In this document: piece after piece, positions 1 through 64,000 of the stretch
How the letters are laid out: each line of letters opens with the position of its first letter
Position numbering within the stretch: position 1 is the stretch's first letter
Origin: Candidatus Levybacteria bacterium RIFCSPHIGHO2_02_FULL_40_18
Lineage (GTDB): Bacteria > Patescibacteriota > Microgenomatia > Levybacterales > GWA1-39-11
Assembly: GCA_001782235.1 (NCBI GenBank)
Contig: MFOC01000007.1
Coordinates: 251,909 to 315,908 of the forward strand
DNA: 64,000 nt
Direction of reading: 5' to 3'
Notes under the pieces: model-generated
Seen by the model: the letters and a program-made list of their open reading frames with translations, nothing else
Told to the model about the DNA's origin: nothing
Databases searched by the model: none
Position numbers and translations under genes: made by a program

Positions 1-532
1 TATCTTTCGCCTTTATGGCGGACAACTTGACTGCTCTCTCCAAAGCAGGGCCGAAGTTCTCGCCTAGCATGTCGTTCCAGCCAGGAGTGGAGTTGTTTGC
101 GTCTCCGGACACGTCCTTGCTGCTTGCGCAGCGGTATTTGAAGCAGACGTTATAGAAGTTGCGCATGGCAGTTTCGGACTGGTTGAGGGTCCAATAAGCC
201 GTCACCGCCAACTCAATCTGCACTCCCGATTTGGTGGTCGCCGTAATCAGCTGAGTGCGGTCGCCTACAACGTTTCCGTTGGCATCCGTCACTGTCCCGT
301 CGCTGACGATGTAGTTCCGCGAGTTGCACGGAATAAAGGAGACGTCCTCGTTGTCGCCCTTGTCGACCTTCTGACCCTGGTACTCAATCCGGTGCAGTTT
401 GGAGTCGCGGCCTTTCGCGCCGTCTCCGACTACGAAGGCACAACTTGCGGTTGTAGTCGACGTATCAGTGCAGGCGAGGAGAAGCAGAGCAACTGCAAGT
501 ACAGCCACTACCACTATCGCTGACCTAAGCAT
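1..532 (-). CDS. putative lipoprotein, N-terminal portion; gene runs off window start
   Basis: Minus-strand frame open from the ATG (530-532) to position 1. GGAGGA sits 5 nt upstream of the ATG. N-terminus MLRSAIVVVAVLAVALLLLAC is a signal peptide plus lipobox Cys. About 60% GC. Not in the ORF track because there is no in-window stop. Confidence 0.5.
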   Translation of the reverse strand, partial: MLRSAIVVVAVLAVALLLLACTDTSTTTASCAFVVGDGAKGRDSKLHRIEYQGQKVDKGDNEDVSFIPCNSRNYIVSDGTVTDANGNVVGDRTQLITATTKSGVQIELAVTAYWTLNQSETAMRNFYNVCFKYRCASSKDVSGDANNSTPGWNDMLGENFGPALERAVKLSAIKAKD

Positions 533-558
533 TGTATTCCTCCTTCGACTATTCGTGC

Positions 559-1860
559 TTAGTTCTGCACGGCAGGAACAGACCTGGCGATTTCCAGAGG
601 CGCCTCCTGAGCGGCTTCTCGGGCAAGTTCGAGCACGTGCTCGATCTGCGCCTGGTTTACCCTCTGGGTAGCCGCATCGATTACCTCCTTGCCCGTGATC
701 ATCGCCTGCTCGAGCTCGAGCCTCTTCTGCTGACCGAGTTCGATAGCCTGAACGATTCCGTCGGCCTGCGCCGCCAGAGACTCGCTCCATGCCACTACGG
801 TGCGGGGGTCCAGAGCCGGCGTCGCCAGCGCGTTTGCTATCATCGGCACGGTGGCCTTTGCAGCATTTGCGAACAAGGTCAGCACCTGGTTGTAGGTATC
901 CTCGACGGCCGCGTTGAACTGTAGCGCCTGTTCGGCGTCACCCAACGTGAGCCAGATAAGGATAGTTCCTTTCATGGTCGGGATCGTGATGTCGACGGTC
1001 TGGTCAATCCGGGCTGACAGACCCACTTGGACTACTCGCATGTTGCGAGTCTGCGGGGCCATAGCCCATGCAACCCAGAGCCGTCCCTTGAACGCGATGA
1101 TCCTGTTCTCAAGAAGCGTGACGAGCTCCGAAATCCGAGCCTGCTCTTCGCCGCCGCGGTCTCCCATGTTGGAATCGCCGACAACGATGCTGTCAGCCTG
1201 CTCGGCAGCCAAGTCGCGGATGATCTCCATGACGCCGATCTTGTAGATCAGCTTGTTGATCTCCTGCTCATTGAGCTTATAGAACTCGTCGTAGTAGGCT
1301 ACATTCCTGAGCAGCTGCTCCTGTTTGCCATCGAGTTTTTCGATGACCCAGTCGCACTGCTCCTCGAGTCCGCGGATATCGTCGAGGAACTCCTCGAGGA
1401 ATGTCCTGCCGAGACGGAAGATGCCCAGGAAGCGGCCCTTAGCCTTCTTGTACTTCTCGAGTGCTTTGGGGTCGCTGGGGTCGTACCTGCGGCCAATACC
1501 GCGCATACGCCGGGAAAGATCCCTCATGGCGTCACTCAGCTCCGGAATGTCGATAGGGTGGCGCTCGCTAAGCATCCGGTCGTTTAACCGGTTGATTGAC
1601 TCGAGCGCATCGTTTCCGAAGACCGCCAACACTTGAGTGTTGGACAACATCTTCGGTAGGACATCCGTAGCTTCTGCCTGTGCCCTGACGAGAGTGTCGC
1701 CTTCCAGTAATTGCCGGCAAACGAGCAGTTCTCGCTTCTGAGGGCTAACAGACAGAGCAGAAAGCTCTGTTACTTGCGAAGTCGGTCGGGGCTCCGCCGG
1801 AATGGTGGCCGCAAACTGCGGGGACACTACGATGGTGGGTTGGGTCGGCTGTTGAGTCAT
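559..1860 (-). CDS. TelA-like toxic anion resistance family protein
   Basis: 433-aa ORF in the high-GC block. Predicted to be mostly helical, and its length and pattern are typical of TelA/KlaA (YaaN-like) proteins. Assigned from recalled family resemblance, not from an alignment. Confidence 0.5.
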   Translation of the reverse strand: MTQQPTQPTIVVSPQFAATIPAEPRPTSQVTELSALSVSPQKRELLVCRQLLEGDTLVRAQAEATDVLPKMLSNTQVLAVFGNDALESINRLNDRMLSERHPIDIPELSDAMRDLSRRMRGIGRRYDPSDPKALEKYKKAKGRFLGIFRLGRTFLEEFLDDIRGLEEQCDWVIEKLDGKQEQLLRNVAYYDEFYKLNEQEINKLIYKIGVMEIIRDLAAEQADSIVVGDSNMGDRGGEEQARISELVTLLENRIIAFKGRLWVAWAMAPQTRNMRVVQVGLSARIDQTVDITIPTMKGTILIWLTLGDAEQALQFNAAVEDTYNQVLTLFANAAKATVPMIANALATPALDPRTVVAWSESLAAQADGIVQAIELGQQKRLELEQAMITGKEVIDAATQRVNQAQIEHVLELAREAAQEAPLEIARSVPAVQN

Positions 1861-1883
1861 GTCGGTACTCCTTTAGCTTGTGG

Positions 1884-2879
1884 TCAGCGATATCGCTGGG
1901 CCTGCAGAATGTTGGTGTTAACCCTGAAGTCAAAAAGATCTTCGGCACTGCCGCGCCTGATCGACTCCAGGACGTACTCGGAGAAGTCGGTGATTGACTC
2001 CTTTCCCCTCTGTAGCTCTTCGCCCCAATTGGTGTAGTAGCGCGGATTGTCCTGGACATCGGCATACTTAGCCAGGACTTGAGCGACCTCATTCAAGCGG
2101 TCTCTAAAGAAAAGGGAATCCCTCTTCTTATCCTTACTACTTGAGGAGAAGTATCTCTCGATATCCACACACAGCTGGTAGAGCGCATCTTTGAGCTCCG
2201 AGTCTTTGATCTGCCAGCGTTCTCTTACGATTTTCGCGAGCAGTTCCTTGACTTGGTCGGGTGCTCTGAAGCGCGTTTTTTCCGTGCTAGACTCTGTTTC
2301 CTGGCTGGCGACAACCGCAAGAACTGCGATGACGACGAGCACAATGACGACAGCAATGCCTAGCCATACGAACCACGACAGACCTCCTTTCTCAGGTGAA
2401 TCGAGCGGCGGAGGGTTTAATTGGGGATTCTCCCTCTGCCAGATGTGCATGTTCTGCACGAACGTGCCCAGTGTCGTCACCGGATCGTTAGAGACGCTTC
2501 TTGCGCGCCTCATTTGATCGGCAGCAACTCCTGCAGGTAGAGTTGGCGCATATCCTACCACATTGTTGCCTACCGCAAGTCCGATGATTCGCCGGTTTCC
2601 CAGCTCTTCGGACAGGCGACTTGCAATTGTGGTGATATCCGCTCCAAGACTTGATTCTGCCGCAGCCGGTAGCATAACCAAGACGATGTTGTCGTCTTTG
2701 TTGAGCCTTTCCTGCAATTTGCCGGCTGTGTCTTTGTCAGTCCCTTCGGTGCCGGGAGCCACGTAGACGGGCGCATTCTTTAAAGCCTGCGCTGCGTCTG
2801 TGATGTAGTCGGCAAAGACTACGTGGGGCGCTAAAAGAGCCAGAACTGCTAAAGCAACGGCTTTAGCTATGTGCTTCAT
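1884..2879 (-). CDS. membrane protein adjacent to TelA: signal peptide, exported domain, one TM helix, cytoplasmic C-terminal domain
   Basis: 331-aa ORF with N-terminal signal-like segment (AVALAVLALLAPHVVFA) and a central hydrophobic helix (WFVWLGIAVVIVLVVIAVLAVVA). Tightly linked to the TelA-like gene on the same strand. A possible XpaC/TPM-like relationship is not verified. Confidence 0.4.
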   Translation of the reverse strand: MKHIAKAVALAVLALLAPHVVFADYITDAAQALKNAPVYVAPGTEGTDKDTAGKLQERLNKDDNIVLVMLPAAAESSLGADITTIASRLSEELGNRRIIGLAVGNNVVGYAPTLPAGVAADQMRRARSVSNDPVTTLGTFVQNMHIWQRENPQLNPPPLDSPEKGGLSWFVWLGIAVVIVLVVIAVLAVVASQETESSTEKTRFRAPDQVKELLAKIVRERWQIKDSELKDALYQLCVDIERYFSSSSKDKKRDSLFFRDRLNEVAQVLAKYADVQDNPRYYTNWGEELQRGKESITDFSEYVLESIRRGSAEDLFDFRVNTNILQAQRYR

Positions 2880-3340
2880 CCCGTCCTCTCCTTTCTCTTC
2901 GGCTTTTGCCGAAAGCTAGGGTCTTTTGTTCGAAGAAATCTTCGATCAAGGACCTAAGTTCATACTTAATGCGATTCTGCTTCTCCTTAATTTGCTATCC
3001 ATTTTTAATCTTTCTCCTTGTTTTTTATTTGCCTAAGGCAATCCGATCCCGATTTCTGTCAGGACGAGAGTGCCGTAGGCAAGATTCGCTCTAGCTTTTG
3101 AGCGAAGTTCAAGAAGATTCCACAGTCAAATTGTCAAAGAGCAACTTTAAGCGATTTAAACTTAAGCAATTTTAGTTTTGGCGCTTAAAGACAAATATAT
3201 TGTATTTAAAATCAGCAAGCTTTTCAGTTCTTTTGAGAACTATTGAACGTGCTGACAGTAACAGTGGATTATATCCAAAACAGGATAAAGAATCAAATAT
3301 TATAGGGTAATACTTTTACTTTCCGGGGGATTTCTGTAAG

Positions 3341-3369
3341 TTGACCTATTGTTTGGGTTCTGTTAAAAT
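3341..3369 (+). promoter_or_regulatory. sigma70-like promoter upstream of nusA leader
   Basis: TTGACC (3341-3346), 17-nt spacer, then TGT-TAAAAT extended -10 (3361-3369). Confidence 0.5.
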
Positions 3370-3388
3370 TAGGGCGGTTTTGAGTTTA

Positions 3389-3417
3389 AAGAGGTGGTCT
3401 TGGAACCACCTTTTTTA
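3389..3417 (+). terminator. intrinsic terminator-like hairpin in the nusA leader (possible attenuator)
   Basis: AGGTGGT-cttgga-ACCACCT stem-loop followed by TTTTTT, about 20 nt after the predicted transcription start and 40 nt before the nusA ATG. Confidence 0.5.
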
Positions 3418-3455
3418 TACTTAATACATAATACTTAGTACTTAATACTAAAAAT

Positions 3456-4541
3456 ATGGCAGTTGTACAAAGATCGGAATTTGCGTTAGCTTTAAATCAA
3501 ATAGCCTCGGAACGAGGCGTCGATCCTTCTATTGTGCTTGAAACAATGAAGGGCGCAATTTTGGCTGCCTATAGAAAGGATAATGTTGTCCCGGACGAAG
3601 ACCTCGAAAAATATTCGGTTGAATTGAATGAAAACACGGGCGAGACAAAGATTTTAAAAGAAGGAAAGGATGTTACGCCCCCCGGATTTGGAAGAATTGC
3701 AGCCCAAACCGCAAAACAAGTATTGCTTCAGAAAATTCGCGAGCGTGAGAAGGATGCAATAATCGATGAGTATTCAAAGAGAATTGGGACGGTTGTAAAT
3801 GGAATGATCCTGCGATTTATAGGCCCTGCGATTGTTGTTGATATTGGAAAAGCAGAGGCCGTTATTTCGCCGGCTGATAAAATCCTAAACGAACAATACT
3901 TTCTTAATAAAAAGATGTCGGTATATATTAAGGAAATAGATGAGGAGAGGCGGGAGATCATGGTATCAAGATCCGATCCGAGGCTAATTGAAGGGTTACT
4001 CCGACGCGAGGTGCCGGAGGTCAATTCTGGCGCAGTTACCATCAAAAAAGTTGTTCGCGAGCCGGGAAATCGAGCAAAAATTGCAGTTTATTCGGAGCAG
4101 TCAGGTATTGATCCGGTTGGGTCATGCGTTGGGCAAAAAGGTGTTCGTATTCAGGCAGTAATCGATGCTTTGGACGGCCTAGAGAAGATTGATGTGATTC
4201 AGTGGAATCCTGATCCTCTGAAGTTTATAACCAACGCGCTTTCTCCTGCAAAAAATCTTACAGTTGAAATTGATGAAGAAACAAAAACCGCAAGAGTGCG
4301 CGCGCCTCGTGAAGAATTGCCGCTAATCATTGGCCGAGAGGGACAGAATGTTCGTTTGGCATCGAAATTGAGTGAATATAATATTGAAGTTGAAGGAGAC
4401 GAATCTATGACAATACAGGATTCGGGGCAAGCTGAGGAGCCCACTGAGGACAAAAAGACAAAAAACGAAACTCCTAAGACTAGAAAATCCAAGAAGACAA
4501 AAACAAAAGAAGATGATTCCGAACAGGGGAAAAGTGAATAA
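3456..4541 (+). CDS. nusA: transcription termination/antitermination factor NusA
   Basis: 361 aa. N-terminal NusA domain followed by S1/KH-like regions. Conserved position upstream of infB. Confidence 0.85.
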   Translation: MAVVQRSEFALALNQIASERGVDPSIVLETMKGAILAAYRKDNVVPDEDLEKYSVELNENTGETKILKEGKDVTPPGFGRIAAQTAKQVLLQKIREREKDAIIDEYSKRIGTVVNGMILRFIGPAIVVDIGKAEAVISPADKILNEQYFLNKKMSVYIKEIDEERREIMVSRSDPRLIEGLLRREVPEVNSGAVTIKKVVREPGNRAKIAVYSEQSGIDPVGSCVGQKGVRIQAVIDALDGLEKIDVIQWNPDPLKFITNALSPAKNLTVEIDEETKTARVRAPREELPLIIGREGQNVRLASKLSEYNIEVEGDESMTIQDSGQAEEPTEDKKTKNETPKTRKSKKTKTKEDDSEQGKSE

Positions 4542-4571
4542 CATGAAAGGTTCGGATTCTAAAAAAATAAT

Positions 4572-6089
4572 ATGGATAAAAAAAACAAAAATCAAACCCT
4601 TCAATCGGACTCAGGGCAAGCAAATGAATTTGCCCCGGTCGTTTCTGTATTAGGTCACGTTGATCACGGCAAAACGAGCCTATTGGATAAAATTCGTGAA
4701 ACTCAGATTGCAGCAAAAGAGCATGGCGGAATTACGCAAAAGATAGGCGCCTCACAAATCGAAATAAAACACGAGGGCAAACTTCGCAAAATCACTTTTA
4801 TCGACACTCCTGGCCATGAGGCCTTCTCAAACATGCGCTCGCAAGGTGTAAATGCCGCGGACATAGCGCTTCTTGTGATCGCGGCAGACGATGGGATAAA
4901 ACCCCAGACAAAAGAGTCAATAGAGAAAATAATTGAGGCAAAGCTCCCTTACATTGTAGTTTTCACAAAAATTGATCTTGAGACCGCAAATATTGAACGG
5001 GTTAAGCAAGGGATCGTGAAGGAAGGAATTTTGCTTGAAGGCCTGGGTGGAAATGTTCCATATATTGGGGTATCTGCAAAAACCGGCGAGAAAATTGGCG
5101 ATCTGCTGGATTTAATAGTACTGGTTTATGATCTTTCAGGAATAAAAAAAGATGAAAATGCGGATTTTGAAAGCGTTGCTGTTGACGCAAAGCTTGATAA
5201 AAAAAGAGGGGTCGTCGCTACAATTGTCGTAAAATCCGGAACTTTAAGAATCGCCGATAAAATATTTGCACATGGGCGTGAAATCGGAAAAGTCAGAGCG
5301 ATTATTGACACATTTGGTAAAAACGTCAAAGAAGCCGCTCCAGGTGACGCGGTCGAGCTTCTTGGCTTATCGGAGGTTCTGCCATCGGGTACAGTTATTT
5401 CAAACAAGCAAATTGAGCCTCAAGTTCGGGAAGAAACCCTTAAGCCGGTTGCTAAAACCCCGGTAGATATTCGCGAGTTTTTAAAATCCCGTGATCAGGA
5501 TTTTGTGCCGATCGTTTTAAAGACGGAAACAAGCGCAGAGATGGAAGCGATCAAAAATTCCCTTCCCTCAACCCCGATTGGATCGGGGTCAAAAATTAAG
5601 GTGATTTATGAAGGTCAGGGAGACGTAGCGGTTTCAGACGTGTTGCTAGCCAAAGATTTTTCCGCATTAATTATCGGATTTAACGTAGGTATAAATTCCG
5701 ACGCAAAGTTTTTGGCAGAGAGCGAACATGTTTTTAACAAGTCCTATCGAGTTATCTATGAACTGCTTGACGAGCTTTCGCAATTAATTGTTGCAGTAGG
5801 TACAAAGGAACAGGAAAAAGAATTAGGTAGAGGAACAATTCTTGCCTCGTTTTTAGGAACAACTGGTCCAATTTTAGGTACAAAAGTAACTTTTGGGAGG
5901 CTTGCTGTCGGAGATAAAATAAGGATAGCTCGTGGTGAAAAAGTGCTAGGAGAGGCTTCGATAATATCAATAAAAAAAGGGAAAGAAGACATAAAATTGG
6001 CCTCAAAGAATGACGAATGCGGCATAATGATAAGGCCTGAAGTTGACTTTGCAAAAGACGATGCTATAATAGCCTATAGCAAGACGTAG
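4572..6089 (+). CDS. infB: translation initiation factor IF-2 (short form)
   Basis: GTPase G1 motif [14 protein letters not shown] and DTPGHEAF. Follows nusA. Confidence 0.85.
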   Translation: MDKKNKNQTLQSDSGQANEFAPVVSVLGHVDHGKTSLLDKIRETQIAAKEHGGITQKIGASQIEIKHEGKLRKITFIDTPGHEAFSNMRSQGVNAADIALLVIAADDGIKPQTKESIEKIIEAKLPYIVVFTKIDLETANIERVKQGIVKEGILLEGLGGNVPYIGVSAKTGEKIGDLLDLIVLVYDLSGIKKDENADFESVAVDAKLDKKRGVVATIVVKSGTLRIADKIFAHGREIGKVRAIIDTFGKNVKEAAPGDAVELLGLSEVLPSGTVISNKQIEPQVREETLKPVAKTPVDIREFLKSRDQDFVPIVLKTETSAEMEAIKNSLPSTPIGSGSKIKVIYEGQGDVAVSDVLLAKDFSALIIGFNVGINSDAKFLAESEHVFNKSYRVIYELLDELSQLIVAVGTKEQEKELGRGTILASFLGTTGPILGTKVTFGRLAVGDKIRIARGEKVLGEASIISIKKGKEDIKLASKNDECGIMIRPEVDFAKDDAIIAYSKT

Positions 6090-6167
6090 GAAGTTAGGAC
6101 TAAAGGAATTAGTGATTAAGATTTTGACTGATTACTTTAGTCTTTTATTCTTTTAATCTTAAGAGAT

Positions 6168-7151
6168 ATGGGTAGTTCATTAATTACAAACCAAAAAGAG
6201 AAAATTCGGGAGCTTATTGATTCTTCCGAAAGTATCGGTATTATAGTTTCGGAAAATCAAAATATTGATACGGTGGCCGCAGCGCTCGGTCTGTATCTTT
6301 CTCTCTCATCAAACGGCAAGAATGTTCAAATTGTTTCAAAAAAAGAACCGACAGTCGAGGTTTCAAGCCTGGTTGGGGTTGACAAAATTTCAAAGACTTT
6401 TGCCGGTAACATAAAGATCTTAACAATCTCGGTTCCATATCGGGAGGGCGAGATAGAAAAAGTCTCATACAATATTGAAGACACAAGACTTAACGTTAAT
6501 TTGTTCGCCGAAACTTCAGGAATCACATTCAATGAAAGCGAAATTCAATATATAAGAAAAGGCTCGGCTCCTTCTCTTGTGATAACTTTAGGAGTAATAG
6601 ATGAATCTGAGCTTCTGGGACTTTTGGATCTTAAAAGTGTTAAAAGTATTCATATTGATCGAAATCCCTTGAATGCAATGCAGGGAGACGTTGTAATTAT
6701 TGATCCTTCCTTTTCTTCATTATCTGAAATTGTAACAGAGCTTATAACTGAGCTTAATCTTGGCCATGATATTGATTCGTTCCAGAATTTAATGGATGGT
6801 ATAACCTACGCGACCCGCAATTTCACTCTTCCCGCGACAAGTCCGTTTGCATTTGAAATGGCAGGATTTTTACTTCAGAACGGAGCAAGGAGAAAAGAAA
6901 AAGGCGAAAGACGTGAGGAGCGCGAAAGAAACTTCCCCCAAGAATCGCATTTCCTTCAGACAAGAGGTGCCGGCAGATCTGATTTTAGACAAAATCGTCC
7001 GCAGGCAGGAAGACCTCAAACTGCCCAAGATCCATTCGCGAGCACTAAAAATATTGAGCAAGTTGAGAGTGTTGAAGGTACTGGAACCGGCGAAATTCCG
7101 GAAGATTGGTTTCTTCCTAAAGTCTTCAAAGGCTCCCGAAAAGGCAACTAA
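6168..7151 (+). CDS. DHH-domain (NrnA-like) protein with degenerate catalytic motifs and an Arg/Glu-rich C-terminal tail
   Basis: 327 aa. Layout resembles the DHH domain of NrnA, but the DHH and PDxD positions are replaced (IDR, SENQNIDT). No DHHA1 domain. Low-complexity RRKEKGERREERER tail. Sits in the operon position where Actinobacteria carry a DHH phosphoesterase. Confidence 0.35.
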   Translation: MGSSLITNQKEKIRELIDSSESIGIIVSENQNIDTVAAALGLYLSLSSNGKNVQIVSKKEPTVEVSSLVGVDKISKTFAGNIKILTISVPYREGEIEKVSYNIEDTRLNVNLFAETSGITFNESEIQYIRKGSAPSLVITLGVIDESELLGLLDLKSVKSIHIDRNPLNAMQGDVVIIDPSFSSLSEIVTELITELNLGHDIDSFQNLMDGITYATRNFTLPATSPFAFEMAGFLLQNGARRKEKGERREERERNFPQESHFLQTRGAGRSDFRQNRPQAGRPQTAQDPFASTKNIEQVESVEGTGTGEIPEDWFLPKVFKGSRKGN

Positions 7152-7157
7152 CCCAAG

Positions 7158-7301
7158 ATAATAGTTATAAGAAAATAGAAATTAGTAATAGAAAATGCCT
7201 GCCTGCCGGCAGGCAGGGAGAATAGAAAATAGTTAAACAAAAAAAACAAATTTCCAATTTCTAATTTCCATTACTATTTTCCAATATCTAACAACCAATT
7301 T
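7158..7301. repeat. MITE-like inverted-repeat element, copy A (carries the nested 20-nt palindrome)
   Basis: Shares the arms GAAAATAG..GAAATTAGTAATGGAAA and CCAATTTCCAATATCTAATTTCCATTAC with copies at 18014, 41558 and 44491. Confidence 0.6.
7198..7217. repeat. 20-nt perfect GC-rich palindrome CCTGCCTGCCGGCAGGCAGG (copy 1)
   Basis: Identical to 10195-10214. Here it sits inside the MITE-like element. Confidence 0.8.
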
Positions 7302-7325
7302 CTGATTGAATTTTGGATTTGATTT

Positions 7326-7334
7326 TGGTAAAAT
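7326..7334 (+). promoter_or_regulatory. extended -10 (TGG-TAAAAT) upstream of rpsO
   Basis: TGnTAAAAT motif that recurs before many genes in this window. An 88-nt leader with direct repeats follows. Confidence 0.4.
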
Positions 7335-7421
7335 ACAAACTCAGCGTCTAGTAAGGAGCGTCTAGGGTCTAGTTTAAATAAAAACTGAACGCTAAACGCT
7401 AGCTACTAAACGCTTCGAAAT

Positions 7422-7691
7422 ATGGCTTTGAATGCTGATGAAAAGAAAAAAATAATTTCCGAGTTTGCAACAGTTAAGGGCGATACAGGAAGTCCCGAGG
7501 TTCAAATTGCACTTTTGACTCAGCAAGTTCAAAAACTTACAGAACATTTGAAGCTCCATCAAAAAGATACTCATTCAAGGCGCGGACTCCTTAACATGCT
7601 GTCAAAAAGAAGAAGATTATTTAACTTCTTAATCAGAATGGATAAAGATCGGGGAGAAGGAATTGCAAAGAAAGTAGGAATGGCCGCGTAG
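7422..7691 (+). CDS. rpsO: 30S ribosomal protein S15
   Basis: 89 aa, typical S15 sequence. Conserved rpsO-pnp pairing. Confidence 0.9.
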   Translation: MALNADEKKKIISEFATVKGDTGSPEVQIALLTQQVQKLTEHLKLHQKDTHSRRGLLNMLSKRRRLFNFLIRMDKDRGEGIAKKVGMAA

Positions 7692-7782
7692 ATAGATCAT
7701 AGATCATAGATTTTAGATCTTAGATCATAGTAAATACAAAAACTAAATCTAAAAAGAGCCACAAAAGTCCCGAAAAAAATTA

Positions 7783-10194
7783 ATGAAAAGATCGTCAAAA
7801 ACGCTTCAAATTAACGGAACAACCTTAACACTTGAAACCGGCGTACTTGCACAACAAGCAACGGCTTCGGTTTTGGGCAGGATGGGAGATACAATGGTGG
7901 TTGCAACCGTTGTAATGGGTCGTGAAGATTCAACTTTAGGATATTTTCCTCTCAGTGTTGAGTATGTAGAAAGGCTTTATGCTGGAGGAAGAATAAAGGG
8001 GAGCCGTTGGGTAAAGCGTGAAGGAAGGCCGTCTGATGAAGCAATTCTAACGGCACGAATGATTGACCGTTCAATTCGCCCGCTTTTCCCAAAAGAACTT
8101 AAAAAGGATGTTCAGGTAGTTATAACCGTATTGTCTGTGGATCAGGAGAATAAACCCGATATATTGGCAGTAAACACTACCGTGGCAGCGCTGGCGATAT
8201 CAAAAATTCCGTGGGGGGGACCGATCGGAGCAACAAGGATAGGATTAGTATCAAAAGGTGAACAGCAGGAATTCATTGTGAATCCGACAGCATCAGAGGA
8301 GGAGCTATTGGAGCTCGATCTTATTGTTTCGTCCCGGCGCGACCGAACAGTTATGCTTGAGGCAGGAGCAAAACAAATAAGAGAGGATTTGGTTGAGCAG
8401 GGTATTAAAATGGCAGGAGAGTGGAACAATAAAATTGTTGACTTAATTGAACAATGGGCTGAAGAGGTTGGGGAGAAAAAGATAGAACTTCCAAAAGATG
8501 AGAAAGCGGAGGAAGCAAGACTTCTAATTGAGAAGTCTTACAAAGACCGTATGCAAAAAATTATTTCGGAGGGTATAACTCGCGAAGTTGCCGGGGTTTT
8601 TGATGAAATTATTGACGAAATTGAGGAGCTTGAAAAAGAAACTATTGAGCCCCGCGAAAAAATTGCCGAAGCCGTAGATTACGTATTCAAAAAGGCTGTT
8701 CGAGACATGATTCTTTCCGAAGGAAAAAGACCGGACGGAAGGAAACTTGATGAGATTCGCCCGGTAACAGCCGCAGTTGGCGTTTTGCCAAGAACACACG
8801 GTTCGGCAATTTTTTCAAGGGGCGAAACTCAATCTTTAACAGTTGCGACACTGGGTCCCTCTTCTTTGGAGCAGCTTATTGAAGGGCCGGAAGGGGAAGA
8901 AACTAAGCGATATATGCACCATTACTCCTTTCCCCCATACTCGGTTGGCGAGGTGGGAAGGCTTGGATCGCCTAACAGACGTGAGGTTGGGCACGGAGCG
9001 CTTGCCGAACGCGCGCTTGAACCTGTTATACCGCCTGTCTCGACATTTCCATATGCAATCCGTGTGGTATCTGAAATTATGTCTTCAAATGGTTCAACAT
9101 CTCAGGCTGCAGTTTGCGGCTCCACATTATCCCTGATGGACGCAGGTGTTCCTTTAGTTGCGCCGGTTGCAGGTATCGCGGTAGGACTAATGACCTCTGG
9201 TGAGAAATATGCTTTACTCACTGACATTATTGGTCTTGAGGATTTTTCAGGAGACATGGACTTTAAAGTTGCGGGGACAGAGAAAGGAATCACGGCAATA
9301 CAGCTTGATGTAAAAATTGAAGGATTAACAGAACAAATGATCTCAGAAACTTTAGTGGTGGCGCGTAAGGCAAGACTTGAAGTTCTTGATAAGATGCTTT
9401 CCGTTATTCCTGAGTCAAGAAAAGATGTTTCAAAATTTGCTCCAAAGATTAAGACCATTCAAATTAATCCTGAAAAAATAGGGGATGTCATAGGATCAGG
9501 GGGCAAGACTATTCGAAACATCTCGACTCAAACTGGCGCAACTGTAGATGTTGAGGAGGATGGGACCGTGTCTATTTCCTCATTGGATGAGGAGGCGGTT
9601 GAGAAGGCTGCTCATTGGGTGGACCTAATCACGCGGGAACTTCAAAAAGGAGAGGTTTTTGAAGGAACGGTTAAAAGAATTGTTAATTTTGGGGCATTTG
9701 TTGAAATAGTTCCGGGCAAAGAAGGGTTGGTACATGTGTCAGAAATGGCACCTGAGTACGTTAAAGATCCGCATGATGTTGTTGAGATAGGTCAAAAAGT
9801 TAAGGTAAACGTAAAAGAAATTGATGACGTAGGGAGGATTAATCTTTCAATGTTGTTCGGCGAAAGACCGGCAAGACCTGAAGGCAGTCCTGAGGGGTCG
9901 GACCGAGCCTTTGGCGAGGGAGACCGGCTGCGAGAGGAGCGAGACAGCGGTGGGAGCCGAACATTTCGACCTCGTGAAGAAAGATTCGAACGAGGCGAAA
10001 GACCGCCAAGAAGGAGCTTCGGAGGTCCGAGATCCTTCGATAGGACTCCCTTCGAAACTCAGGGCAGGCAGGGCAAGCGAGAAGGCGCAAGACCATTCAG
10101 ACCAGGCGGAAGACCATTTAGACGCGGTTCAAGACCTAGCGGTCCCGCGCCGTTTGATTCCCTCCGTCCAGGAGGGACCCGTACCCGAAGATAA
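7783..10194 (+). CDS. pnp: polyribonucleotide nucleotidyltransferase (PNPase) with Arg/Gly-rich C-terminal extension
   Basis: 803 aa with two RNase PH-like domains, KH and S1. A C-terminal ~110-aa RG/RP-rich tail is encoded by a GC-rich segment (9860-10190). Confidence 0.9.
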   Translation: MKRSSKTLQINGTTLTLETGVLAQQATASVLGRMGDTMVVATVVMGREDSTLGYFPLSVEYVERLYAGGRIKGSRWVKREGRPSDEAILTARMIDRSIRPLFPKELKKDVQVVITVLSVDQENKPDILAVNTTVAALAISKIPWGGPIGATRIGLVSKGEQQEFIVNPTASEEELLELDLIVSSRRDRTVMLEAGAKQIREDLVEQGIKMAGEWNNKIVDLIEQWAEEVGEKKIELPKDEKAEEARLLIEKSYKDRMQKIISEGITREVAGVFDEIIDEIEELEKETIEPREKIAEAVDYVFKKAVRDMILSEGKRPDGRKLDEIRPVTAAVGVLPRTHGSAIFSRGETQSLTVATLGPSSLEQLIEGPEGEETKRYMHHYSFPPYSVGEVGRLGSPNRREVGHGALAERALEPVIPPVSTFPYAIRVVSEIMSSNGSTSQAAVCGSTLSLMDAGVPLVAPVAGIAVGLMTSGEKYALLTDIIGLEDFSGDMDFKVAGTEKGITAIQLDVKIEGLTEQMISETLVVARKARLEVLDKMLSVIPESRKDVSKFAPKIKTIQINPEKIGDVIGSGGKTIRNISTQTGATVDVEEDGTVSISSLDEEAVEKAAHWVDLITRELQKGEVFEGTVKRIVNFGAFVEIVPGKEGLVHVSEMAPEYVKDPHDVVEIGQKVKVNVKEIDDVGRINLSMLFGERPARPEGSPEGSDRAFGEGDRLREERDSGGSRTFRPREERFERGERPPRRSFGGPRSFDRTPFETQGRQGKREGARPFRPGGRPFRRGSRPSGPAPFDSLRPGGTRTRR

Positions 10195-10214
10195 CCTGCC
10201 TGCCGGCAGGCAGG
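10195..10214. repeat. 20-nt perfect palindrome CCTGCCTGCCGGCAGGCAGG (copy 2), immediately after the pnp stop
   Basis: Identical to 7198-7217. Possible terminator-like hairpin, but no U-tract follows. Confidence 0.8.
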
Positions 10215-10253
10215 GTCTTGTCCGCCCTAAAATTTTAGTGTTATACTTTTTGT

Positions 10254-11426
10254 ATGGACCCTTCATCACCCCGCCTTGACGGGGCTCCTGTCTTCGATGA
10301 TATTCAGGGCAAGCCCGTGGATAGTTCGTCTGTTGATCAAAACAGTAAATCTTCAGGCGGGGATTTTAGCGTCGATGATCAATTGAAAAAGCTTGAAGAT
10401 TCAATTAATGCCGCATCCATGCCGCAAGATCTTCATGATAAGGCAACTGCAATGCTTAACCGCTTAAAACTCATAAAAAATGATACCGGTTTCTTCATGG
10501 AATATGATTCGATCGGGCGCTATATTGAGTGGATCGTTAATCTACCATGGAACAAGAATTCGCAAGATATTTTGGATTTGGCCCATGCGCGCTCGACTTT
10601 AGATTCAACTCACTACGGACTCGGTGAAGTAAAAGAAAAAATAGAGGAATATTTATCAATCATGATTTTAAAAAACAAGCGAGGTTTAAATACCGCAGAG
10701 CAATTTGCTCGCGCGCCAATAATTTCATTAGTTGGTTTGGTGGGCGTTGGAAAAACAACCATTGCCTACTCAATTGCCGATGCTATTGGTCGCAAAATCG
10801 AGCGTATTCCTTTTGGAGGTATGGGTTCACCGGCGCAGCTTCGGGGAAAAACAAGGCTATTTCCGGATGCCGAGCCTGGACTTGTGGTAAAAGCATTAAG
10901 GCGGGCCGGAACAAATAATCCGGTACTTCTTTTTGATGAAATCGACCGAGTATCGTCTGAGGCCCGCGCAGACATAATGGGAGTACTGGTTGAGCTTTTG
11001 GATCCTGTTCAGAACAAGGCTTTTGTTGATCATTTTATTGATTATCCAGTTGATTTATCGAACGTTTTATTCATTGTTACTTCGAATAATACCAAGGACA
11101 TTTCAACTGCCGTAATTGACAGACTTGAAATTATTCAGATGCCCTCATATACGGATCAGGAAAAAATTACTATTGCCAAAAATTATATGTTCCCAAAAAT
11201 TCTAAAAGAATCGGGCATGACAGAAAAAGATCTCGTAATTGATGATAATGTTTGGGAGACAATTGTGAGGCCTTTAGGTTATGATCCGGGAATAAGAGGA
11301 CTTGAAAGAAATTTGCAGGGATTAGTCAGAAAAGTTGTATATTATATGTTGCTGGGCAAATTGCCTTTTAGTCAAACCTTTCATCTAACGGCGCAAAATG
11401 TCAAAGAGTTCGTGTCGCAATGGTAA
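10254..11426 (+). CDS. Lon-like AAA+ ATPase module lacking the N-terminal substrate-binding and C-terminal S16 peptidase domains
   Basis: LPWNK..DxxHYGL motif. Walker A GLVGVGKTT, Walker B LLFDEIDR and GIRGLER sensor region are collinear with the LonA AAA+ module. The ORF stops before any protease domain. The first 30 codons are GC-rich. Confidence 0.6.
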   Translation: MDPSSPRLDGAPVFDDIQGKPVDSSSVDQNSKSSGGDFSVDDQLKKLEDSINAASMPQDLHDKATAMLNRLKLIKNDTGFFMEYDSIGRYIEWIVNLPWNKNSQDILDLAHARSTLDSTHYGLGEVKEKIEEYLSIMILKNKRGLNTAEQFARAPIISLVGLVGVGKTTIAYSIADAIGRKIERIPFGGMGSPAQLRGKTRLFPDAEPGLVVKALRRAGTNNPVLLFDEIDRVSSEARADIMGVLVELLDPVQNKAFVDHFIDYPVDLSNVLFIVTSNNTKDISTAVIDRLEIIQMPSYTDQEKITIAKNYMFPKILKESGMTEKDLVIDDNVWETIVRPLGYDPGIRGLERNLQGLVRKVVYYMLLGKLPFSQTFHLTAQNVKEFVSQW

Positions 11427-11491
11427 AGTTTAGCTTTTGGCGCTTGGCGTTTAGCTAATAGCTAACAGCCAATGGCTAATGGCAAAATATT

Positions 11492-13162
11492 ATGGATAGT
11501 TTATCTTTTATTTCTTTGGGGGGGGTTGGGGATGTTACAAAAAATATGTCCGTCTATCAATTCGGAAATGAAATACTTCTCGTTGATTGCGGGATAGGGT
11601 TTGTTGACGAATCAATGCCCGGAGTTGATTTGGTTATCCCAAATGTTTCGTATCTGAAAGGCACGAACCCTTCGACAAGCTCAGGGCAAGCTAAAAAAAT
11701 TGTTGGAATGATTCTTACGCACGGGCATGAGGATCATATTGGAGCCTTGCCCTTTATTTTACCGCTCCTTCCTAGCTTTCCAATTTATGCCTCAACATTA
11801 ACTGCCGCACTTGCCAATGAGAAACTCGCAGAATTTGGGGAGAAGAATACTGTCCAGACCGTTCGTTTTGACGATACGGTAAAACTTGGATCATTTTCTG
11901 TTTCTTTTGCCCGTGTTACGCATTCAATAATTGACGCTGCGAATTTATTAATTAGGACTCCCGTTGGGAATTTTTATCATGGGAGCGATTACAAATTCGA
12001 CTTTACGCCGGTTGACGGCCGCGCGAGCGAAATTAGAAAAATTGCAAAATGGGGAGAGGAAGGGATTTTGTGTACTCTCTCAGACTGCTTAGGAGCAGAG
12101 CGACCCGGACATTCAAAATCGGAACTTTCTATAAGTGAGAGTTTTGATGATGAGGTTAGGAAGACTCGCGGGAAAGTGTTTATAACAACCTACTCGTCCA
12201 ATATCTCAAGAATGAATCAGGCAATTGAGATTGCAAGAAAGTACGGAAGAAAAGTTTGTTTTATGGGAAGGTCATTTTTGAAGTCTCGTGATGTTGGGAG
12301 AAAATTAAAATATTTGGATTTACCCATGAAGTCAGAAATAAGACCTCAGGATGTAAGACGAGTTCCCCCCAATCAAGTCCTACTGCTTGTAGCAGGTAGC
12401 CAAGCTCAGATTGAATCGGCACTCGTCCGAATCGCGGAAGATCAAGACAAGGATATTAGAATTCAAAAAGGGGATGCGGTTATTTTTTCTGCAGATCCTA
12501 TCCCTGGCAATGAAGCAAGCATCCACAGCCTAATTGATACAATTTCAAAAAAAGAAGCAAAGGTCGTATACTCTGAGATTACCGACGAATTTCATGTTTC
12601 AGGGCATGGTTCCCAGAATGATTTAAAACTACTACTTTCGTTAACTAATCCAAAATTCGTTCTGCCAATTGGAGGAACTTATCGCCAGATGATTGCCTAT
12701 CGGGAATTGGCTCGAGAGATGGGATACGCAGACGACAGGATACTTTTTGCGGATAACTCTCGAGAGGTTATTTTTTCCCAAAGTGGAGCAAGATTTGGAA
12801 AGCAAATAATTCTTCCCCATGTCTTTGTTGATCAAATATCTGGCGAAACTGTCGAGAAATATGTTGTTATGGATAGGCAAAAAATAGCAGAGGAGGGAGT
12901 AATAATCGTAATTGTTGAGATTGATTCCCAGACAGGGCAGCTAATGGGGAATCCGGACGCAATTATGCGAGGAATGACCTTCCCCGCTAAGGAAGTATTC
13001 TTGAAAAAACTTTCAGACAGTTTAAATAAAGCTTTTTCAGGAAGGCGCGAGCCGGTTACAAACTGGCTGTTTTACAGAAGAACTCTCCAGCAGCGTGCCG
13101 AAGAACTTTTATTCCAAGACCGCCGCGAGCCCCTGGTCGTCCCCGTAGTATTGGAAATCTAG
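11492..13162 (+). CDS. rnj: ribonuclease J (metallo-beta-lactamase / beta-CASP)
   Basis: HGHEDHIGALP motif and an N-terminus typical of RNase J. Confidence 0.8.
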   Translation: MDSLSFISLGGVGDVTKNMSVYQFGNEILLVDCGIGFVDESMPGVDLVIPNVSYLKGTNPSTSSGQAKKIVGMILTHGHEDHIGALPFILPLLPSFPIYASTLTAALANEKLAEFGEKNTVQTVRFDDTVKLGSFSVSFARVTHSIIDAANLLIRTPVGNFYHGSDYKFDFTPVDGRASEIRKIAKWGEEGILCTLSDCLGAERPGHSKSELSISESFDDEVRKTRGKVFITTYSSNISRMNQAIEIARKYGRKVCFMGRSFLKSRDVGRKLKYLDLPMKSEIRPQDVRRVPPNQVLLLVAGSQAQIESALVRIAEDQDKDIRIQKGDAVIFSADPIPGNEASIHSLIDTISKKEAKVVYSEITDEFHVSGHGSQNDLKLLLSLTNPKFVLPIGGTYRQMIAYRELAREMGYADDRILFADNSREVIFSQSGARFGKQIILPHVFVDQISGETVEKYVVMDRQKIAEEGVIIVIVEIDSQTGQLMGNPDAIMRGMTFPAKEVFLKKLSDSLNKAFSGRREPVTNWLFYRRTLQQRAEELLFQDRREPLVVPVVLEI

Positions 13163-13301
13163 CGAAATACTAGTTTGGGTCAAAGGGTATGGTTGGGGCA
13201 GCTTGTATGGTAAGAGGGTGTGGTGTTCGGTAAATTTGACCTAAGACTCAAACCATGCCCATACCGGCAGCCCAACCTTAACCCCAATGCCCCAAGTTTG
13301 T

Positions 13302-13309
13302 TGTATAAT
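13302..13309 (+). promoter_or_regulatory. extended -10 (TG-TATAAT) 6 nt upstream of the ftsK ATG (leaderless transcript likely)
   Basis: TTGTATAATCTTAGTATG. Confidence 0.45.
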
Positions 13310-13315
13310 CTTAGT

Positions 13316-15403
13316 ATGGCAAGACGGCATTATAAGAGAAGGCATATTTTCAAATTAAGGCTTAGAAAAACCACAATTTATACTCTTTTTTCGATTCTCT
13401 CGATTGCCGCGAGCGCAGTTTTATTTGCTTCCTATACGCAAAGTAACGAAATACTTTCTGACATAAACCTTTATTTAACTTCATATTTTGGATGGCTTTC
13501 ATTCCTTATTCCCGTGAACATAATTTTATTCGGTCTGCTCCTGACTCGGATAAGGTCCTCATTCACCCGGGCAAATGTTTTTTTTGGATTTGTACTTTTG
13601 TCTATTGCGCTATCAGGGTTCTTTCAATCAGGTTTTGCCGGGCAACAAATTTTTGAGGTGGCAGTTTCTATTTTCGGAACCGCGCTTTCTATCATATTCT
13701 TTATTGCGGCTATTTTAGTTGGGCTGGTTGTATTTTTGAATCTTTCTCTTTCTCAGGTTTTTGAGGTGGTCACGTCCTCAATTAAAGGTACATTTCTTGT
13801 AGGCAAGAAGCTTGCACCTTTGTTTAAGTCTAAAAAACAGCCTGGCGTATCTGATATGCAGCAGATCACAATTAAAGGGCTCAAAGAGCCTATTCGAGAA
13901 GAACTTCCCAAGCAGCTGCCAAAACCTCTCGGGAAGAAAGAAATGGCGGACGAATTGGTTTTAAACAAGCCTCTTGAAATGGGAGTGTGGGAATATCCGC
14001 CCTTGTCACTTCTTTCGGTGCATGCGGGAAGGCGCGATACGGGAGACGTGAAGCAAATTGCAGGAAAAATTGAAGAGACGCTTCAGTCCTTTGGGATAAA
14101 AGGCCGTGTTTCCGAGGTTAATATAGGGCCTTCTGTTACCCAATATGCCTTAGAGATTGCTCAAGGTACAAGGCTTTCAAAGATTACGGCACTTGCAAAT
14201 GACTTGGCACTCCGAACAGAAGCACCAACCGGTCAAATAAGAATTGAGGCCCCAATTCCCGGACGAAATCTAGTAGGAATAGAAATTCCAAATAGATCTC
14301 TTGAGATCGTCTCCCTTAAGAATATGCTAGCATCAGATCCGATGGAAAAGACAAAATCAAAGCTTTCGGTGCCGTTAGGTCTTGATGTCTCGGGCAATAC
14401 TATTGTTGCCGATATTGCGAGAATGCCGCATGTTTTAATAGCAGGAACAACAGGTTCCGGAAAGTCAGTTTTAATAAATGCAGTAATCTCGACAGTTTTG
14501 TTTCGAGCATCGCCTTCAGAAGTTAAGCTTATACTTATAGATCCAAAAAGGGTAGAATTGACGGCATATTCCGGAATTCCTCACCTTTTAACCCCCGTTG
14601 TTGTTGAAGTAGAAAAAGCAGTTTCGGCTCTGAAATGGGCGATGAAAGAGATGGATCGTCGATATGTTCAGTTTCAAGACTCGGGAGTTAAAAACATTGA
14701 TTCATATAATGAACTTGCGGGATTTCAGGCACTCCCTTATATCGTAATCTTAATTGACGAGCTTGCCGATTTGATGTCTCTTGCCCCGGTTGAAGTTGAG
14801 GATACGGTTGCCCGCTTAGCGCAAATGGCACGTGCCACCGGTATTCATCTGGTTTTGTCAACCCAGCGGCCTTCAGTCGATGTTTTAACAGGTTTAATTA
14901 AGGCTAATATTCCATGCAGAATTTCATTTAATGTGTCATCCATGGTTGACAGCAAAGTTATTATTGATCAGTCGGGTGCCGAGAAACTCTTAGGTCGCGG
15001 AGATATGCTTTACGTTCCGCCTGATCAAGCAAAACCAACTAGAATTCAAGGGACTTTTGTGTCAGAGCAGGATGTAAAGCGCGTTGTAAACTTTATTAAA
15101 TCACGCGGAATTCCGGTCCAGTACACGAGAGATGTAGTAGAACAGCAAGTTAATCTAAAGCGAGGATTTGGCAGGACTAGTGACGGAGGCCGAGATGATC
15201 TTTTTGAACAAGCGGTAAGAATTGTTTGCGCACATGACAGGGCCTCTTCATCACTTCTTCAGAGAAGATTATCTATTGGTTTTAATAGGGCGGCGCGAAT
15301 TCTTGAGCAACTTGAAGAAGCAGGAGTTGTTGGTCCGGGAGAAGGTTCAAAACCAAGAGACGTTTTGATTCGTGATCCCGAGCAATTCCTTGCCCAACAA
15401 TAA
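13316..15403 (+). CDS. ftsK: DNA translocase FtsK/SpoIIIE
   Basis: N-terminal TM helices, Walker A AGTTGSGKSV and a C-terminal gamma winged-helix. Start moved to MARRHYK (13316) because of the adjacent -10. The track start at 13220 is probably an over-extension. Confidence 0.8.
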   Translation: MARRHYKRRHIFKLRLRKTTIYTLFSILSIAASAVLFASYTQSNEILSDINLYLTSYFGWLSFLIPVNIILFGLLLTRIRSSFTRANVFFGFVLLSIALSGFFQSGFAGQQIFEVAVSIFGTALSIIFFIAAILVGLVVFLNLSLSQVFEVVTSSIKGTFLVGKKLAPLFKSKKQPGVSDMQQITIKGLKEPIREELPKQLPKPLGKKEMADELVLNKPLEMGVWEYPPLSLLSVHAGRRDTGDVKQIAGKIEETLQSFGIKGRVSEVNIGPSVTQYALEIAQGTRLSKITALANDLALRTEAPTGQIRIEAPIPGRNLVGIEIPNRSLEIVSLKNMLASDPMEKTKSKLSVPLGLDVSGNTIVADIARMPHVLIAGTTGSGKSVLINAVISTVLFRASPSEVKLILIDPKRVELTAYSGIPHLLTPVVVEVEKAVSALKWAMKEMDRRYVQFQDSGVKNIDSYNELAGFQALPYIVILIDELADLMSLAPVEVEDTVARLAQMARATGIHLVLSTQRPSVDVLTGLIKANIPCRISFNVSSMVDSKVIIDQSGAEKLLGRGDMLYVPPDQAKPTRIQGTFVSEQDVKRVVNFIKSRGIPVQYTRDVVEQQVNLKRGFGRTSDGGRDDLFEQAVRIVCAHDRASSSLLQRRLSIGFNRAARILEQLEEAGVVGPGEGSKPRDVLIRDPEQFLAQQ

Positions 15404-15473
15404 CAAATAGCTAAAATAGCTACATGGCTGCATGGTTTCAAAACCATTCTAACCATTTTAACCATGTAACCAT

Positions 15474-16112
15474 GTGTCTTTTATGAGGAAGGTTAGCGAT
15501 ATATTAAGACAAAAAAGAGAAGAAAAGGAGTTGGATCTTGATACTGTTTCTAGCGATACAAAAATAAAGAAAGAGTTTCTTGCCGCAATCGAAGAAGGTA
15601 ATTTTCAAAAGCTTCCCTCGGGAAGTTATGCGTTGGGTTTTGTTAAAAACTACGCGAAATATCTGGGTATTTATGATTCGTCAATTGCGCCTTTGTTTCG
15701 AAGAGAGTATAAATCATCGCGTAATATTCCAATAGTGCCTGAATTTAGAAAAACTCAACATAAATTTGGCAAAAATTTTTTTTTAAATTCCCGCAGTTTT
15801 CTGATCATAGCCGTAATTTTTGTAATACTGGGATACATATTTTTCCAATATAACTCCATAATTTATTCTCCGCGGCTTTCGGTCACAAAACCTCAGGCAG
15901 GACAAGAAATTACGGGAAATGTTGTTGAGGTTGAGGGTAAAACTAACCCGTACGCAACTGTCTTAATTGATGGAGACGAGGCCTATGTAACACTTTCTGG
16001 GGATTTTAAAAAATCAATTTTTGTTTTCTCAGGCAACAAGAAAATAGAAATTGTCGCAAAAAACCGATTCGGAAAAGAGTCCCGCAAGGAGATCAACATC
16101 AAGGTTAAATAA
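15474..16112 (+). CDS. RodZ-like membrane protein with N-terminal XRE-type HTH
   Basis: N-terminal HTH (FLAAIEEGNFQKLPSGSYALGFVKNYAKYLGI) followed by a TM helix and an extracytoplasmic domain. Confidence 0.55.
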   Translation: MSFMRKVSDILRQKREEKELDLDTVSSDTKIKKEFLAAIEEGNFQKLPSGSYALGFVKNYAKYLGIYDSSIAPLFRREYKSSRNIPIVPEFRKTQHKFGKNFFLNSRSFLIIAVIFVILGYIFFQYNSIIYSPRLSVTKPQAGQEITGNVVEVEGKTNPYATVLIDGDEAYVTLSGDFKKSIFVFSGNKKIEIVAKNRFGKESRKEINIKVK

Positions 16113-16223
16113 GTTATAAGTTTTAAGTTGTAAGATGTAAGTAATTTCTTAAATCATAAATCTTACATCTTAGATACTAACTTCATTCTTGCTTTTAAGC
16201 TTATTTCGTGATAATTTAGTAGC

Positions 16224-16484
16224 ATGGTTGATCCTGTCCAGGCAGTACTACTTGTTGTTATTGTCCTTTTGACCCTCCTCCTTCTTGTTTTAGGTGTTCA
16301 AATCTTTTTTATTTTAAAAGAGCTAAGAAGAACCCTTTCTCACGCGACCCGTGTTCTTGAAAATACGGAAAGCATCACAGAATCGGTCTCAGAACCCATG
16401 TCCTTCTTTTCAGGCCTTCTTTTAAGCGCGAAATCTTTGAAGACAATTTCAAAGATTTTGAGGCGGGCAAAAGATGGGGAATAA
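16224..16484 (+). CDS. small membrane protein (DUF948-like)
   Basis: 86 aa with an N-terminal TM helix and a helical tail. Overlaps the next gene by 11 nt. Confidence 0.4.
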   Translation: MVDPVQAVLLVVIVLLTLLLLVLGVQIFFILKELRRTLSHATRVLENTESITESVSEPMSFFSGLLLSAKSLKTISKILRRAKDGE

Positions 16485-16872
16485 ACATGACAAACACGGC
16501 TTTTACCCCGAGCGGGGTCGGGGGGGCAATGCTTTTTTATGGGGGCTTATAATTGGCGCTCTTCTTACTACTCTTTTAACCACAAAACGCGGAAGACTAA
16601 TCCTTAGAGAATTAACCAATTTAGGATTAGAACTATTTGAGGATTTTGCTGAGGAGAGAACGCGGGCAAGCAATACAAAAGGAAATTCCGAACCGGACAT
16701 AGAGGAGAGCCTTGAGGAGGAATCGGAGGACCTTGCTTCGGAAATTACGGAGGTTGAAACCCCGCCGGAAACACAAACAGAGACAAGATCAAATGGCCAG
16801 CCAAAGGCTGGTCCGCCTCTGGCGGACAATGGCCACAAAAAAAGATTGTTCCGCGGAATCAAGCGCAAATAG
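16474..16872 (+). CDS. YtxH-like membrane protein with acidic low-complexity tail
   Basis: GxxxG-type N-terminal helix (FLWGLIIGALL) and an E/T-rich C-terminus. Confidence 0.4.
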   Translation: MGNKHDKHGFYPERGRGGNAFLWGLIIGALLTTLLTTKRGRLILRELTNLGLELFEDFAEERTRASNTKGNSEPDIEESLEEESEDLASEITEVETPPETQTETRSNGQPKAGPPLADNGHKKRLFRGIKRK

Positions 16873-16967
16873 TTAAAATAGCTGAATAGCTACATGGCTT
16901 TTAACTATTTAACCATCCTAGCCATTTTAGCCATTTATCTTTGTCTTTGGTATAATACCCTCTATCC

Positions 16968-17954
16968 ATGAAAAAGGTCGTTGTGATTGGTGGTGGAACC
17001 GGGACATATACTGTCCTTTTATCACTTCGTCACAAGCCGTACGAGATCACCGCGCTTCTTACGATGGTAGACGACGGTGGATCGAATAAAGTCCTAAGAG
17101 ACGAGTTCGGTTTGCTTCCGACTTCTGGTGTAAGACTTGCAATGGTTGCACTTTCTTCAAGACCTTCTCTTTTGCGAGAGCTTTTTTTATATCGATATCA
17201 CAAGGGACAGGGGATAAGTGGAATGACATTCGGGAATCTTTTTTTGGCAGCAGTAGCTGATATTGCAGGATCACAAGAAAAAGCAATCGAACAGACGTCT
17301 GAAATTTTAAAAGTAAAGGGTAAAATTCTTCCAATTTCTCATGAAGATGTCCGCCTTGTCGCTCAATACGAAAATGGACTTGAGGTTGTAGGAGAACATC
17401 AAATAGATGAACCCGAGCACGACGGAAAACTTAGGATAAAAAAGCTTTTTACTCGTCCTGCTGCAACTATAACTGAGAAGGCACGGGAAGAAATACTTAA
17501 TGCCGATGCTATTATCTTGGGCCCGGGAGATTTTTACACAAATACAATTGCAAACCTAGTAGTTAGTGGTGTTGTTGATGCGTTACTTGGGTCGAAAGCT
17601 CAGATTATTTTTATCATGAATTTGATGACTAAATATGGTGAGGCTTACAATTACCGCGCATCAACGTATTTTGAGGATCTTGTGCAGTATATGCCCGTTG
17701 AGCGAATCAACACTGTTTTATTAAATAATGATATGAAATTTCCTCCTGGAGCACTTGGGAAATATGAAGATGAACATTCAATTCCCGTGATGGACGATTT
17801 GGACGGACTATATCCGAATATGAAAGTCGTGCGGGCGCCTATTCTTTCAAGAAAAGAAGCAGATCCGCAAAAAGGAGACGTACTGAAAAGAAGCATGATT
17901 CGCCATGATTACAAAAAACTCGCAAAAGTTTTAGGCGAACTCATCGGCGAATGA
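16968..17954 (+). CDS. yvcK: YvcK/CofD-like gluconeogenesis factor family protein (UPF0052)
   Basis: N-terminal VVVIGGGTG..MVDDGGSN motif typical of YvcK/CofD. Confidence 0.65.
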   Translation: MKKVVVIGGGTGTYTVLLSLRHKPYEITALLTMVDDGGSNKVLRDEFGLLPTSGVRLAMVALSSRPSLLRELFLYRYHKGQGISGMTFGNLFLAAVADIAGSQEKAIEQTSEILKVKGKILPISHEDVRLVAQYENGLEVVGEHQIDEPEHDGKLRIKKLFTRPAATITEKAREEILNADAIILGPGDFYTNTIANLVVSGVVDALLGSKAQIIFIMNLMTKYGEAYNYRASTYFEDLVQYMPVERINTVLLNNDMKFPPGALGKYEDEHSIPVMDDLDGLYPNMKVVRAPILSRKEADPQKGDVLKRSMIRHDYKKLAKVLGELIGE

Positions 17955-18013
17955 ACAAGAAAACGAAGGCAGCAGAGATTACCGGCAAATAAATTTGAAA
18001 CAGGAAATCGGCT

Positions 18014-18138
18014 TAGAAAATAGTTATTAGAAAACAGAAATTAGTAATGGAAAGTAGAAAATAGAAAACAGTTTTAAGGAGCCAATTTCCAATATCTAAT
18101 TTCCATACCATTTTCCAATTTCTCATAACCAATTTCTT
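18014..18138. repeat. MITE-like inverted-repeat element, copy B, ending 3 nt before the nth ATG
   Basis: Same arms as copies A, C and D. Confidence 0.6.
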
Positions 18139-18140
18139 CA

Positions 18141-18782
18141 ATGGATACTAAGATTAAAGCGCTAAGGATTACTCGTGAATTAAAAAAACTTTTTCCTACC
18201 ACAAAGACTGCATTAGAATATAAAACAGCTTTTCAATTATTGGTTGCGGTTGTTTTATCAGCGCAGACGACTGATAAAAAAGTAAACGAGGTAACTTCAC
18301 GCTTGTTCGCTAAGTTTAAGACAGCGCAGGACTTTTCGAAACTCTCTCAATCAGAACTCGAACCGTATATAAAAAGCATTGGCCTATATCGCGGGAAGGC
18401 AAAAAATATAATTGCGGGGGCAAAAGTTATTTCGGAGAAATACGACGGTGAAATTCCTCGTTCGATGAAAGAAATGACAGCGCTTCCTGGGGTGGGACGC
18501 AAAACCGCAAATGTTGTTTTGGGAATGGTTCATGGTGTGGTCGAAGGAATTGCGGTTGATACACATGTTCGTCGCCTTGCTCAGTTGTTCGGCCTCTCGA
18601 AAAGTTCGAATCCCGACATTATAGAACGCGATCTTATGTCGATTCTCCCAAAAAAAGAATGGCGGGAATTCACATTTCGCATGATCGACTATGGCCGCAA
18701 ATATTGCCCCGCCTCCTGCAAACATATAAACTGCCCACTTCGAAAATATATTACTCGTTACTCGACTCGAGAGCGAGAGTAG
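18141..18782 (+). CDS. nth: endonuclease III (HhH-GPD DNA glycosylase)
   Basis: HhH motif LPGVGRKTANVVL. C-terminal Cys cluster CPASCKHINC has only 3 Cys visible. Confidence 0.8.
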   Translation: MDTKIKALRITRELKKLFPTTKTALEYKTAFQLLVAVVLSAQTTDKKVNEVTSRLFAKFKTAQDFSKLSQSELEPYIKSIGLYRGKAKNIIAGAKVISEKYDGEIPRSMKEMTALPGVGRKTANVVLGMVHGVVEGIAVDTHVRRLAQLFGLSKSSNPDIIERDLMSILPKKEWREFTFRMIDYGRKYCPASCKHINCPLRKYITRYSTRERE

Positions 18783-19584
18783 GTGGGAAGCTAATCCACC
18801 CTCCAGGTGTACTAGCTTGACACCCTTTCTTTTTTCCTGCAAACTCTATATATGGCAACCAATAGGCGCTTGGTGTTTAGCAACGGATACATCTATCATA
18901 TCTTTAATCGCGGCATAGATAGACGCAGCGTCTTCACGGGATTTCGGGAATACTTAAGAGCACAAGAGTTAATAGAGTTTTATAAACATCTCGAAACCCC
19001 CGTAAGATATTCAAAATTTCTGCAACTGTCGAAAAGTCTCAGAGATGATGTGTTAAGAGAGATTAATAAGAGCGAGACACAGGTTGATATTTTAGCCTAT
19101 TGTCTTATGCCAAATCATTTTCATTTTATGCTCCAGCAAAAGGTAGACAAAGGGGTCTCTACTTTTATTGCAAACTTTACGAACGCTTATACAAGGTATT
19201 TTAATACTAAGCATGAGAGGATAGGCCCCATGTTTGAAGGAATATTTAAAGCTGTGTTAGTTGAAAGCGATGAACAATTAATTCATCTCTCTCGGTATAT
19301 ACACCTCAACCCGGTTGTATCAAGTATTATTAACGAATCAGACCTCAACAATTATAAGTGGTCTTCGTATCATGAATATATCGCCCCCTCAAAAAACAGC
19401 ACCGTTTCTAAGAGGGATCTGGTTATGTCAATGTTTGAATCTGCAAAACATTACGAGAAATTTGTTCTTGATCAAATTGAATATGGTAAGAAACTCGAGA
19501 TAATCAAGCATTTAACATTAGAATAGTCGCGTTTAAATAAATGAGGTAAAGAGTATGTGGCAAGCTAATCCACCCTCCAGGTGT
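18783..19584 (+). mobile_element. IS200/IS605-family-like insertion (tnpA only) bounded by 28-bp direct repeats
   Basis: GTGGGAAGCTAATCCACCCTCCAGGTGT at 18783-18810 and GTGGCAAGCTAATCCACCCTCCAGGTGT at 19557-19584 (27/28 identical). Each carries short hairpin potential. The repeats flank a Y1 HUH transposase gene, and the left one starts 1 nt after the nth stop. Confidence 0.6.
18852..19526 (+). CDS. tnpA: Y1 HUH transposase (IS200/IS605 TnpA / RAYT-like)
   Basis: HUH motif YCLMPNHFHFML, catalytic Tyr motif YIHLNPV and N-terminal YHIFNRG. Confidence 0.7.
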   Translation: MATNRRLVFSNGYIYHIFNRGIDRRSVFTGFREYLRAQELIEFYKHLETPVRYSKFLQLSKSLRDDVLREINKSETQVDILAYCLMPNHFHFMLQQKVDKGVSTFIANFTNAYTRYFNTKHERIGPMFEGIFKAVLVESDEQLIHLSRYIHLNPVVSSIINESDLNNYKWSSYHEYIAPSKNSTVSKRDLVMSMFESAKHYEKFVLDQIEYGKKLEIIKHLTLE

Positions 19585-19597
19585 CAGCATATCAGCA

Positions 19598-19693
19598 TTT
19601 GCCTATAGAATGATCGACTACGGCCGAGTCTACTGTCCTGCAACTTGTCGCCACAACGATTGCCCTCTCAGAAAGTTTATAAATAAAAAATAA
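19598..19693 (+). pseudogene. diverged duplicate of the nth 3' end (encodes ..FAYRMIDYGRVYCPATCRHNDCPLRKFINKK*)
   Basis: About 70% nt identity to nth codons at 18690-18782. Lies just right of the element's right repeat. The frame opens only 2 codons before the homologous segment. Confidence 0.55.
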
Positions 19694-19738
19694 TTCGAAC
19701 CTGTTCGTGCTTGCGAATACGTTTGCCGAAGGGCTATA

Positions 19739-21589
19739 ATGGTTGAGCGTATGAAAGCAGGACAAATCGTTGATGAATACATAAAATTTTTCGAAGAACG
19801 TGGGCATGTTAGAATTTCAAATTCGCCTCTGGTTCCTGAGAATGATCCAACTACGTTATTTACGTCTTCCGGCATGCAGCCGCTCGTTCCATATCTTTTG
19901 GGAGAACCGCACCCTCAAGGAAAAAGGTTAGTTAATGTTCAGAATTCATTTCGCGCGCAAGACATAGATGAAATAGGCGATAATCGGCATACAACATTTT
20001 TCAGAATGTTGGGGAATTGGTCGCTCGGCGATTATTTTAAAAAAGAAGAAATCCCATGGCTCTTTGAATTTTTAACCAAAAAGTTAAATATAAATCCTGC
20101 AAAACTATACGTGACTGTGTTCGATGGATTCGAAAAAATAAAACGCGATATTGAATCAGAAAAAATATGGCGGACATTGTTCGAATCCGTGAATTTAAAT
20201 CCTGACGAACGTACTTTCTTTTATGGAGCTGATAAGAATTGGTGGTCTCGCGCCGGCGAACCAAAAGATATGCCGGTTGGCGAGCCGGGAGGTCCGGACA
20301 CAGAAGTATTTTATCAATTTGATGTTTCGCACGATGAAAAATTCGGAAAAACTTGTCATCCAAACTGTCAATGCGGGAGATTTTTGGAGATTGCGAATTC
20401 TGTTTTTATGCAATACAAAAAAACCAAAAATGGGTTCGAAGAATTGCCGCAAAAAAATGTTGACTTTGGAGGAGGCCTTGAGAGACTTATTGCAGCAACT
20501 GAAAACCAGCAGGATATTTTCCAAACTTCTTTATTCGCGCCAATTATTACGACCATCGAAAACACAACCGCCAAGAATTATGCTTTGAATCAAAAGGAAA
20601 TGAGAGTAGTCGCCGACCACATGATCGCATCGGTATTTATAATAGCAAACAATGTTCGACCCTCTAATAAAGAACAGGGGTACATATTGCGAAGACTCCT
20701 GCGGAGAAGTTTTGATAATTTTGATTTGTTGAACGGCGAGGATATCAATTCGGTCCTTGAAAAAATTATTGATCAATACAAAGATACGGATGACTATCTG
20801 GTCGAGAAATTCGCGTTAATTAAAAACGTTATTCTTGAAGAAGGACAAACTTACAAAAGAACATTATCGGAAGCAAAAAAATTTATCCGCAAGAAATACC
20901 CTTCGACAGGCTCAGAGCGAGCTGGATCAATGGACGAGATAAAAGGAACGACCGAAATCTCAGCTGAGGATGCGTTTTCATTATATACGTCGCATGGTCT
21001 TTCGCCCACTCAAATAGAAAGCTTAGGTTTTACTTTCGATCGTCAAAAATTTGCTGGTTTGATGGGAAAACATCAAAAAATTTCTCGCGCCGGGGCAAAA
21101 ACAAAGTTTGCCGGAGGCCTTGCTGACCATTCGGAGGCAACAATTAAAGGTCATACTGCTACACACCTTATGCATCAAGCTCTTCGAGACGTATTGGGGA
21201 ATCAAGTTCATCAAACAGGTTCGAATATCACAAGCGAACGCGTTCGTTTCGATTTTAATTTTGAAAGGAAGTTGACAGAAGAGGAACGTCGTAAGGTAGA
21301 AGAAATAGTTCGGCAAAGAATAAAAGAAAATCTTCCGGTTCATTTTGAGATAATGCCCTTGTCGAAGGCAAAAGAAATTGGGGCGATCGGATTATTTGAT
21401 GAAAAGTATCAGGAGAAGGTGAAGGTATATTTTGTGGGGGGTCCCGAACCTGGTTTGGATAAGGCCTATTCGGTGGAGTTCTGTGGAGGTCCTCACGTGC
21501 GTTTTACAGGCGAGATCAAAAGTTTTAAAATAATAAAGGAGGAGAGTCTTGGTAAAAACAACAGACGAATATACGCAGAAGTCGAATAA
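19739..21589 (+). CDS. alaS: alanine--tRNA ligase, compact form without C-Ala domain
   Basis: N-terminal class II AlaRS core (GDNRHTTFFRMLGNWSLGDYFK). Editing-domain motifs TATHLMHQAL and CGGPHV. 616 aa. Confidence 0.8.
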   Translation: MVERMKAGQIVDEYIKFFEERGHVRISNSPLVPENDPTTLFTSSGMQPLVPYLLGEPHPQGKRLVNVQNSFRAQDIDEIGDNRHTTFFRMLGNWSLGDYFKKEEIPWLFEFLTKKLNINPAKLYVTVFDGFEKIKRDIESEKIWRTLFESVNLNPDERTFFYGADKNWWSRAGEPKDMPVGEPGGPDTEVFYQFDVSHDEKFGKTCHPNCQCGRFLEIANSVFMQYKKTKNGFEELPQKNVDFGGGLERLIAATENQQDIFQTSLFAPIITTIENTTAKNYALNQKEMRVVADHMIASVFIIANNVRPSNKEQGYILRRLLRRSFDNFDLLNGEDINSVLEKIIDQYKDTDDYLVEKFALIKNVILEEGQTYKRTLSEAKKFIRKKYPSTGSERAGSMDEIKGTTEISAEDAFSLYTSHGLSPTQIESLGFTFDRQKFAGLMGKHQKISRAGAKTKFAGGLADHSEATIKGHTATHLMHQALRDVLGNQVHQTGSNITSERVRFDFNFERKLTEEERRKVEEIVRQRIKENLPVHFEIMPLSKAKEIGAIGLFDEKYQEKVKVYFVGGPEPGLDKAYSVEFCGGPHVRFTGEIKSFKIIKEESLGKNNRRIYAEVE

Positions 21590-21670
21590 ATCAAAATGGT
21601 TACAATAGCTAGAATAGTCAAAATAGTTCAAAACATGTAGCCATTTAGCTATTTTAGCTATTTTAATTTT

Positions 21671-23920
21671 ATGCAGTTGCCTTTTATAAAGACTATAGAT
21701 AAGCAGAAAAATTTTTTTCTTTCACTCCTAATTAAACCGGACAAGGTAGGTGCAATTCTTTTTGAAGAAATCAATTCAAAGCTATTCATTTTATCCACAA
21801 ATGAAATCGATGCAGGAGAAGATACAAGTAAACTCTCGGAGGAAGAATTATTGTCGGCAGCAGATAAAGTTATTAGTTTTGTAGAAGGAAAATTACCCGA
21901 GGGCGCAGAAGTTGAAAAAACCATATTTTCCGTTCCGTACTATTGGGTTAGTGAAGCCTCCGGCCCAGAGGGCCTCCGGCCCGGCGGGGGAAAGATACTC
22001 CAAGAATACCTGGATAAACTTAAAAAAATATGTAAAGATTTGGGTCTTGTCCCTATCGGCTACATAGTTTCAATAGAGGCAATTGTAGCTTTCCTTCAGA
22101 AAACAGAAGGCGCTCCGGTCTCGGGAATATTTATTGAAGTAACTCAGAATAAAGTATTGCTGTATGTTGTCAGAGCCGGAAAGGTAATTGAGGAAAAGCA
22201 AAGTGACATAGAAGAAAGCATTATTAAGACCTCCGAAAAGTTATTGCAAGAGGTGCAATCAGTTGATGTTTTGCCTTCAAAAATAATTCTTCTTGACTAT
22301 AAAGACGGCTCGTCGGTCCAGCAGGAATTTTTATCACATCAATGGGCACGCGAAATTCCTTTTCTTCATCTGCCCCAAGTAATGATGCTTGAGCGCGGAT
22401 TTGAGAATGAAGCGATTATAAATGGTGTCGCCACACAAATGGAACTTGAAGTTTTGCATGATGTTACGGCGGGGAAAGCGGAAGCCTTGAAGGAAGATTT
22501 AGAATATGTAGAAGCCAAGGATTTTGGATTTATTAAAGAAGGTGAAGATAAAGAGGACAAAGGAGAGAAGAGACATGAGGGAGAATCGGAGGATTTGAAA
22601 AAAGTATCAAAAAAATCGGGGAAAAAAGAGGAGGAAGAGCCAAATATTTCCTACTTTAAAGAAGGGGAAGACCTTCCGGCAGAAATCCCGAAAGATGAAC
22701 AAGATTTACCATCGAAAATTAAAATACCCGTTTCTCTTGATTTGATATTTTCTCCGATTCGAAATTTTAGAATTCCTAAAGGATTGCCTGGACCGCTGAA
22801 ATATAAGTTAATAATTGTGCTTTTTGGAGTTTTACTTTCAGCCTTTTTTGCTTCATTTATCTATTATAACCTTGTTTTAAGAGCAGAGATTAAAATTATG
22901 TCAGACAAAAAAAGCATTGATAAGAATCAAAACGTACTTTTCTCTCGCGATTCGACAGAAGGTACAAATATAAACATCGAAGTTGCGCAAGAAACAATAA
23001 CCGGCTCGGAACAGAAGAATTCAACAGGGAAAAAAGAAACAGGGGACCGCGCTAAAGGAGAAATAACGCTTTATAATAAAACAGAGCAGAAAAAGACTTT
23101 CTCTAAAGAGACAATTATTATCGGCCCTAATGATTTAGAATTTGAGCTTACCGAAGAAGTTAACATTGCCTCAACAAGTCCTTTCTCAACCTCTCTGTCA
23201 AGCGCAAAGGGCAAAGTTATAGCAAGTACCTTTGGGAAAGAATATAACCTCCCGTCAAACACAAACTTCACAATTAAAGGGTTTTCCTCAGCTCAGTTTA
23301 TTGGTAAAAACACTGATAGTATCTCTGGCGGAACAAAAAAAGAAACAACGGTTGTTTCTTCAGAGGATCTTGAGGAATTACTTTCGGAAGTAAATGAGAA
23401 ACTTGAGCGCGAAGCAATTCAAAAAGCGCAAAGTTCGCTTTCTTCCGAGCAAGAAATTCTTTCAAAGGCATTATCGAGCGAGGTTTTAGAAAGAAAGTAC
23501 ACAAAAAAAGAGGGTGAAGAGGCAGGTTCCGTTGGGATCTCTGCAAAAATTAAATACTCTATTGGCAGGTATAAGAAGAGCGACATAGAGAACGTTGTTG
23601 AATCTTTATCACGGCCGGACATACCAGGAACGTATGCTTTAGTCGGGAGCGATTCAAAAGTAGAGATAACAAGCATAAAAATAGGTAAAGACAATAGTGC
23701 CCAGGCTCTTCTTAAGGTAAATGCAGTTTATACGCCGCAGATTGAAGGCGAAAAACTGGCAGAGTCGTTAAAAGGAAAAACTCAAGATGCGGCAGAGAAG
23801 CAAATAAAGAGCATAGCAGGCGTAACAGAAGTTGTTATAACATTTAAAAATAATCTTCCATTTATGCCGCTTGTCTTGCCTAACCAGGGGAAAAATATTT
23901 TAATAGAAGAAGAGTATTGA
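21671..23920 (+). CDS. large bitopic protein: cytoplasmic N-terminal domain (possibly actin-fold, PilM/FtsA-like), one TM helix, S/T/K-rich extracytoplasmic C-terminal domain
   Basis: 749 aa with a TM helix at ~IIVLFGVLLSAFFASFIYYNLVL. Carries the in-frame GC-rich insert encoding SGPEGLRPGGG. The fold assignment is weak. Confidence 0.5.
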   Translation: MQLPFIKTIDKQKNFFLSLLIKPDKVGAILFEEINSKLFILSTNEIDAGEDTSKLSEEELLSAADKVISFVEGKLPEGAEVEKTIFSVPYYWVSEASGPEGLRPGGGKILQEYLDKLKKICKDLGLVPIGYIVSIEAIVAFLQKTEGAPVSGIFIEVTQNKVLLYVVRAGKVIEEKQSDIEESIIKTSEKLLQEVQSVDVLPSKIILLDYKDGSSVQQEFLSHQWAREIPFLHLPQVMMLERGFENEAIINGVATQMELEVLHDVTAGKAEALKEDLEYVEAKDFGFIKEGEDKEDKGEKRHEGESEDLKKVSKKSGKKEEEEPNISYFKEGEDLPAEIPKDEQDLPSKIKIPVSLDLIFSPIRNFRIPKGLPGPLKYKLIIVLFGVLLSAFFASFIYYNLVLRAEIKIMSDKKSIDKNQNVLFSRDSTEGTNINIEVAQETITGSEQKNSTGKKETGDRAKGEITLYNKTEQKKTFSKETIIIGPNDLEFELTEEVNIASTSPFSTSLSSAKGKVIASTFGKEYNLPSNTNFTIKGFSSAQFIGKNTDSISGGTKKETTVVSSEDLEELLSEVNEKLEREAIQKAQSSLSSEQEILSKALSSEVLERKYTKKEGEEAGSVGISAKIKYSIGRYKKSDIENVVESLSRPDIPGTYALVGSDSKVEITSIKIGKDNSAQALLKVNAVYTPQIEGEKLAESLKGKTQDAAEKQIKSIAGVTEVVITFKNNLPFMPLVLPNQGKNILIEEEY
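21953..21992 (+). repeat. GC-rich in-frame mini-insert (family a)
   Basis: GCCTCCGGCCCAGAGGGCCTCCGGCCCGGCGGGGG. About 88% identical to 60438-60472 in infA. Confidence 0.6.
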
Positions 23921-23937
23921 ATAGTCTAACGGGATAA

Positions 23938-24747
23938 ATGGTTGCTTACTATATCAAAAAGAATAATTCTCAAAGGTCCTTCACGGCTTTACAGCCGGGA
24001 AGGCACTGGCAACTCCATGGTTTTCGCAAAGTTATAAAACTTGCAGGAATAGGATTTGTTCTTATTGGAGCTTCATTTTTTTTATATTTTTTCTTTCCGA
24101 TCCTCTCCTACCAATTTTTCTTGGCAAATGCTTCTCACTCCAAACAAATCGAAGTTCCAATCCCCAAATATTTAGTAGTTAATAAAAATAGCGATTTGGG
24201 AAGCCTTGTAGTATCCGGTATTACGTCTCTAACTTCCGATTTTACCGACGCAAGAAATTGGTATCCTAGTCTTCCTCCTGATAACGAAAGCCAAAAGATT
24301 AAGGTTGATTCATATCTTATTTCAATTCCCCGATTGAAAATCAAAGACGCAGAGGTTTCAACTCAAGACTATGATCTTGAAAAACACCTTGTCCAATACC
24401 TTGGCACGTCAATACCCGGAGAAAAAGGAACTGCCGTAATTTTTGGTCACTCAACGCTGCCGCAACTTTTTAATCCTAAAAACTATAAAACGATTTTCGC
24501 AACCGCCCATAAGCTAGAAATCGGAGACGAAGTGTTTATAAATGTACAGGGTGTTAATTATAAATATAAAATTTTTTCGATTGTTATAACCGATCCCGAG
24601 GATACAAACATTCTTTCCCAGTCATTTGACAATTCCTATATAACTCTTGTCACCTGCACGCCTCCCGGCACTACTTGGAAGAGATTAGTGATTAGAGCTT
24701 CGCTTGATTCGATCATCTCAAACACCGCGGCAAGCCAAATAAATTAA
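23938..24747 (+). CDS. sortase family transpeptidase
   Basis: TLVTCTPPG (TLxTC) active-site motif with upstream GH and downstream Arg. N-terminal membrane anchor. Confidence 0.65.
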   Translation: MVAYYIKKNNSQRSFTALQPGRHWQLHGFRKVIKLAGIGFVLIGASFFLYFFFPILSYQFFLANASHSKQIEVPIPKYLVVNKNSDLGSLVVSGITSLTSDFTDARNWYPSLPPDNESQKIKVDSYLISIPRLKIKDAEVSTQDYDLEKHLVQYLGTSIPGEKGTAVIFGHSTLPQLFNPKNYKTIFATAHKLEIGDEVFINVQGVNYKYKIFSIVITDPEDTNILSQSFDNSYITLVTCTPPGTTWKRLVIRASLDSIISNTAASQIN

Positions 24748-24759
24748 CGGGGAAAAGAT

Positions 24760-24963
24760 ATGGAAGAAGTCTCTTTTGGTCTTACTGACCAGGATCTGAA
24801 AAATCAAAAACTAAAATCAATATCTTCGACGATCAAAAATTTCCTGACATTGATTGGCCCAACAGTCATTCGCTGGGTCAATATTATAATTTACTACGTT
24901 ATTAAATTCATAAGAGCGGTTGTGGTAAACGTAATCCGAATGATACTAGGCAAAGAAGTCTAA
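24760..24963 (+). CDS. small hydrophobic protein
   Basis: 67-aa ORF with a TM-like C-terminal half. Confidence 0.3.
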   Translation: MEEVSFGLTDQDLKNQKLKSISSTIKNFLTLIGPTVIRWVNIIIYYVIKFIRAVVVNVIRMILGKEV

Positions 24964-25050
24964 TAAGTTTGTAAAGTTTATAAAGTTTTTAAGGTTTATA
25001 AAGTTATACTTTAAGAACTTTACGAACCTTATGAACCTTAAGAACTAATT

Positions 25051-26325
25051 ATGGATGAAAAGAATTTGGCGCTGGAGGCAATAAGAAAAAAATTGCTTGG
25101 CAAAAAGCTCTCATATAAAGAGATATATGCCGTTATGGATGAGATTGCAAAAGATAGGCTTGGGGATGTTTTGACAACTTATTTTGTTGCTTCAGGCTAT
25201 TCGGAAGGCTTTTCTGATGAGGAGTTGTACTATCTCACCCGCGCAATGGTTGAGACTGGCGAGACGCTTCACTTCCGCGGATTGGTTGCTGACAAGCATT
25301 CGATAGGCGGAGTTCCTGGGACCCGAGTCACATTGATAATCGTTCCAATTATTGCTTCCGCCGGATTTAAAATACCCAAAAGTTCATCACGGGCTATTAC
25401 CACTCCTGCGGGAACCGCAGACGCAATGGAAGTTCTTGCGCCCGTTGCTTTCACAAAAGAAAAAATTTACAAAATTGTAAAAAAAACAAACGCATGTATT
25501 GTCTGGGGAGGAAGTTTTAAAATTGCCCCCGCAGATGATGAAATTATAAAAATAGAGGAGCCGATTTTGTTTGAGAGCTATGACAAAATAGTTGTTTCCG
25601 TTATGGCAAAAAAAGTGGCATTTGGCGCAACCCATGTCGTAATAGATTTGCCATATGGTAAATCGGTAAAAATACATAGAGTTGAAGATGCGAAGATTTT
25701 AAAAAGAAAATTTCAATTCTTAGGAAAGAAATTTGACATGAAGATAGATTCATTTATTCATAGAGTTGATGGCCCGGCTGGAGATGGAATAGGGCCCTTG
25801 CTTGAGGCACGCGATTCATTAAAAGTGCTTGAGCAAACAAAGGATAGGCCAATTGAACTTGAGAAGCAGGCACTTTCTTTGGCCGCAAAACTTCTTGAAC
25901 TGGTGCTTTTAAACTCCCCTTCAAAAATTAAGTTGGGCTATAAAAAGAACTACAAAAACACAAGGGAATGGGCAAAGGATATTTTGGTAGACGGACGCGC
26001 CCACACGAAACTTTTAGAAATTATAGAAGCACAAGGGGGAAATTCTAAAATCAAGTCTTCTGATCTTGCCCCCGGAAAATATTGTTCTACACTTGAAGCG
26101 GGATTCAACGGAAAGGTCAGTGAGGTAATAAGCAAGAATATAACAACTATTGCAAGAATCCTTGGCGCACCAGAAGATAAACGCGCAGGAATAGTTCTTC
26201 ACAAAAAAGTAGGTCAAGAAGTTAAAAAGGGAGATGAGCTTGCCTGCCTTTATAGTGATAGCAAATACAAACTTCGTGAAGCTCAAGACACCCTAGACCT
26301 CTTCCCTATATTTGAAATCAAATAA
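25051..26325 (+). CDS. AMP/thymidine phosphorylase family protein (glycosyl transferase family 3)
   Basis: DKHSIGGVPGTRVTLIIVPIIAS matches the phosphate/ribose-binding region of AMP phosphorylase and DeoA. Confidence 0.6.
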   Translation: MDEKNLALEAIRKKLLGKKLSYKEIYAVMDEIAKDRLGDVLTTYFVASGYSEGFSDEELYYLTRAMVETGETLHFRGLVADKHSIGGVPGTRVTLIIVPIIASAGFKIPKSSSRAITTPAGTADAMEVLAPVAFTKEKIYKIVKKTNACIVWGGSFKIAPADDEIIKIEEPILFESYDKIVVSVMAKKVAFGATHVVIDLPYGKSVKIHRVEDAKILKRKFQFLGKKFDMKIDSFIHRVDGPAGDGIGPLLEARDSLKVLEQTKDRPIELEKQALSLAAKLLELVLLNSPSKIKLGYKKNYKNTREWAKDILVDGRAHTKLLEIIEAQGGNSKIKSSDLAPGKYCSTLEAGFNGKVSEVISKNITTIARILGAPEDKRAGIVLHKKVGQEVKKGDELACLYSDSKYKLREAQDTLDLFPIFEIK

Positions 26326-26357
26326 AGAACTCACCCCCGCTTTCTCCACCCCTGTTC

Positions 26358-26414
26358 ACTTCGCTTGCAGGCGGGCTCCCTCACTTCATTCAGTCCGCCC
26401 CTCGGGGGTGGACT
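26358..26414. repeat. GC-rich intergenic repeat copy 1, with a 10-bp-stem hairpin at 26392-26414
   Basis: CTTGCAGGCGGGCTCCCTCACTTCATTCAGTCCGCCCC. Second copy at 39851-39896. Hairpin is AGTCCGCCCC-tcg-GGGGTGGACT. Confidence 0.6.
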
Positions 26415-26419
26415 GATTG

Positions 26420-26428
26420 TGGTAAAAT
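26420..26428 (+). promoter_or_regulatory. extended -10 TGG-TAAAAT 13 nt upstream of the mltG GTG start
   Basis: Recurring TGnTAAAAT motif. Confidence 0.45.
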
Positions 26429-26441
26429 ACGTTTTAGTTAC

Positions 26442-27383
26442 GTGAGAAAACTATTTATAGCTTTTATTCTCCTCGGCCTTTTAGCAGCAGGAACGTTTGC
26501 CTATTGGACAATCGGCAACCGGCCGGCAAACCTTTCCGATAAATCAACTAAGATATTCGTAATTCAAAAAGGAGAGTCAATTCGGGAAGTAGGAAGTTCT
26601 CTTAAGAGAGAAGGCTTAATAAAAGATCCGGTGGTTTTCTTTTTATATATAAAGCTCTACGGACAAGATCGTAAAATTCAGGCAGGAGACTATAGACTTT
26701 CTTCCTCAATGACCTTAGCCGCGGTTATTGACGAATTAGGCCACGGAAAACTGGACCGTTGGATAACAATTCCCGAAGGGTATAGAGCTGAAGAAATTGC
26801 CGACGTACTTGAGAAGAACATCCCTTCTTATGACGAGAGCTGGAGAGAAGAACTTAACAAAAATGAAGGTTATCTTTTCCCGGATACTTATCTTATTCCT
26901 CGCGATGCGGATATTGATATGGTTATCTCGACCATGAAGAACAATTTCAACCACAAGATTCAGGAGGCGGGCTTGACGCTTACCGATCAGAATCTTTCAA
27001 GAACCATAATCCTTGCCTCTCTAATTGAGCGCGAGGCCAAAATAAATGAAGAAAAGCCTTTAATCGCGGGCGTAATTAGTAATCGACTAAAAAGGGGGAT
27101 GGCACTTGATATAGACGCAACAATCCAGTATGTCAAAGGTTCCCCCGATAAGTGGTGGCCGCAGATAACATCTTCTGATTACAAAAGTGCCGATTCTTTA
27201 TATAACACCTATCTATACTCTGGTCTTCCACCGGGTCCAATCGCAAACCCAGGAATTGAAGCAATAAAAGCGGCGCAAAACCCACAATCTCATTCATACT
27301 ACTTCTATATTCATTCGGGAGGTAAAATTTATCCTGCTAAAACTATCGAAGAACACCAGAAGAACATTCAAAAGTACCTCTAA
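26442..27383 (+). CDS. mltG: endolytic murein transglycosylase MltG (YceG family)
   Basis: N-terminal TM helix with GDYRL, EGYLFPDTY and GLPPGPI motifs. Confidence 0.8.
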   Translation: MRKLFIAFILLGLLAAGTFAYWTIGNRPANLSDKSTKIFVIQKGESIREVGSSLKREGLIKDPVVFFLYIKLYGQDRKIQAGDYRLSSSMTLAAVIDELGHGKLDRWITIPEGYRAEEIADVLEKNIPSYDESWREELNKNEGYLFPDTYLIPRDADIDMVISTMKNNFNHKIQEAGLTLTDQNLSRTIILASLIEREAKINEEKPLIAGVISNRLKRGMALDIDATIQYVKGSPDKWWPQITSSDYKSADSLYNTYLYSGLPPGPIANPGIEAIKAAQNPQSHSYYFYIHSGGKIYPAKTIEEHQKNIQKYL

Positions 27384-27540
27384 CTTAGCTATTAGCTTTT
27401 GGCTGTTGGCTTTTAGTTTGGGGCTTGACAAACCCTTGGGGTAGGTATATAAATGATAAAACCTTGTTAATGCGAGGAGGTATTTTTTTACCTTTCCTCT
27501 TTTTTTGCGTAAAACAAGCATCTTCTAGAATTTATTTCTG

Positions 27541-30500
27541 ATGGCGGACAAAAAATCTGGGGTTGACCGACAATATTGGGGAAAGATTGAAAAAGCGCTG
27601 CCCAAGCTCGAGCTTTTATCGATTCAAAAGAACTCTTACGATTGGTTTATTCGTGAAGGAATTCGTGAAGTAATTGACGAAATTTCGCCAATTGAAGACT
27701 TTACCGGGAAAAATTGGGAACTTTCACTTGGCGATTACAAACTCTCAGAACCTAAAATCACAGAAGCCCAAGCCATATCAAAAGGCTTAACATACTTTTC
27801 TCCTCTGACGGTTGAAGCAACGTTAATCAATAAAAAAACAGGAAAGAAAGTTTCTCAGAATGTTTTCTTGGGGGAAATCCCAAAAATGACAGATCGCGGA
27901 ACATTTATCATTAATGGAATAGATCGCGTTATAGTAAGTCAAATTGTTCGCTCTCCGGGAGTATTCTTCACAGCAACTGAAGATCCGATAACGGGGAAAA
28001 CTCTATATACGGGAGAAATGAGGCCGGTTCATGGATCTTGGCTTGAATTTTCAACAACAAGAACAGACATGATAGTTGTCCGAATTGATAGGCGAAAAAA
28101 GTTTTTAGCTTCAGTTTTCTTGAAAGCATTGGGTATCCCAAGCAATGAAGAAATTTATGAAAGATTTAAAGGGCTCCGACCCGGAGAGTCTCCCGACTCA
28201 GAAAGAGAAGGCTCCGCCCCGGAGGGAGTAGAGATGTCGGAAACTTACATAAAAAACACTATCGAAAAAGACGATACTCGAGGCGAAGCGGACGCTTTAA
28301 TTGAGATATTTAAGAAGATGAATCCGGGAGAGCCTGTTGTTATAGATACAATTAGACAAAACTTCCGCGATTCCTTTTTTGACAGAAGAAGATATGACCT
28401 ATCACGTGTCGGAAGGTACAAGGTAAACAAAAAACTTTCCCAAATTCCAAGTTTTGTCCCACAAGAAAGCTATACATTAACGGTTAATGATGTTTTGGGG
28501 ATTACATCCTATCTTATTGGTTTGTCCCAAGGCAATGGGAAAATTGACGATATAGATCATTTGGCAAACAGGCGCATCCGGTCGGTTGGAGAACTTGTCC
28601 AAACAACAGCTTTTCGCGTGGGGGCGCTTAGGCTCGAGCGAATTATTAAAGAAAAAATGAGCCTTGCCTCAACCGAAGAGCAATATTTACCCTCCCACTT
28701 TATTAATGCCCATCCGATAATTGCGGCAATTAATGAATTTTTCAGAACTTCACAGCTCTCGGCAATTCTTGACCAGACAAATCCATTATCCGAGATCGAC
28801 AACATAAGACGTTTAACAGTTATGGGTACGGGAGGAATATCAAGGGAACGCGCCTCTTTCTCAATTCGTGATATAAACTCTTCCCAGTACTCAAGAATTT
28901 GCCCGGTCAGATCCCCCGAGGGCCCCAATATTGGTTTGGTTACATATCTTGCCCTTTATGCAAGAGTAAACGATTACGGGTTTCTTGAAGCGCCGTATAA
29001 AAAGGTTATAAAAGAAAAAAAGGGCAGAAAAGAGATTTCAAAAATTACTTCCGAAATAGTTTATATGGACGCAGGAGAAGAGGCAGATCATTATGTAACG
29101 CATGCCGATATTAGAATTGACCCTCGCGGCTATATTTTAGATGATCTTGTTCCGGCAAGATATAATGGAGAGTATCTTGAGGTAGAAAAAGAGAAAATCG
29201 AATTTATTGACGTTATCCCAAGGCAGGTTGTGGGAACCTCTGCCGCACTTATTCCATTTATAGATCATGACGAAGCAAATCGCGCACTAATGGGTACTCA
29301 TATGCAGTGCCAGGCAGTGCCTCTTGTCCGAAGCGAGAGCCCGATCATTGGAACAGGCATGGAGGCAACCGTATCGCAAGCTATGTCAAGAGTGATAAGG
29401 GCTCCATTTGATGGACAAGTAGCTTATATTGATGCAAATCGCGTTATATTAAAAGGGAGAGGTCGTGGTCAGGAAGAAACTTTTACGATAAATAAATTTA
29501 AGAGAACTTCAAACAATACTTTATTCAATCAAAAACCTGTTGTAGTTTCCGGTCAGCGCGTTAAGAAAGGAGATATTTTAATAGACGGACCGGCTTCTAA
29601 AAATGGGGAATTGGCTTTGGGAAAAAACTTGGTTATTGCCTATGCGTCTTTTGACGGGCTTGGGTACGAGGATGCCATTGTAATCTCAGACAGACTTGTT
29701 CGTGATGATTCTCTTACCTCCGTTCATATAGAAAAATACGAAGCAACGGTTGTTGACACGAAACTTGGGCCTGAGGAGACTACGCGGGATATCCCAAATG
29801 TTGCGGAGGAGGACCTTGCAAACCTTGATGAGGACGGCATTGTTGTAGTTGGGTCAGAAGTCAAGCCGGGAGACATCTTGGTTGGAAAAATTGCCCCAAA
29901 GGGCGAGACGGAATTAACTGCGGAGGAAAGACTACTCCGTGCAATCTTTGGGGAAAAAGCAAGGGAAGTCCGCGACACTTCTCTTCGAATGCCGCACGGC
30001 GAGCATGGAATCGTTACAAATGTTCAAATTCTTGATCGCGCCCGCGGAGATGAACTTGAGCCCGGAACAATACGAAAAATCCAAATTGAAGTTGCACAAA
30101 TCAGACATGTTGTAGTAGGAGATAAACTTGCCGGTCGTCATGGGAATAAGGGGGTTATTTCAAAAATAGTTCCTGAGGCCGATATGCCATATCTTGAAGA
30201 TGGGGTGCCGGTTGATATTATTATTTCCCCAATATCAGTTTTGGGTCGTATGAATCTTGGTCAGCTTCTTGAGGCACATCTTGGCCTTGCGGCAAAAAAA
30301 CTAAATATGGAAATTGCGCTTCCGGTTTTTGAGAAGATGAGCGAAGAACAATACCTAGATCTTTTGAAAAAAGCAAAGCTCCCGGTTAATGGAAAGATGA
30401 AGCTTTATGATGCAAGGACGGGGGAGCCATATGAGAATGATGTAGTCGTTGGAATTGGATATATTATGAAACTTATCCACATGGTTGAGGATAAAGCTCA

Positions 30501-30951
30501 CGCACGGTCAACCGGCCCGTACTCTCTTGTCACTCAACAGCCGCTCGGAGGGAAAGCTCAGATGGGAGGACAGCGTCTTGGAGAAATGGAAGTATGGGCA
30601 CTTGAAGCACACCGGGCAGCATATTCACTTCAGGAAATGTTGACAATAAAAAGCGATGATGTTTCGGGACGAGCTCGCGCTTTTGAAGCAATTATTAAGT
30701 CTGTTGATATTCCAACTCCAAAAGTTCCGGAATCGTTTAAAGTTTTAATTAGGGAATTACAGTCACTGTCTCTTAATATAATACCTGAACAGGCAGTGAT
30801 AGTAGAAGAAAAAGAAGATGAGATGACAGAACGTCAGGAAGAAATAAGAGAGGAGGCAAAAGAGCTTCAAAAGGAGCTCTCAGGCATTGAGGTAACCTCG
30901 GAATCTGAGGCCGTTCGATCATTAGGAGAAGAAGAGATTCCGCAGGGGTAA
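27541..30951 (+). CDS. rpoB: DNA-directed RNA polymerase subunit beta
   Basis: 1136 aa with conserved beta-subunit motifs. Contains the GC-rich in-frame insert at 28171-28232. Confidence 0.95.
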   Translation: MADKKSGVDRQYWGKIEKALPKLELLSIQKNSYDWFIREGIREVIDEISPIEDFTGKNWELSLGDYKLSEPKITEAQAISKGLTYFSPLTVEATLINKKTGKKVSQNVFLGEIPKMTDRGTFIINGIDRVIVSQIVRSPGVFFTATEDPITGKTLYTGEMRPVHGSWLEFSTTRTDMIVVRIDRRKKFLASVFLKALGIPSNEEIYERFKGLRPGESPDSEREGSAPEGVEMSETYIKNTIEKDDTRGEADALIEIFKKMNPGEPVVIDTIRQNFRDSFFDRRRYDLSRVGRYKVNKKLSQIPSFVPQESYTLTVNDVLGITSYLIGLSQGNGKIDDIDHLANRRIRSVGELVQTTAFRVGALRLERIIKEKMSLASTEEQYLPSHFINAHPIIAAINEFFRTSQLSAILDQTNPLSEIDNIRRLTVMGTGGISRERASFSIRDINSSQYSRICPVRSPEGPNIGLVTYLALYARVNDYGFLEAPYKKVIKEKKGRKEISKITSEIVYMDAGEEADHYVTHADIRIDPRGYILDDLVPARYNGEYLEVEKEKIEFIDVIPRQVVGTSAALIPFIDHDEANRALMGTHMQCQAVPLVRSESPIIGTGMEATVSQAMSRVIRAPFDGQVAYIDANRVILKGRGRGQEETFTINKFKRTSNNTLFNQKPVVVSGQRVKKGDILIDGPASKNGELALGKNLVIAYASFDGLGYEDAIVISDRLVRDDSLTSVHIEKYEATVVDTKLGPEETTRDIPNVAEEDLANLDEDGIVVVGSEVKPGDILVGKIAPKGETELTAEERLLRAIFGEKAREVRDTSLRMPHGEHGIVTNVQILDRARGDELEPGTIRKIQIEVAQIRHVVVGDKLAGRHGNKGVISKIVPEADMPYLEDGVPVDIIISPISVLGRMNLGQLLEAHLGLAAKKLNMEIALPVFEKMSEEQYLDLLKKAKLPVNGKMKLYDARTGEPYENDVVVGIGYIMKLIHMVEDKAHARSTGPYSLVTQQPLGGKAQMGGQRLGEMEVWALEAHRAAYSLQEMLTIKSDDVSGRARAFEAIIKSVDIPTPKVPESFKVLIRELQSLSLNIIPEQAVIVEEKEDEMTERQEEIREEAKELQKELSGIEVTSESEAVRSLGEEEIPQG
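28171..28232 (+). repeat. GC-rich in-frame insert in rpoB with two CCGG-CCGGAG-G half-sites
   Basis: GGCTCCGACCCGGAGAG...GGCTCCGCCCCGGAGGGAG encoding LRPGESPDSEREGSAPEG. Resembles the infA and hypothetical-gene inserts. Confidence 0.45.
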
Positions 30952-30954
30952 AAA

Positions 30955-30996
30955 ATCGGGGCCCCCATTTTGCTTGCCAAAATGGGGAAAAACATT
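30955..30996 (+). promoter_or_regulatory. conserved hairpin element (copy 1) immediately upstream of the rpoC start
   Basis: AATCGGGGCCCCCATTTTG-cttgc-CAAAATGGGGAAAAACATT. 10-bp stem with a G-rich 3' arm 9 nt before the ATG. Confidence 0.55.
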
Positions 30997-33900
30997 ATGG
31001 ACGATAAAAATCTTAGGAGGGACAAAAAATTTGATGCAATAAATATTGCAGACTTTAAAGGTCTTAGAATCTTAGTTGCAGAACCTGAGAATATAAGACA
31101 GTATTCGTATGGCGAGGTCACGAAACCTGAGACGATTAACTATAGAACATATAGACCTGAGAAGGACGGACTTTTTGATGAAAGAATCTTTGGTCCCACT
31201 CGAGACTTTGAATGTTATTGTGGAAAATACAAAAGAATTAGATACAAAGGAATAATTTGTGATAGATGTGGCGTTGAGGTTACATACTCGAGGGTAAGGC
31301 GTGAGCGAATGGGGCATATATCCCTTGCCTCACCGGTTGTCCACATCTGGTTTTCAAAAGGAAGTCCGTCAAAGCTTTCTACCCTCCTTGATATCCCTCA
31401 AAAAGATTTAGAATCGGTAATATATTTTGCCTCTTATTTAGTCATTAAAATGGACGAAGACAAGAGGAAGGAAGCACAAAAAGCTATATCTAAAATTAAA
31501 GAAGAACGAATAAAAAGCTTAAAAGATCAGGCGGCTTCGGAATTAAAAACCCTAGAGAAAGAAGAGCGCGAGCGCGTGAAGGATGTAAAAAAGAGTCTTT
31601 CGAAGGAGCAGAAAGAGCTTGTTCTTGAGGAAACAGATATCGCATACAAGCAGAAAAAGAATCTTCTTGAAAAAAGAGTCGAAACCGAGGTGGCAAGAAC
31701 AGAAGAGATATTTGTGAGGGTAAGTGAAATTATCAAGGGGCTTAAGATTTGGAATGTTCTCTCAGAAGAAGAGTATGTGAGACTTATTGAATATGATATT
31801 CCCCTATTCTTTGAAGTAGAAACAGGGGCCTCGGCTGTGCTCCATGCGATTGAATCAATAGACTTTTCAAAACTTATCGGAGAGTTACGGGAAGAGGTAG
31901 CAAAATCCACAAGCCAAAAGCAATTGAAACTCATGAAGAGACAGCATCTAATTGAGTCTATGAATGCGGCAGGTTTTAAGCCAACCGCTTTAGTTCTTGA
32001 AGTTCTTCCGGTTCTACCGCCTGATCTTCGCCCCATGGTCCAGCTAAACGGCGGCAGATTTGCAACATCGGACCTTAATGATTTGTATCGCCGCGTTATC
32101 AACAGGAATAATAGGCTTAAGCATCTCATATCTTTGGGCGCGCCCGAAATAATACTTCGAAATGAAAAAAGAATGTTGCAGGAGTCTGTTGATTACCTTA
32201 TAGATACCTCCATCAGAACGTCTCAGACCCAGAAACAATTTAAGTCTCTTTCAGATATTCTTCGTGGCAAACAGGGAAGATTTAGAAAGAATCTTCTTGG
32301 AAAGAGAGTTGATTATTCGGGACGTTCTGTCATCATTGTTGGTCCCGAGCTCACACTTAATCAATGTGGTCTTCCAAAAGAAATGGCGCTTGAATTGTTT
32401 AAGCCGTTTGTAATTCGTGAAGTTATCTCGCGCGGTTTAACAACGCCCAATGTAAAAGCAGCAAAAAGATTTATAGAAAGAAGAAGTCCTGAGATTTTCG
32501 ATATTTTAGAGGAAATTACAAAGAATCATCCCGTGCTTTTAAACCGTGCCCCAACTCTTCATAAACTTGGCATGCAGGCATTTTATCCGGTTCTTGTTGA
32601 AGGATCTGCCATAAAGATTCATCCCTGTGTCTGCGCCGGGTACAATGCCGATTTTGACGGAGACCAGATGGCAATTCACGTACCGCTCTCATCTCGCGCA
32701 CAAGAGGAAGCAATTAACCTCATGATGCCGGCTCACAACCTTTTAAAACCTGCGGACGGCGCACCTATCACTCTTCCGAATAAGGAAATGGCGCTTGGAG
32801 CATTCTATCTGACAAGCGTTGACGAGAGACTTAGGCCGCAAGATGGCAATCTTCATATTTTTTCTGATGAAAAGGAAGCTTATCTTGCTTTTTCGCTTAA
32901 GAAAATTTCACTTCGCGGGCCCATAAGAGTAAAGATAAATGGCGAGGTTATTGAAACTACAATAGGAAGAATAATTTTTAATGAGAAATTGCCGCAAGAA
33001 ATGAAATTCATAAATTATGAAGTAAAAGCCTCAACGATTAAAAATCTCGTAACGCAAGCAATGGTGAATCTTACATCTTCTGAAGTCGCAAATCTTATTG
33101 ATAATCTTAAAGAGATCGGTTTTTATGCTGCAACAATTTCTGGAATATCTATTTCTACTTTTGATTTAAAGAGGCTTCTTAACAAAGAAGAATTAATTGC
33201 CGAGGCGGAAGAAAAAATTAAAGAGATAGATGAGGAGTACCAAAACGGTCTTATTACAAATCTTGAGCAGCGAAGGCTTTCTAATAACGTTTGGCTTGAC
33301 ATTACAGATAAAATGGCAAATCTTACCTGGGAGTTGTTTGATAAGAACGATATTGTTAGAATCATTGCGGAATCGGGTGGTGCGAGAGCAGGTAAAGATC
33401 AGATCAAGCAGCTTGCAGCAATGCGTGGATTGATTTATGATCCCTTGGGACGAATCGTTGAGCTTCCGATAAAATCTAATTTCCGAGAAGGACTTTCGAT
33501 CTTTGAATATGTTAATTCTGCCCGCGGTTCAAGAAAGGGACTGACAGATTCGGCACTGAAAACCGCAGACGCCGGATATTTAACCCGCCGCTTGGTAGAC
33601 GTTGCGCATGATGTAATAATTCGGAAAGATAATTGTCAGGTTGATGAAGGGATTGTTGTTCAGAGACGAGATGACGAGTCATACATGACAAGTATGCTGC
33701 TCGGCCGCGTGGCTTTGCGTGATGTGACAAGCAAAAAAGACAAGAAGACAATAGCCAAAAAAGGTTCTGAGATTGACTATGAGGTACTCCATAAAATAAT
33801 TAAAGACGATAGTATAGGCGAAATATCCGTTCGTTCTCCTCTTTATTGTAAACTGCGTTATGGCGTTTGCGCCACATGCTACGGTTGGGATCTGTCATCT

Positions 33901-34767
33901 TATAAACGAGCAGATAAAGGAACTCCGGTTGGTGTTATTGCCGCACAAAGCATTGGAGAACCTGGGACTCAGCTTACAATGAGAGTAAAACATTTTGGAG
34001 GAGTTGTTATGTCCGACGTAACACAAGGGTTGCCTCGCGTTGAGGAATTATTTGAAGTAAGGCGGCCAAAGATCTTGGCGCCAATTGCTGAGATCTCAGG
34101 GAAAGTTCAGGTAAACAAGGTGGAAGATGGATATGTAATTAGAATTCGAAATTCCCGTGCAAAAATCGTTGACGAGAGAGAATATTTTGCACCTTTGACC
34201 GCAACACTTCTTGTGTCAGATGGAGAAACTATTGCACAAGGAACACAGTTATGCGAAGGATATCTTGATCCAAGAGATGTTCTTAAGATTTCGGGACTCA
34301 GATCGGCTCAGCAGTACCTAATTTCGCAGATCCAAGGCGTCTATGAGTCTCAAGGAATTTCCATTCACTACAAACATTTTGAGACCATAGTACGTAAAAT
34401 GTCAGATAAAGTTATGATCGAGACTCCGGGAGACACATCCTTAATGCCTGGAGATCTGGCTTCAAAACTTCGCTTTGAAGAGGAGAATGCGAATGTCATT
34501 TCTGAGGGAGGGGAACCCGCATCTGCTCGAGAAATAGTCCTTGGAATTACAAAGGCTTCCCTCGTTACAGATTCCTGGCTGTCTGCTGCTTCATTCCAGG
34601 AAACAACCCAGGTATTAACCGAAGCCGCTCTTGAAGGCCGCGTGGATAATTTAGTTGGGCTTAAGGAGAATGTTATAGTTGGACGTCTTATTCCTGTCCG
34701 CGAAGAGTTTATTGAAGGAGACGTCGTTGAGCAAAAGCAGGAATCGAAGCCAATTTCTAATTCCTAA
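30997..34767 (+). CDS. rpoC: DNA-directed RNA polymerase subunit beta'
   Basis: Zn-finger CYCGKYKRIRYKGIICDRCGV and NADFDGD catalytic motif. Start set at MDDKN by alignment to known RpoC N-termini. The track start at 30970 (TTG) lies inside the hairpin. Confidence 0.95.
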   Translation: MDDKNLRRDKKFDAINIADFKGLRILVAEPENIRQYSYGEVTKPETINYRTYRPEKDGLFDERIFGPTRDFECYCGKYKRIRYKGIICDRCGVEVTYSRVRRERMGHISLASPVVHIWFSKGSPSKLSTLLDIPQKDLESVIYFASYLVIKMDEDKRKEAQKAISKIKEERIKSLKDQAASELKTLEKEERERVKDVKKSLSKEQKELVLEETDIAYKQKKNLLEKRVETEVARTEEIFVRVSEIIKGLKIWNVLSEEEYVRLIEYDIPLFFEVETGASAVLHAIESIDFSKLIGELREEVAKSTSQKQLKLMKRQHLIESMNAAGFKPTALVLEVLPVLPPDLRPMVQLNGGRFATSDLNDLYRRVINRNNRLKHLISLGAPEIILRNEKRMLQESVDYLIDTSIRTSQTQKQFKSLSDILRGKQGRFRKNLLGKRVDYSGRSVIIVGPELTLNQCGLPKEMALELFKPFVIREVISRGLTTPNVKAAKRFIERRSPEIFDILEEITKNHPVLLNRAPTLHKLGMQAFYPVLVEGSAIKIHPCVCAGYNADFDGDQMAIHVPLSSRAQEEAINLMMPAHNLLKPADGAPITLPNKEMALGAFYLTSVDERLRPQDGNLHIFSDEKEAYLAFSLKKISLRGPIRVKINGEVIETTIGRIIFNEKLPQEMKFINYEVKASTIKNLVTQAMVNLTSSEVANLIDNLKEIGFYAATISGISISTFDLKRLLNKEELIAEAEEKIKEIDEEYQNGLITNLEQRRLSNNVWLDITDKMANLTWELFDKNDIVRIIAESGGARAGKDQIKQLAAMRGLIYDPLGRIVELPIKSNFREGLSIFEYVNSARGSRKGLTDSALKTADAGYLTRRLVDVAHDVIIRKDNCQVDEGIVVQRRDDESYMTSMLLGRVALRDVTSKKDKKTIAKKGSEIDYEVLHKIIKDDSIGEISVRSPLYCKLRYGVCATCYGWDLSSYKRADKGTPVGVIAAQSIGEPGTQLTMRVKHFGGVVMSDVTQGLPRVEELFEVRRPKILAPIAEISGKVQVNKVEDGYVIRIRNSRAKIVDEREYFAPLTATLLVSDGETIAQGTQLCEGYLDPRDVLKISGLRSAQQYLISQIQGVYESQGISIHYKHFETIVRKMSDKVMIETPGDTSLMPGDLASKLRFEEENANVISEGGEPASAREIVLGITKASLVTDSWLSAASFQETTQVLTEAALEGRVDNLVGLKENVIVGRLIPVREEFIEGDVVEQKQESKPISNS

Positions 34768-34927
34768 TTACTAATTAACCTAATCAATCCCCAATTTAAA
34801 AAATTCCCAATTGTTTAGAAATTAGGAATTAGGTCAATTAGACAATTTGCAAACTATACTGCACAACGGAGGAATTAAGGATAGATAGCTAGTAATTTAG
34901 GGAAAAATGAGGTAAAATACGTCAATT

Positions 34928-35350
34928 ATGCCAACACTTAATCAGTTAGTAAGAAAAGGTAGATCACGAAAGTCAAAAAAAGTTAAAGCAACGGGGTTGC
35001 GTACTATCTTTAATGCCAAAATAAGGCGCTATACTCAAGTTCCTTCTCCTCAAAAAAGAGGAGTAGTAACTTTGGTTCGTACAATGACGCCTAAAAAGCC
35101 GAATTCGGCTCTCCGAAAAGTTGCAAGAATCAAACTATCAAATAGAGAGGAAGTTACTGCCTATATTCAAGGCATTGGACACAATTTAGCAGAACACGGG
35201 ATAGTTCTGGTTCGCGGCGGCCGTGTTAAGGACTTGCCGGGAGTAAAATACCATTTGGTTCGCGGCAAGTTTGATCTTGCAGGAGTTGAAGGCCGTAGAA
35301 GTTCAAGAAGCCGTTACGGCACAAAGCGCCCTGGCGCAGCCGCAGCATAG
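34928..35350 (+). CDS. rpsL: 30S ribosomal protein S12
   Basis: Typical S12 sequence ([11 protein letters not shown]). Confidence 0.95.
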
Positions 35351-35355
35351 AAAAT

Positions 35356-35832
35356 ATGGCAAGGGGAGGAGCAAATTTTAAAAGGAGAGTACCACAAACT
35401 GACCCAATTTATGGGAACGTTTTAGTGGCAAAATTCATAAATCGCTTAATGCGCAGTGGTAAGAAGTCAGTTGCTCAAAGAGTTGTTTATGATGCATTCG
35501 AGCTACTTAAAAAAGAGGGTGACCCCGTAAATATTTTTGAACAGGCAATTGATACTGTAGGTCCAAAGCAAGAAGTTAAAGCAAGAAGGATTGGGGGGGC
35601 AGCATATCAGGTTCCGCAAGAAGTTCGCGGTCCAAGAAGGGTAGCTTTAGCAATCCGCTGGATTCTTGAAGCAGCAGCAAAAAGACCAACAGCAGAACAC
35701 AAATCATTCGCATCAAAGCTTGCAGCAGAACTTAAGGATGCCTCTCAAAATCTCGGAGAAGCAGTAAGGAAAAGGGACATCGCCCACCGCATGGCCGACG
35801 CAAATAAGGCTTTTGCTCACTTCCGCTGGTAA
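35356..35832 (+). CDS. rpsG: 30S ribosomal protein S7
   Basis: Typical S7 sequence. Follows rpsL. Confidence 0.95.
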   Translation: MARGGANFKRRVPQTDPIYGNVLVAKFINRLMRSGKKSVAQRVVYDAFELLKKEGDPVNIFEQAIDTVGPKQEVKARRIGGAAYQVPQEVRGPRRVALAIRWILEAAAKRPTAEHKSFASKLAAELKDASQNLGEAVRKRDIAHRMADANKAFAHFRW

Positions 35833-35841
35833 ACTCCGGGA

Positions 35842-36942
35842 TTAAATTTCGATTATTTGTTTGGGGGATTTCGTGAGCCTTTCGAGTTTGTTCGATAATA
35901 AATAATCGTCTTCTATTCGGACGCCGCCAAAACCGGGGGTATAAATTCCGGGTTCGATTGTAAAGATCATATCTCGAACAAGTTTGCCTTTCGATTTTGG
36001 TGAAATTCTAGGCTCCTCGTGAACTTCAAGTCCGACTCCATGCCCAAGTCCGTGAGGAATCTGTTCGAAACCGTTCGAGACAATGTAAGCGTTCGCAATT
36101 TTGGCCACCTCGAGAGCTTTTATAGGGGACCTTTGGTGGTATGATCGATCATACCATTTTTTATTGATGCATTCGATTACTTTACGTTGGGCTGTTTGAA
36201 CACTTTCGTACATTTTGCGAGCCTTAGTCGATGCCCTTTTCGTGAGTAGAGTTCTTGTCATGTCAGAACAATAGCCATTTACTTTTGCTCCAAAATCTAA
36301 AAGGACGAACTGATCTTTATTCGTTAGTTTTTTATTCGAAGTCTTGTGATGGGGAATCGCAGAGTTTGGGCCAAATGCGACGATTGGATCAAACGCTAAT
36401 TCGCCTCCATCCTCTTTTATAAACTTCTCGATTTTCCATGCAATTTCTTTTTCGGTTACCCCTGTTTTTATAAGTTTTCGAACTACTTTGAACGTTTTAT
36501 CCGTTAATCGACAAGCTGCTTTAATATTTTTTATTTCTTCAGGATCTTTCACGGCTCTTAAGTTTTCTACAATTTGCTCGACCAAAACGAATTTCTTCCC
36601 GGTTTTATTTCTAAACTTTTTAAGCTCTGCTACGGTGAAGTTGTGTTCGATACCGACTTTTTTTGCCCTCGAAGCCTTAACCTTTTTGAATAGTTCGGTA
36701 TGCAAAAATACACGAACACCTTTCGGCAATTTAGTTCGAACTCCCTCAATATATCTTCCGTCAGTAAATAGCATTATGTTCGTTTCGGCTACAAACAAAT
36801 ATGCCTCCCGTTCTCGCCTTGAAAAAATCGAATAGCCGGTTAAATAGGCAATATTTACAGCACCCGAAATAAGCAGTCCATAAATCTTATTCGGATTTAA
36901 ACTTTTCTGAAGAACTTTCAAACGCTTTTCAAACATAGGCAC
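35842..36942 (-). CDS. Xaa-Pro aminopeptidase / M24B family metallopeptidase
   Basis: Metal ligand motifs DFGAKVNGYCSDMTRT, HGLGHGVGLEVHE and GVRIEDD. Creatinase-N-like N-terminal domain. Confidence 0.75.
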   Translation of the reverse strand: MPMFEKRLKVLQKSLNPNKIYGLLISGAVNIAYLTGYSIFSRREREAYLFVAETNIMLFTDGRYIEGVRTKLPKGVRVFLHTELFKKVKASRAKKVGIEHNFTVAELKKFRNKTGKKFVLVEQIVENLRAVKDPEEIKNIKAACRLTDKTFKVVRKLIKTGVTEKEIAWKIEKFIKEDGGELAFDPIVAFGPNSAIPHHKTSNKKLTNKDQFVLLDFGAKVNGYCSDMTRTLLTKRASTKARKMYESVQTAQRKVIECINKKWYDRSYHQRSPIKALEVAKIANAYIVSNGFEQIPHGLGHGVGLEVHEEPRISPKSKGKLVRDMIFTIEPGIYTPGFGGVRIEDDYLLSNKLERLTKSPKQIIEI

Positions 36943-36944
36943 GA

Positions 36945-37514
36945 TTATAGCATTTTACCCTGAACGAGAGTAGGTTTTGAAAATGTAGCCCAAACTGGTC
37001 CCATTGGATCTTGGGGAAGTATAACATCTGCTTCTTCGATGTTAACGAACCCAAATCGTGCATAGGTTCTTCCAGGCCATGTTGATCTTGCCGCGCCTAC
37101 AATATCATGGCTTATATTATAAGTTTGGAAAAATTGTTTGTAATTGTCAGAAGGTTGTTCCCATATATCTACTATGGAGGTAACGTGTTTTCTCATTTCT
37201 TCTAAATACATTAACGCAAATCCTACAAATTCTGCTGCAAACATATCCGGGTGACGTTGTCGGTCATTAAGTCTTCGAGTAATTAATACAAACTCTGCAA
37301 CCCCTTCATCTACGGCTGCTCCCATTACAAAAGTTTCATCACCATGATCGGTAATTGAAATGGAACTGTCATCAAAGAGATACTCCATTCTTCTCCCAGA
37401 TTCTGCAGTGAACTCGCCTGATTTCTTTCCTCCCAATGATAGCTCGAGCAATTGAGCAAATGGAATTCCTTTTTCACCAGCAACAAAGGGGTAAGTAACC
37501 ATTTCAACAGCCAT
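36945..37514 (-). CDS. hypothetical protein (possible GNAT-like fold, unverified)
   Basis: 189-aa ORF co-directional and contiguous with the M24 peptidase gene. No confident motif. Confidence 0.4.
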   Translation of the reverse strand: MAVEMVTYPFVAGEKGIPFAQLLELSLGGKKSGEFTAESGRRMEYLFDDSSISITDHGDETFVMGAAVDEGVAEFVLITRRLNDRQRHPDMFAAEFVGFALMYLEEMRKHVTSIVDIWEQPSDNYKQFFQTYNISHDIVGAARSTWPGRTYARFGFVNIEEADVILPQDPMGPVWATFSKPTLVQGKML

Positions 37515-37578
37515 AGGCGGATTATAGCTGTTCGATAGGACTTAGGGCAAGCATAGGATTGCAGGAGGAGTGTTTTTT

Positions 37579-37587
37579 TGGTAAAAT
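37579..37587 (+). promoter_or_regulatory. extended -10 TGG-TAAAAT upstream of fusA
   Basis: Recurring motif, with a ~45-nt leader to the likely start. Confidence 0.4.
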
Positions 37588-37632
37588 AGCTTGATCTGTT
37601 GGAAAGGCAGCAGATTTTTTTTGACCAAAATT

Positions 37633-39744
37633 ATGGCCTTACAAGATAGAAATGTACCGTTAGATAAGATTCGCAATATTGGAATTATTGCGCATATTGA
37701 TGCCGGGAAGACAACCACAACAGAGAGAATTCTTTATTACACCGGTAAAACCTATAAAATCGGCGAGGTTCATGAGGGCGCTGCGGTTATGGACTGGATG
37801 GACCAGGAGCGCGAGCGTGGAATCACTATTGTATCCGCTGCCACAACCACATTTTGGAAAGATGTCAGGATAAACATCATTGACACGCCCGGCCACGTTG
37901 ATTTTACCGCCGAGGTTGAAAGGTCACTTCGAGTTCTTGACGGAGCGGTTACTGTCCTTGACGCTGAGGAAGGAGTTCAATCTCAATCTGAGACTGTTTG
38001 GAGACAGGCGGATAAGTATAAGGTTCCAAGAATTTGCTTCATCAATAAAATGGATAAGCTTGGTGCGGACTTTGAGAAAACAGTCCAATCAATTATTGAT
38101 AAATTGGGTGCGAATCCTGTTGTTATAGGATTTCCAATTGGACGCGAACAAGACTTCAAAGGAATTTATCATTTACTTGAACAAAAGTCATATATTTGGT
38201 CAGGCGAGGAGCTTGGCGCAAAGTTTGAAGTAAAAGATGAGATCCCGGCCGGGATGGAAGAAACAATTAAGAAATATCGAGAGCAATTGGTTGAAAAAAT
38301 TGCTGAGACAGATGATAAATTACTCGAAAAATATCTTAACGGACAAGAAATCTCAAATGACGAATTGAAAGCAGCTCTTCGAGCCGCTGTTATTACGTAT
38401 AAAGTTGTTCCTATTTTTGCCGGGTCTTCACTCAGAAATAAAGGAGTTCAGCCACTCCTTGATGCTGCTGTTGATTATCTTCCATCACCTCTTGATTTAA
38501 AAGAAGTGAAAGGCGTAAATCCAAAAACAAATGCTGAGGAAATTCGTCAGTTAACACCAGAGGAATCATTTACAGGGTTTGCCTTTAAAGTTCAAATTGA
38601 TCCTCACGTTGGGAAACTGACATATGTTCGAATTTATTCAGGGAAAATGGCCTCCGGTTCTTACGCATACAATTCTAGCAAGGAGATAAAAGAGCGTGTC
38701 GGCCGACTTTTACTCATGCACGCAAACAATCGCGAGGAAGTTAAAGAGGCGTTTGCCGGAGAGATAGTTGCCATTGTTGGACTAAAAGACACTTCAACCG
38801 GAGACACGATTTGTGACGAATCAAAACCAATTCTGCTTGAAAAGATAATCTTTCCAGAACCGGTTATATCGCTTGCTATTGAACCAAAAACAAAGAGCGA
38901 TCAAGAAAAACTTGGACTTGCCTTGAAAAAACTTATGGATGAGGATCCAACATTTTCTGTAAAAACGGATCATGAGACCGGACAAACCATTATTTCCGGT
39001 GTAGGAGAGCTCCAGCTTGAAGTGAAAGTTGAGACAATGAAGCGGGAATTCGGAGTTCAGGCAAATGTAGGAGCACCGCAGGTTGCCTACAAAGAAACTA
39101 TCGAACAAGAAGGACAAGGTGAAGGAAAATACATTCGTCAAACTGGAGGCCGCGGTCAATACGGTCACTGTTTCTTAAGAGCCGAACCTCTAGGTCGAGG
39201 TGAGGGAATTGAGTTTGTCAACGCAATCAAAGGAGGAGCAATCCCCCAAGAATTTATTCCATCGGTTGAAAAGGGAACGCGGGAGGCTATGGACAATGGA
39301 GTTTTACTCGGATACCCGGTCACAGATATCAAGGTAACTCTTTATGACGGAACGTTTCATGAAGTCGACTCTTCAGACATAGCATTTAAGATCGCAGGTT
39401 CCATGGCATTTCAGGCTGCCGCCAAAAAAGCAAAATTAAAATTACTTGAGCCTATTATGAAAGTTGAGGTTACAACCCCGGAAGAATTTATGGGAACTGT
39501 AATTGGAGATCTCTCGTCAAAAAGAGCACAAATCGTTGGATCAAGCGAGCGTGGAAATGTTCGAATAATCTTAGCAAATGTTCCACTAGCCGAGCTTTCT
39601 GGATACGCAACAACCCTTCGCTCATTAACCCAGGGTCGGGCAATCCCCTATGTTGAACCAAGCCACTACGAAGAAGTTCCTCAAAATATAGTCCAGGCAA
39701 TGCTCGCCAAAAGTACATTTACCGGCCGCATCACCGCCCAATAA
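37633..39744 (+). CDS. fusA: elongation factor G
   Basis: [17 protein letters not shown] and other EF-G domains. Start set at MALQDRN. The track start at 37591 is an over-extension. Confidence 0.95.
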
Positions 39745-39850
39745 TTTTCTTTGTACTTTTGCGCCGCCAAAAGTACCAAAATCTCTCGCCATGTCTCGTC
39801 TCATGCTTTAAATGTTTGAGTTTGTGTCGGCACCCACCGCTGTCTTCGGG

Positions 39851-39896
39851 CTTCGCCCTTGCAGCCGGGCTCCCTCACTTTGTTCAGTCCGCCCCC
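39851..39896. repeat. GC-rich intergenic repeat copy 2
   Basis: CTTCGCCCTTGCAGCCGGGCTCCCTCACTTTGTTCAGTCCGCCCCC. About 85% identical to 26358-26401. Confidence 0.6.
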
Positions 39897-40004
39897 TGAC
39901 GCACTCACTCAACTTCTCATCCACTCAGCGTTCGAAATGGCGAAATTTAAGAAGCGCCGAATCACCGCCCAGTAAAATTTCCCAAAGTGTGGTAAAATAA
40001 GGGC

Positions 40005-40211
40005 ATGACAAAGATAGTTACTGATCCAAAAATCATGCTTGGGAAACCAACTATCGAAGGTACGCGAATTACTGTTGAACAAGTATTGAGACTTCTATCT
40101 CAAAAATTAACTGTGGATGAAATTATAGATGATTTTCCTCAACTTAAAGAAGCTGATATTCGAACAGCTGTAGATTATGCTGCCAAAATGGTCGCTAAGC
40201 CACAGATATAA
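40005..40211 (+). CDS. DUF433-family putative antitoxin
   Basis: 68 aa with the PTIEGTRITVEQVL..DEIIDDFPQL pattern of DUF433. Preceded by TGG-TAAAAT (39990-39998). Confidence 0.55.
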   Translation: MTKIVTDPKIMLGKPTIEGTRITVEQVLRLLSQKLTVDEIIDDFPQLKEADIRTAVDYAAKMVAKPQI

Positions 40212-40219
40212 ATCCTCGA

Positions 40220-40570
40220 ATGAAGTTTATAGCGGATGAAAACCTCGGAATACGAGTCCCAAAGTATTTAAAAAGTTTAGGTTTCGATATTGTTGCCGTT
40301 AAAGAAATTGCACAGGGTAGACTTGATGCTGATATTCTAGATATAGCGAATAAAGAGCAGAGGATTCTTATTACGCTTGACAAAGATTTCGGCGAGCTAG
40401 TTTTTAAACAAAAATTAATTCATTCAGGTGTAATCCTGCTTCGATTAAAAGATGAATCAGTTGAAAACAAAGAGAAAGTATTACTCAGGGAATTAAAATC
40501 GAAAAAGAAATTCGAAAATAAATTTACAGTAATTTCAGACCCTAAGAAGGGCCGCATAACCTCCCAATAA
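40220..40570 (+). CDS. DUF5615-family (PIN-like) putative toxin
   Basis: 116 aa starting MKFIADENL, the typical DUF5615 N-terminus. Lies 8 nt after the DUF433 gene. Confidence 0.5.
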   Translation: MKFIADENLGIRVPKYLKSLGFDIVAVKEIAQGRLDADILDIANKEQRILITLDKDFGELVFKQKLIHSGVILLRLKDESVENKEKVLLRELKSKKKFENKFTVISDPKKGRITSQ

Positions 40571-40575
40571 AACAG

Positions 40576-41076
40576 CTACGTTCCAAAAGGGACGGTTGCG
40601 ACATATTTCCATTCGCTAGGGGCACCAGTAGTTTGAGTTATTAGAAACTTGTCTATGACAAATGAGGTAGAAGGAATCATTAAGGTGGAAGCTGCTTTTC
40701 CGCGAGTAAGCATATCATGATCTCCATATAACAAACTCATATGGGGCATGAATACGTTGTTCTCCATATCAAATAATTTTTTAGCGTCAATATTTAACTG
40801 CATCAGTTTGGCAGTTGAATTTATTCTTACAAAAACTGATTGAAAGTATGTTGTACTGAAAGAAACCGGTCCGAGACTTAGTTCCAGTTTGCTTAAACCT
40901 GTAGCTAGTTTTTTAACCTTTTGTTCCAGTTCCGATAGATCTGCTTCTATTTCTCCCAATAAAGTCATATGAGGGTCAAACTGGGGTCCTTGATACCTTT
41001 TAGATAATTGATCAATCGTGGCTTTTATTTGATAATAAATCGGATCAGGCGGAATAGTCCAAATACTATATTTCAT
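40576..41076 (-). CDS. 2H phosphoesterase superfamily protein (LigT/cyclic phosphodiesterase-like)
   Basis: Two H-x-[TS]-x motifs (PHMTLL, PHMSLL) about 85 aa apart. Start chosen at MKYSIW, with TATAAT 7 nt upstream on the minus strand. Confidence 0.5.
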   Translation of the reverse strand: MKYSIWTIPPDPIYYQIKATIDQLSKRYQGPQFDPHMTLLGEIEADLSELEQKVKKLATGLSKLELSLGPVSFSTTYFQSVFVRINSTAKLMQLNIDAKKLFDMENNVFMPHMSLLYGDHDMLTRGKAASTLMIPSTSFVIDKFLITQTTGAPSEWKYVATVPFGT

Positions 41077-41162
41077 ATGATAATTATAATAAACAACAAT
41101 AAAATTTCGCAACTAAACAGACGGCATTGACATTCAGAAAACTTTTGTTCTAAACTGGTTGT

Positions 41163-41498
41163 ATGATAAGCATGAGGAGGAATCAGGAGCTTTTTTGGCT
41201 GCTTGAGATTCTTCTATTAACACCGGTAGCTTTGTTTTGGATGGGAGTGGTTTCCCTGATGCTTGGCTCAGGCGATCTTTTCAACGCGGTAGTTGGACAA
41301 CCGTACTCAATGCTTAAGGCCGCTCTCGTAACGCTTATATGTCCGGCGGCCGCAGCTTGGTTTGCAATTGAATATTTGCGAGAAAATAAGCGAGAAAAAG
41401 GCTCGGCGCACGATATTGCAACAGCAATTATTGGTGTAAGTCTTGCAACAATTGGTTTTGTTCTTGTCTACCTTTTTGTCGAAAATAGACCCCGCTAG
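41163..41498 (+). CDS. small polytopic membrane protein
   Basis: 111 aa with 3 predicted TM helices. Confidence 0.4.
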   Translation: MISMRRNQELFWLLEILLLTPVALFWMGVVSLMLGSGDLFNAVVGQPYSMLKAALVTLICPAAAAWFAIEYLRENKREKGSAHDIATAIIGVSLATIGFVLVYLFVENRPR

Positions 41499-41557
41499 CC
41501 CTTCGCACAAATCCTAAGCACTAAATCCTAAATTCTAAATAATATATCAATATATAT

Positions 41558-41640
41558 TTAGAAAATAGTTATTGGAAAATGGAAATTAGTAATGGAAATA
41601 TGGAAAATAGAAAATAGTTAAAATAAAAATACCAATTTCT
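41558..41640. repeat. MITE-like element copy C (left arm plus truncated right arm)
   Basis: TTAGAAAATAGTTATTGGAAAATGGAAATTAGTAATGGAAA...CCAATTTCT. Confidence 0.55.
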
Positions 41641-41676
41641 TATTGACAGAATTTTGGTATTCGAATAAAGGATTTG

Positions 41677-41685
41677 TGTTAAAAT
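41677..41685 (+). promoter_or_regulatory. extended -10 TGT-TAAAAT 9 nt upstream of the murB ATG
   Basis: Recurring motif. Implies a near-leaderless mRNA. Confidence 0.45.
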
Positions 41686-41694
41686 CAGAGCGTT

Positions 41695-42654
41695 ATGAAG
41701 GTTTATGCTGATTTTGAGATTCGAAACGAACTTTGGTACAAGATTGGAGGAAAAGTACGATATCTTATCGATGTTGAAAGTAAAGAAGACATTAAGAAGG
41801 CATTCGAGTTATTAAAAAAGGAGAAAATCAAAAAATTCTTTTTTTTGGGCTTAGGTTCAAATTTGATATTTAAAGATGAGTATTTTGCCGGGGCAGTAAT
41901 TCGTTTTTTGCCAAGCTCAAATCCGATTCGCCTGATTCGTCCACATATTATAGAAGCTGATGCAGGGGTAGTATTGGATGATGTCATAAATTTTGCATTT
42001 GACCATAACCTTGTTGGCCTTGAGTGGGCAGGAGGATTGCCCGGGCAGGTAGGCGCTGCCATTCGCGGAAATGTTGGGGCTTTTGGTAGTGAAATAAAAG
42101 ATAGCGTAAAGGAAGCGGAGGTTTTTGAGATCATAAATAATAAACCAAGATTTAAGGTCTTGCGACGATTTGAATTGCAATTCTCATACAGAAATTCGAT
42201 TGTCAAAAAAAAGAAGCTTGGGGTGATAAACGCACAATTTAGGTTGACTTCGGCAGATCAGGGGGTCGTAAACCGTGCGCGGCAAACCTACCTTAACAAT
42301 ATTGAATATCGAAAAATTCGCCATCCCCTCGAGTACCCAAACTGCGGCAGTATATTTAAAAATATAAGCGATCCTGCCCATATTCAAAAAATTCTTGAGG
42401 TCTATCCTGATCTTGAAGAGAAAATCATAAGAGAATGGCATGGCAAAGTAGCCATGGGTTACTTAATAAAGAGACTTGATCTCTCAGGATATCGTGTCGG
42501 AGATGCGCTTGTGTCTCCAAAGCACTGCAATTTTATCGTGAATCTTGGCAGCGCAAAAGCATCAGATGTTCTATCAATTATTAAATTAATCCAAAATAAG
42601 TTTGCGGAGACATTCGATTTTGTTCCAGAGGTAGAGGTTGAAATCATCCAATAG
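41695..42654 (+). CDS. murB: UDP-N-acetylenolpyruvoylglucosamine reductase
   Basis: FAD-binding LGLGSNL motif and a MurB C-terminal domain. Confidence 0.75.
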   Translation: MKVYADFEIRNELWYKIGGKVRYLIDVESKEDIKKAFELLKKEKIKKFFFLGLGSNLIFKDEYFAGAVIRFLPSSNPIRLIRPHIIEADAGVVLDDVINFAFDHNLVGLEWAGGLPGQVGAAIRGNVGAFGSEIKDSVKEAEVFEIINNKPRFKVLRRFELQFSYRNSIVKKKKLGVINAQFRLTSADQGVVNRARQTYLNNIEYRKIRHPLEYPNCGSIFKNISDPAHIQKILEVYPDLEEKIIREWHGKVAMGYLIKRLDLSGYRVGDALVSPKHCNFIVNLGSAKASDVLSIIKLIQNKFAETFDFVPEVEVEIIQ

Positions 42655-42655
42655 A

Positions 42656-43270
42656 CTACTCTTTTCCGATTGTGACCACTGTATCGGCGCTGTTTGACTC
42701 CGAAAGATCAGCGGATGTTGTGCCAATAGTATAATTTGAGGAGAGGTCCTTTTTTATCAGATCTAAAAATTTCGAGCTCGCGCTTTTTATCTGAATTGTA
42801 GTTTTTGCGTAATCAAAATTATCTGCGTTTCCAACTTGAACAACGTTATATCCAAGTCCTTCAAGTAGATCCGATGCCTTTTTACCTACGCCCGCTGCCC
42901 CGCTTCCATTTAATACTTGTATCGAGAGCTTGCTTCTGTCAAGACCGGTACTTTTATCAATTGGATTGACTGTGGGTTTTGGAGTAGGCGTGTTTGTGGG
43001 TTTTTTGGTTGGAGATGTTTGCGGTTCCTCTGTTGGAGCCGGTTCTTCGGTTGGAATTGCTTCAATTGTTGGTGCCGGGGTAGGGGTGGGTTCGGTCTTA
43101 CTTGCTCCCCCAAAAAACCTAGTTACTCCAAAAATTACAAGCCCTAAAACAACAATTAAAATAATGATAGTAGCGTACCTTTTAAGATTGGTGTTCGATC
43201 TTGGGCGATTAATGCGACTCTCAAATTCACGTGGCGCTTGGAAAACTTCTTCCTTTTGCTCCTCTTCCAT
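42656..43270 (-). CDS. LytR_C domain membrane protein with Pro/Thr-rich linker
   Basis: TM helix, PTPTPAP linker and a C-terminal LytR_C-like domain (LSIQVLNGSGAAGVGKKASDLLEGLGYNV). Start chosen at MEEEQ. Confidence 0.5.
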   Translation of the reverse strand: MEEEQKEEVFQAPREFESRINRPRSNTNLKRYATIIILIVVLGLVIFGVTRFFGGASKTEPTPTPAPTIEAIPTEEPAPTEEPQTSPTKKPTNTPTPKPTVNPIDKSTGLDRSKLSIQVLNGSGAAGVGKKASDLLEGLGYNVVQVGNADNFDYAKTTIQIKSASSKFLDLIKKDLSSNYTIGTTSADLSESNSADTVVTIGKE

Positions 43271-43417
43271 TGCCAATATAATAGCACTAAATTTCGATTT
43301 TGCAAGTGTTAACTTGCTAAATTCGCTCGGGGTCCTACCACTTCGCAGTTTCCGCACGTTGAAAGTGACGCTCAGCTTCCTCAAGTGGTTATACAATCTT
43401 TATCCCCAGTCTTCGCT

Positions 43418-43484
43418 AAGTGAACGCAAGCATATAAAGTCCTCTAATTCAAAAGTTTATTCTAAGCTTGCGTTCAATTCACTT
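43418..43484. repeat. long imperfect hairpin between the convergently arranged minus-strand genes
   Basis: TAAGTGAACGCAAGC followed by a 34-nt loop and GCTTGCGTTCAATTCACTT. Confidence 0.4.
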
Positions 43485-43517
43485 TCAAGTGGAAAACCGC
43501 TCCGTGGTGCCCCCCCA

Positions 43518-43904
43518 TTAATTACTGGCTCGGACCTGGACTAATTGGAAGAAGTTGCCGTCCGGATCAACAAATGTCGCAATAAGACCATATCCCTCAA
43601 TATGGTAAATGTCTTGTTGAACCTTGACCTTTGCTCTTTTTAACCTTTTTGCCTCTTTTTCAATGTCGTCAACTTCAAAATTTATAATCATTCGTTCAGG
43701 ATTTTTATTTTTACCCTTAACTTTCGAATGATCGTTTATATAAAAGCCTGACCCTCCTTTTAATGCAAATTCGTAGCCTTTTTCTCCTTCTTCCCCATAT
43801 TCAAATTCCATGGTTTGTTCGAGTCCTACAACCTCTCTATAGAACTTTGCCAGTTTAGTAGCGTTAGCGCTTCCTAATAATACACTCTCTATTCCTTTTA
43901 TCAT
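43518..43904 (-). CDS. glyoxalase/bleomycin-resistance (VOC) family protein
   Basis: 128 aa with a beta-alpha-beta-beta-beta pattern and conserved VDPDGN near the C-terminus. Confidence 0.5.
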   Translation of the reverse strand: MIKGIESVLLGSANATKLAKFYREVVGLEQTMEFEYGEEGEKGYEFALKGGSGFYINDHSKVKGKNKNPERMIINFEVDDIEKEAKRLKRAKVKVQQDIYHIEGYGLIATFVDPDGNFFQLVQVRASN

Positions 43905-43965
43905 TATTTATCACCACCTTGCTTGTAAGTGATAGTTTAAGTATGTAGAATAATACTACTCACTT

Positions 43966-44478
43966 ATGAATAAAACAATACTCATTTTAATAACTGTTTT
44001 TGTAGTTGGGGGGATAGGTGCTTTCTTACTTTTGAATTCGAATCGAACATCAAATGAGTTGAAAAGCCAAAACAAATCTTTAGAGACCTCAAGAAAAATT
44101 GAGGGATACCAGGGGAATGTTTTGGCAGGCAATGTTTCGCCCTTTTTAGAATTTAATAAAGCTGACTACGAAAGGGCAAAATCACAAGGCAAGATTATTC
44201 TGCTAGATTTTTATGCTAATTGGTGCCCTGTCTGCCGGGCTGAGGAACCCGCGATACATTCAGGTTTCGATGAATTAAATGATCCAAACATTGTTGGTTT
44301 TCGAGTTAGCTTTAATGATTCGGATACCGATTCAGATGAAAAAGCTTTGGCACAAGAATTCAATATTCCTTATCAACATACAAAAGTAATACTTAAAAAT
44401 GGCGTCGAAGTATCCCGTTCAAATGAACAGTGGACAAAAGAAGACCTAATTGGAGCTGTCAATAAAGAACTCGAGTAG
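43966..44478 (+). CDS. membrane-anchored thioredoxin-like protein
   Basis: N-terminal TM helix and WCPVC active site. Confidence 0.6.
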   Translation: MNKTILILITVFVVGGIGAFLLLNSNRTSNELKSQNKSLETSRKIEGYQGNVLAGNVSPFLEFNKADYERAKSQGKIILLDFYANWCPVCRAEEPAIHSGFDELNDPNIVGFRVSFNDSDTDSDEKALAQEFNIPYQHTKVILKNGVEVSRSNEQWTKEDLIGAVNKELE

Positions 44479-44490
44479 TATGAAAATTTT

Positions 44491-44620
44491 TTAGAAAATA
44501 GTTATTAGAGAATGGAAATTAGTAATGGAAATTTGAAAATAGAAAATAGATAAAAACACCAATTTCTAATATCTAATTTCTATTACCATTTTCTTACTTC
44601 TTACAACCATTTTCTATTTT
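44491..44620. repeat. MITE-like element copy D, ending 6 nt before the next ATG
   Basis: Both arms present. Confidence 0.6.
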
Positions 44621-44626
44621 TAACTT

Positions 44627-46393
44627 ATGATTGTTCTGCTTCTTTTTGCGTTTCTCTCGGGTTTAGTAACAATTGCGGCTCCTTGCATTTGGCCGCTTTT
44701 ACCAATTATCCTTTCATCCTCGATTCTTGGCAGCGATCATAGAAGACCCCTTGGAATAACAATTGGGATTTTAATTAGTTTCGGAATTCTGACACTCACA
44801 ATCTCTTACCTTGTAAGCGTATTTCGCTTTGATCCAAGTATATTAAGATACATTGCCGTCGCAGTTCTTCTGTTTTTGGGCGTTGCAATGGTTGTCCCCC
44901 TATTGACTCGAATTGTTGAAGGATGGGTCTCGCGATTCGCTGGAAGATTCGGCCAAGCTTCCGGCCAACAAAACCCTGATTTTCTACACGGCCTTATTAC
45001 CGGTCTCTCATTAGGCGTTGTTTGGACACCATGTGCTGGGCCAATTTTGGCGGCAATCGCAACGCTTGCGGCAACGAGAGCTGTTAATTCTGAAATAGTT
45101 TTAGTGACAATTGTTTATCTTGTAGGTGTAGGAATTCCTCTGTTTATTTTCGCCTGGGGAGGACAAAGAATAGTGAGCAAAACTCGAGTATTTAATAAAT
45201 ATACCGGCATTGTTCAGAAATTCTTTGGAATTATTATAATCCTAACAGCACTTTTAATCGCAACGAATTACGATAAGGTTCTTCAAGCAAAATTACTTGA
45301 TGTGTTTCCAGCTTATGCAAAGTTTGTGGTGGATCTTGAAAGCAATGATGTAGTGAAAAAACAATTAGATCTAATTCGAAAGGATAAAAAAGACGACGAT
45401 ATGGTCGGTAAACCTTTTAGTCCAATGCCGGTCAAAAAACAAAATGATTTATTTAACGCAAATTTTCAGGCTCCGGAGCTTGCGGGTATTTCGAATTGGT
45501 TAAATTCGAACAAGCCCTTAACCCTTTCAGAACTTCGCGGAAAAGTAGTTTTGATAGATTTCTGGACGTACACATGCATTAATTGCATCCGAACTTTGCC
45601 GCATGTTACCTCTTGGTATGAGAAATATAAAGACAAGGGGTTTGTGGTTATAGGAGTGCATACTCCAGAGTTTGAATTTGAGAAGAAGACAGAAAACGTT
45701 GAGGCCGCAATCAAACAATACGGTATAAATTACCCTGTTCCTCAAGACAATGATTATAAAACGTGGGATGCTTTTAATAATCGATATTGGCCGGCAAAGT
45801 ACTTAATAGATAAGGACGGGATTGTTCGATATGTCCATTTTGGGGAAGGGAAATATGAAGAGACGGAAAAAGCAATTAGACTGCTCCTTGAAGAAGCGGG
45901 TTCGCAGATTAAGGAAGATATGTCAGGCCTTCCGGATGAAACGCCACGTGCTCGCAATTCGCCTGAAACTTATCTTGGTTCGCAGCGAATGAAATTTTAC
46001 TTTCCAAATGGCAGACTCGATAACGGAACATATAAAGATCTTGTAACCCATTCGAATATTCCGACAAATTCATTCACTTTAGGCGGAGATTGGGAGATTA
46101 TGGATGAATATTCGACTAGTGGTCAGAATGCGGTATTAGAATATCGATTTTCCGCAAGCAAAGTATTTTTGGTAATGAGACCAGTAGGTGGAGACGTTGA
46201 GGCTGTAAAGGTTTTTCTCGACGGAAAACTCGTCGATGGTTTAGGTTCAGGGTCGGACCCTGAGCGTGGGGTTGTAAAGATTGATTCGGATAGACTTTAC
46301 AATCTAATTGATCTTGCCGGAAATCGTGGCGAGTATTTACTTAGGCTCGAATTTTCCCCCAATATCGAAATCTTCGCTTTCACTTTCGGCTGA
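44627..46393 (+). CDS. CcdA/DsbD-type thiol-disulfide transporter fused to a C-terminal thioredoxin-like (TlpA/redoxin) domain and a further beta-rich domain
   Basis: CcdA motifs AAPCIWPLLP and WTPCAGPIL in the TM core. C-terminal WTYTCINCIRTLP CxxC motif. Confidence 0.6.
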   Translation: MIVLLLFAFLSGLVTIAAPCIWPLLPIILSSSILGSDHRRPLGITIGILISFGILTLTISYLVSVFRFDPSILRYIAVAVLLFLGVAMVVPLLTRIVEGWVSRFAGRFGQASGQQNPDFLHGLITGLSLGVVWTPCAGPILAAIATLAATRAVNSEIVLVTIVYLVGVGIPLFIFAWGGQRIVSKTRVFNKYTGIVQKFFGIIIILTALLIATNYDKVLQAKLLDVFPAYAKFVVDLESNDVVKKQLDLIRKDKKDDDMVGKPFSPMPVKKQNDLFNANFQAPELAGISNWLNSNKPLTLSELRGKVVLIDFWTYTCINCIRTLPHVTSWYEKYKDKGFVVIGVHTPEFEFEKKTENVEAAIKQYGINYPVPQDNDYKTWDAFNNRYWPAKYLIDKDGIVRYVHFGEGKYEETEKAIRLLLEEAGSQIKEDMSGLPDETPRARNSPETYLGSQRMKFYFPNGRLDNGTYKDLVTHSNIPTNSFTLGGDWEIMDEYSTSGQNAVLEYRFSASKVFLVMRPVGGDVEAVKVFLDGKLVDGLGSGSDPERGVVKIDSDRLYNLIDLAGNRGEYLLRLEFSPNIEIFAFTFG

Positions 46394-46550
46394 TTTGATA
46401 CTTGACCCATTCGACTCCCGTTTTAACCTCTCGACTTCTCTCGGTGCAGTCAAGTTAGTATTTTACTACTTGACGATTAGGTAAAAATTTTGTATGATCT
46501 ATTCCGCACCTGAAATTCAGAGGGTGTTTTTATTTGCAAAATTCGATAAT

Positions 46551-47732
46551 ATGGCTGGAAAATTTGAAAGAACAAAACCACACATTAATATTGGAACTAT
46601 TGGTCACGTAGACCATGGTAAAACCACACTGACCTCTGCTATTACTATGGCTTTAGCCAAAAAAGGCATGGCCGAAGCCAAGAAATATGAAGATATTGAT
46701 AATGCCCCTGAGGAAAAAGCCCGCGGAGTCACCATTAACATTTCCCACCAAGAATACGAAACAGAAAAAAGACACTACGCTCATATTGATGCTCCTGGGC
46801 ACGCAGATTACATCAAAAACATGATTACGGGAGCAGCTCAGATGGACGGAGCAATTCTTGTAGTCTCAGCTGCAGACGGTCCAATGCCTCAAACAAGAGA
46901 ACACATTCTTCTTGCTCGCCAGGTTGGAGTTCCGGCAATTGTGGTTTTTCTTAATAAGGTTGATATGGTTTCAGATCCTGAGCTTATTGATCTTGTTGAA
47001 ATGGAAGTTCGCGAACTCTTGACTAAGTACCAATACCCGGGAGCTGATGTGCCTATTATTAAAGGTTCGGCTCTTAAGGCTACTCAAGGTGACGCTGAGG
47101 CTGAGGCACAAATCATGGAGCTTATGAACAAGGTTGACGAATATATCCCAACCCCAACTCGCGATATCGACAAACCGTTCTTAATGCCGGTTGAGGATGT
47201 TTTTTCAATTAAAGGCCGTGGAATAGTTGTAACAGGCCGTGTTGAACGAGGACAGACAAAAGTCAATGACACAATAGAGATTGTTGGAATTAAAACAACA
47301 AAATCAACGGTTATCACAGGGATTGAGATGTTTAGAAAAAGCCTTGATGAGGCTCAAGCCGGGGATAACGCCGGACTTCTCCTTCGCGGAATTGAAAAGA
47401 AAGACGTTGAAAGAGGACAAGTTATTGCAAAACCAGGTTCAATTACCCCACACACAGAATTTGAAGCAGAGGTTTATGTTTTGACAAAAGAAGAAGGTGG
47501 ACGCCACACACCGTTCTTCACAGGATACCGCCCGCAATTTTATATTCGAACCACAGACGTAACCGGCGAAATTAAACTTCAGGAGGGCGTTGAAATGGTC
47601 ATGCCAGGAGACAATACCAAGATGAACGCAACATTGATTGTTCCAATCGCACTTGAAGAAGGAATGAGATTTGCAATTCGCGAGGGTGGTAAGACAGTAG
47701 GCGCAGGCGTAATTACTAAGGTTACTAAATAA
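46551..47732 (+). CDS. tuf: elongation factor Tu
   Basis: [10 protein letters not shown] and DAPGHADY motifs. Start set at [11 protein letters not shown]. Confidence 0.95.
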
Positions 47733-47778
47733 CCTTGATTGCACTTTTTACAATTCGGTTCGAACATTAATTGCAAAG

Positions 47779-47802
47779 CCTACTGTTGAAGTAGGTTTTT
47801 TG
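47779..47802 (+). terminator. intrinsic terminator after tuf
   Basis: CCTACT-gttga-AGTAGG followed by TTTTTTGTTT. Confidence 0.6.
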
Positions 47803-47808
47803 TTTATT

Positions 47809-48120
47809 ATGGCAACGAAAGGAAGGATCAGAGTACGTTTAAAGTCATATGATTCAAGAATAATTGACTCAACATGTCAGCAAATCCTTGATACAGCTAT
47901 TCGCACAGGCGCAAAAGTTGCCGGTCCCATCCCTTTGCCAACCAAGCGAATGGTACTTGCGGTAAATAAATCCCCCTTTATAGATAAAGATGCTCGTGAG
48001 CACTTTGAGCTCAAAACCCACAAGAGGTTAATTGATATCCTAAATCCCACCGATAATACCATCGAATCATTGATCCATTTAGATCTCCCTGCAGGCGTCG
48101 ATGTCGAAATCAAGATGTAG
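47809..48120 (+). CDS. rpsJ: 30S ribosomal protein S10
   Basis: Begins MATKGRIRVRLKSYD. Confidence 0.9.
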   Translation: MATKGRIRVRLKSYDSRIIDSTCQQILDTAIRTGAKVAGPIPLPTKRMVLAVNKSPFIDKDAREHFELKTHKRLIDILNPTDNTIESLIHLDLPAGVDVEIKM

Positions 48121-48286
48121 CCTCGGGAAGTGTTGCATTTGGGTTCAAAACATTATATAATCTTTACTTGCATGTCCAAACTATTGATAAACTCACTAGT
48201 TACATGATTTCCGAGTCAATCCCTGGGACGTGAAGGAACGGCTCGAATGAGCCGTTTTTTAGTGCTCGAAGGGTCTTTAATAAATT

Positions 48287-49240
48287 ATGCAATCTTTAAT
48301 TGGCAAGAAAATTGATCAAACACAAGGGTTTTTAGAGGATGGGACGCGCGTTCCGCTCTCAATTATTTCCGTGGCAGGAAATGTCGTGATACAGGTCAAG
48401 ACAGGCGACCACGAGGGATATAATTCAATTCAACTTGGATTTGGAACTTGGAAGCGCCCAACCAAACCAATGGCAGGACACATTAAAAAAGCGGGGTTAA
48501 AAAAAATGCCTCGCTTTTTTCGTGAAATAAGGGCAGACGAAGCGCCAGCCTCGCCGAGTCTAGGCGGGCCGAATCTTGCACCAGGTTCGGCGATTTTAGT
48601 TTCAGAAGTTTTCGAGCCCGGCGACATAGTTGATGTTACTGGAATTTCAAAGGGCAAAGGTTTTGCAGGAGTTGTTAAGCTTCATGGATTTCATGGAGGT
48701 CCCAAAACTCACGGGCAATCTGACAGGCATAGGGCCCCGGGAGCAATCGGTTCAGGAACAACTCCGGGTAGAGTTTACAAAGGCAAAAGAATGGCAGGGA
48801 GAATGGGAAATGAGCGCGTGACTATCAAGAACCTTGAGGTTTTAGATGTGAAGGATGATACGATTTTCGTTCGAGGCCTAATTCCTGGAGTAAAAGGTTC
48901 GATCGTTACCATTACAAAAGTAGGGAAGAATAAGAAATTTAAGCCACTATGGGGCGGACTGAGCCCTGGCTCCGGCGAGGGCGAAGTAGCCGTGCGAGGA
49001 GAGCGAGACAGCGGTGGAACTGAAGAGTCGGATGTTCAGACGGCAGTAGATAATGTTTCCGAAGCTGAAAAAGCTGTCAAGACACCAGAGGAAGTAGAAA
49101 CAGCGCAAGACACAGTTGCTTCGGTTGCAAATTCGAGTGAAGGAAAACCTGCAGCCACTGACGGCACTGAGGAATCCGCTGAAAACACTGAAAAAAGTTC
49201 GCCAGGAAAGCAAGAGGAAGGAGAAGGTAATGCCAGTTAA
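48287..49240 (+). CDS. rplC: 50S ribosomal protein L3 with ~100-aa acidic C-terminal extension
   Basis: L3 core followed by an E/T/S-rich tail. The tail contains the 43-nt GC-rich module shared with the pnp tail. Confidence 0.85.
   Translation: MQSLIGKKIDQTQGFLEDGTRVPLSIISVAGNVVIQVKTGDHEGYNSIQLGFGTWKRPTKPMAGHIKKAGLKKMPRFFREIRADEAPASPSLGGPNLAPGSAILVSEVFEPGDIVDVTGISKGKGFAGVVKLHGFHGGPKTHGQSDRHRAPGAIGSGTTPGRVYKGKRMAGRMGNERVTIKNLEVLDVKDDTIFVRGLIPGVKGSIVTITKVGKNKKFKPLWGGLSPGSGEGEVAVRGERDSGGTEESDVQTAVDNVSEAEKAVKTPEEVETAQDTVASVANSSEGKPAATDGTEESAENTEKSSPGKQEEGEGNAS
48974..49017 (+). repeat. GC-rich in-frame module (family b) in the rplC tail
   Basis: GGCGAGGG...GCGAGGAGAGCGAGACAGCGGTGG. About 88% identical to pnp 9914-9953. 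Confidence 0.6.
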
Positions 49241-49997
49241 AAAAATCCCCGCTTCGCCAAGGCTTCGCGGGGCAAGCAAAACTACAGCTCAAAGGCCGAC
49301 TTCGATTAGATCGAGGTTAAAAACTGCGAAGGGGGCTTCGAAAGATTCAAAGTTTAGTGTTCCTGTGGTCGATCTGACCGGGAAGAGAAAAGGGAGCGTT
49401 GAGCTTCCGAAGGAGATTTTTGGGGCAAATGTAAATGAAAAATTAATGGCGCAGGCTGTTCGTGTCTATCTTGTTAATCAAAGACAGGGGACTGCTTCGA
49501 CAAAAACACGAGGAGAAGTCACCGGTTCGACCAGAAAAATTTATAGACAAAAGGGGACGGGACGAGCTCGCCATGGGTCTATCACTGCGCCAATATTTCG
49601 TGGCGGAGGAATTGTCTTTGGTCCAAGAGTCCGAGGTTTCTCTTTGAAATTATCAAAGCAGATGAAGAAAAAAGCTTTATCAAGCGCTTTAGCTCAAAAA
49701 CTTCTTGATCAAAAAGTTTCTGTAGTTGATTTAGAAGGCGTTAGTGGTAAAACCCGCGAGCTTGCCCAACTTTTCAAAAACCTTAAACTTTTAGATAAAG
49801 AAAAGAAGGACAACCAAGTTCTGTTTGTTTCAGCTTCGAAAGGAGAAGCAAAAAGGGCAGCCAGAAATATCCGTGGCATAACCGTTAGCAACGTAGAGTC
49901 AATAAATACATATGAAGTTTTGGCTAATAAATACCTTATTTTAGCTCGCGATGCAGTTCCAAATCTTGTAAATCATTTTATAAAAAATAATTTATGA
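49230..49997 (+). CDS. rplD: 50S ribosomal protein L4 (with basic N-terminal extension)
   Basis: L4 core from ~KFSVPVVDL. Start at MPVKK overlaps the rplC stop by 11 nt. The track start at 49116 overlaps rplC. Confidence 0.85.
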
Positions 49998-50317
49998 ATG
50001 TAACCGATTATATTATCAAACCAATAGTAAGCGAAAAATCTTTTAATGAGGCTAAAAACAGCAATAAATATACGTTTTTAGTGAGGCGGGACGCAACAAA
50101 AACAGATATTAAAAATGCTATCGAAAAGTTATTTAATGTTAAAGTTTTGCGCATTTATACGGCGATTACTAAAGGGAAGAAAACCAGCTTTACGAGAAAA
50201 GGAAAACATACAATCGACCAATCTTATAAAAAAGCAAGAGTTAAACTTATGAAGGATCAAAAAATAGATATATTCGAAGAGCAGACAGACGACAAAAAAA
50301 AGAAAGGGAAGAAATAA
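49994..50317 (+). CDS. rplW: 50S ribosomal protein L23
   Basis: Follows rplD. Typical L23 core with a K-rich tail. Confidence 0.85.
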   Translation: MNVTDYIIKPIVSEKSFNEAKNSNKYTFLVRRDATKTDIKNAIEKLFNVKVLRIYTAITKGKKTSFTRKGKHTIDQSYKKARVKLMKDQKIDIFEEQTDDKKKKGKK

Positions 50318-50320
50318 GTT

Positions 50321-51061
50321 ATGGTAAGAAAGTTAAAAAAAATACTTAAAAAACAGTCAGGGAGGGATTCTCAGGGCCATGTGGCTGTTCGTCATCAAGG
50401 CGGCCGCCATAAGAGGTTTATGCGCGTAGTGGATTTTAAGCGAGACAAGTTTAACGTGCCCGGGACCGTGACTTCGATTGAATATGATCCCAACAGATCA
50501 GCTGATCTTGCCTTTGTTCAATACCAAGATGGAGAAAAAAGATATATTTTGGCACCGCTTGGGCTTTCTATGGGAGACAAAATTGTTTCGGGAGAAAGCG
50601 TTGATATAAGGGTAGGAAATGCTATGCCTTTAGGAAAAATTCCAATCGGGCAGCCAATTCATAATATTGAATTGACGCATGGCAGAGGAGGTCAAATTGC
50701 AAGATCTGCGGGGGATCAGGCATTTGTGATGGCACACGAAGACAGCTATGCTCATGTGAAGATGCCGTCAGGCGAAATAAGAAAAATTTTGATGAGTAAT
50801 TTTGCAACCATAGGACAACTTGGGAAAATTGAGTGGAAAGATAGGGTTCTTGGAAAAGCAGGAGTCTCTCGCCACATGGGTATTCGTCCAACGGTTCGCG
50901 GAGTTGCCATGAATCCAAGATCCCACCCTCACGGAGGAGGAGAAGGACGCTCCGGGATCGGTTTGAAATACCCAAAAACATATGCAGGCAGAAAAGCGGT
51001 TGGAAAGACTCGATTGAAGAAGAAGTACTCAAATAAGTTTATTTTAAAAAGGAGAAAGTAA
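50321..51061 (+). CDS. rplB: 50S ribosomal protein L2
   Basis: L2 C-terminal motifs (GRSGIGLKYPKT, HPHGGGEG). Confidence 0.9.
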   Translation: MVRKLKKILKKQSGRDSQGHVAVRHQGGRHKRFMRVVDFKRDKFNVPGTVTSIEYDPNRSADLAFVQYQDGEKRYILAPLGLSMGDKIVSGESVDIRVGNAMPLGKIPIGQPIHNIELTHGRGGQIARSAGDQAFVMAHEDSYAHVKMPSGEIRKILMSNFATIGQLGKIEWKDRVLGKAGVSRHMGIRPTVRGVAMNPRSHPHGGGEGRSGIGLKYPKTYAGRKAVGKTRLKKKYSNKFILKRRK

Positions 51062-51143
51062 AATTATTGATTATTTATTATAGATTATAGATTATTGTTC
51101 GAACAAATAATAAATAATAAACAATAAATAATATATAAAAAAT

Positions 51144-51431
51144 ATGAGTAGATCACTTAAGAAGGGTCCGTTTATCGATCCAAAATTGATGAAGAAAGTT
51201 CAGGTTCAAAAAGCTGCAGGAGGTACAATTGAGCCAATAAAAACGTGGGCACGGGCCTGCCAGATTCCTCCGGAATTTGTTGGACATACTTTCTTGGTTC
51301 ACAATGGGAAGAATTTTATAACCGTTAAGGTTGTCGAGAATATGGTTGGACATCGTTTAGGTGAATTTTCGCCGACTCGCATTTTCCGTGGACACGGAAG
51401 AGTCGTAGCACGAGAAATAAGCAAAACATAG
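51144..51431 (+). CDS. rpsS: 30S ribosomal protein S19
   Basis: [15 protein letters not shown] start and conserved order. Confidence 0.95.
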
Positions 51432-51512
51432 GGCAAATGGTTAAAATGGCTGCATGGCTACATAGCTTTAAAACCATGCAACCATGTAACTATTTAACTA
51501 TTTAAATTTAAT

Positions 51513-51953
51513 ATGGAATATATAGCAATAGCAAAAAATATAAAAATGTCGCCTCGTAAAGTGAGGCTGATCGTAGATTCGGTCAAGAAGCAAAACCTAA
51601 ACAAGAGTCTATCAACGCTATCTCTTATGTCAAAAAGAGCCGCAATGCCAGTAAAAAAAGCGATCGATTCGGCAATTGCAAACGCGGTTAATAATTTCAA
51701 AGTAAATCGCGAAGCACTTTCTATCCGAGACATAATTGTAACAGAAGGAATGAGATTAAAAAGATATCATTTTGCCGCTCGCGGTCGCACTCGACCGTAT
51801 AAAAGACGAACAAGCCACATCCGAGTGATTCTAACGGATAACAGTTCGGTAATAACTAAAAAACCTGCAACCACTGAAAACACTGAAAAATTAACTGAAG
51901 GCACTGTAAAAAACAGTGATAAAACAGCGGTTGCAAGGGAGGGAAGCAAATAG
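51513..51953 (+). CDS. rplV: 50S ribosomal protein L22
   Basis: Conserved order and core. Confidence 0.9.
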   Translation: MEYIAIAKNIKMSPRKVRLIVDSVKKQNLNKSLSTLSLMSKRAAMPVKKAIDSAIANAVNNFKVNREALSIRDIIVTEGMRLKRYHFAARGRTRPYKRRTSHIRVILTDNSSVITKKPATTENTEKLTEGTVKNSDKTAVAREGSK

Positions 51954-51954
51954 T

Positions 51955-52593
51955 ATGGGGCATAAAGTTAATCCGATTGCATTAAGATTAGGAATTCATC
52001 AAGGCTTTAAAAGCGTCGGATTTTATAGCAAGAAAAGCTATTCATCAACAGTGCTTCAGGATATAAAAATCCGAAAAGCGCTATTTGAAAAGCTCCGGCC
52101 GGCCGGTGTCGGCGATGTTGTTATTGAGAGGTCGCTCTCAAGTATTAAAATTACGATTTACGTAACAAGGCCGGGTATTGTAATTGGAAGAGGCGGAACT
52201 GGCCTTGAAGAATTGAAGAAACACATTGTTCAAATGCTTGGAATAACAAAAATTGATAAAAATGCCAAAAAATTAGAGCTTAAAGTAGAACCAATAAAAG
52301 ACGCCAATCTCAATGCATACTTGGTTGCTTCAAATATTTGTGAGCAGTTGGTCAAAAGAATGCCTCATAAGAGGGTAATGAAACAGGCGGTTGAGAAGGT
52401 TATGCAACAGGGCGCCAAAGGAGTACGAATTGTTTTGTCGGGAAGAATTGGAGGAGCAGAAATCGGAAGACGCGAGCGGCTTCAGGCAGGAAAAGTTTCT
52501 CTCTCAACAATAAGAGAGGATATAGATTATGCACAGGTTCCGGCTCTAACCAAGTCCGGTTATGTAGGAGTAAAAGTATGGATCAACCGGTAA
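51955..52593 (+). CDS. rpsC: 30S ribosomal protein S3
   Basis: Start at MGHKVNPIALRLG with GGGAGGG 12 nt upstream. KH and S3-C domains. Confidence 0.9.
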   Translation: MGHKVNPIALRLGIHQGFKSVGFYSKKSYSSTVLQDIKIRKALFEKLRPAGVGDVVIERSLSSIKITIYVTRPGIVIGRGGTGLEELKKHIVQMLGITKIDKNAKKLELKVEPIKDANLNAYLVASNICEQLVKRMPHKRVMKQAVEKVMQQGAKGVRIVLSGRIGGAEIGRRERLQAGKVSLSTIREDIDYAQVPALTKSGYVGVKVWINR

Positions 52594-52616
52594 CAGCTAG
52601 CTGTTGGCTGTTGGTA

Positions 52617-52657
52617 GTTAGCTAATAGCCAAACGCTAAAAGCTAACAGCTGAAATT
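52617..52657 (+). promoter_or_regulatory. conserved leader module upstream of rplP
   Basis: GTTAGCTAATAGCCAAACGCTAAAAGCTAA(C)AGCT, near-identical to 53586-53627. Confidence 0.5.
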
Positions 52658-53071
52658 ATGTTAACGCCTAAAAGAACAAAATACAGAAAACAATTTAAGC
52701 CAAAAATACAGGGGCAAATAGCTTTTTCCGGCAACCGCCTCTCCTTTGGAGAGTTTGGTCTAAGAGCTAGCTCTTCAGGTAATGTGACAAGCCGCCAGAT
52801 AGAAGCGGCTCGAAAGGCTATTACTCACTTTACGAAAAGAGGAGGAAGAATCTGGATTAGAATTTTCCCTGATAGGCCAGTTACAAAAAAGCCGCCCGAA
52901 ACCCGTATGGGCGGAGGGAAAGGGGATATTTATGAATATGTTGCGCCTGTGAAGATAGGGAGAGTGCTTTTTGAAATGGGAGGAATACCTGAGGTTGTTG
53001 CTCGCGAAGCACTAAGACTTGCTTCACATAAATTGCCGGTTGCGAGCGTATTTATAAAAAGAAGCAATTAA
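52658..53071 (+). CDS. rplP: 50S ribosomal protein L16
   Basis: Typical L16. Confidence 0.95.
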
Positions 53072-53074
53072 AAT

Positions 53075-53311
53075 ATGAAAAAGAACGAACTTGTTGATTT
53101 AAAAGGGAAAACAACTGATGAGCTTAGGAGACTTCTTTTAGAGAAAAGAGAGGAACTCGGAAAGCTTAAAATTGATCTTTCGCGCGCAAAGAGTAAAGAT
53201 GTAAACCAAGTAAGAAACGAAAGAAAAGACATAGCAAGAATACTAACAATATTATCTATTAAGGAAGGAGAGCAGTCGCGGTCCCGCCAAATGCGGGATG
53301 AGGCTATGTAA
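53075..53311 (+). CDS. rpmC: 50S ribosomal protein L29
   Basis: Conserved order. Helical and K/E-rich. Confidence 0.85.
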   Translation: MKKNELVDLKGKTTDELRRLLLEKREELGKLKIDLSRAKSKDVNQVRNERKDIARILTILSIKEGEQSRSRQMRDEAM

Positions 53312-53313
53312 TT

Positions 53314-53562
53314 ATGGCTAAAAAGACTTTTATCGGAAAAGTAGTATCTAACAAGATGCAGAAGACTGTGATTGTTCAAATTGAGCGATTGGTTCGACAC
53401 CCAGTTTACAAGAAAATCCTTAAAAGAACAACAAAAATTAAGGCTGACACTAATAATTTTGAAGTCGGCACTGGTCAGTCTGTGAAGATAGAGCAAGCAA
53501 GGCCAATGTCTCGTGATAAACATTTTAAGGTGGTAGAGGTGCTAAATGAGGAGAAAAAATAG
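53314..53562 (+). CDS. rpsQ: 30S ribosomal protein S17
   Basis: Typical S17. Confidence 0.9.
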   Translation: MAKKTFIGKVVSNKMQKTVIVQIERLVRHPVYKKILKRTTKIKADTNNFEVGTGQSVKIEQARPMSRDKHFKVVEVLNEEKK

Positions 53563-53585
53563 CCCTTGGCTATTGGCTGTTGGCA

Positions 53586-53627
53586 GTTAGCTAATAGCCA
53601 AACGCTAAAAGCTAATAGCTAAATAAT
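53586..53627 (+). promoter_or_regulatory. conserved leader module upstream of rplN (near-identical to 52617-52657)
   Basis: GTTAGCTAATAGCCAAACGCTAAAAGCTAATAGCTAAATAAT. Confidence 0.5.
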
Positions 53628-54002
53628 ATGGTTCAGCATAGATCAATGTTAAATGTAGCAGATAACACCGGGGTCAAACAATTGATGGTGATCCAAATAT
53701 ATGGTGGTTCAAAAAGAAAGCATGCAAAGTTAGGCGGACTATTGGGCTGTGTTGTAAAAAAAGTATTGCCAAATACCACGTATAAAAAGGGGGATAAAGT
53801 GAAAGTAGTGCTTGTTAGAACTAAAAAAGAGTTTAAGCGCAGAGATGGGACATATATTAGATTCTCTGAGAATGCGGCTGTAATTGTTGAAAATGAACAA
53901 AGCAAAGCCCCAATCGGTACTAGAATTTTTGGACCGATTGCTTATGAAATAAGGGATCTGGGATATGCCAAGATTGCCTCCTTAGCCAACCATGTTGTCT
54001 AA
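53628..54002 (+). CDS. rplN: 50S ribosomal protein L14
   Basis: Typical L14. Confidence 0.95.
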   Translation: MVQHRSMLNVADNTGVKQLMVIQIYGGSKRKHAKLGGLLGCVVKKVLPNTTYKKGDKVKVVLVRTKKEFKRRDGTYIRFSENAAVIVENEQSKAPIGTRIFGPIAYEIRDLGYAKIASLANHVV

Positions 54003-54048
54003 GGCGGATTTCAGTGGATTTTCGCGGATCTATAACTGATTAACACTG

Positions 54049-54384
54049 ATGATTATGAAAATAAGAAAAGGAGATACAATCAAGGTTCTAATCGGAAAAG
54101 ATAAGGGAAAGACAGGTCAAGTTGAGCGCATCTTTCCTAAAACTCGAGGCGTGCTTATCCTTTCGGTTAATGAGTATAAAAGGCATGTTAAAAGTAGAGC
54201 GAGGAATCCTGCCTCGCGGCAAGGCGGGCAAAAATCGGAAATTATTACAATCACTAAACCTTTGCCTATATCAAATGTTGCTCTAATCTGTCCCAAGTGT
54301 AAAAAGCCGACTCGTATAGGTTTTCAAATAGAAAAAGGGAAAAAAATTCGAATATGCAAAAAATGCAGTAAAGCAATCGACTAA
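54049..54384 (+). CDS. rplX: 50S ribosomal protein L24 with four C-terminal Cys (CPKC..CKKC)
   Basis: KOW motif GKDKGKTG. The C-terminal hairpin carries a CxxC-x17-CxxC pattern. Confidence 0.85.
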
Positions 54385-54403
54385 AAAATACGGGGTGAAA
54401 AAG

Positions 54404-54517
54404 ATGAAAGTACAAGCTTCAGTTAAAAAAAGATGTATAAAATGCAAAATTATTAGAAGGCACGGCAAGCTTTATGTGATCTGTGATAATCCAAAACATA
54501 AGCAGCGCCAAGGCTAA
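54404..54517 (+). CDS. rpmJ: 50S ribosomal protein L36
   Basis: 37 aa, [37 protein letters not shown], with the C-x2-C-x12-C-x4-H zinc ribbon. Not in the ORF track. Unusual position between rplX and rplE. Confidence 0.85.
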
Positions 54518-54556
54518 GCTAGGAACTAGCAACTAGCAACTAGTGACTAGGAGTAT

Positions 54557-55096
54557 ATGAGTAAATTTAAAGAACAATTTAAAAAAGAGATTACTAAAAA
54601 GTTAACGGAGCGGTTAAATGTTAAGAATCCCATGGGCGTTCCGCGACTTGTAAAAATTGTCGTGAATGAAAGCACGAAGGACTTTTTGGCAGATAAGAAA
54701 AATCTTGAGAAGGCGGCCGAAGACTTGGTATTGATTACGGGTCAGAAGCCAAAAGTGGCGCGCGCACGCGTATCTGTAGCAACGTTTAAACTTAGAAAGG
54801 GCGACGAAATAGGCCTGGTCGTGACCTTGCGAGGAGCGCGAATGTATGATTTTTTTGAGAAAATTGTTAAAATAGTCCTTCCGCGCGTAAGGGACTTTTC
54901 AGGAATAGCGCCAAATGCTTTTGATGGACGCGGAAATTTAAGCATTGGCTTTACGGAAAATACGGTTTTTCCCGAGATAGATTCTGGGAAAGTAGATCGT
55001 GTACGAAGTCTTCAAGTTACAATTATAACTAATGCGGGCGATAATGAGCGCGCAAGGGTATTGCTTGAAGAAATGGGAATGCGATTCAAAAAATAA
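54557..55096 (+). CDS. rplE: 50S ribosomal protein L5
   Basis: Typical L5. Confidence 0.95.
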
Positions 55097-55097
55097 T

Positions 55098-55286
55098 ATG
55101 GCAAAGAAGTCAAATATACAAAAAAATTTATACAAGAAGCCAAAATACAGCACTCGAAAGAAAAATATCTGCAGGATCTGTGGAAGATCACGCGGGTATT
55201 TGAGATTTTTTGGCATGTGCAGAATTTGTTTTAGGGAACATGCCCTGAAAGGAGAACTTCCAGGAGTCAAAAAGGCGTCTTGGTAA
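55098..55286 (+). CDS. rpsN: 30S ribosomal protein S14 (Zn-ribbon type)
   Basis: 62 aa with CRICGRS..CRIC Cys4. Start at MAKKSNIQK. Confidence 0.9.
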
Positions 55287-55345
55287 ATAGCTATTGGCCG
55301 TTAGCTATTAGCTAATAGCCAAAAGCCAAAAGCAAATAGGCAAAT

Positions 55346-55729
55346 ATGTATACAATTGGAGATTTTTTAATAAAACTTAAAAACGCAAGCAGAGCCTATA
55401 AGAAGACGGTAGAATATCCATATTCAAACGCTGTTTTTTCAATTGCTAAAATTCTTGAGAAAGAAGGATTTGTCAACAAAGTTTCCGCAAAGGATGAGGA
55501 CAGCAGGAGACTTCTCAAAATTGACCTTAAATATAAAAAAAATGTACCTGCAATCTCAGAGATAAAATTAATTTCAAAACCTTCAGTTCATCACTATGTG
55601 GGCAAGAATAAAATGGCAAGGGTAGAAAGAAATGCGGTAGGTATAGTTACAACAAATAAAGGAGTCATGACAATCCGCGATGCGCAAAAACAGGGCGTTG
55701 GGGGAGAACTAATATGTCAAATTTTTTAA
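55346..55729 (+). CDS. rpsH: 30S ribosomal protein S8
   Basis: Conserved order and core. Confidence 0.9.
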   Translation: MYTIGDFLIKLKNASRAYKKTVEYPYSNAVFSIAKILEKEGFVNKVSAKDEDSRRLLKIDLKYKKNVPAISEIKLISKPSVHHYVGKNKMARVERNAVGIVTTNKGVMTIRDAQKQGVGGELICQIF

Positions 55730-55732
55730 GGT

Positions 55733-56284
55733 ATGTCTAATATAGGGAAAAAACCAGTAAAAATAACAGAAGGAGTTACCGTCTCAACGGAGGACGATAA
55801 AATTGTCGTTTCAGGTCCAAAAGGCACGCTTGAAACAAAAATTCCTCACGGAATTCAAGCGACAATAAAAGATCACGAGGTTGTTTTCAAAAAAGAAGAG
55901 GAGAGTCATGAACTTGAAAAATTTTGGGGGCTCTCCCGCGCTTTGCTTGCAAACATGGTGCATGGTGTAGTCTCAGGGTTTGAGAAGAAGCTTGAGCTCT
56001 CGGGAGTTGGATATAGAGCGTCCACAGAAGGAGAAGAATTGACACTTAATGTTGGATATGTAAATCCCGTAAGGATTAAGGCGCCGCAAGGAATTAAGTT
56101 TTCGGTTGATGAGAATATTATTACAGTCTCAGGAATAGATAAACAATTAGTAGGAGACATTGCGAATAAAATAAGATCAGTTCGTCCGCCCGAGCCATAT
56201 AAAGGAAAAGGTATTAAATATGTAGGAGAGTATATAAGAAGAAAAGCGGGGAAAGCGGCAAAGACAGTTGGAGCAGCAAAATGA
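55733..56284 (+). CDS. rplF: 50S ribosomal protein L6
   Basis: Conserved order and core. Confidence 0.9.
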   Translation: MSNIGKKPVKITEGVTVSTEDDKIVVSGPKGTLETKIPHGIQATIKDHEVVFKKEEESHELEKFWGLSRALLANMVHGVVSGFEKKLELSGVGYRASTEGEELTLNVGYVNPVRIKAPQGIKFSVDENIITVSGIDKQLVGDIANKIRSVRPPEPYKGKGIKYVGEYIRRKAGKAAKTVGAAK

Positions 56285-56640
56285 GAAAAGAAGAAAAAAT
56301 CAAAAAAATGAGAAAATTGAGAAGGATAAAAAGAGTTCGAAGGAAAATATTGGCAAACAAAAGACTGCCAAGACTTACAGTTTTTCGTTCGAATAAATAC
56401 ATTTATGCCCAGATTATAGATGACAAGTCTGGTAAGTCAATCGTCTTTGCAAGTGAAAAAGAAATAGATACTGATAAAGCAAAAAAAACTGAAAAAGCTG
56501 CGATTCTCGGCCGGATTCTTGCTCAAAAAGCAAAAAAGAAAAAAATAGATAAAGTCATATTTGATAAAGGAAGTTACAAGTATCATGGAAGGATAAAAGC
56601 GCTCGCTGAGGGTGCTAGAGAAGGAGGTCTCGTATTTTAG
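56281..56640 (+). CDS. rplR: 50S ribosomal protein L18
   Basis: Conserved order and core. Confidence 0.9.
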   Translation: MRKEEKIKKMRKLRRIKRVRRKILANKRLPRLTVFRSNKYIYAQIIDDKSGKSIVFASEKEIDTDKAKKTEKAAILGRILAQKAKKKKIDKVIFDKGSYKYHGRIKALAEGAREGGLVF

Positions 56641-56670
56641 ATGTAAGATCTAAGATTTAAGATGTAAGTT

Positions 56671-57129
56671 ATGGAAGATCAAATATTGAATCAAAATCAG
56701 GAAAAGCTTGAGGAAAAAGTTGTTCAGGTAAACCGGGTCTCAAAGAAGACTAAGGGCGGAAATAAAATGAGATTTACCGCTTTGGTAGTTGTTGGCAATA
56801 GAAATGGAAGAGTAGGGGTAGGTCTTGGAAAGTCTGCTGATGTTTCATCGGCGATTATAAAAGCAGTAACATACGCGAAAAAAAGAATGATTGATGTTCC
56901 CATCACAGACGGTACTATACCTTACTCAATAAGGATTAAAAAAGGTGCAGCCGAGGTGCTTCTTAAACCTGCACCGGCAGGTACAGGAATTATTGCAGGA
57001 GGCGCTGTCAGATCTGTTGTTGAGGCGGCTGGAATTAAAAATGTTTCGTCAAAAATATTGGGGTCTGACAATAAAGCAAGCAATGTTTATGCAACTTTTG
57101 AAGCCCTCCAAAAGTTAGCAGCAAAATAA
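56671..57129 (+). CDS. rpsE: 30S ribosomal protein S5
   Basis: Typical S5. Only 45 nt separate it from rplO, so no L30 gene is present. Confidence 0.95.
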   Translation: MEDQILNQNQEKLEEKVVQVNRVSKKTKGGNKMRFTALVVVGNRNGRVGVGLGKSADVSSAIIKAVTYAKKRMIDVPITDGTIPYSIRIKKGAAEVLLKPAPAGTGIIAGGAVRSVVEAAGIKNVSSKILGSDNKASNVYATFEALQKLAAK

Positions 57130-57131
57130 TC

Positions 57132-57174
57132 GGGGCCCCCATTTTGCATCGCCAAAATAGGGAAAACAAAAAAT
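57132..57174 (+). promoter_or_regulatory. conserved hairpin element (copy 2) upstream of rplO
   Basis: AATCGGGGCCCCCATTTTGC-atc-GCCAAAATAGGGAAAACAAAAAAT. Confidence 0.5.
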
Positions 57175-57609
57175 ATGGAATTATCAAATTTACCAAAAAC
57201 AACTAAAAAGAGCTTGCGGCGTGTTGGCCGAGGGGGAGGTTCTGGCCGGGGCAAGACGGCAGGACGTGGAACAAAAGGTCAAAAAGCGAGAGGAAATATA
57301 CCTCTTGCTTTTGAAGGTGGGGCCCTACCCTTAGTTAAAAGATTACCGTTCTTGCGAGGGAAGGGAAGGAATAAAGTATTTAGACCGTGCCCAGTGGCAA
57401 TAAACATTTCAAATCTAAATAAATTGCCGAAAAAGACATCTGTTGATGTAGATACTCTAATTAAATATGGCATAGTGGAGGATGTAGCTCGCAAGTATGG
57501 TGTTAAAATCATTTCAAACGGAGATCTTGCCATCCCTCTTTTAGTAAAGCTTCCGGTATCAAAAGGAGCCAGAAAAAAAATTGAAAAAGCAGGAGGGACA
57601 GTTGAATGA
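57175..57609 (+). CDS. rplO: 50S ribosomal protein L15
   Basis: GRG-rich N-terminus typical of L15. Confidence 0.9.
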
Positions 57610-58892
57610 ACACGATTGTTAAAATTTTTCGAAACAGCATAAGAGATCGCGAAACAAGACGAAAAATTCTGATTGTACTTTTTATTTTTCTAATTTTTAG
57701 ATTTTTTGCTCACGTACCGGTTGCCGGTGTAAACATTGCACAGCTCAAAGCTCTTTTTGCTCAGAATCAATTGTTAGGCTTGCTTGATATTTTTTCGGGC
57801 GGGACCTTATCAAATTTCTCAATCTTAGCACTTGGTCTTGGACCTTATATTTACGCCTCAATAGTTCTTCAGCTTCTGACAATTGTCTATCCTAAACTTG
57901 AGGAGCTTCAGAAAGAAGGAGAATATGGCAGGCAAAAAATAAACCAGTATACAAGATATTTAACAATTCCCCTCGCCGTTATTCAATCATTTGGCATGTA
58001 CGCGTTGCTTAGAAATCAGCAAATAATCACAAATCTTTCCCCTCTTGATATTTTATCTTTTATTTTGACAATGACCGCGGGTACGATATTTGCGATGTGG
58101 CTAGGGGAATTAATATCCGAGCAAGGGATTGGAAACGGTATCTCGCTTTTGATTCTTGCCGGCATTGTTGGGAGGATACCGGTCTTAACTGCCCAAATGA
58201 TCTCAACTCTTAATCAGCAAGACATATTAAATCTTGGAATATTTGCGATCCTTGGCGTATCGGTAGTTGCCGCGGTTGTTTTTGTTAATGAATCAGTAAG
58301 GCGTATACCTATTTATTACGCTAAACGTGTTCGTGGGTCAAGGATGTATGGAGGGCAGTCAACTCACTTGCCCTTGAGAATTAATCAGGCAGGTGTTATA
58401 CCAATAATCTTTGCGGTTTCAATAGTTCTTCTCCCATCCCTTGCCGCAAATTACTTAGTTGGAAGCGCAAGTAAAAACATTGCTTCGATTGGAACATTTC
58501 TCGCCACCTCATTCAATCCTAACGGAATACCCTATAATGCCGTTTATTTTGCCCTTGTTGTGGGTTTTACATACTTCTATACGGCAGTAATCTTCAATCC
58601 GCAAAAAATTTCTGAGGAAATTCAGAAGAACGGAGGCTTTGTTCCGGGTATAAGACCCGGTAAGCCCACGTCATCTTTCCTTAATTACGTAACAACAAGA
58701 ATTACTCTTCCCGGCGCAATTTTCTTGGGCATTATTGCGATTCTTCCAAGCATAGTTCTTGCAATGACCGGCATAACTGCGGTTCTTGTTGGTGGAACAA
58801 GTATTCTAATAGTTGTGTCTGTGGTTATTGAGACGGTTAAAATTCTTGAGGCGCAGCAGGTCCAGAGAAGTTATGAAAGGTTTACTCAATAG
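57606..58892 (+). CDS. secY: preprotein translocase subunit SecY
   Basis: 10-TM protein with SecY signature regions. Confidence 0.9.
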
Positions 58893-58959
58893 TATAGAGT
58901 ATTGCGTATTGAGTATCGAGTATCGAACAAACTGAATACTGTATGTAGAATACTGATTT

Positions 58960-59496
58960 ATGAAGATAGTTCTTATAGGAATACAAGGTTCGGGAAAATC
59001 TACTCAAGGAAATTTGTTGTCCAAAAAAATTGGAGTTCCTTATCTTTCCACTGGACATATATTTCGAGAATTAGCAAAGGAACATACCCCATTGGGCCGC
59101 TACGTAAAGGAAACAGTGAATTCGGGATATCTTATTCCGGATGATAAGACTCTTGAGATAGTAGGCCAATATTTGGCGCGACCAGAATACCAAAAAGGAT
59201 ACATTCTAGACGGATTTCCAAGAACAAAAGTCCAGGCCGAATTTTTCAAGAACGGAATCGATTATGTTATCCATATAAATGTTTCCGATGAAGAAGCGTT
59301 GAAACGACTCGCTCTTCGTAATGACGAACGAGAAGACGAAACAGAACAGGCTCTAAAAAGGAGAATTGAGCTTTTCCATAAGTTTACAGAACCGGTACTC
59401 GAATTTTATCGCGAAAAAGGCATATTGCATGAAGTTGACGGTGAACGGCCCATAGAAGAAATCCACCTAAACATTTGTAAAATCCTCAAGATATAA
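58960..59496 (+). CDS. adk: adenylate kinase (short type)
   Basis: P-loop GIQGSGKST. 178 aa. Confidence 0.85.
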   Translation: MKIVLIGIQGSGKSTQGNLLSKKIGVPYLSTGHIFRELAKEHTPLGRYVKETVNSGYLIPDDKTLEIVGQYLARPEYQKGYILDGFPRTKVQAEFFKNGIDYVIHINVSDEEALKRLALRNDEREDETEQALKRRIELFHKFTEPVLEFYREKGILHEVDGERPIEEIHLNICKILKI

Positions 59497-59533
59497 CGGG
59501 GTCCCCAAAAGCAGCGCCTTTTGGGGTGTAGAT
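59497..59533 (+). promoter_or_regulatory. hairpin element variant upstream of map
   Basis: CGGGGTCCCCAAAAG-cagcgc-CTTTTGGGGTGTAGAT. Same GGGG/CCCC-capped stem architecture, ending 7 nt before the ATG. Confidence 0.45.
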
Positions 59534-60322
59534 ATGGACACAAAAAAAATTAAGACAATGCGACGTGCTGGTGGTATATTGGGAGAAGTGCTTGAAACTC
59601 TTATTCAATACGTAAAACCGGGCATTTCAGAACTAGAAATAGATACGCTAGCGGAAAAACTAATTCGCGATAACGGCGCCGAACCCGGATTTAAAAAAGT
59701 CCCTTCTTACAAGCACACAATTTGTATATCAACAAATGATGTTGTTGTTCACGGAATTCCTACGAAAAAAGTGCTAAAAGAAGGAGATGTTGTCGGTATT
59801 GATTGCGGGGTTTTTCTTAATGGGTATCATACGGATATGGCAGAAACGCTTCGCGTTTCAACTCAAAACTCAAAACTCAAAACTCAAAACTATGAAAAAA
59901 TTGATAAGTTTCTGGCTGTGGGGAAGAGGGCGTTGTTTGCAGGAATTAATCAGGCAAAACTTGGGAATCGCGTAGGTCATATTTCCAAAGCTATTCAAGA
60001 TGTTGTGGAAGGGAACGGATATTCAGTGGTCCGCACTTTAGTAGGCCACGGCGTGGGCAAGAGTCTTCATGAGAAGCCTGAGATACCGGGCTATTTATCC
60101 GGGGCAATTGATCAAACTCAAGCGCTTTCATCCGGCCAGACGCTTGCAATCGAGGCAATATACAATATGGGAGGCCACGAAGTAGTCTATGATAGAAACG
60201 ATGGCTGGACAATTTCAACTGCTGACAATAGCATCTCAGGCTTGTTCGAGAGGACAATTTTAATAACAGAAAATGGCCCAGAACTATTAACTCGTCTCAA
60301 GGGAGACATGCTTGCTTTGTGA
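59534..60322 (+). CDS. map: methionine aminopeptidase type I
   Basis: M24A metal-binding residues. Contains (ACTCAAA)x4 tandem repeat at 59863-59891. Confidence 0.9.
   Translation: MDTKKIKTMRRAGGILGEVLETLIQYVKPGISELEIDTLAEKLIRDNGAEPGFKKVPSYKHTICISTNDVVVHGIPTKKVLKEGDVVGIDCGVFLNGYHTDMAETLRVSTQNSKLKTQNYEKIDKFLAVGKRALFAGINQAKLGNRVGHISKAIQDVVEGNGYSVVRTLVGHGVGKSLHEKPEIPGYLSGAIDQTQALSSGQTLAIEAIYNMGGHEVVYDRNDGWTISTADNSISGLFERTILITENGPELLTRLKGDMLAL
59863..59891 (+). repeat. heptanucleotide tandem repeat (ACTCAAA x ~4.1) inside the map coding sequence
   Basis: ACTCAAAACTCAAAACTCAAAACTCAAAAC, encoding STQNSKLKTQN. Confidence 0.8.
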
Positions 60323-60331
60323 GGCCAATTT

Positions 60332-60340
60332 TGTTAAAAT
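60332..60340 (+). promoter_or_regulatory. extended -10 TGT-TAAAAT upstream of infA
   Basis: Recurring motif, 14 nt before the ATG. Confidence 0.4.
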
Positions 60341-60354
60341 AACTGGAGCATTTT

Positions 60355-60606
60355 ATGGTGCATGCGGGTGCAATTGAGTTCTCGGGAGTTGTAAAAGAGG
60401 TATTGCCGAACACATTATTTAGGGTCGAGATCGAGGGAGCCACCGGCCCGGAGGGCCTCGGGTCCGGAGGGGAAAAAGTAGTTTTGTGTCATCTGTCGGG
60501 AAAAATGAGAATACATTTTATAAAAATCCTGCCGGGCGACAAAGTAAGAGTTGAAATGACCCCTTACGATCCGGACCGAGGAAGGATTACCTACCGAGAG
60601 AAATAA
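60355..60606 (+). CDS. infA: translation initiation factor IF-1 with ~10-aa loop insertion
   Basis: OB-fold IF-1 ([11 protein letters not shown]...SGKMR...ILPGDKV). A GC-rich in-frame insert encodes [11 protein letters not shown] in the loop between the flanking beta-strands. Confidence 0.85.
60438..60472 (+). repeat. GC-rich in-frame mini-insert (family a) in infA
   Basis: GCCACCGGCCCGGAGGGCCTCGGGTCCGGAGGGG. Confidence 0.65.
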
Positions 60607-60635
60607 TCCCAGCAAAAAGCCATATTGCGACAGAA

Positions 60636-60678
60636 ATCGGGGCCCCCATTTTGCTTCGCCAAAATGGGGAAAAACATT
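60636..60678 (+). promoter_or_regulatory. conserved hairpin element (copy 3) upstream of rpsM
   Basis: AATCGGGGCCCCCATTTTG-cttcgc-CAAAATGGGGAAAAACATT. Confidence 0.55.
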
Positions 60679-61101
60679 ATGAGGGTTGTTGGAGTAAATA
60701 TACCGGAAGAAAAGAGAATTGATATAGCTTTAACCTATGTATATGGCATAGGAAGGTCAAACGTGAAAAAAATACTTGAGAAAGCAACTATTGAACCATC
60801 AAAAAGACTTAAAGATCTTTCCGAGGAAGAACTTTCAAGAATCCAAAAAGTTGTCGAGACTTATAAGATTGAAGGAGATCTTCGAGCAGAATTGGCATCT
60901 AACATAAAAAGACTCAAGGAGATAGGTACATATAGAGGGTTAAGACACTCAAGAAACCTTCCCGTTAGGGGTCAGCGGACCCGCTCAAATGCCAGAACAA
61001 AACGCGGAAAGCGCGTAACAATAGGTGCGATTAAGAAAGAAGCGGCAGCCCGTATGGGGCTAATCGTACCTGAAACATCAGGTAAGGAGGAAAAGAAATA
61101 A
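60679..61101 (+). CDS. rpsM: 30S ribosomal protein S13
   Basis: Start set at MRVVGVNIP. The track start at 60625 lies inside the hairpin element. Confidence 0.9.
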
Positions 61102-61121
61102 AAAAAGGGGTAAAGAAAATT

Positions 61122-61520
61122 ATGGCTAAAAAAGCGACAGCTGCGTTAAAAAAAGCAAAACAGAAAACAATTTCAATTGAGACAGGAAGGATTTATGTTT
61201 CAACAACTTTTAACAATACCATTGTTACCGTCACAAACGAGAAGGGCGATACTGTGGCTTGGTCTTCCTCTGGCAACATGGGATTTAAAGGAACGCGCAA
61301 AAGCACGCCATTTGCGGCAACCTCAGCAGTAGAAGAGGCAATTAAGAAAGTGAGAGATACGGGGATTCGTGCAGTTGAGGTTTTCATAAAAGGGCCGGGA
61401 GTTGGGCGAGACGCAGCGCTCCGCGCAATCAGAAACTCCGGGCTTTCAATTGCAATGATAGCGGATATAACACCAATTCCGCACAATGGTCCAAGAATGA
61501 AAAAGAAAAGGAGAGTCTAA
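61122..61520 (+). CDS. rpsK: 30S ribosomal protein S11
   Basis: Typical S11. Confidence 0.95.
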
Positions 61521-62113
61521 TGAGATATACGGGTCCAAAACACAAATTGGCAAGACGAGAAGGAGTAAATATTTTAGAAAAAACTTCTCGGTCTCTTGAT
61601 AGAAGAATTAATATTCCGCCGGGTATTCATGGGAAAAGAAGGGCAAGAAAGCTCTCGGAATATGGAACGCAACTTCGCGAAAAACAGAAGCTTAAAAGGA
61701 TTTACGGATTATCAGAGAAGCAATTTAGAAGATATGTGATCTTAGCTCAAAAGAAAAAAGCAAACACAGAAGATGCCCTGGTAGAACACCTTGAAACGAG
61801 ACTTGACAATATTATCTATAGGCTTGGTTTTGGGAAAACTCGTGCCCAGGCAAGGCAAATGGTAGCGCACAGACATGTTTTCGTGAACGGAAAAAAAATC
61901 AATATTCCATCCTATGCAGCCCGTCCCGGAGATTTGATTACGCTTACAGGGAAATTTATTAAGGATGAAATAAAAGTGAGGATAGAGAACTTAACTCTCC
62001 CTTCCTATCTTGAAAGAGAGAACTTTAAGGGTAAGGTCTTGAGAGAACCAATTAGCGCCGATGTTGCAAACCCTATAAATTACCAGCTCGTTATTGAATT
62101 CTACTCAAGGTAG
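61520..62113 (+). CDS. rpsD: 30S ribosomal protein S4
   Basis: Typical S4. Confidence 0.9.
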   Translation: MRYTGPKHKLARREGVNILEKTSRSLDRRINIPPGIHGKRRARKLSEYGTQLREKQKLKRIYGLSEKQFRRYVILAQKKKANTEDALVEHLETRLDNIIYRLGFGKTRAQARQMVAHRHVFVNGKKINIPSYAARPGDLITLTGKFIKDEIKVRIENLTLPSYLERENFKGKVLREPISADVANPINYQLVIEFYSR

Positions 62114-62122
62114 TGGTAAAAT
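62114..62122 (+). promoter_or_regulatory. extended -10 TGG-TAAAAT 9 nt upstream of the rpoA ATG
   Basis: Recurring motif. Confidence 0.4.
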
Positions 62123-62131
62123 ATTTTTTTT

Positions 62132-63055
62132 ATGAATTTATCTTTCAAAACAATTGAGGAGACAGCGGAAAAGGGATATTCAAAATTTGTGATCGAGCCT
62201 CTTGAGCCGGGTTTTGGTCAAACCCTGGGCGTGGCACTACGTCGCGTTCTTTTGACATCTATTGAAGGCGCGGCTGTTACATCTGTTAAAATTGACGGAG
62301 TCAGACATTTATTCACCTCTCTGCCCGGTCTAAAAGAGGACATAATTGAACTTGTTCTTAATATCAAAACTCTTCGCGTAAAACTTGCCGAGGGAAAAGA
62401 CGAGGGCAAGATGACCTTGTCTGCGCAAGGTCCCGGAGAAATTAAAGCTTCTCAAATTGAAACTAGCGATGGGGTTGAAATTGTTGACCCCAATCATTAC
62501 CTTGGAGCACTCGCGGACAAGAAATCAAAAATTAATATGGAAATGACCGTTGAGCGGGGAGCAGGATATTCACTTGCTGAGGATAGAAGAATTTCAACAA
62601 TAGGGACGATTCCCATAGATGCAATATTCTCCCCAGTTTTAAGAGTAAATTATAAAGTCGAACAGACTCGTGTTGGCCGCCAAACAAATTTTGATAAGCT
62701 AATTCTTGAAATCTGGACAGATGGAACAATTGGACCAAAAGATGTACTCAACCAGGCAAGCTCAATTCTAGTTTCCTACTTTCACCAAATTTATGAACCA
62801 AACGAGCAGGTATCTTCGGACAAAGCTACCGGCTTAACACCTCAAGTCCCGGAAGAACTTCTCACCATGACAATTGATGAGCTTGATCTTCCTACCAGAA
62901 TTTATAATTCGCTCAGAAATGCAGGAATTGAAACAATCGGCGACATGCTTAGCACACCTAAAAAGGATCTTATGGGATATCGCAATCTTGGCGCAAAATC
63001 TATTTCTATTATTGAGGAAAGTTTGCGAGCGCGAGGAATTTCGCTCAGTTTATAA
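62132..63055 (+). CDS. rpoA: DNA-directed RNA polymerase subunit alpha
   Basis: N-terminal dimerisation domain and C-terminal domain. Conserved position. Confidence 0.9.
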   Translation: MNLSFKTIEETAEKGYSKFVIEPLEPGFGQTLGVALRRVLLTSIEGAAVTSVKIDGVRHLFTSLPGLKEDIIELVLNIKTLRVKLAEGKDEGKMTLSAQGPGEIKASQIETSDGVEIVDPNHYLGALADKKSKINMEMTVERGAGYSLAEDRRISTIGTIPIDAIFSPVLRVNYKVEQTRVGRQTNFDKLILEIWTDGTIGPKDVLNQASSILVSYFHQIYEPNEQVSSDKATGLTPQVPEELLTMTIDELDLPTRIYNSLRNAGIETIGDMLSTPKKDLMGYRNLGAKSISIIEESLRARGISLSL

Positions 63056-63160
63056 AATCGCGCAACTTTACCCCGTTAGAAGTTTGAGAAAAAGAATTTT
63101 TTCTTAAAATTCTTTTTCTGAAGCGGGATATTTTTTACACTTCTAACGGGGTTTAATATT

Positions 63161-63640
63161 ATGAGGAAAAGGATTTTTGGTAAGAAACTAAAGAGGAACA
63201 TTAATCAAAGAAAGGCTTTATTCAGAAGTCTTATGGGGTCTTTAGTGTTATACGGGAAGATTCGAACAACAGAGGCAAAAGCAAAGTCCATAAAAGGAGA
63301 GCTTGAAAAGCTGGTGACGGCAGCAAAAAACAAAGAAGAGAACGCCAGAAGCCTTTTACTTTCAAGACTTGCCAATGAGCGAGTTGTCGAAAAAATAATC
63401 TCAGAGATAGCTCCAAAGTTTGCTTCGCGTCCTGGGGGATATACAAGGATAGTAAAAATGGGCCCAAGAGTAAAAGACGGCGCAAGAATGGTTTTAATGA
63501 GTTGGGTTGAAGAAGTTGCGCCGACTTCATTCAAAGAGCCGAAACGAAAGGTATTAAAAGTATCAGGGGTATCAAAGGGGAATGTAAAAATAGCAGGAAA
63601 AAGTTCGGAGGAAACTAAAAGGAGCGGGGGTAAGAAATAA
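63161..63640 (+). CDS. rplQ: 50S ribosomal protein L17 (with basic C-terminal extension)
   Basis: L17 core. Follows rpoA. Confidence 0.85.
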   Translation: MRKRIFGKKLKRNINQRKALFRSLMGSLVLYGKIRTTEAKAKSIKGELEKLVTAAKNKEENARSLLLSRLANERVVEKIISEIAPKFASRPGGYTRIVKMGPRVKDGARMVLMSWVEEVAPTSFKEPKRKVLKVSGVSKGNVKIAGKSSEETKRSGGKK

Positions 63641-64000
63641 TGTTAATGACTAGACCAACCCCTCGACAAAGCTCGGGGCAAGCAAAAGCTAATATGAAAA
63701 TGACATTACCAACAAGATTAAGCGAGATAAAAAGAGATTGGCATATCGTGGATATCAGAGGGAAAATTCTGGGAAGAATGGCAACAGAAATTGCTAGACT
63801 TCTTATGGGCAAAGGAAAACCTTATTTTGCAAAGAATTTAGATTGTGGAGATTTCGTTGTGGTAATTAATGCAAGCAAAGTTAGTGTTACAGGCAAAAAA
63901 GAAACAGATAAGGTTTATACCAGATATTCTGGATATCCAAGCGGTCTTAAACGAATAAGGCTCGAGGAGATGAGAGAAAAAAAACCAGAGGAGATAATCC
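63640..64000 (+). CDS. rplM: 50S ribosomal protein L13, 5' portion (runs off window end)
   Basis: KRDWHIVDIRGKILGRMATEIARLLMGKGKP..GDFVVVINA. Frame is open to position 64000. Not in the ORF track. Confidence 0.8.
   Translation, partial: MLMTRPTPRQSSGQAKANMKMTLPTRLSEIKRDWHIVDIRGKILGRMATEIARLLMGKGKPYFAKNLDCGDFVVVINASKVSVTGKKETDKVYTRYSGYPSGLKRIRLEEMREKKPEEII

Follow-up and report, generated by a model that had tools for sequence, protein, structure and literature searches.

Closest described systems

TIRtrons, REPtrons and IS200/IS605 elements are the described systems closest to the locus reported here. TIRtrons (Di Nocera et al. 2013, PMC3733652) resemble it in their enzyme, a TIRYT of ~230 aa with NH[YF]H, Y[IV]HLNP and SS motifs, in terminal inverted repeats (TIRs) that lie within tens of bases of the gene and can be partly self-complementary, and in having solo repeat copies together with a low gene copy number; solo or dimeric repeat copies are moderately abundant in the TIR families of that study. 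REPtrons, represented by E. coli TnpA-REP (PDB 4ER8), share with it the Y-x3-NP form of the Tyr motif and a gene, single copy as far as checkable, framed by a short palindrome whose other copies are scattered through spacers, often behind gene ends, and they supply both its best structural match and its best NCBIfam profile. IS200/IS605 elements (IS200, IS608 and ISDra2) have in common with it the Y1 HUH fold, a compact size of ~0.7–0.8 kb and, when its family as a whole is considered, hairpins at both ends.

According to Table 1 of Quentin et al. (2018, PMC6006769), TnpA-Y1 subclass 2.1 is characterized by NH[YF]H or NHVH, by Y[IV][HE]LNP and by SS after the Tyr helix; its median length is 238 aa. 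For these authors, subclass 2.1 corresponds both to the Di Nocera et al. (2013) TIRYTs and to RAYT Group 1 as defined by Bertels. The IS200/IS605 TnpA proteins of subclass 1.1 consist of the core alone, with a length of ~150 aa and Y[IV]ENQ as their Tyr motif, and class-2 Y1 genes were found mainly in large genomes (PMC6006769). The 16-mers flanking RAYT Group 1 genes occur in ~12 copies per replicon (Bertels et al. 2017, PMC5581495).

The DNA analysed here, a stretch of 64 kb hereafter called the window, belongs to a Candidatus Levybacteria MAG (Patescibacteria/CPR). Between nth and alaS it contains a ~0.8-kb cassette that combines a class-2 Y1 HUH endonuclease with its cognate repeat. We estimate a probability of roughly 0.65 that this is a TIRtron/REPtron-like unit with the mechanism and history proposed below.

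Organization of the nth–alaS locus

The upstream neighbour of the cassette, nth (18141..18782, + strand), encodes an endonuclease III family protein of 213 aa with the Pfam domains HhH-GPD (9.2e-24) and HHH. Its last codons and its TAG stop codon (18780–18782) fall within the left repeat, and its resident tail (tail A, ...TFRMIDYGRKYCPASCKHINCPLRKYITRYSTRERE*, 18672..18782, + strand) is orthologous to the tails of close relatives. Among the 120 nth homologues listed, the C-termini lie 5–8 residues earlier, save for those that also read '...TRERE*'. The left 35-nt repeat copy (18776..18810, + strand) is composed of AGAGTAG, an arm X (GGTGGGAAGCTAAT, 18782–18795) and a 15-nt hairpin core (CCACC-CTCCA-GGTGT, 18796–18810), and is followed, at 18811..18835 (+ strand), by arm X' (ACTAGCTTGACACC), which reads as X in reverse complement, and a T-rich run. 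The Y1 HUH tyrosine endonuclease/transposase gene of class 2 (RAYT/TIRYT-like; Pfam Y1_Tnp) comes next, encoding 224 aa at 18852..19526 (+ strand). The right 35-nt repeat copy (19550..19584, + strand) has the form of a canonical right end, with AGAGTAT, arm X (TGTGGCAAGCTAAT, 19556–19569) and the hairpin core (19570–19584).

Sequence inspection identified a junction filler (CAGCATATCA, 19585..19594, + strand) between this right end and a relic of the nth 3' end; the filler is part of a CAGCAT-AT-CAGCAT micro-duplication and has no counterpart in the aligned relatives. The relic (tail B, ...AFAYRMIDYGRVYCPATCRHNDCPLRKFINKK*, 19595..19693, + strand), recovered by tblastn, is in frame and has its own TAA. 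It is contiguous with the spacer upstream of alaS (19694..19750, + strand), as in the relative L095, and this spacer contains a promoter-like site (TTGCGA-18-TATAAT, 19711–19740). The downstream neighbour alaS (alanyl-tRNA synthetase, 19751..21589, + strand) is taken to start at MKAGQ, as do the called genes. All the sequence features given in an earlier note on this DNA were found where it had placed them, including the position of the cassette at the 3' end of nth.

The assembly collection lists the exact 224-aa protein for 33 blocks. Across the 24 contigs read (ENA and JGI being among the sources shown), its neighbours are the same wherever flanks exist, which indicates that the arrangement is real and that the Y1 gene occupies one site; from these 24 contigs, the exact protein is known only in the nth–alaS context. 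An assembly chimera was considered and rejected, because the contigs read have the same neighbours and the relic is present in all of L001–L006. No Rfam match was obtained for the whole window at gathering scores or for the region at E<=1, and the window has no tRNA genes, so that neither an RNA gene nor any known structured RNA can have been the integration site.

The Y1 protein belongs to the RAYT/TIRYT class

The Y1 ORF matches Pfam Y1_Tnp (PF01797) with 40.5 bits against a cut-off of 23 (E=3.6e-10), so that the Y1_Tnp homology proposed earlier is borne out by a profile search and the gene is a genuine Y1 HUH gene with cognate repeats. The best NCBIfam family is the REP-associated tyrosine transposase (REP_Tyr_transpos, NF047646) at 46.9 bits, which is below the equivalog cut-off of 80, and the IS200 equivalog NF033573 fails at 14 bits against a cut-off of 55. 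Sixty relatives have H89-F-H91 and Y149-IHLNP without exception, including N153 and P154, and S171-S172 is likewise invariant; the class-2 motifs are present as NHFH, YIHLNP and W170-S171-S172 (WSS). At the level of motifs, together with length, the protein agrees with subclass 2.1, whereas its Tyr motif (YIHLNP) and its 224 aa both depart from subclass 1.1. The classification as an IS200/IS605-like insertion in the earlier note is not supported as it stood; motifs, profile and structure all point to the RAYT/TIRYT class. The TnpA had also been called unusually long; this is true by the standard of IS200 TnpA, but the length is normal for a class-2 Y1 protein, given the subclass 2.1 median (238 aa, PMC6006769).

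The AF2 model of the protein is a confident one, with a pLDDT of 89.6, and its top PDB match in Foldseek is 4er8_A (TM 0.71), that is, E. coli TnpA-REP with a bound REP hairpin, the IS608 and ISDra2 transposases ranking below it. This structural comparison told more than a profile search of PDB sequences, which gave weak ISDra2 matches only. In PHROGs, just a marginal 'transposase' match was obtained. A C-terminal HTH-like domain (Bac_DnaA_C, HTH_23 or HTH_28) was sought among Pfam matches at E<=0.1, and none was found in the Y1 protein.

The Y1 gene is under strong purifying selection, with a pN of 0.09 and a pS of 0.79 in comparison with L007. Its database relatives make up 7,606 protein clusters; those listed are almost all 222–225 aa long, and the named ones come mostly from Levybacteria, Daviesbacteria and other Patescibacteria. 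Relatives are encoded at >586 genome loci across CPR phyla, and some genomes have two divergent Y1 copies (L047/L048). The plasmid 'transposases' of R. rubrum and P. aeruginosa (L127 and L128) are 28–31% identical to the Y1 protein and have the key residues in common, whereas their C-terminus is ~40 aa longer and they are without an insertion of ~25 aa (residues ~37–75). Both are flanked by perfect TIRs, of 19 and 32 nt, containing GGGGTCAG and GGGGACAG, and these TIRtron-type comparators have the same architecture as the cassette in the window.

Repeats and ends of the cassette

The 28-mer reported earlier as a direct repeat occurs at exactly two sites in the 64 kb, 18783–18810 and 19557–19584, which are identical at 27/28 positions, and is absent from all shuffles. 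The direct repeat confirmed in this way is in fact 35 nt long (18776–18810 vs 19550–19584, 33/35 identical) and includes the nth stop codon. A motif profile built from 30 motif copies was used to scan the window and the nth–alaS loci; in the window, nhmmer found only the two flanking copies and a weak reverse-strand match at 18813–18832. The left repeat is identical at 34/34 positions to the right end of the L007 element.

In the Levybacteria, the canonical left end consists of the hairpin CCACC-CTCCA-GGTGG followed by X' (TCTAGCTTGACACC) and a T-rich run, and the canonical right end of AAAGAGTA followed by X (GGTGGGAAGCTAAT) and an identical hairpin. As X' is the reverse complement of X, the ends are TIRs of ~30 bp tipped by a palindrome (the 15-nt hairpin). 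The pairing of a left hairpin and X' with a right X and hairpin was seen in the window and nine relatives, and in L014 and L015 the TIRs are true and full, with the loop inverted too. In the window, X' (18811–18824) and X (19556–19569) are complementary at 11/14 positions, and the 15-nt hairpin core has the direct orientation at both ends while the flanking arms are inverted. The left end of the window is an atypical composite, [AGAGTAG-X][hairpin][X'], in which a right-end-type unit is joined to a normal left end, and this extra right-end arm gives rise to the 35-nt direct repeat. An X-hairpin-X' left end was found in the window, L011 and L101; arm X is missing from the left ends of most relatives, and X' with the T-run is conserved in every left end aligned. 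The long direct repeat that had been taken for IS200-type subterminal hairpins stems from this composite left end; the ends of close relatives are palindrome-tipped TIRs and not simple direct hairpins.

Each repeat had also been credited with hairpin potential. In the window this does not hold up, as DNA folding of the repeat gives z-scores of -0.5 to +0.2, no better than shuffles, and the perfect stems at the two ends are only 4–5 bp long (p 0.3–0.8 vs chance). The short stems are due to a G-to-T change that is present at each of the two ends, and with such degraded stems the cassette may be inactive. Over 56 family loci, however, the mean perfect stem is 7.2 bp on the left and 8.1 bp on the right vs 4.3 bp in shuffled sequence, so the hairpin at the ends is supported at the level of the family and not by the copy in the window. 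The palindromes of these 56 loci lie ~5–47 nt upstream of the ATG and 0–45 nt downstream of the stop codon; nearly all the relatives examined are tightly flanked, and the sequence of the flanking palindrome is locus-specific.

Taken together, X, the hairpin core and X' form a palindrome of ~45 nt at the left end, resembling an intrinsic terminator 3' of nth. Its nested fold (-9.5 kcal/mol) is not below that of shuffles, and a simple terminator scan did not flag it. The left-end hairpin and T-run are reminiscent of the terminator hairpin described for IS200. The motif GGTG[GTC][GC]AA matches 5–6/8 positions of the TIR motif GGGGWSAS, which L127 and L128 fit exactly, and more distant CPR members carry AGGGGTTGA and AAGGGTCAGA at their ends. 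At the left end of the window GTAG precedes GGTG, this position being variable among the 30 motif copies.

Solo repeats away from the gene

When metagenome contigs were searched for exact matches to AAGCYAATCCACCCTCCRGGTG, a 22-mer pattern that favours conserved copies, 30 stretches with the motif were obtained. Five distinct contexts had the cognate Y1 gene immediately upstream, and ~20 distinct contexts on related contigs had no Y1 gene despite hundreds to thousands of upstream bases. The solo units are mostly intergenic, often 6–35 nt 3' of a stop codon or between convergent genes; one is located behind a tRNA gene and one behind mreB. Full X-hairpin-X' solo units were found in L108, L110, L118 and L124, and in L110 the unit has the flanks expected of an RE–LE junction together with a remnant of the 5' end of the Y1 gene. 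Elsewhere in the family, four extra out-of-gene copies of the locus-specific hairpins were found in ~318 kb. The solo density, roughly estimated from related contigs, is one per 50–100 kb.

This gene-less spread of the motif is a REP/TIR-like dispersal of the sort known from the described families, and it is comparable to the ~12 copies per replicon of the 16-mers that flank RAYT Group 1 genes. The earlier note had held that the repeat occurring without tnpA, as a generic gene-end motif, would refute its interpretation. Gene-less copies do exist in related genomes, in the ~20 contexts above and often at gene ends, but this does not abolish the element: solo motifs are expected of a RAYT/TIRYT-type system, so the class assignment changes and the element stands.

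Differences from the described systems

By motifs and architecture, the cassette is best described as a probable CPR branch of the TIRtron/REPtron class. It differs from TIRtrons in its host, a CPR organism of a group with genomes of ~1 Mb, and in its protein, which has the ~25-aa insertion and lacks the ~40-aa C-terminal extension or HTH-like domain. Its motif, GGTGNSAA, is only a partial fit to GGGGWSAS, in the Levybacteria subgroup the loop of the hairpin keeps its orientation from one end to the other, and the left end in the window has the extra right-end arm. Compared with REPtrons, the protein is under the equivalog cut-off (46.9 vs 80 bits), no conserved GT[AG]G is present at the hairpin foot in the family of the window, where the bases 5' of GGTG vary, and the repeat orientation around the gene is different; moreover, repeats of the window type apparently number tens per genome, as estimated from related contigs, and not hundreds. 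The departures from IS200/IS605 elements are Y-x3-NP instead of Y-x3-Q, 224 aa instead of ~150 aa, the lack of tnpB, a single copy where checkable, inverted arms and the failed NF033573 profile.

State of the locus in relatives and origin of the two nth tails

The locus is polymorphic, with filled (window, L007), solo (L094, L100/L106) and empty (L095, L096) states. In L007, whose Y1 protein is 84% identical, nth is followed by an extra reverse-strand ORF, a truncated left end, the Y1 gene and the right end. In L094 there is no Y1 gene; nth ends '...ITRERE*', with its TAG directly before a solo unit, and the nth-to-repeat junction is the same as that of the window. In L100/L106 only the first 12 and the last ~12 nth codons are found, around a solo unit. 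L096 has an unrelated gene between nth and alaS, and in L095 nth is directly followed by the start of alaS, both without the motif. Close Y1 homologues lie in different genomic contexts in L008 (82% identical), L011 and L099–L112.

The relic of the last ~30 nth codons beside the right repeat is real: the nth tail matches 19598–19687 by tblastn with 20/30 identical amino acids (E ~1e-12). The ~70% identity given for it earlier was too high, as the in-frame comparison of tail A with tail B yields 52/87 nt (60%) and 19/29 aa. Synonymous sites between the two tails are saturated (pS ~1.0) and pN is 0.23, which indicates that both evolved as parts of functional nth genes, in different lineages. Tail A is identical at 23–26/27 residues to the tails of the closest nth homologues. 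The terminus of tail B, KFINKK*, also ends the intact nth proteins P0127, P0138 and P0144, and its 3' part together with the spacer and the first alaS codons is identical to L095 at 117/127 positions (~92%). The matching sequence in L095 terminates an intact nth, and the remaining genome comparison is 74–78% identical. Tail B thus comes from the end of a working nth, and of the two options put forward in the earlier note, displacement of the original terminus or mobilization of a copy, displacement is favoured, tail B being the original nth terminus that goes with the alaS upstream region.

The L095 locus is itself rearranged, alaS being broken after codon 8, and over the 5' half of tail B its nth tail matches at just 74.5%, so that the direction of the tail exchange is not certain. 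Compared for signs of a chimera, the nth of the window shows a uniform identity of 71–78% to those of L094, L095, L096 and L007, with no clear breakpoint. No nth-tail relics were found beside other family members, the relic being confined to the lineage of the window; it is thus not a family-wide property, and nth is not a general target. Judged from these comparisons, the two tails are better explained by recombination between lineages than by local duplication, with tail A and the repeat having probably been joined in by recombination.

Proposed mechanism and history

The Y1 protein is expected to bind the single-stranded 15-nt hairpin (CCACC-loop-GGTGG) together with the adjacent arm (GGTGNSAAGCTAAT). 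Tyr149 would cut and rejoin the DNA, with His89, His91 and Asn153 holding the metal; these binding and cleavage steps are proposed on the model of TnpA-REP and IS608, whose structures have been solved. Such activity could occasionally move the cassette and, more often, would spread or maintain solo repeats in gene-end spacers, presumably by mobilization in trans. On the nth side, the reading frame runs into the left repeat and ends at the TAG there.

As for the history, the cassette may have landed in nth upstream of the last ~30 codons in one lineage. An nth allele already ending in a solo repeat, as in L094, could then have recombined with the interrupted nth, and crossovers within the body of nth and within the hairpin common to both would have produced a full-length nth again, with the old tail remaining downstream. 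Recombination via the shared hairpin would also explain the composite left end. These three steps make up what appears to be the most economical history, although it is one of several that fit; the two-tail arrangement would also fit a 5'-flank transduction, or a homology-facilitated illegitimate recombination anchored on the alaS side.

Alternative explanations

A classical autonomous IS200/IS605 element, excised as an ssDNA circle by means of direct subterminal hairpins and pasted into the nth 3' end, would account for the Y1_Tnp match with HUH and Tyr motifs, for the hairpin core that is direct at both ends, for the varied contexts of close homologues (L008, L011 and L099–L112) and for the filled and empty sites at nth–alaS. 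We nevertheless regard it as unlikely, because the protein reaches just 14 of the 55 bits required by the IS200 equivalog, has Y-x3-NP in place of Y-x3-Q as its Tyr motif and is 224 aa long vs ~152 aa, and because TnpA-REP is the best structural match. The hairpin-side arms are inverted in a TIR-type organization, the gene is single copy where checkable (one copy in 64 kb), and solo motifs are many in related contigs. In addition, peel-and-paste transposition makes no target duplication and cannot yield two synonymously saturated tails, which the simple insertion envisaged in the earlier note leaves unexplained. The tails also bear on another reading, in which the nth 3' end was duplicated locally and in tandem within the source genome and the unused copy later diverged. 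The tails do flank the cassette like a long target duplication, and the relic is confined to the lineage of the window; however, this explanation is contradicted by the saturated synonymous sites between the tails and was rejected as highly improbable. A pS of ~1.0 with a pN of 0.23 indicates that both tails come from working genes, tail A agrees with the C-terminal sequence of the closest nth orthologues, and the end of tail B with the spacer is ~92% identical to the intact L095 nth end in genomes that are otherwise 75–78% identical.

It is also rather improbable that the gene is a fully domesticated, immobile host gene, that is, a vertically inherited, housekeeping-like CPR factor that binds or processes its repeats, these being simple hairpins or terminators at the ends of genes, with the relic stemming from an unrelated rearrangement. 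Two divergent copies exist in some genomes (L047/L048), L008 at 82% identity and other homologues are found in unrelated contexts, and at nth–alaS there are relatives without the gene (L095, L096) or with a solo motif only (L094, L100). Moreover, L110 resembles a decayed RE–LE junction with a 5' gene remnant. These observations weigh against strict domestication in spite of the strong purifying selection, the near-constant length (223–225 aa) across Levybacteria and Daviesbacteria and the single copy of the gene, in spite of L007 (84% identity) holding Y1 at the same position between nth and alaS, and in spite of the motif lying often just 3' of stop codons and the terminator-like X' and T-run of the left end. 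A TIRtron/REPtron-like unit remains the preferred reading.

Implications for CPR bacteria

The class to which the cassette belongs consists of semi-domesticated mobile elements that are already known; the cassette is a fairly ordinary member of it, and the locus reveals no new kind of system. Work on RAYT/TIRYT-class enzymes and the repeats they go with has been limited almost entirely to Proteobacteria, Cyanobacteria and Bacteroidetes, and text searches of the literature on RAYT or IS200 in CPR found no paper describing RAYT/TIRYT abundance there. With the 7,606 protein clusters and >586 loci found here, this type of architecture is very common among the ~1-Mb genomes of CPR bacteria. The nth–alaS locus provides a clean natural example in which a repeat unit has come to provide a repair gene with its last codons and its stop, and the displaced nth end, being still readable, can help to date and model how CPR lineages recombined with one another.

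A wider reading, which we hold to be doubtful at present, is that Y1 enzymes and hairpin repeats form a conserved semi-domesticated system in CPR bacteria, with the repeats acting as portable gene-end modules and as joints at which gene 3' ends are swapped. The repeats would then supply a stop codon and a terminator, and nth would be an example of a lineage-swapped 3' end. If true, REP/RAYT-type biology would extend to CPR bacteria and would contribute to the mosaic evolution of genes.

Flanking palindromes and intragenic hairpins in distant family members

Among the more distant CPR relatives of the window's Y1 gene, which encodes a 224-aa class-2 (RAYT/TIRYT-like) HUH tyrosine transposase, the Y1-gene flanks of six loci (L058, L061, L066, L069, L070 and L073) are long double palindromes, each composed of two mutually inverted hairpin copies, for example ACAAGGTTCGACCTTGTGCAAGGTCGAACCTTGT. 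In this arrangement they resemble REPIN doublets. Two divergent members of the family, L047 and L048, lie 19 kb apart in a single Microgenomates genome (JBAZXP010000001.1), and their Y1 proteins share 39–41% identity with that of the window; their flanking palindromes differ and each member has its own, which parallels multi-RAYT genomes with one cognate repeat per RAYT.

Several distant members have, besides the two flanking copies of their locus-specific hairpin, a third one within the Y1 coding sequence itself, at L074:3446, L080:3423, L093:3459, L055:5305, L043:3182 and L062:1714. These intragenic copies lie mostly at about codons 150–165, directly 3′ of the RYIxLNP tyrosine motif, and are reminiscent of subclass 2.4 tnpA-REP genes, for which REP insertions inside the gene have been reported.

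Solo repeat units in related contigs

The repeat unit that frames the window's Y1 gene (arm X with a 15-nt hairpin core, with or without arm X′) also occurs without that gene. On the related contig L120, a solo unit is followed immediately by a tandem array of four GGTGGCGATCAC(A) copies (L120:6543-6640), which is seeded on the hairpin's 3′ arm. On another, L125, two units in the same orientation and 1.8 kb apart bracket small accessory genes (L125:15-1885), including those for an XRE-type HTH protein and a zinc-ribbon protein; the Y1 gene is absent from the segment between them.

The nth–alaS locus in the window and its relatives

Upstream of the endonuclease III family gene nth, the CofD–nth spacer (window 17960-18140) is AT-rich, and GAAAAYAG plus CCAATTTCCA units repeated within it build a long imperfect palindrome. 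The canonical endonuclease III 4Fe-4S motif is C-x6-C-x2-C-x5-C. As read from window 18700-18760 and the nth homologues P0121-P0240, the nth tail of the window clade has just three Cys and one His, C-x3-C-x-H-x2-C (e.g., CPASCKHINC), and the second Cys is replaced by His in some relatives (P0164, CPARHSHTDC).

In the relative L095 (L095:3680-4077), the break in alaS comes after codon 8, beyond which the gene runs on into an unrelated ORF for a putative membrane protein. Over the 130 nt before this break, L095 and the window are near-identical, against about 75% identity for the rest of the two genomes, which suggests a recent exchange or a mosaic. In two further relatives, L100 (L100:2300-2520, minus strand) and L106, only the first 12 and last ~12 codons of nth remain, flanking a solo repeat unit, one remnant per side, between CofD and alaS. 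In these relatives the repair gene nth is lost at the repeat.

Follow-up and report, generated by a model that had tools for sequence, protein, structure and literature searches.

A 33-nucleotide palindromic module lying in frame in infA, rpoB and a third gene of a Levybacteria genome is probably a very small insertion element

Rickettsia palindromic elements (RPEs) occur between genes as well as in frame in unrelated, often essential genes, and are translated at permissive places (PMC10969869; Blanc et al. PMC1779305). The preliminary description of the stretch of Levybacteria DNA analysed here (64 kb, hereafter the window) likened to them a family of GC-rich palindromic segments, and the checks run support this likeness. 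The repeat, termed module A, lies in frame in infA, in rpoB, in a gene encoding 749 amino acids (749-aa gene) and, on metagenome contigs and with the in-frame read-through confirmed by Pfam, in the genes for EF-G, MetRS, ProRS, ribonucleotide reductase (RNR), FolD, L24 and S8. For both RPEs and A, the mobilising enzyme is unknown (PMC10969869; PMC1779305). RPEs, however, measure about 100-150 bp, carry a family-specific conserved peptide and are found in Rickettsia only, whereas A comprises 33 nt (18 nt in a short form), is read in six frames and has no peptide 'identity'. A is hosted by CPR lineages and a deltaproteobacterial lineage, and its likeness to RPEs is one of description.

The GC clusters of yeast mitochondria (e.g. 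GC42), and with them other hairpin elements of organelles, resemble A as GC-rich palindromic hairpins of 30-50 nt dispersed in a compact AT-rich genome (PMC4478555). Further points in common are presence/absence polymorphism, purine flanks of the AG type, palindromes that merge and nest, and an unknown mode of transposition (PMC4478555). Unlike A, which is bacterial, often lies in coding DNA and shows no duplication at verified empty sites, the clusters belong to mitochondria, lie mostly between genes and have a duplicated AG target on their flanks. REP and REPIN sequences, which depend on RAYT transposases, are likewise imperfect palindromes of 20-40 nt that are non-autonomous, form hairpins and cause no target duplication (PMC3116915, PMC3337134, PMC3733652). 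One end of a REP bears a GTAG or CGTC tag (PMC3733652); neither A nor B, the second palindrome described below, contains such a tag or its complement. Moreover, REPs are extragenic, lineage-specific and flank a RAYT gene, whereas A is often intragenic and shared across phyla; no RAYT (Y1 transposase) gene is present in the 64-kb window. MITEs, too, are non-autonomous and dispersed, consist of inverted repeats and in some cases form in-frame fusions with host ORFs (PMC10969869). They typically measure 50-500 bp, create target-site duplications and have a cognate IS with the same ends. A is shorter and shows no duplication at its verified empty sites, and separated half-modules, as such an IS would have, were not encountered in about 3 Mb of loci. 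DNA uptake sequences (DUS/USS) consist of a motif of about 10-12 nt present roughly once per kb. The A unit is longer, with its 33 nt, and rarer, with roughly one copy for every 10 kb of the 77 kb inspected in the source genome. Literature searches found no published description of these sequences or of palindromic elements in CPR.

The three GC-rich sequences noticed at the outset, in the 749-aa gene, infA and rpoB, exist where they had been placed, and their coordinates have been refined. Together with related sequences, they constitute the following features of the window.

7198-7217, no strand assigned: perfect 20-nt B palindrome CCTGCCTGCCGGCAGGCAGG, intergenic, 47 nt past the stop of the ORF at 6168-7151
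10160-10176, plus strand: hairpin CCCTCCGTCCAGGAGGG, resembling A, in the part of pnp encoding the C-terminal tail, from a core and hairpin search of the window
10195-10214, no strand assigned: perfect 20-nt B palindrome immediately after the pnp stop codon (pnp, 7783-10194)
21956-21988, plus strand: full-length A module in the 749-aa gene (21671-23920), 33 nt, GCCTCCGGCCCAGAGGGCCTCCGGCCCGGCGGG, frame +0, read as ASGPEGLRPGG
28175-28228, plus strand: composite insert in rpoB (27541-30951), 54 nt, LRPGESPDSEREGSAPEG, in frame
32833-32850, plus strand: rpoC segment read as RPQDGN, probably the relic of an old module insertion, from site comparison with loci L100 and L001
60439-60471, plus strand: full-length A module in infA (60355-60606), 33 nt, GCCACCGGCCCGGAGGGCCTCGGGTCCGGAGGG, about 4 mismatches to the consensus, 11 residues in frame

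The A unit has sharp boundaries and the 33-nt consensus G-CCNCCGG-C-CCNGAGG-G-CCTCNGG-C-CCGGAGG-G, a near-perfect GC-rich palindrome of 31 nt with one G at either end. The short form of 18 nt corresponds to this unit minus its central 15 nt. The palindromic nature of the modules had been recognised correctly, although their division into two tandem half-sites is better replaced by a single 31-nt near-palindrome with a G on each side. The 33-mers of the 749-aa gene and infA are closely similar, sharing 28 of 33 positions (85%) rather than the approximately 88% given initially. With up to two mismatches allowed, the core CCGGCCCGGAGGG occurs nine times compared to 0.54 expected occurrences, and none of 100 shuffles reached nine. 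All copies of the window are in frame, and they are GC islands as claimed, with a GC content of 0.72-0.87 versus 0.38-0.47 in the host genes. An unbiased search for window-specific insertions of at least 4 amino acids relative to orthologues returned the sites in the 749-aa gene, infA and rpoB only. One further A copy is located in the same genome 3.3 kb beyond the window.

Structure prediction, proposed as a check in the preliminary description, folded the A consensus into a hairpin of −19.9 kcal/mol, whereas for the in-frame A copies of the window folding was not better than that of shuffled sequences. Searches against Rfam with the window and eight module-bearing contigs, together with permissive scans of the composite repeat and one B copy, revealed no match at the gathering threshold and nothing credible at E < 1. 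Intrinsic terminators consist of a GC-rich hairpin followed by a T run at the end of a gene. The A and B copies do not have this architecture; the T run is absent after them, and most of them lie within genes or 5′ of starts.

Comparison with orthologues, again as proposed, uncovered presence/absence variation with clean empty sites. In L081-83, whose IF-1 is 96-97% identical, infA has the empty site GGA|GAA, to which the window sequence adds 33 nt without a duplication. The same bond displays an allelic series; several lineages carry inserts of differing length. In the AlphaFold model, the insert (residues 27-40) is an unstructured loop between two strands of the OB fold, which agrees with the position assigned to it earlier. 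Contigs with an identical IF-1 are all approximately 100% identical to the window. The module of the 749-aa gene is missing in 51 of 52 homologues, and the remaining one has a different palindrome at the site. Here, the empty site is GAA|GGG and the filled version is longer by exactly 33 nt, also without duplication. The rpoB insert is composed of two 15-nt palindromes of the short form (28173-28187 and 28211-28225) with a decayed middle part between them. Its hairpins are CTCCGACCCGGAG at 28174-28186 and CTCCGCCCCGGAG at 28212-28224, and the ends of the second unit match an inner module variant of L198. None of 80 related rpoB genes carries the insert; L100 is also devoid of it, and the empty site gives no indication of a target duplication. 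The corresponding rpoC position of L100 holds RPPAKNASGPEGE, a frame +1 reading of a module whose centre is mutated; L001 has a decayed version of 8 amino acids, and other Levybacteria have nothing. Judged by its sequence, the pnp hairpin at 10160-10176 is possibly a diverged short-form copy of A.

Palindrome B uses the same insertion sites. In the sister genome CAYIRD01, the B sequence CCTGCCTGCCGGCAGGCAGG occupies the infA and 749-aa gene sites, so that one bond has been used by A and B modules in each of two unrelated genes. Where relatives carry an insert at the same position, it is the module, the short form of it or another palindrome of this kind, and not an ancient loop with an unrelated nucleotide sequence, the outcome against which the preliminary description had set its proposal. 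In L240, a B palindrome interrupts a tRNA-like 5′ fragment. Its interpretation as a tRNA insertion was dropped, as the locus comprises a 5′ tRNA fragment only and receives no ARAGORN call.

A lack of additional copies would likewise have spoken against a family. The A 33-mer is present in at least 119 metagenome contigs with unrelated flanks, in addition to the copy close to the window. It occurs in all three frames (0, 1 and 2) and in either orientation, yielding six different peptides, and also in non-coding DNA; about 13 of 32 independent contexts are intragenic. All coding copies seen preserve the frame and contain no stop codon. The insertions into infA, rpoB and the 749-aa gene stand, but the modules are private neither to essential genes nor to this genome, being also intergenic, in both orientations and all frames, and present in a distant phylum. 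The hosts are Levybacteria, Woesebacteria and a deltaproteobacterial lineage. For EF-G, a Woesebacterium and its 11 closest relatives provide clean filled and empty sites differing by exactly 33 nt without duplication, and the same holds for L24. Furthermore, A sits within the tip of the hairpin formed by a repeat of about 150 nt, which also exists without A and is assigned to Deltaproteobacteria through one contig with RpoC; A modules are nested within other modules as well. A purine precedes the module in 27 of 27 contexts (position −1) and follows it in 24 of 27 (position +1). Target-site duplication was rejected, being negative at the verified empty sites, and the frequent 2-nt matches between flanks are due to purine richness. 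Decay is documented by copies that range from perfect to mismatched, to the 18-nt form and to a relic of 2 codons, and by decay series at infA and rpoC.

Taken together, the three GC islands are probably copies of a very small, non-autonomous insertion element acting at the DNA level, and an element analogous to RPEs and yeast mitochondrial GC clusters is the best reading of the comparisons. As the unit is 11 codons long, GC-rich and stop-free in any frame, its insertion into a gene keeps the frame and adds codons for 11 residues rich in Gly, Pro and Ala, and it is this length and the lack of stop codons that make insertion tolerable. Stop-freeness in six frames as a sign of 'design' was rejected; 73% of shuffled consensus sequences are likewise stop-free.

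A different view is that the palindrome is a functional nucleic-acid signal, either a protein-binding site in DNA or an RNA hairpin for mRNA stability or initiation, that has been recruited repeatedly and is not selfish. In support of this, ten of the 32 independent A contexts are located directly 5′ of a start codon or Shine-Dalgarno sequence, all with the GGAGGG end toward the gene, and this single orientation could reflect function rather than target bias. The consensus A and the intergenic B copies form strong hairpins (z = −3.3 at 7198-7217; z = −3.9 at 10195-10214, jointly with the neighbouring hairpin). The module of the 749-aa gene is identical to that of L100 at 33 of 33 positions between flanks of 81-82% identity, which may indicate constraint, gene conversion or a recent re-insertion rather than neutral decay. 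We nevertheless regard a purely functional signal as unlikely, since the in-frame palindromes of the window are decayed and fold like shuffles, intragenic positions are not conserved among lineages, empty sites are the rule, and the module is found in all frames, both orientations and inside other repeats. Moreover, a function would still require a mechanism of insertion, and this explanation thus overlaps with a mobile element more than it replaces it. Local formation at hot spots by replication slippage, template switching or quasi-palindrome correction, with nothing copied from elsewhere, might account for the inserts of differing length at the infA bond, for the likeness of modules to tandem units and for the resemblance of the purine-rich target to the GGAGG end of the module. 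It cannot, however, produce the same sharply bounded 33-mer in unrelated genes, genomes and phyla, and the insert takes no sequence from its flanks, which makes this origin very improbable.

Selection of the extra residues as conserved functional loops would fit inserts that are in frame, rich in Gly and Pro and situated in loops. Yet the closest orthologues lack them, and the same nucleotides specify six peptides besides occurring in non-coding copies. The codon choice is also far from genome usage. The modules have a GC3 of 0.91 compared to 0.36 for the genome, and at six of the eight positions that share an amino acid the identical minority codon is used. This codon usage rules out convergence at the peptide level, and we give hardly any credence to the loops as the unit of selection. 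GC-rich hairpin inserts are bypassed in some yeast mitochondria, and the interrupted tRNA-like fragment of L240 would suit modules that are removed from RNA or skipped by the ribosome and never reach the protein. This, too, is extremely unlikely; every coding copy keeps the frame and lacks stops, for which there would be no need in a module that is removed; the tRNA of L240 is incomplete, and we know of no bacterial splicing system for such elements. Short GC-rich palindromes can confuse assemblers. Identical inserts, however, recur in assemblies made independently by different projects and pipelines, their in-frame junctions are clean and their decay is specific to lineages, which leaves an assembly or sequencing artefact with a negligible probability.

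Returning to a mobile element, a search for its enzyme found no transposase-like gene in the 64-kb window, which contains housekeeping genes and a TelA-like gene only. Among 1,711 clustered ORFs of the 119 contigs there was no co-travelling protein, the recurrent 'families' being translations of the repeat. Half-modules split by a gene-sized gap were absent from about 3 Mb of loci, where nested modules were found instead. The observations show the element landing between two purines in purine-rich sequence without duplicating its target. It enters coding DNA, leaders just 5′ of ribosome-binding sites and the loops of palindromes including its own copies, and at least one other palindrome family (B) enters the same bonds. 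Copies decay through substitution and deletion, and selection would spare only those in permissive surface loops. Copying may depend on an enzyme that is supplied in trans and binds the hairpin or cruciform specifically; the most plausible candidate is an HUH/Y1-type transposase acting on single-stranded DNA. Horizontal spread would explain the presence in Levybacteria, Woesebacteria and the deltaproteobacterial lineage. In its widest form, our proposal is an undescribed class of 33-nt mobile palindromes that move horizontally between CPR and Deltaproteobacteria, insert without a footprint between purines, target hairpin loops and sequences resembling ribosome-binding sites, and routinely write 11-residue loops into core proteins of translation and transcription. 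To this full set of properties we attach slightly less than even confidence.

CPR genomes are usually regarded as streamlined and poor in repeats. If confirmed, the element would be a source of length variation in the most conserved proteins of CPR/Patescibacteria (IF-1, RpoB, RpoC, EF-G, aminoacyl-tRNA synthetases and ribosomal proteins), and would extend the in-frame palindromic elements of Rickettsia and organelles to a unit that has one third to one fifth of their size and apparently crosses phyla. On the practical side, the modules would create spurious indels in marker-gene alignments for CPR phylogeny and could seed assembly breaks, and they would offer natural, dated presence/absence markers for strain tracking. 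Footprint-free insertion of 33 nt, a purine|purine target and a preference for hairpin loops point to a new mobilising activity that is experimentally approachable. If true, this would be the smallest known mobile DNA to remodel essential proteins and would imply a hairpin-specific mobilisation machinery.

The three GC-rich segments claimed in the preliminary description of this Candidatus Levybacteria (CPR/Patescibacteria) DNA were recovered in sequence, all of them in frame, and the self-search for their core motif that it had proposed returned 9 matches against 0.54 expected. Refinement placed them as follows.

21956-21988, module A (a GC-rich near-palindrome read as 11 residues) in the 749-aa gene
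28175-28228, insert of 18 aa in rpoB
60439-60471, module A in infA

In a window of ~41% GC, the modules favour GC-ending minority codons (GC3 of 0.91 versus 0.36 for the genome). The infA and 749-aa gene 33-mers are identical at 28/33 positions and use the same codon at 6 of the 8 positions that encode the same amino acid. Thus, codon choice and codon identity indicate that the nucleotide sequence, not the peptide, is shared.

Comparison of orthologous infA, rpoB and 749-aa genes, likewise suggested earlier, revealed empty sites. The IF-1 of the window has an identical counterpart in 'Levybacteria bacterium RIFCSPHIGHO2_02_FULL'. IF-1 proteins 96-97% identical to that of the window have 72 aa and lack the segment. 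At the DNA level, the empty infA site GAA GGA|GAA AAA gained exactly 33 nt without any duplication. The rpoB insert is missing in 80/80 related rpoB genes, the nearest being 88% identical, and also in rpoB of the comparison contig L100; the insert of the 749-aa gene is missing in 51 of 52 homologues. When every gene with an orthologue in the fetched loci was scanned without bias for insertions of at least 4 aa specific to the window, only the infA, rpoB and 749-aa gene sites came up. Mapped onto the AlphaFold model of IF-1, the insert falls between two strands of the OB fold, which is retained, and is predicted to be an unstructured loop (residues 27-40, pLDDT <50 at 30-38).

A metagenome scan with the tandem core as query, three positions left open, matched at least 119 contigs. 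Alignment of their contexts delimited a 33-nt unit with sharp boundaries, G-CCNCCGG-C-CCNGAGG-G-CCTCNGG-C-CCGGAGG-G, with the consensus GCCGCCGGCCCAGAGGGCCTCTGGCCCGGAGGG. The 'partly palindromic' character ascribed to the modules stands, and the unit is now refined to one 33-nt element containing a 31-nt near-perfect palindrome. An 18-nt short form, GCCGCCGGCCC·CGGAGGG, corresponds to this unit without its central 15 nt. The consensus folds with −19.9 kcal/mol and has stop codons in 0/6 frames, largely because it is GC-rich, as 73% of its shuffles are stop-free too, versus 1.6% of 33-mers with genome composition. The in-frame copies of the window differ from the consensus by 2-5 mismatches, and their folding is matched by that of shuffled sequence; they are decayed copies.

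From the matches listed (at least 119 contigs) we took 32 independent non-composite contexts, of which ~13 lie inside real, Pfam-confirmed genes.

Host genes of module A
MetRS, frame +2
EF-G, reverse orientation
ProRS
class II ribonucleotide reductase
FolD, reverse orientation
ribosomal proteins L24 and S8
a hydrolase
homologue of the 749-aa gene, module at the same site as in the window

The EF-G belongs to Candidatus Woesebacteria, and exactly these 11 residues are missing in 11/11 of its closest relatives; L24 has 11 additional residues. Ten contexts among the matches listed immediately precede a Shine-Dalgarno sequence or start codon, in all cases with the GGAGGG end towards the gene. One IMG/VR contig holds three copies, and copies were also found nested within other modules.

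The majority of the at least 119 listed matches belong to a composite repeat of ~150 nt that has inverted termini and carries module A at the tip of one hairpin. As repeats with the module, GCTGC-A[33 nt]A-GCAGC, are matched by module-free ones, GCTGC-AGA-GCAGC, module A is a nested insertion here, too. The RpoC of the host shares 98% identity with an entry labelled 'Deltaproteobacteria bacterium'. The repeat itself, GTAAACCCCGTTAGAAAT...ATTTCTAACGGGGTAAA, has a three-hairpin fold, is dispersed in this lineage (L143 3300-3620; further L169, L206, L118, L184 and ~50 others) and had no family match in Rfam; one copy lies within a 637-aa nucleotidyl-transferase-like ORF of L190, which reads through it. 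A palindrome variant, CCTCCGGCTCAGAGGAGCCTCTGGCTCGGAGAGG, shares the four-arm architecture of module A with GGCTC replacing GGCCC (L118 about 2050-2090, 6246 on the reverse strand; L185 10323, there nested within an A module). The deltaproteobacterial contig L206 also carries a Moco/tungsten riboswitch (8097-8222, Rfam RF01055, 74 bits).

A second palindrome, module B, fills the same infA and 749-aa gene bonds in the sister genome CAYIRD01, where both genes contain GGC CTG CCT GCC GGC AGG CAG. At its core lies a perfect palindrome of 20 nt, CCTGCCTGCC|GGCAGGCAGG, of which the window holds two copies.

7198-7217, perfect module B, intergenic
10195-10214, perfect module B, intergenic

Flanking the former copy (7160-7230), AATAGAAAAT occurs on both sides, which could be a 10-bp duplication or merely a local AT-rich low-complexity repeat. 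In other Levybacteria, rplV and rpoB contain module B in frame. The viral collection has it in 35 stretches, whose GC content spans 38-68%. A copy in L240 (495-545) splits a tRNA-like 5′ fragment within its D-arm, CCCCGGTAGCTCAGTTGGTA|B|GAGCGGTTGGCTTTTAA, which may be an integration-site remnant; ARAGORN called no tRNA there. A third GC-rich palindrome family, CGCCTCGCGGCGAAGCG, read 'SPRGEAG', recurs in three Levybacteria genomes, where its host genes are unrelated (L001 12054-12070, rpoC; L077 7313-7329, alaS; L046 3188-3201), and GCCTCGCGGCAAGGC at 54211-54225 of the window is a weaker look-alike.

The infA bond displays an allelic series comprising the empty site, perfect and decayed 18-nt forms, the 33-nt unit and a 21-nt B form. 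Relatedness, measured as flanking-gene identity to the window, does not predict occupancy: the figure is ~77-78% for L081, which is empty, as well as for L086, which bears B, and ~70% for the A-short L084. An rpoC site is filled in L100 by a module that is read in frame +1 and mutated at its centre; the version in L001 is decayed, and a 2-codon relic marks the site in the window. The 749-aa gene modules of the window and L100 are identical at 33/33 positions within flanks of 81-82% identity; since the rpoB site of L100 is empty, the window inserts differ in age. Examination of the scaffold 6.5 kb further on each side yielded one more perfect short form, CCTCCGG-CC-CCGGAGG, near the N-terminus of a Peptidase_S8 gene (L254 3240-3257, ~3.3 kb left of the window), giving a density of ~1 module per 10 kb. 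A degenerate B-like copy lies at L254 1979-1998.

Several features of the region stand apart from the modules. The first ~2 kb of the window (1-2900) have 57% GC versus 41% for the genome and are possibly acquired DNA; a TelA-like protein is encoded there (559-1860, minus strand), as is a 331-aa ORF that lacks annotation. A 317-aa ORF (48287-49240) with GC-rich islands at 48542-48571 and 48951-48983, which might be inserts of another family, opens the ribosomal-protein block. The map-infA gap of L081 (397-1016), L082, L083 and L087-L089 holds a small PIN-domain gene pair or an aspartic-protease-like ORF, neither of which is present in that of the window.

Insertion favours purines, found at −1 in 27/27 and at +1 in 24/27 independent contexts; they also account for 70% of the six bases to each side, and no target motif of greater length emerged from the flanks. 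Relative to the gene, one orientation outnumbers the other 19:4 (p = 0.003), in keeping with an asymmetric target on the purine strand or with selection acting on leader copies.

The nearest analogues are Rickettsia palindromic elements (RPEs; PMC10969869, PMC1779305), yeast mitochondrial GC clusters (PMC4478555) and REP/REPIN-RAYT elements (PMC3116915, PMC3733652). Module A behaves like all three yet misses defining features of each. It is shorter than RPEs or MITEs allow, lacks the target duplication of MITEs and yeast GC clusters, is not organellar like the latter, and has neither the GTAG or CGTC tag nor the extragenic location of REP/REPIN-RAYT elements. A search of the available literature retrieved no report of the A or B sequence and no description of such elements in CPR. 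No candidate for a mobilising enzyme was found among the window genes, the ORFs beside modules on the listed contigs or the fetched loci.

Taken together, insertion of a defined 33-nt palindrome between two purines, template-derived and footprint-free, has taken place in numerous contexts and lineages and been followed by decay. Mobilisation of module A in trans would fall to an enzyme that recognises hairpins or cruciforms, given that the absence of target duplication, the dependence on hairpins and the targeting of loops are reminiscent of HUH/Y1 single-strand transposition. The element would spread horizontally, and its insertions would persist at permissive loops only.

Follow-up and report, generated by a model that had tools for sequence, protein, structure and literature searches.

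Four tagged hairpins in the rpoBC and spc/alpha operons of a Candidatus Levybacteria genome are probably recent copies of a small REP-like palindromic repeat

The 64-kb window analyzed here (the whole stretch of DNA under study) comes from Candidatus Levybacteria, a lineage of the CPR, and carries four short hairpins immediately upstream of rpoC, rplO, map, and rpsM. These hairpins are probably recent insertions of a small, REP-like, dispersed palindromic repeat with a new tag, and not a switch conserved across the four genes. Comparison with relatives shows, at the level of sequence, that, within one Levybacteria lineage, the rpoBC and spc/alpha operons recently received these copies in their intergenic spacers and that copies were gained, lost, or left to decay among close relatives. 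The underlying (C)GGGG-N-CCCC...GGGG unit, hereafter the G4 unit, is multi-copy in many phyla and has a structurally constrained stem.

RESULTS

Anatomy and positions of the four copies

Gene order in the window runs rpoB-rpoC-rpsL-rpsG ... tuf-S10-spc-alpha. Hairpins of the form (C)GGGG-N-CCCC-stem-loop-stem-GGGG occur in its rpoB/rpoC, rpsE/rplO, adk/map, and infA/rpsM spacers (copies 1 to 4, respectively), all on the + strand and far more often than expected by chance, and all four lie where the original prediction had placed the hairpin sequences. Their common anatomy consists of a CGGGG head, one linker base (C or T), and a hairpin with a CCCC/GGGG foot. A covariance model (R1), trained on 42 diverse copies and run over the 64 kb with filters off, returned exactly these four copies, all on the + strand, with E values from 5e-9 to 8e-6. 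The 17-mer formed by head and arm occurs three times in the window against 0.14 expected, and GGGGNCCCC occurs four times against 0.30 expected, a count that was reached in 0 of 100 shuffles.

Copy 1, CGGGGCCCCCATTTTGCTTGCCAAAATGGGG, occupies positions 30957-30987 (+ strand; to 30996 with its tail; 40.7 bits, E 1.2e-8). Its head CGGGG (30957-30961) and linker C are followed by a 10-bp hairpin, CCCCATTTTG/CAAAATGGGG with a 5-nt loop (30963-30987), and by the tail AAAAACATT, which leads directly into the rpoC ATG at 30997. Copy 4 (60638-60669, to 60678 with its tail, + strand; 41.0 bits) differs from copy 1 by a single additional loop base (CTTCGC) and has the same tail, AAAAACATT, up to the rpsM ATG at 60679. 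The best score, 42.2 bits, belongs to copy 3, CGGGGTCCCCAAAAGCAGCGCCTTTTGGGG (59497-59526, to 59533 with its tail, + strand), which reads CGGGG-T-CCCCAAAAG-cagcgc-CTTTTGGGG-TG with the tail TAGAT and leaves a 7-nt gap before the map ATG at 59534. Its stem differs (AAAAG/CTTTT), its head and caps are those of the other copies, and its form is the commonest among the cross-phylum matches listed. Copy 2, CGGGGCCCCCATTTTGCATCGCCAAAATAGGG (57131-57162, to 57174 with its tail, + strand; 30.2 bits), has the head and 5' arm of copy 1 and a G-to-A change in the 3' arm (CAAAATAGGG) that produces a stem mismatch; it is a decaying copy. Its tail, AAAACAAAAAAT, is longer and puts the rplO ATG at 57175 after a gap of 12 nt and not of the 9 to 10 nt originally given.

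Solo CGGGGT and GGGGTAAAG motifs were also observed in the window (63147-63160 and 61107-61121), 9 to 11 nt before the rplQ and rpsK ATGs. They resemble a unit head or tail without a hairpin, like CGGGGTGAAAA in the relative L131 described below, and could be footprints or chance occurrences.

Hairpin folding and covariation

The predicted folds of copies 1, 3, and 4 contain hairpins of 9 to 10 bp, at centroid energies near -14 to -15 kcal/mol, whereas the canonical hairpin is absent from the minimum-energy fold of copy 2. Folding z-scores against dinucleotide shuffles reached no significance for the copies, and the evidence for structure therefore consists of covariation and not of energy. 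In the R1 alignment (42 copies), the 10-bp helix is 99% paired, compared with 77% in shuffles. Compensatory changes, which had been proposed as a check on the stem, are present in the same alignment as 72 double-sided changes against 19.8 in shuffles, and the signal collapses when partner columns are slid. At stem positions that the search pattern left free, pairing stands at 80%, compared with 45% for shuffled partners. As judged from covariation across aligned copies, the hairpin is real.

It had also been suggested that the upstream CGGGG could pair with the CCCC tract in place of the 3' arm. The spacing of 0 to 1 nt permits at most a 3-bp triloop helix, and no alternative helix between head and CCCC was predicted in the folds of the three intact copies, which leaves little of this idea. 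Internal stem mismatches, read on the CGGGG-first strand, comprise seven G.T and one A.C; this excess, in counts that are small, weakly hints that a strand-specific single-stranded form matters.

GC-clamped stems of about -14 kcal/mol would also suit intrinsic terminators, attenuators, or promoters within the operons. We find such readings scarcely credible. They fail because no U-tract is present on either strand (the tails, AAAAACATT, AAAACAAAAAAT, and TGTAGAT, are A-rich) and because a terminator and promoter scan reported none of the four sites.

Orthologous junctions in relatives

Syntenic loci of relatives were collected via SecY and RpoC homologs. In relatives at 79 to 86% SecY identity or 77 to 85% RpoC identity, the corresponding junctions are 1 to 5 nt long, overlap, or consist of unrelated AT-rich spacers. 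The rpoB/rpoC spacer is 45 nt in the window and only TTT, AAAAT, or T in L134, L135, and L136 (RpoC identity of 77 to 85%), which makes copy 1 a 40-nt insertion; the window reads TAA-AAAAT-(40 nt)-ATG and L135 reads TAA-AAAAT-ATG. The rpsE/rplO spacer, likewise 45 nt in the window, measures 1 to 4 nt in L130, L132, and L133 and is an unrelated spacer of 18 nt in L127 and of 97 nt in L128; L129, with overlapping gene calls, shows no element. At adk/map, the 37 nt of the window correspond to 2 to 3 nt or to an overlap in L128, L129, L130, L132, and L133, and at infA/rpsM (72 nt in the window) all six of the relatives that cover the junction have unrelated AT-rich spacers with no copy. In approximately 120 kb of syntenic sequence from nine relatives (L127-L130 and L132-L136), R1 found no copies; in L131 it found two.

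L131 is the closest relative covering the spc/alpha junctions (SecY identity of 91%). Its rpsE/rplO junction retains only the stump GATCGGGGCCCCCAACAAAT, a head without a hairpin. At adk/map it carries a footprint-like CGGGGTGAAAA (CGGGGTG) followed by CGGGGTCCCCACCGAAGGTGGGG, in which head and caps are kept and the stem is different. No copy is present at infA/rpsM in L131, and its map/infA spacer holds TTGGGGTCCCCATTTTGCTTGTCAAAATGGGGAAAAAC, a unit of the rpoC/rpsM subtype; the corresponding junction of the window is empty. A second close relative, represented by L127 (SecY identity to the window of 91%), has a G4 unit on L019, a further contig of its assembly (3462-3493, - strand). This unit lies in frame inside a 775-aa ORF without a Pfam match and is translated as ...EEVERGPQLRSQLGKKDK... 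within a K/E/D-rich linker. The flanks of CPR insertions are A-rich and could mask a target site duplication. L001 to L004 represent one strain (0 to 1 differences in 16.8 kb), and strain comparison was uninformative.

The map/infA spacer also contains an extended -10-like motif (TTTGTTAAAAT or TAGAAT; window 60330-60354) that is conserved in L128, L129, L131, and L133; by its sequence it suggests an internal promoter before infA. The G4 unit of L131 lies directly downstream of this motif.

The original prediction interpreted the elements as a shared cis-regulatory RNA for RNAP beta', L15, S13, and MetAP. In its explicit form, a single trans-acting factor would bind the hairpin and co-regulate the translation or processing of rpoC, rplO, map, and rpsM. 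This reading draws on the near identity of copies 1 and 4, which includes tail and ATG context, on the location of all four copies on the coding strand directly before start codons, and on the sequestration of an SD-like G-tract in the predicted stem. We nevertheless consider it very improbable. A shared cis-regulator is unsupported because the structure is missing from the orthologous intergenic regions, which are empty or unrelated, an outcome that the original prediction had itself named as its refutation. Moreover, the copy before rplO has degenerated in the window and survives as a mere stump in L131, where copies have turned over, and the unit recurs as a multi-copy repeat in unrelated phyla; in other genomes it is also found within an ORF, within MITEs, and ahead of tRNA genes. 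Rfam 15 at gathering thresholds gave no match in the window, and in 18 unit-carrying loci it gave one raiA RNA and one tRNA, neither of them at a unit. Unlike the autoregulatory RNA leaders of ribosomal protein and RNAP operons, the G4 unit is thus neither conserved in position nor a member of an Rfam family.

Position relative to start codons

Of 59 genes, 11 carry GGAG or GAGG no more than 22 nt from the start, usually between -14 and -10, and most genes lack a Shine-Dalgarno (SD) sequence. The 3' G-tract of the hairpin begins at -13 at rpoC and rpsM and at -11 at map, which bears out the original remark that the 3' arm sits where an SD would be expected, and RNA folding predicted the tail and start codon to be unpaired. 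The long N-terminal extensions of the ORFs, suspected from the outset to be artifacts of reading through the element, are just that, because the RpoC, L15, MetAP, and S13 proteins of relatives begin at the same downstream ATGs after unrelated or near-absent spacers.

In polycistronic mRNAs, translational coupling can be mediated by SD-sequestering hairpins, whose stem masks a G-rich tract; each such hairpin is specific to its gene and conserved at its locus. The hairpins described here are similar in that a stem masks a G-rich tract 7 to 13 nt before the downstream start and just past the upstream stop, but they differ in being promiscuous repeat copies that are absent from orthologous loci. 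A further reading is a co-opted initiation module, in which the inserted G-tract would serve as a weak SD, hidden in the hairpin until the ribosome terminating upstream exposes it, and would thereby restore translational coupling over the enlarged spacer. Ancestral junctions of 1 to 5 nt suggest coupled translation, the 5' arm begins 12 nt past the rpoB stop, GGGG stands at -13 or -11 where other genes have GGAG or GAGG, and neither the tail nor the start codon is predicted to pair. The element at infA/rpsM, however, lies 31 nt past the stop, most genes here do without any SD, and at rplO the tract is one G short and the gap 12 nt long. We judge this module unlikely as an explanation of the hairpins; as a secondary role it could coexist with the repeat explanation.

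In the CPR loci examined, 10 of 10 copies read CGGGG-first on the strand of the host gene or of the next downstream gene, and most are located 4 to 13 nt before a start codon. This pattern fits selection for harmless or useful insertions, or could stem from a strand-biased mechanism in genomes where genes follow replication. It could also reflect function instead of mere tolerance.

Other features of the spacers before start codons were noted in the window. Most of these spacers consist of short degenerate tandem arrays, chiefly of heptamers (TAGCTAA, ATACTTA, ATAGATC, TAGAAAA, AGATGTA, and others), including those at 3417-3449, 7692-7730, 11452-11480, 16109-16172, 18013-18068, 24965-25046, 44491-44582, 51063-51144, 52620-52655, 53566-53622, 55288-55346, 56639-56668, and 58891-58923. 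Two arrays are often inverted relative to each other, an SD is usually absent, and the TAGCTAATAGCCAAA family has 21 matches in the window against 2.6 expected. Equivalent spacers in relatives are built from other heptamers, and the arrays recall the STRR heptamer repeats of cyanobacteria. Additionally, rpmD (L30) is absent between rpsE and rplO (57129-57175) and rpmJ (L36) between infA and rpsM (60606-60679), as in all relatives fetched; loss of L30 is known in CPR bacteria.

Distribution across phyla and signs of mobility

A scan of one genome per species with the pattern CGGGGYCCCCAWWWK-N(4-12)-MWWWWGGGG yielded at least 117 loci. The matches listed come from at least eight phyla, with representatives in Bacillota (Oscillospiraceae, Christensenellaceae, Ruminococcus, and others), Nitrospirota, Dependentiae (TM6), Eremiobacterota, Acidobacteriota, Chloroflexota, Alphaproteobacteria, and Patescibacteria including Levyibacteriota, and several genomes among them have at least 4 to 8 loci each. 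Flanks of the cross-phylum loci are lineage-specific, and the unit head and caps are constant; the dominance of the AAAAG arm is partly built in, because the scan pattern itself demanded head and caps. Additional copies in those loci, which the pattern did not force, have very different stems on the same GGGG-N-CCCC...GGGG frame. The (C)GGGG-N tag is invariant across all copies, and units are 30 to 38 nt long.

Several loci carry traces of insertion. In Nitrospirota, a G4 unit lies inside a MITE of approximately 190 to 230 bp with terminal inverted repeats (ACGGTTTCGTAAAAAG...), and a second G4 unit is present in five copies of this MITE (L050, 5339-5450; L033; L059; L075; and L112) and missing from ten (L006, L007, L013, L042, L065, L067, L081, L090, L094, and L102). 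The filled site, GCAACGC-(CCGGGGTCCCCGGTAAGTCGCAGACTTACTGGGGTGG-AACGC)-AGCATATGG, corresponds to a 37-nt insert with a 5-bp duplication (AACGC), the one case of a clear target site duplication. A repeat family in Bacillota has a similar extra unit in one copy, and at Acidobacteriota loci the loops of units hold further, nested units.

Across phyla, with the crude gene calling used, the units showed no consistent orientation toward ORFs and no consistent distance from them. The genes neighboring cross-phylum units are functionally unrelated and include tRNAs, S6, a class I tRNA synthetase, DnaX, a PASTA protein, and a thioredoxin-reductase-like gene. All-against-all BLAST of 2,877 ORFs around the matches listed revealed no recurrent protein beside the units other than generic AraC and ABC-ATPase families and spurious MITE ORFs. 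As a separate observation, tRNA genes in L040 (5660-5792), L108, L024, and L107 are immediately preceded by G4 units; the L040 unit is situated between a TATAAT box and the tRNA and would therefore belong to the tRNA 5' leader.

The canonical form had no matches in IMG/VR, so the unit is not evidently phage-borne, and the map copy, searched by BLAST among the plasmids of PLSDB and the phages of INPHARED, gave partial matches at chance level only. A metagenome scan for the ATTTTG subtype gave five loci, one from the source organism and the rest from unrelated lineages. A limited literature search by sequence strings and topic, which leaves an earlier description possible, did not find the unit described.

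A Y1 protein in the window

The window encodes an HUH-Y1 protein of 224 aa (Y1_Tnp/RAYT-like; 18852-19526, + strand), which raises the question of a REP/RAYT system in which the hairpins are REPs mobilized by this protein. Its Pfam Y1_Tnp score is 40.5 bits (cut-off of 23), its top NCBIfam model is REP-associated tyrosine transposase, and it retains HFHFM (with HFH) and YIHLNP motifs. Homologs of constant length (223 to 225 aa) are widespread in the CPR, as expected of domesticated RAYTs, and those at 55 to 90% identity are common in Levybacteria and Daviesbacteria; the tag and hairpin anatomy of the G4 unit resembles that of REPs (PMC3733652). The NCBIfam score of 46.9, however, falls below the equivalog cut-off of 80, and the gene is enclosed in an IS200-like unit (18782-19600) with perfect 23-nt direct repeats, AAGCTAATCCACCCTCCAGGTGT, at 18788 and 19562 that sit within imperfect palindromes in direct orientation. 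A homolog from another member of the Levybacteria (L141, 67% identical) has the same flanking layout with a covarying hairpin in a different neighborhood. By its sequence, the architecture of the Y1 gene is IS200-like, with flanking hairpins that are not of the G4 type.

The covariance model found no G4 unit beside the Y1 gene of the window or its L141 homolog, and phmmer found no Y1 ORF in approximately 900 kb around the cross-phylum copies among the matches listed. Unlike IS200/IS605 elements, G4 units are solitary, with no transposase between or adjoining them; in the window, paired hairpins in direct orientation flank the Y1 element. Because the Y1 gene has its own, non-G4 palindromes, no adjoining G4 unit, and no counterpart near the cross-phylum copies, we regard its link to the hairpins as improbable.

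DISCUSSION

The repeat explanation is the one we favor for the four hairpins, and REPs are the closest known comparison. The established REP superfamilies are distinguished by a GTAG or a CGTC tag (Di Nocera et al. 2013, PMC3733652). REPs and the G4 unit are alike in being imperfect palindromes of 20 to 40 nt with a short conserved tag at one end (PMC3733652). Both are multi-copy and mostly intergenic, often between co-directional genes and occasionally inside genes; transcription into RNA hairpins is plausible for both, and both are regarded as non-autonomous mobile DNA. In contrast to REPs, the G4 unit has a tag of (C)GGGG plus one linker base that is complementary to the stem foot, its head and caps span at least eight phyla where REPs are species- or genus-specific, no flanking RAYT was found, and the copies of the window lie just upstream of start codons where REPs lie downstream of genes. 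The unit is therefore REP-like but fails two defining features of REPs, the GTAG or CGTC tag and the flanking RAYT.

Two further systems are functional analogs only. Rickettsia palindromic elements (RPEs) are specific to Rickettsia, measure approximately 100 to 150 bp, and can enter both intergenic DNA and, in frame, protein-coding genes. Like the G4 unit, they are small palindromic repeats of reduced genomes that are able to insert in frame; the G4 unit differs in its length of approximately 30 to 40 nt and its cross-phylum distribution. The mobile GC clusters of yeast mitochondria are GC-rich hairpins with an AG target duplication in an organellar, eukaryotic setting (Wu and Hao 2015, PMC4478555). 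They share with the G4 unit the scatter of hairpins in AT-rich intergenic DNA, presence/absence polymorphism, nesting or merging, and a constraint on the stem (PMC4478555). One abundant 32-nt yeast cluster contains CGGGGTCCCCGCCGGGG (PMC4478555), a resemblance that may be one of composition alone, and no homology is claimed.

The G4 unit consists of an unpaired 5' tag, (C)GGGG, one linker base, and a hairpin in which the CCCC/GGGG foot is constant while the rest of the stem and the loop are free to vary. Once inserted, the copies would be co-transcribed with the operons and fold as RNA hairpins. They may persist at tight junctions by supplying a G-tract at SD distance and an unstructured, A-rich tail followed by the ATG, and the insertions are probably tolerated because the 3' G-tract and this tail rebuild the initiation region. 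The hairpin may have a secondary effect on mRNA stability or translation, either as a barrier to 3' exonucleases or by sequestering an SD-like tract until the ribosome finishing the upstream gene opens the stem. Any such effect on expression would be a side effect or a later co-option and not the reason why four genes share the element. Several observations count against the repeat explanation. No mobilizing enzyme emerged from the Y1 gene of the window or from the cross-phylum loci listed, the four known copies in 64 kb all lie in rpo or ribosomal protein operons, the shared orientation and start codon proximity of the CPR copies could reflect function, a clear target site duplication is confined to one case, and the scan pattern itself demanded head and caps.

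A wider proposal is more tentative, and we offer it as a possibility that falls short of being probable. It holds that (C)GGGG-N-CCCC...GGGG represents a third, undescribed superfamily of tagged palindromic mobile repeats, in which head and caps alone are conserved across at least eight phyla, among them the CPR and Dependentiae with their reduced genomes. Such repeats would be copied by trans-acting machinery, land in operon junctions, ORFs, and repeat loops, and leave an SD-like G-tract before essential CPR genes.

For annotation, these hairpins should be masked as repeats and not interpreted as N-terminal extensions or operon leaders. Even highly conserved, tightly coupled junctions of a CPR genome of approximately 1 Mb, such as rpoB/rpoC, rpsE/rplO, and adk/map, appear to accept selfish or neutral hairpins when the insert restores the initiation region. 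Provided that no earlier description of the cross-phylum family exists, it would offer a compact model for tiny palindromes that spread without an obvious transposase, as well as a marker of recent genome dynamics in uncultured lineages.

Follow-up and report, generated by a model that had tools for sequence, protein, structure and literature searches.

Gene content of the rpsL–tuf region

The stretch of DNA analysed here (the window) is 64,000 nt long and belongs to the genome of an uncultured CPR bacterium (Patescibacteria/Microgenomates, Levybacteria-like). In it the 5' half of the str cluster, made up of rpsL and rpsG, is intact, and the operon is broken at both the rpsG/fusA and the fusA/tuf junctions (Table 1). 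Both breaks had been proposed in an initial annotation of the sequence; each of the genes that it named between fusA and tuf was recovered in place by Pfam, NCBIfam and PDB searches, and the M24 gene and 189-residue ORF between rpsG and fusA were likewise confirmed. Faulty assembly does not explain the layout, with which independent contigs from ENA and JGI agree at 100% identity over 12-21 kb. The probable start of fusA is the ATG at 37633 (the gene is called at 703 residues in other assemblies), and the C-terminus of EF-G is native to the clade.

Table 1. Features of the rpsL–rpsJ region (window coordinates).
Feature	Position	Strand	Evidence or remark
rpsL promoter-like motif	34908-34919		TGAGGTAAAATA
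rpsL	34928-35350	+	Pfam Ribosom_S12_S23, 1.4e-31
rpsG	35356-35832	+	Pfam Ribosomal_S7, 2.1e-50
M24 (Xaa-Pro type) aminopeptidase	35842-36942	-	Pfam Peptidase_M24, 8.9e-60; Creatinase_N
189-aa protein	36945-37514	-	Uncharacterised conserved family; variable M24/fusA slot
fusA promoter-like motif	37577-37588		TTTGGTAAAATA
fusA (EF-G)	37591-39744	+	Pfam EF-G domains
fusA terminus copy 1 (20 nt)	39725-39744	+	GCCGCATCACCGCCCAATAA; GRITAQ*
GC-rich non-coding segment	39745-39955	+	Between copies 1 and 2
fusA terminus copy 2 (20 nt)	39956-39975	+	GCCGAATCACCGCCCAGTAA; RRITAQ*; in frame with fusA
Toxin-antitoxin cassette	39976-40570	+	DUF433 and DUF5615 genes; ends in copy 3
DUF433 promoter-like motif	39988-39999		TGTGGTAAAATA
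DUF433/COG2442 antitoxin	40005-40211	+	Pfam DUF433, 5.8e-22
DUF5615/COG4634 PIN-like toxin	40220-40570	+	Pfam DUF5615, 5.5e-24
fusA terminus copy 3 (20 nt)	40551-40570	+	Last 20 nt of toxin ORF; GRITSQ*
2H phosphoesterase, CPDase family	40576-41076	-	Pfam CPDase, 7.4e-16; PDB 1FSI, 4.3e-13
mem111 sigma70-like promoter	41127-41156		TTGACA-18-TAAACT; promoter scan
mem111 (small membrane protein)	41163-41498	+	Conserved pair with murB
AT-rich palindrome	41548-41650
murB	41695-42654	+	Pfam MurB_C, FAD_binding_4; NCBIfam TIGR00179, 180 bits (cut-off 144.5)
LytR_C-domain membrane protein	42656-43396	-	Pfam
VOC/glyoxalase-fold protein	43518-43904	-	Pfam
Membrane-anchored thioredoxin (WCPVC)	43966-44478	+	Pfam Thioredoxin, 2.2e-11
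AT-rich palindrome	44491-44620
DipZ-type fusion	44627-46393	+	Pfam DsbD_TM (CcdA/DsbD), redoxin (CxxC), Thioredoxin_10
tuf sigma70-like site	46470-46498		TTGACG-17-TATGAT; promoter scan
tuf	46494-47732	+	Pfam
rpsJ	47800-48120	+	Pfam; S10 cluster resumes here

The M24, murB, LytR_C, VOC and DipZ-like genes are housekeeping envelope and redox genes and not accessory cargo. The DipZ-type fusion resembles Mycobacterium tuberculosis DipZ (PDB 2HYX/5CYY) in combining a CcdA-like membrane domain, a thioredoxin-fold CxxC domain and a C-terminal Thioredoxin_10 domain, and it matches the soluble part of that protein with E=7e-68 (PDB matches: DipZ 2HYX, 7.4e-68; CcdA 5VKV, 8.5e-11). Unlike M. tuberculosis DipZ, it is encoded in a CPR genome, beside tuf and with a second membrane thioredoxin nearby. 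Both HxT/S motifs (HMT and HMS) are visible in the translation of the 2H phosphoesterase. The 189-residue protein has no match in Pfam, NCBIfam or PDB; its family comprises 229 cluster representatives at E<=1e-3, and its AF2 model (pLDDT 95) gives weak matches to GNAT-like folds (TM 0.33-0.36).

Motifs of the type T[GT]TGGTAAAATA are found 6-40 nt before rpsL, fusA, the DUF433 gene and yceG (six matches against 0.39 expected), and sigma70-like sites precede mem111, the thioredoxin gene and tuf. All of these promoters are consensus matches only, and judged from such motifs each backbone gene seems to have a promoter of its own. The two AT-rich sequences in the interval are copies of an imperfect palindrome of about 130 nt, further copies of which begin at about 7154, 17979 and 18013. 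Their description as MITE-like holds in part: they are dispersed (six matches to a diagnostic 18-mer against 0.32 expected) and have a predicted RNA fold (z = -4.0), but neither a target-site duplication nor a linked transposase was shown for them. The copy at 41548 widens the mem111-murB spacer to 196 nt, compared with ~50 nt in relative L166 and ~31 nt in L086.

Conservation of the region among relatives

Loci from relatives (numbered with the prefix L) were ranked by EF-G identity alone, not by phylogeny, and reached 10 kb each way, which left the position of tuf uncovered for L001, L002 and L084. The search yielded none with EF-G identity between 100% and 89%. Of 25 loci with EF-G at least 72% identical (Levybacteria-like), 15 were informative, and fusA and tuf are apart in 14 of these: nine are split by 1.1-7.9 kb, in five the nearest 5 kb or more contain no tuf, and a single locus has the two genes adjacent. 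In the 64-72% band (other Microgenomates-like), 17 loci lack tuf within 5 kb and 13 have rpsG and fusA split.

The minus-strand M24 gene, the mem111-murB pair, the minus-strand LytR_C and VOC genes and the DipZ-type fusion occupy the same places in relatives at 75-89% EF-G identity. M24 orthologues lie upstream of fusA, oriented as in the window, in L001, L002, L085, L086 and L167, and murB lies downstream of it in L001, L002, L084, L086 and L166, adjacent to mem111 in L086 and L166; mem111 also occurs in L164. The order and strand of LytR_C are kept in L001 (61% identity, tblastn), L002 and L166 and those of VOC in L001 (78%), where the DipZ orthologue (62%) also holds its position.

Between these anchors the content differs. 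The 2H gene fills a variable slot (40571-41126) that holds the same gene in L165 (73% identity), an MBL gene in L164 and HAD, HAD and DDE transposase genes in L166; homology with L164 and L166 stops at 40570 and restarts at 41126/41127. An epimerase and an MBL gene follow the toxin-antitoxin pair in L167, and L001 and L002 instead carry ACL-like, MBL, NUDIX, DUF1361 and HhH-GPD genes. The slot between M24 and fusA contains small ORFs unrelated to the 189-residue protein in relatives, and in L001 there is no thioredoxin gene between VOC and DipZ, which are only 166 nt apart.

The initial annotation had taken the 6.8 kb between fusA and tuf for an accessory block. Read as a recent genomic island, specific to this genome and set between otherwise adjacent genes, it would account for the heterogeneous functions, mixed strands, toxin-antitoxin pair and internal repeats, for the fall in GC content to 0.30-0.38 around 40000-41750 and for the lack of the toxin-antitoxin pair, 2H and thioredoxin genes at this site in L001. 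We nevertheless regard this as very improbable, and synteny already largely refutes it: the backbone is syntenic and the split is common to nearly all informative loci. Moreover, there are no repeats bounding the block at its outer ends, no tRNA gene in the window and no integrase in Pfam scans of the block genes and of other large window ORFs. Nor were the inserted genes found to vary in presence between strains, a check that the initial annotation had suggested: the arrangement is shared by 24 contigs from other samples with identical EF-Tu (the three compared are 100% identical) and by a strain 99.8% identical, all of which represent one population. At the level of the clade the result is divided, with the conserved split and backbone counting against an accessory origin while the slots and the toxin-antitoxin site vary.

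Direct repeats of the fusA terminus and the toxin-antitoxin pair

The window contains three copies of the final 20 nt of fusA, all on the plus strand within 850 bp, whereas 100 shuffles of the window gave none. The three copies bound first a GC-rich remnant and then an intact DUF433/DUF5615 pair. The GC-rich segment contains a partial copy of the fusA end (CGCCAAAAGTAC, 39766-39777) and a remnant of the 3' end of a toxin gene (FEMAKFKK...), and is probably a decayed earlier insert. The GC-rich repeat noted previously within it was verified: it spans 39858-39895, and a second copy, 92% identical, occupies 26364-26401. A related element is found at the same site in L166. The segment has no Rfam match and no significant fold.

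DUF433 (COG2442) proteins together with COG4634/Mut7-C-like PIN proteins form a predicted type II toxin-antitoxin family, of which M. tuberculosis VapBC45 is a named example (Makarova et al., 2009, PMC2701414; Matelska et al., 2017, PMC5499597). The pair in the window resembles this family in consisting of two small genes read in the same direction, the antitoxin gene leading, in its DUF433 and DUF5615/Mut7-C/PIN_10 matches and in the conserved acidic N-terminal motif (IADEN) and DKDF of the toxin. It departs from the family in that the predicted toxin is ~9 residues longer, the addition being copied from the fusA 3' end, and in its fixed site after fusA. The stop codon and tail of the toxin are made by copy 3 (GRITSQ*, compared with GRITAQ* in EF-G). 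In four other species-level contexts (L165, L166, L167/168 and L169) the tailed pair directly follows fusA, and in L170 it is found away from fusA. The closest toxin homologues (78-84% identity) terminate in K[KV][GR]RITAQ, whereas the tail is missing from remoter homologues, which do not adjoin fusA.

Retention of K(K/V)(G/R)RITAQ by toxins of several different species could be taken to mean that the tail is functional mimicry, selected because it directs the toxin to a partner of EF-G (the ribosome or a protease, for instance). This is the least probable explanation that we considered, and hardly credible: the likeness extends to synonymous positions in the DNA, copy 2 is untranslated, 107-residue relatives of the toxin without the tail have intact genes, and so do L166 and L167, in which the tail is frameshifted (KKSRIPPSNLL) and diverged (KITRIRKN), respectively. 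In L166 similarity to the fusA end has persisted in the DNA despite a frameshift of 1 nt, so the tail represents a scar in the DNA rather than a peptide under selection.

For the pair, identity is higher at codon position 2 (0.85-0.99) than at position 3 (0.37-0.68), which indicates purifying selection. Between the window and L166 the pair is 81-84% identical and EF-G 82% identical; third-position identity is 0.52-0.62 for the pair, slightly above the 0.43 for EF-G. These sequence identities fit vertical descent under selection, although transfer is possible too. The pair and the 2H gene are absent at this site from the closest relatives, L001 and L084, and the pair is the only clear insertion in the fusA-tuf interval.

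Proposed origin of the insertion and the fragmented str operon

Similar scars with other cargo occur in two further lineages, which shows that insertion at the stop codon or 3' end of fusA has recurred across the clade. In L091 a 37-nt repeat of the fusA end flanks GTP cyclohydrolase II and HD genes, and in L018 a repeat of ~300 bp flanks a DUF4143 ATPase gene; in each case the repeat is of the genome's own fusA end. As a control, 729 kb of upstream sequence gave no match to the core, compared with six independent matches in 631 kb of downstream sequence; of these, the one in L004 appears to be due to chance. The proposal that the operon is a hotspot of gene insertion survives in the triplicated fusA terminus and the patchy presence of the toxin-antitoxin and 2H genes, but the hotspot is not peculiar to this genome.

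Some integrative elements insert at the 3' terminus of their target, a conserved gene or a tRNA gene, which they repair with a duplicated end, leaving att repeats. The insertion here is similar in that direct repeats of the target terminus flank it, the target is intact and the cargo includes a toxin-antitoxin module. It differs in having no integrase, in its tiny units (231 and 595 bp) and in a repeat length that varies by lineage (20, 27, 37 and ~300 nt), which points to homology-dependent and not site-specific recombination.

An active mobile cassette is an unlikely, if more serious, alternative. The toxin-antitoxin pair, perhaps with the GC-rich element, would be moved by a recombinase acting in trans on the ~20-nt core at the fusA stop codon, with the fusA 3' end as attB and the flanking cores as attL and attR. 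Each cassette-like unit does end in one of the three direct core copies, and the core is identical at 20 of 20 positions in the toxin tails of L164 and L169 and the fusA ends of the window and L165, unlike third codon positions elsewhere, which are just ~50% identical. The distal copy in L166 is closer to the core consensus than is that genome's own fusA end, the distribution is patchy (absent from L001 at 89% EF-G identity, present in L166 at 82% and L167 at 76.5%) and the tailed pair of L170 lies away from fusA. However, no recombinase was found in or near the cassette, and the sole transposase-like match in the Pfam scans (a Y1_Tnp gene at 18852-19526) has no shown link to it. Neither a hairpin nor an attC-like structure is present in the core, a scan of viral contigs for it gave chance-like matches only, and the identity of the pair follows that of EF-G. 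The own-fusA repeats of L091 and L018, which differ in length, better fit homology-driven duplication than a fixed att site.

The most likely mechanism is instead recombination of incoming DNA through short homology to the fusA end, either by a single crossover of the Campbell type or by a comparable insertion that duplicates its target. We infer this from the scars, as neither a mobilising enzyme or recombinase, a circular junction nor a near-identical pair of empty and occupied sites was seen. Insertion at the stop codon duplicated the fusA terminus, which left fusA intact and gave the toxin ORF the C-terminal residues of EF-G as its ending. The pair would then have been inherited mainly vertically and lost in some lineages through recombination between the direct repeats.

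In published insertions into ribosomal clusters, small sets of ordinary chromosomal genes entered at cluster junctions in an ancestor, after which synteny relaxed and the flanks drifted in descendants; the same pattern is seen across the Levybacteria-like loci. Most of the published insertions, which come from Gammaproteobacteria and Bacilli, separate one operon from another, whereas the breaks here fall inside the str operon, are near-universal in a CPR lineage and include one junction with duplicated fusA termini. Taken together, the data favour, with a probability of roughly 70%, an old, lineage-typical fragmentation of rpsL-rpsG-fusA-tuf in Levybacteria-like Patescibacteria over a recent accessory island. 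The backbone of M24, fusA, mem111-murB, LytR_C, VOC and DipZ-like genes would have been in place before this sub-clade diverged, and the bounded slots between these anchors, which here hold the 189-residue protein, the 2H phosphoesterase, the membrane thioredoxin and the dispersed AT-rich palindromic repeats, would turn over in content among species.

Gene order around fusA in the window and in its relatives

The gene calls of the initial annotation were borne out by the ORF listing and by Pfam, NCBIfam and PDB searches (see the table). The str operon is not contiguous in this genome: 1.7 kb of opposite-strand genes separates rpsG from fusA and 6.7 kb separates fusA from tuf. Independent ENA and JGI assemblies are 100% identical to the window over 12–21 kb, and the arrangement is therefore not an assembly artefact. 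The 2H phosphoesterase contains both H-x-T/S motifs in its translation (PHMTL and PHMSL), belongs to the CPDase family of the 2H superfamily (PF07823, 58.9 bits against a cut-off of 21) and has a homologue in the cyclic phosphodiesterase 1FSI of Arabidopsis (PDB search, E = 4.3e-13); it would be expected to hydrolyse a cyclic phosphate substrate. The CcdA fusion protein is of the DipZ type, with DsbD_TM, redoxin and Thioredoxin_10 all matched in Pfam, APC, TPC and CINC motifs (two membrane cysteines and a CxxC) and homology to Mycobacterium tuberculosis DipZ (PDB 2HYX, E = 7.4e-68). The DipZ-like protein and the membrane thioredoxin probably pass reducing equivalents to the cell surface.

Features of the window, in order of position
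Feature	Position	Strand	Remark
TAGCTAATAGCCAAA...-type repeat copies	11430–11495, 27386–27416, 52597–52662, 53566–53631, 55287–55352		partly palindromic
AT-rich palindromic repeat	17979–18132		beside the Y1 unit, as is an HhH-GPD gene
Y1 unit	18776–19584		direct repeats at 18776–18810 and 19550–19584
Y1 transposase gene	18852–19526		IS200-like; Pfam Y1_Tnp 3.6e-10
Phosphorylase and yceG/mltG region	25051–27383		upstream of rpoB
GC-rich repeat, second copy	26364–26401		between the phosphorylase and yceG/mltG genes
39-mer copies	30954–30992, 57128–57166, 60635–60673		contain a hairpin
rpoC	30970–34767	+	
rpsL	34928–35350	+	
rpsG	35356–35832	+	
M24 peptidase	35842–36942	-	
hyp189	36945–37514	-	189-aa ORF without any family match
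fusA	37591–39744	+	
Core copy 1	39725–39744	+	fusA end
Core copy 2	39956–39975	+	2 mismatches; in frame with fusA, reads RRITAQ-stop
TA unit	39976–40570		between core copies 2 and 3
DUF433 antitoxin	40005–40211	+	
DUF5615/PIN-like toxin	40220–40570	+	
Core copy 3	40551–40570	+	2 mismatches; last codons and stop of the toxin gene (GRITSQ-stop)
2H phosphoesterase	40576–41076	-	
mem111	41163–41498	+	111-aa membrane protein
AT-rich repeats of the interval	41548, 44491		
murB	41695–42654	+	
LytR_C protein	42656–43396	-	
VOC protein	43518–43904	-	
Membrane thioredoxin	43966–44478	+	
CcdA, redoxin and Thioredoxin_10 fusion	44627–46393	+	DipZ-like
tuf	46494–47732	+	ORF of 412 aa
rpsJ	47800–48120	+	followed by S10/spc genes
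rplC	48287–49240		ORF of 317 aa
151-aa ORF	53068–53523	-	discarded

Several further features of these genes were recorded. The tuf ORF is about 16 codons longer than those of relatives, so that its true start probably lies downstream of 46494. The rplC ORF is also unusually long (207–289 aa in relatives), with the L3 domain occupying residues 103–190 only. The 151-aa ORF overlaps rpmC and rpsQ and was discarded as spurious. Because rpoB is preceded by pyrimidine-nucleoside phosphorylase and yceG/mltG genes instead of rplJ–rplL, the rif/rpoBC region is rearranged as well. The hyp189 protein belongs to an uncharacterized family (229 cluster representatives at E ≤ 1e-3) without a Pfam family, in which residues G16, H88, D90, A93 and W118 are invariant and lie inside a conserved HPDxFA motif; its AF2 model is confident (pLDDT 95), with only weak, GNAT-like fold matches. 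The whole 64-kb window contains no tRNA gene and, at gathering thresholds, no Rfam family.

Related loci, numbered L001–L170, were retrieved chiefly by EF-G or toxin homology; the EF-G search yielded 80 loci from each of two sources, species-representative genomes and metagenomes, and synteny was assessed by tblastn of the window proteins against all loci. As several record titles are clearly unreliable, EF-G identity was taken as the yardstick of relatedness. The nearest loci are Patescibacteria/Levybacteria-type contigs at 87, 85, 82 and 80%, followed by many at 72–76%; the metagenome and genome scans returned none between 100 and 87% (the latter being 89% over the C-terminal 620 residues), and exact-protein look-ups returned only the same population or one 99.8% strain.

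The interval between fusA and tuf had been described as a 6.8-kb accessory block, a description that comparison with these loci supports only in part, as most of it is conserved housekeeping backbone (peptidoglycan synthesis, envelope and trans-membrane thiol–disulfide transfer). L001 is the closest relative (89% EF-G identity across the C-terminal 620 residues); there the M24 gene lies on the minus strand upstream of fusA, and downstream of fusA follow, in the order and orientation of the window, murB (77%), LytR_C on the minus strand (61%, tblastn), VOC on the minus strand (78%) and the DipZ-like gene (62%); a DJ-1/PfpI gene comes after the latter, and tuf is more than 10 kb from fusA, a larger gap than in the window. 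L002 (EF-G 82%) has the minus-strand M24 and LytR_C genes together with murB, and L166 (82%) has fusA, the TA pair, mem111–murB and minus-strand LytR_C. murB also lies downstream of fusA in L084 (85%) and L086 (75%), and a minus-strand M24 gene upstream of fusA in L085, L086 and L167. The backbone thus keeps its position across species that differ by 11–25% in EF-G. The arrangement is the same in 24 contigs, and the presence/absence pattern of an island was not found. Pfam found no recombinase among all of the ORFs of the block, the fusA end has no repeat partner on the tuf side and no tRNA gene is adjacent. Among the genes of the block and of the M24/fusA gap, the only varying items are the TA pair, the 2H gene, the thioredoxin gene and hyp189.

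The str operon had also been called a hotspot of gene insertion in this particular genome. Of 25 Levybacteria-like loci (EF-G at least 72% identical to that of the window), 15 were informative: fusA and tuf are split by 1.1–7.9 kb in nine, tuf is missing within at least 5 kb in five and the genes are adjacent in one. The 59 other Microgenomates-like loci (64–72%) include 42 informative ones, comprising one split, 17 without tuf within at least 5 kb and 24 adjacent pairs; rpsG and fusA are split by 0.9–8 kb in 13 loci of this band. Four Levybacteria-like loci (L004, L008, L009 and L011) have opposite-strand genes in place of rpsG upstream of fusA, including a PilO-domain gene in L004. From these counts, an interrupted str operon characterizes the lineage rather than this genome, with fusA and tuf apart in 14 of the 15 informative Levybacteria-like loci; the site is insertion-prone, across the clade and on a long time scale. 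We found no paper on str-operon order in Patescibacteria (CPR). The opening of the operon long ago probably made the block genes neighbours, and their functions need have no link to translation.

A duplicated fusA terminus at the TA pair

The last 20 nt of fusA, GCCGCATCACCGCCCAATAA (ending ..GRITAQ-stop), occur in three copies in the 64-kb window, all on the plus strand and within 850 bp (none in 100 shuffles). Since the clade natively has this EF-G C-terminus, copies 2 and 3 derive from the fusA end. Copies 1 and 2 are separated by a 211-nt GC-rich segment, which contains a further partial copy of the fusA end, a repeat found again at 26364–26401 and an apparent remnant of a toxin-gene 3' end (FEMAKFKKRRITAQ-stop, compared with ..FENKFTVISDPKKGRITSQ-stop). 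A complete unit occupies the interval from copy 2 to copy 3 and comprises a TGTGGTAAAATA promoter-like site followed by the antitoxin and toxin genes. The unit has the form of an inserted cassette, with direct target repeats flanking the insert and fusA left intact. The corresponding empty site is seen in L001 (89%), L002, L084 and L086, in which other genes directly follow fusA and both the TA pair and the repeat are absent. The duplicated fusA terminus marks the insertion of the TA pair and gives the toxin the C-terminal residues of EF-G. The scar is a new observation of this analysis; it is a fresh instance of known processes, namely chromosomal TA modules and fragmentation of the translation-gene cluster by insertion (Brandis, 2021).

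Both proteins of the pair match their families well above the cut-offs (DUF433, 77.7 bits against 23.6; DUF5615, 84.6 bits against 23.8; Pfam). The antitoxin gene lies upstream with an 8-nt gap to the toxin gene, the organization of a type II DUF433/COG2442 antitoxin with a COG4634-type PIN-like toxin, a predicted family (Makarova et al., 2009; Matelska et al., 2017). The pair is a putative type II module in which the DUF433 antitoxin would bind DNA and the PIN-like toxin would be a nuclease. Its codon-position identities, 0.85–0.99 at second and 0.37–0.68 at third positions, indicate purifying selection.

The nearest toxin homologues (78–84% identity, from other organisms) are 116 aa long and end in KKGRITAQ, KVGRITAQ or KKRRITAQ; remoter homologues of 107–111 aa stop ahead of this tail. 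The tailed pair lies immediately after fusA in L165, L166, L167/L168 and L169 and away from fusA, with its tail kept, in L170; in L164 the contig does not reach the upstream side. Tail-less relatives occupy unrelated sites. Duplication of fusA termini accounts for the EF-G C-terminal residues carried by one toxin subfamily. L166 mirrors the window, with the fusA end, the GC-rich element, a second fusA-end copy (FTGRITAQ-stop, in frame and without an intervening stop), the promoter and finally the TA pair. The third copy of L166 lacks 1 nt, which converts the toxin tail to KKSRIPPSNLL while similarity is kept at the DNA level; the tail is therefore a DNA scar and not a selected peptide.

Variable positions, repeats and promoters

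Between the backbone anchors the content changes from genome to genome. In place of the window's TA pair, 2H and mem111, L001 and L002 carry ATP-citrate-lyase-like subunits, a hydrolase gene (MBL), NUDIX, DUF1361 and HhH-GPD genes; L002 also has a TraG/VirD4-type coupling protein gene (15973–18522) inside its fusA–tuf gap. The ATP-citrate-lyase-like pair, a Citrate_bind/ATP-grasp subunit and a CoA-ligase plus citrate-synthase-domain subunit, lies directly downstream of fusA in L001 (13003–16037), L002 (10241–13249), L003 (6926–8113) and L005 (4432–5619), and is a central-metabolism enzyme unexpected for a CPR genome. PIG-L and GH18 genes precede tuf in L004, L008, L009 and L011. The position following the TA pair has sharp limits: the window and L164/L166 cease to be homologous at 40570 (the toxin stop) and are homologous again from 41126/41127 (the mem111 promoter). 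It holds 2H in the window and L165 (73% identity), an MBL gene with precomputed matches to the Anti-Pycsar Apyc1 family in L164 (426–1217), and two HAD genes with a DDE transposase gene (4608–5504, inside the fusA–tuf gap) in L166; in L167 an epimerase and then an MBL gene (4331–5086, precomputed matches to the Apyc1 family) follow the TA pair. As both folds include cyclic-nucleotide phosphodiesterases, the alternation of 2H and MBL could be a functional replacement. PADLOC gave no defence-system match for the TA pair, 2H, mem111, hyp189, VOC or the MBL proteins of relatives. Between M24 and fusA the window has hyp189 and relatives have unrelated small ORFs, and the membrane thioredoxin gene has no counterpart in L001.

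Two repeats of the interval had been described as MITE-like. They are palindromic (imperfect; fold z = -4.0), dispersed and absent at the orthologous site, as expected of such elements, but neither a target-site duplication nor a link to the Y1 transposase gene was recognized. The family has about six copies in 64 kb (a diagnostic 18-mer occurs six times against 0.32 expected), spread over intergenic regions of the window rather than specific to the block, and is species-specific, with none in 160 loci from other organisms. One copy expands the mem111–murB spacer relative to L166 and L086 (196 nt, against about 50 nt in L166). The GC-rich repeat proved to be real, with two copies in the window and one in L166, each just upstream of a TGTGGTAAAATA promoter-like site. 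When both strands were folded, a significant hairpin (z = -3.6) appeared in the 26.3-kb copy alone; as the fusA copy has none, a structured RNA or terminator was dropped, and Rfam gave no match to a known RNA.

A T[GT]TGGTAAAATA-type motif lies 6–40 nt before the rpsL, fusA, DUF433 and yceG starts (six matches against 0.39 expected), a variant precedes murB, and mem111, the thioredoxin gene and tuf each have a sigma70-like site ahead of them. Predicted promoters of the interval are placed at 37577, 39988, 41127, about 41675, 43923 and 46470. Each fragment of the region is thus probably its own transcription unit.

Three other repeated elements were observed. The Y1 transposase gene is flanked by 35-nt direct repeats (94% identical, each with a small hairpin), and the unit could be RAYT/REP-like or IS200/IS605-like. 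Within the S10/spc cluster, several copies of the dispersed intergenic TAGCTAATAGCCAAA...-type family separate ribosomal protein genes. The 39-mer AATCGGGGCCCCCATTTTGC..CAAAATGGGG occupies short gaps between genes, among them the rpoB–rpoC gap and those ahead of two spc/alpha genes, and may be a terminator or regulatory element.

Possible routes of insertion after fusA

The TA pair is present after fusA in L166 (82%) and L167 (76.5%) and, given its absence from the four empty sites, is patchy enough among relatives to require several losses or some transfer. Its identity follows that of EF-G (81–84% against 82%; 73–76% against 76.5%), which fits vertical descent; in a test for recent transfer, third-position identity is weakly above that of fusA/murB (0.52–0.62 against 0.43–0.46, on small numbers). 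Neither the block nor the other large ORFs scanned yielded a recombinase, apart from the single Y1 gene, and no integrase is among the window ORFs searched with Pfam. Integron cassettes were rejected, since the three core regions folded as DNA share no attC-like hairpin. A degenerate core pattern gave 21 chance-like matches in viral contigs, none with the TA pair or fusA.

Comparable duplications occur in other genomes. In L091, 37 nt of the fusA end (the last 21 exact) recur 2.0 kb downstream, around a GTP cyclohydrolase II gene and an HD-domain gene, and in L018 the fusA end plus 277 nt recurs around a DUF4143 ATPase gene. Since these repeats are each genome's own fusA end and differ in length, homology-dependent duplicative insertion, for example by a single crossover with incoming DNA bearing a fusA-end segment, is favoured over a single dedicated att site. 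As a control, the fusA-end core has no match in 729 kb upstream of fusA and six independent matches in 631 kb downstream, one of which (L004) is chance-like. A downstream copy of the gene's own last 21 nt was found for eight of 1243 genes (85 loci), including fusA twice and rpoC, rpsG and rpsJ once each, which hints at a general route by which insertions or duplications arise right after conserved genes. Among these eight are the short duplications in the other CPR loci L115 (8347/8434), L130 (7754/7788), L029 (5206/5343) and L102 (12708/13133), which concern rpoC, rpsG, rpsJ and a gene adjacent to fusA.

A more specific reading is that Levybacteria-type CPR carry integrase-less mini-cassettes (the TA pair and the GC-rich element) that home to the fusA stop codon through a conserved core of about 20 nt and are mobilized in trans. 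The core would supply the final codons of EF-G as well as those of the toxin, and the circular junction would join the toxin end to AATTTCCCAAAGTGTGG. We regard this as improbable, at roughly one chance in five.

For annotation and gene-order analysis, fusA–tuf adjacency is not a safe assumption for Levybacteria or for many other Microgenomates, and genes between the two should not be taken for island cargo there. In the duplicated fusA termini, the sequence preserves a rare record of the addition of genes beside an essential, highly expressed gene that was left undamaged. If the mini-cassettes are real, they would represent an unrecognized site-specific insertion system and, more generally, a CPR-typical addition of genes after highly expressed essential genes through duplication of the 3' terminus. 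A cassette that is still mobile would offer a simple, testable case of gene flux in organisms that have not yet been grown alone, and could provide a neutral insertion site for CPR genetics.
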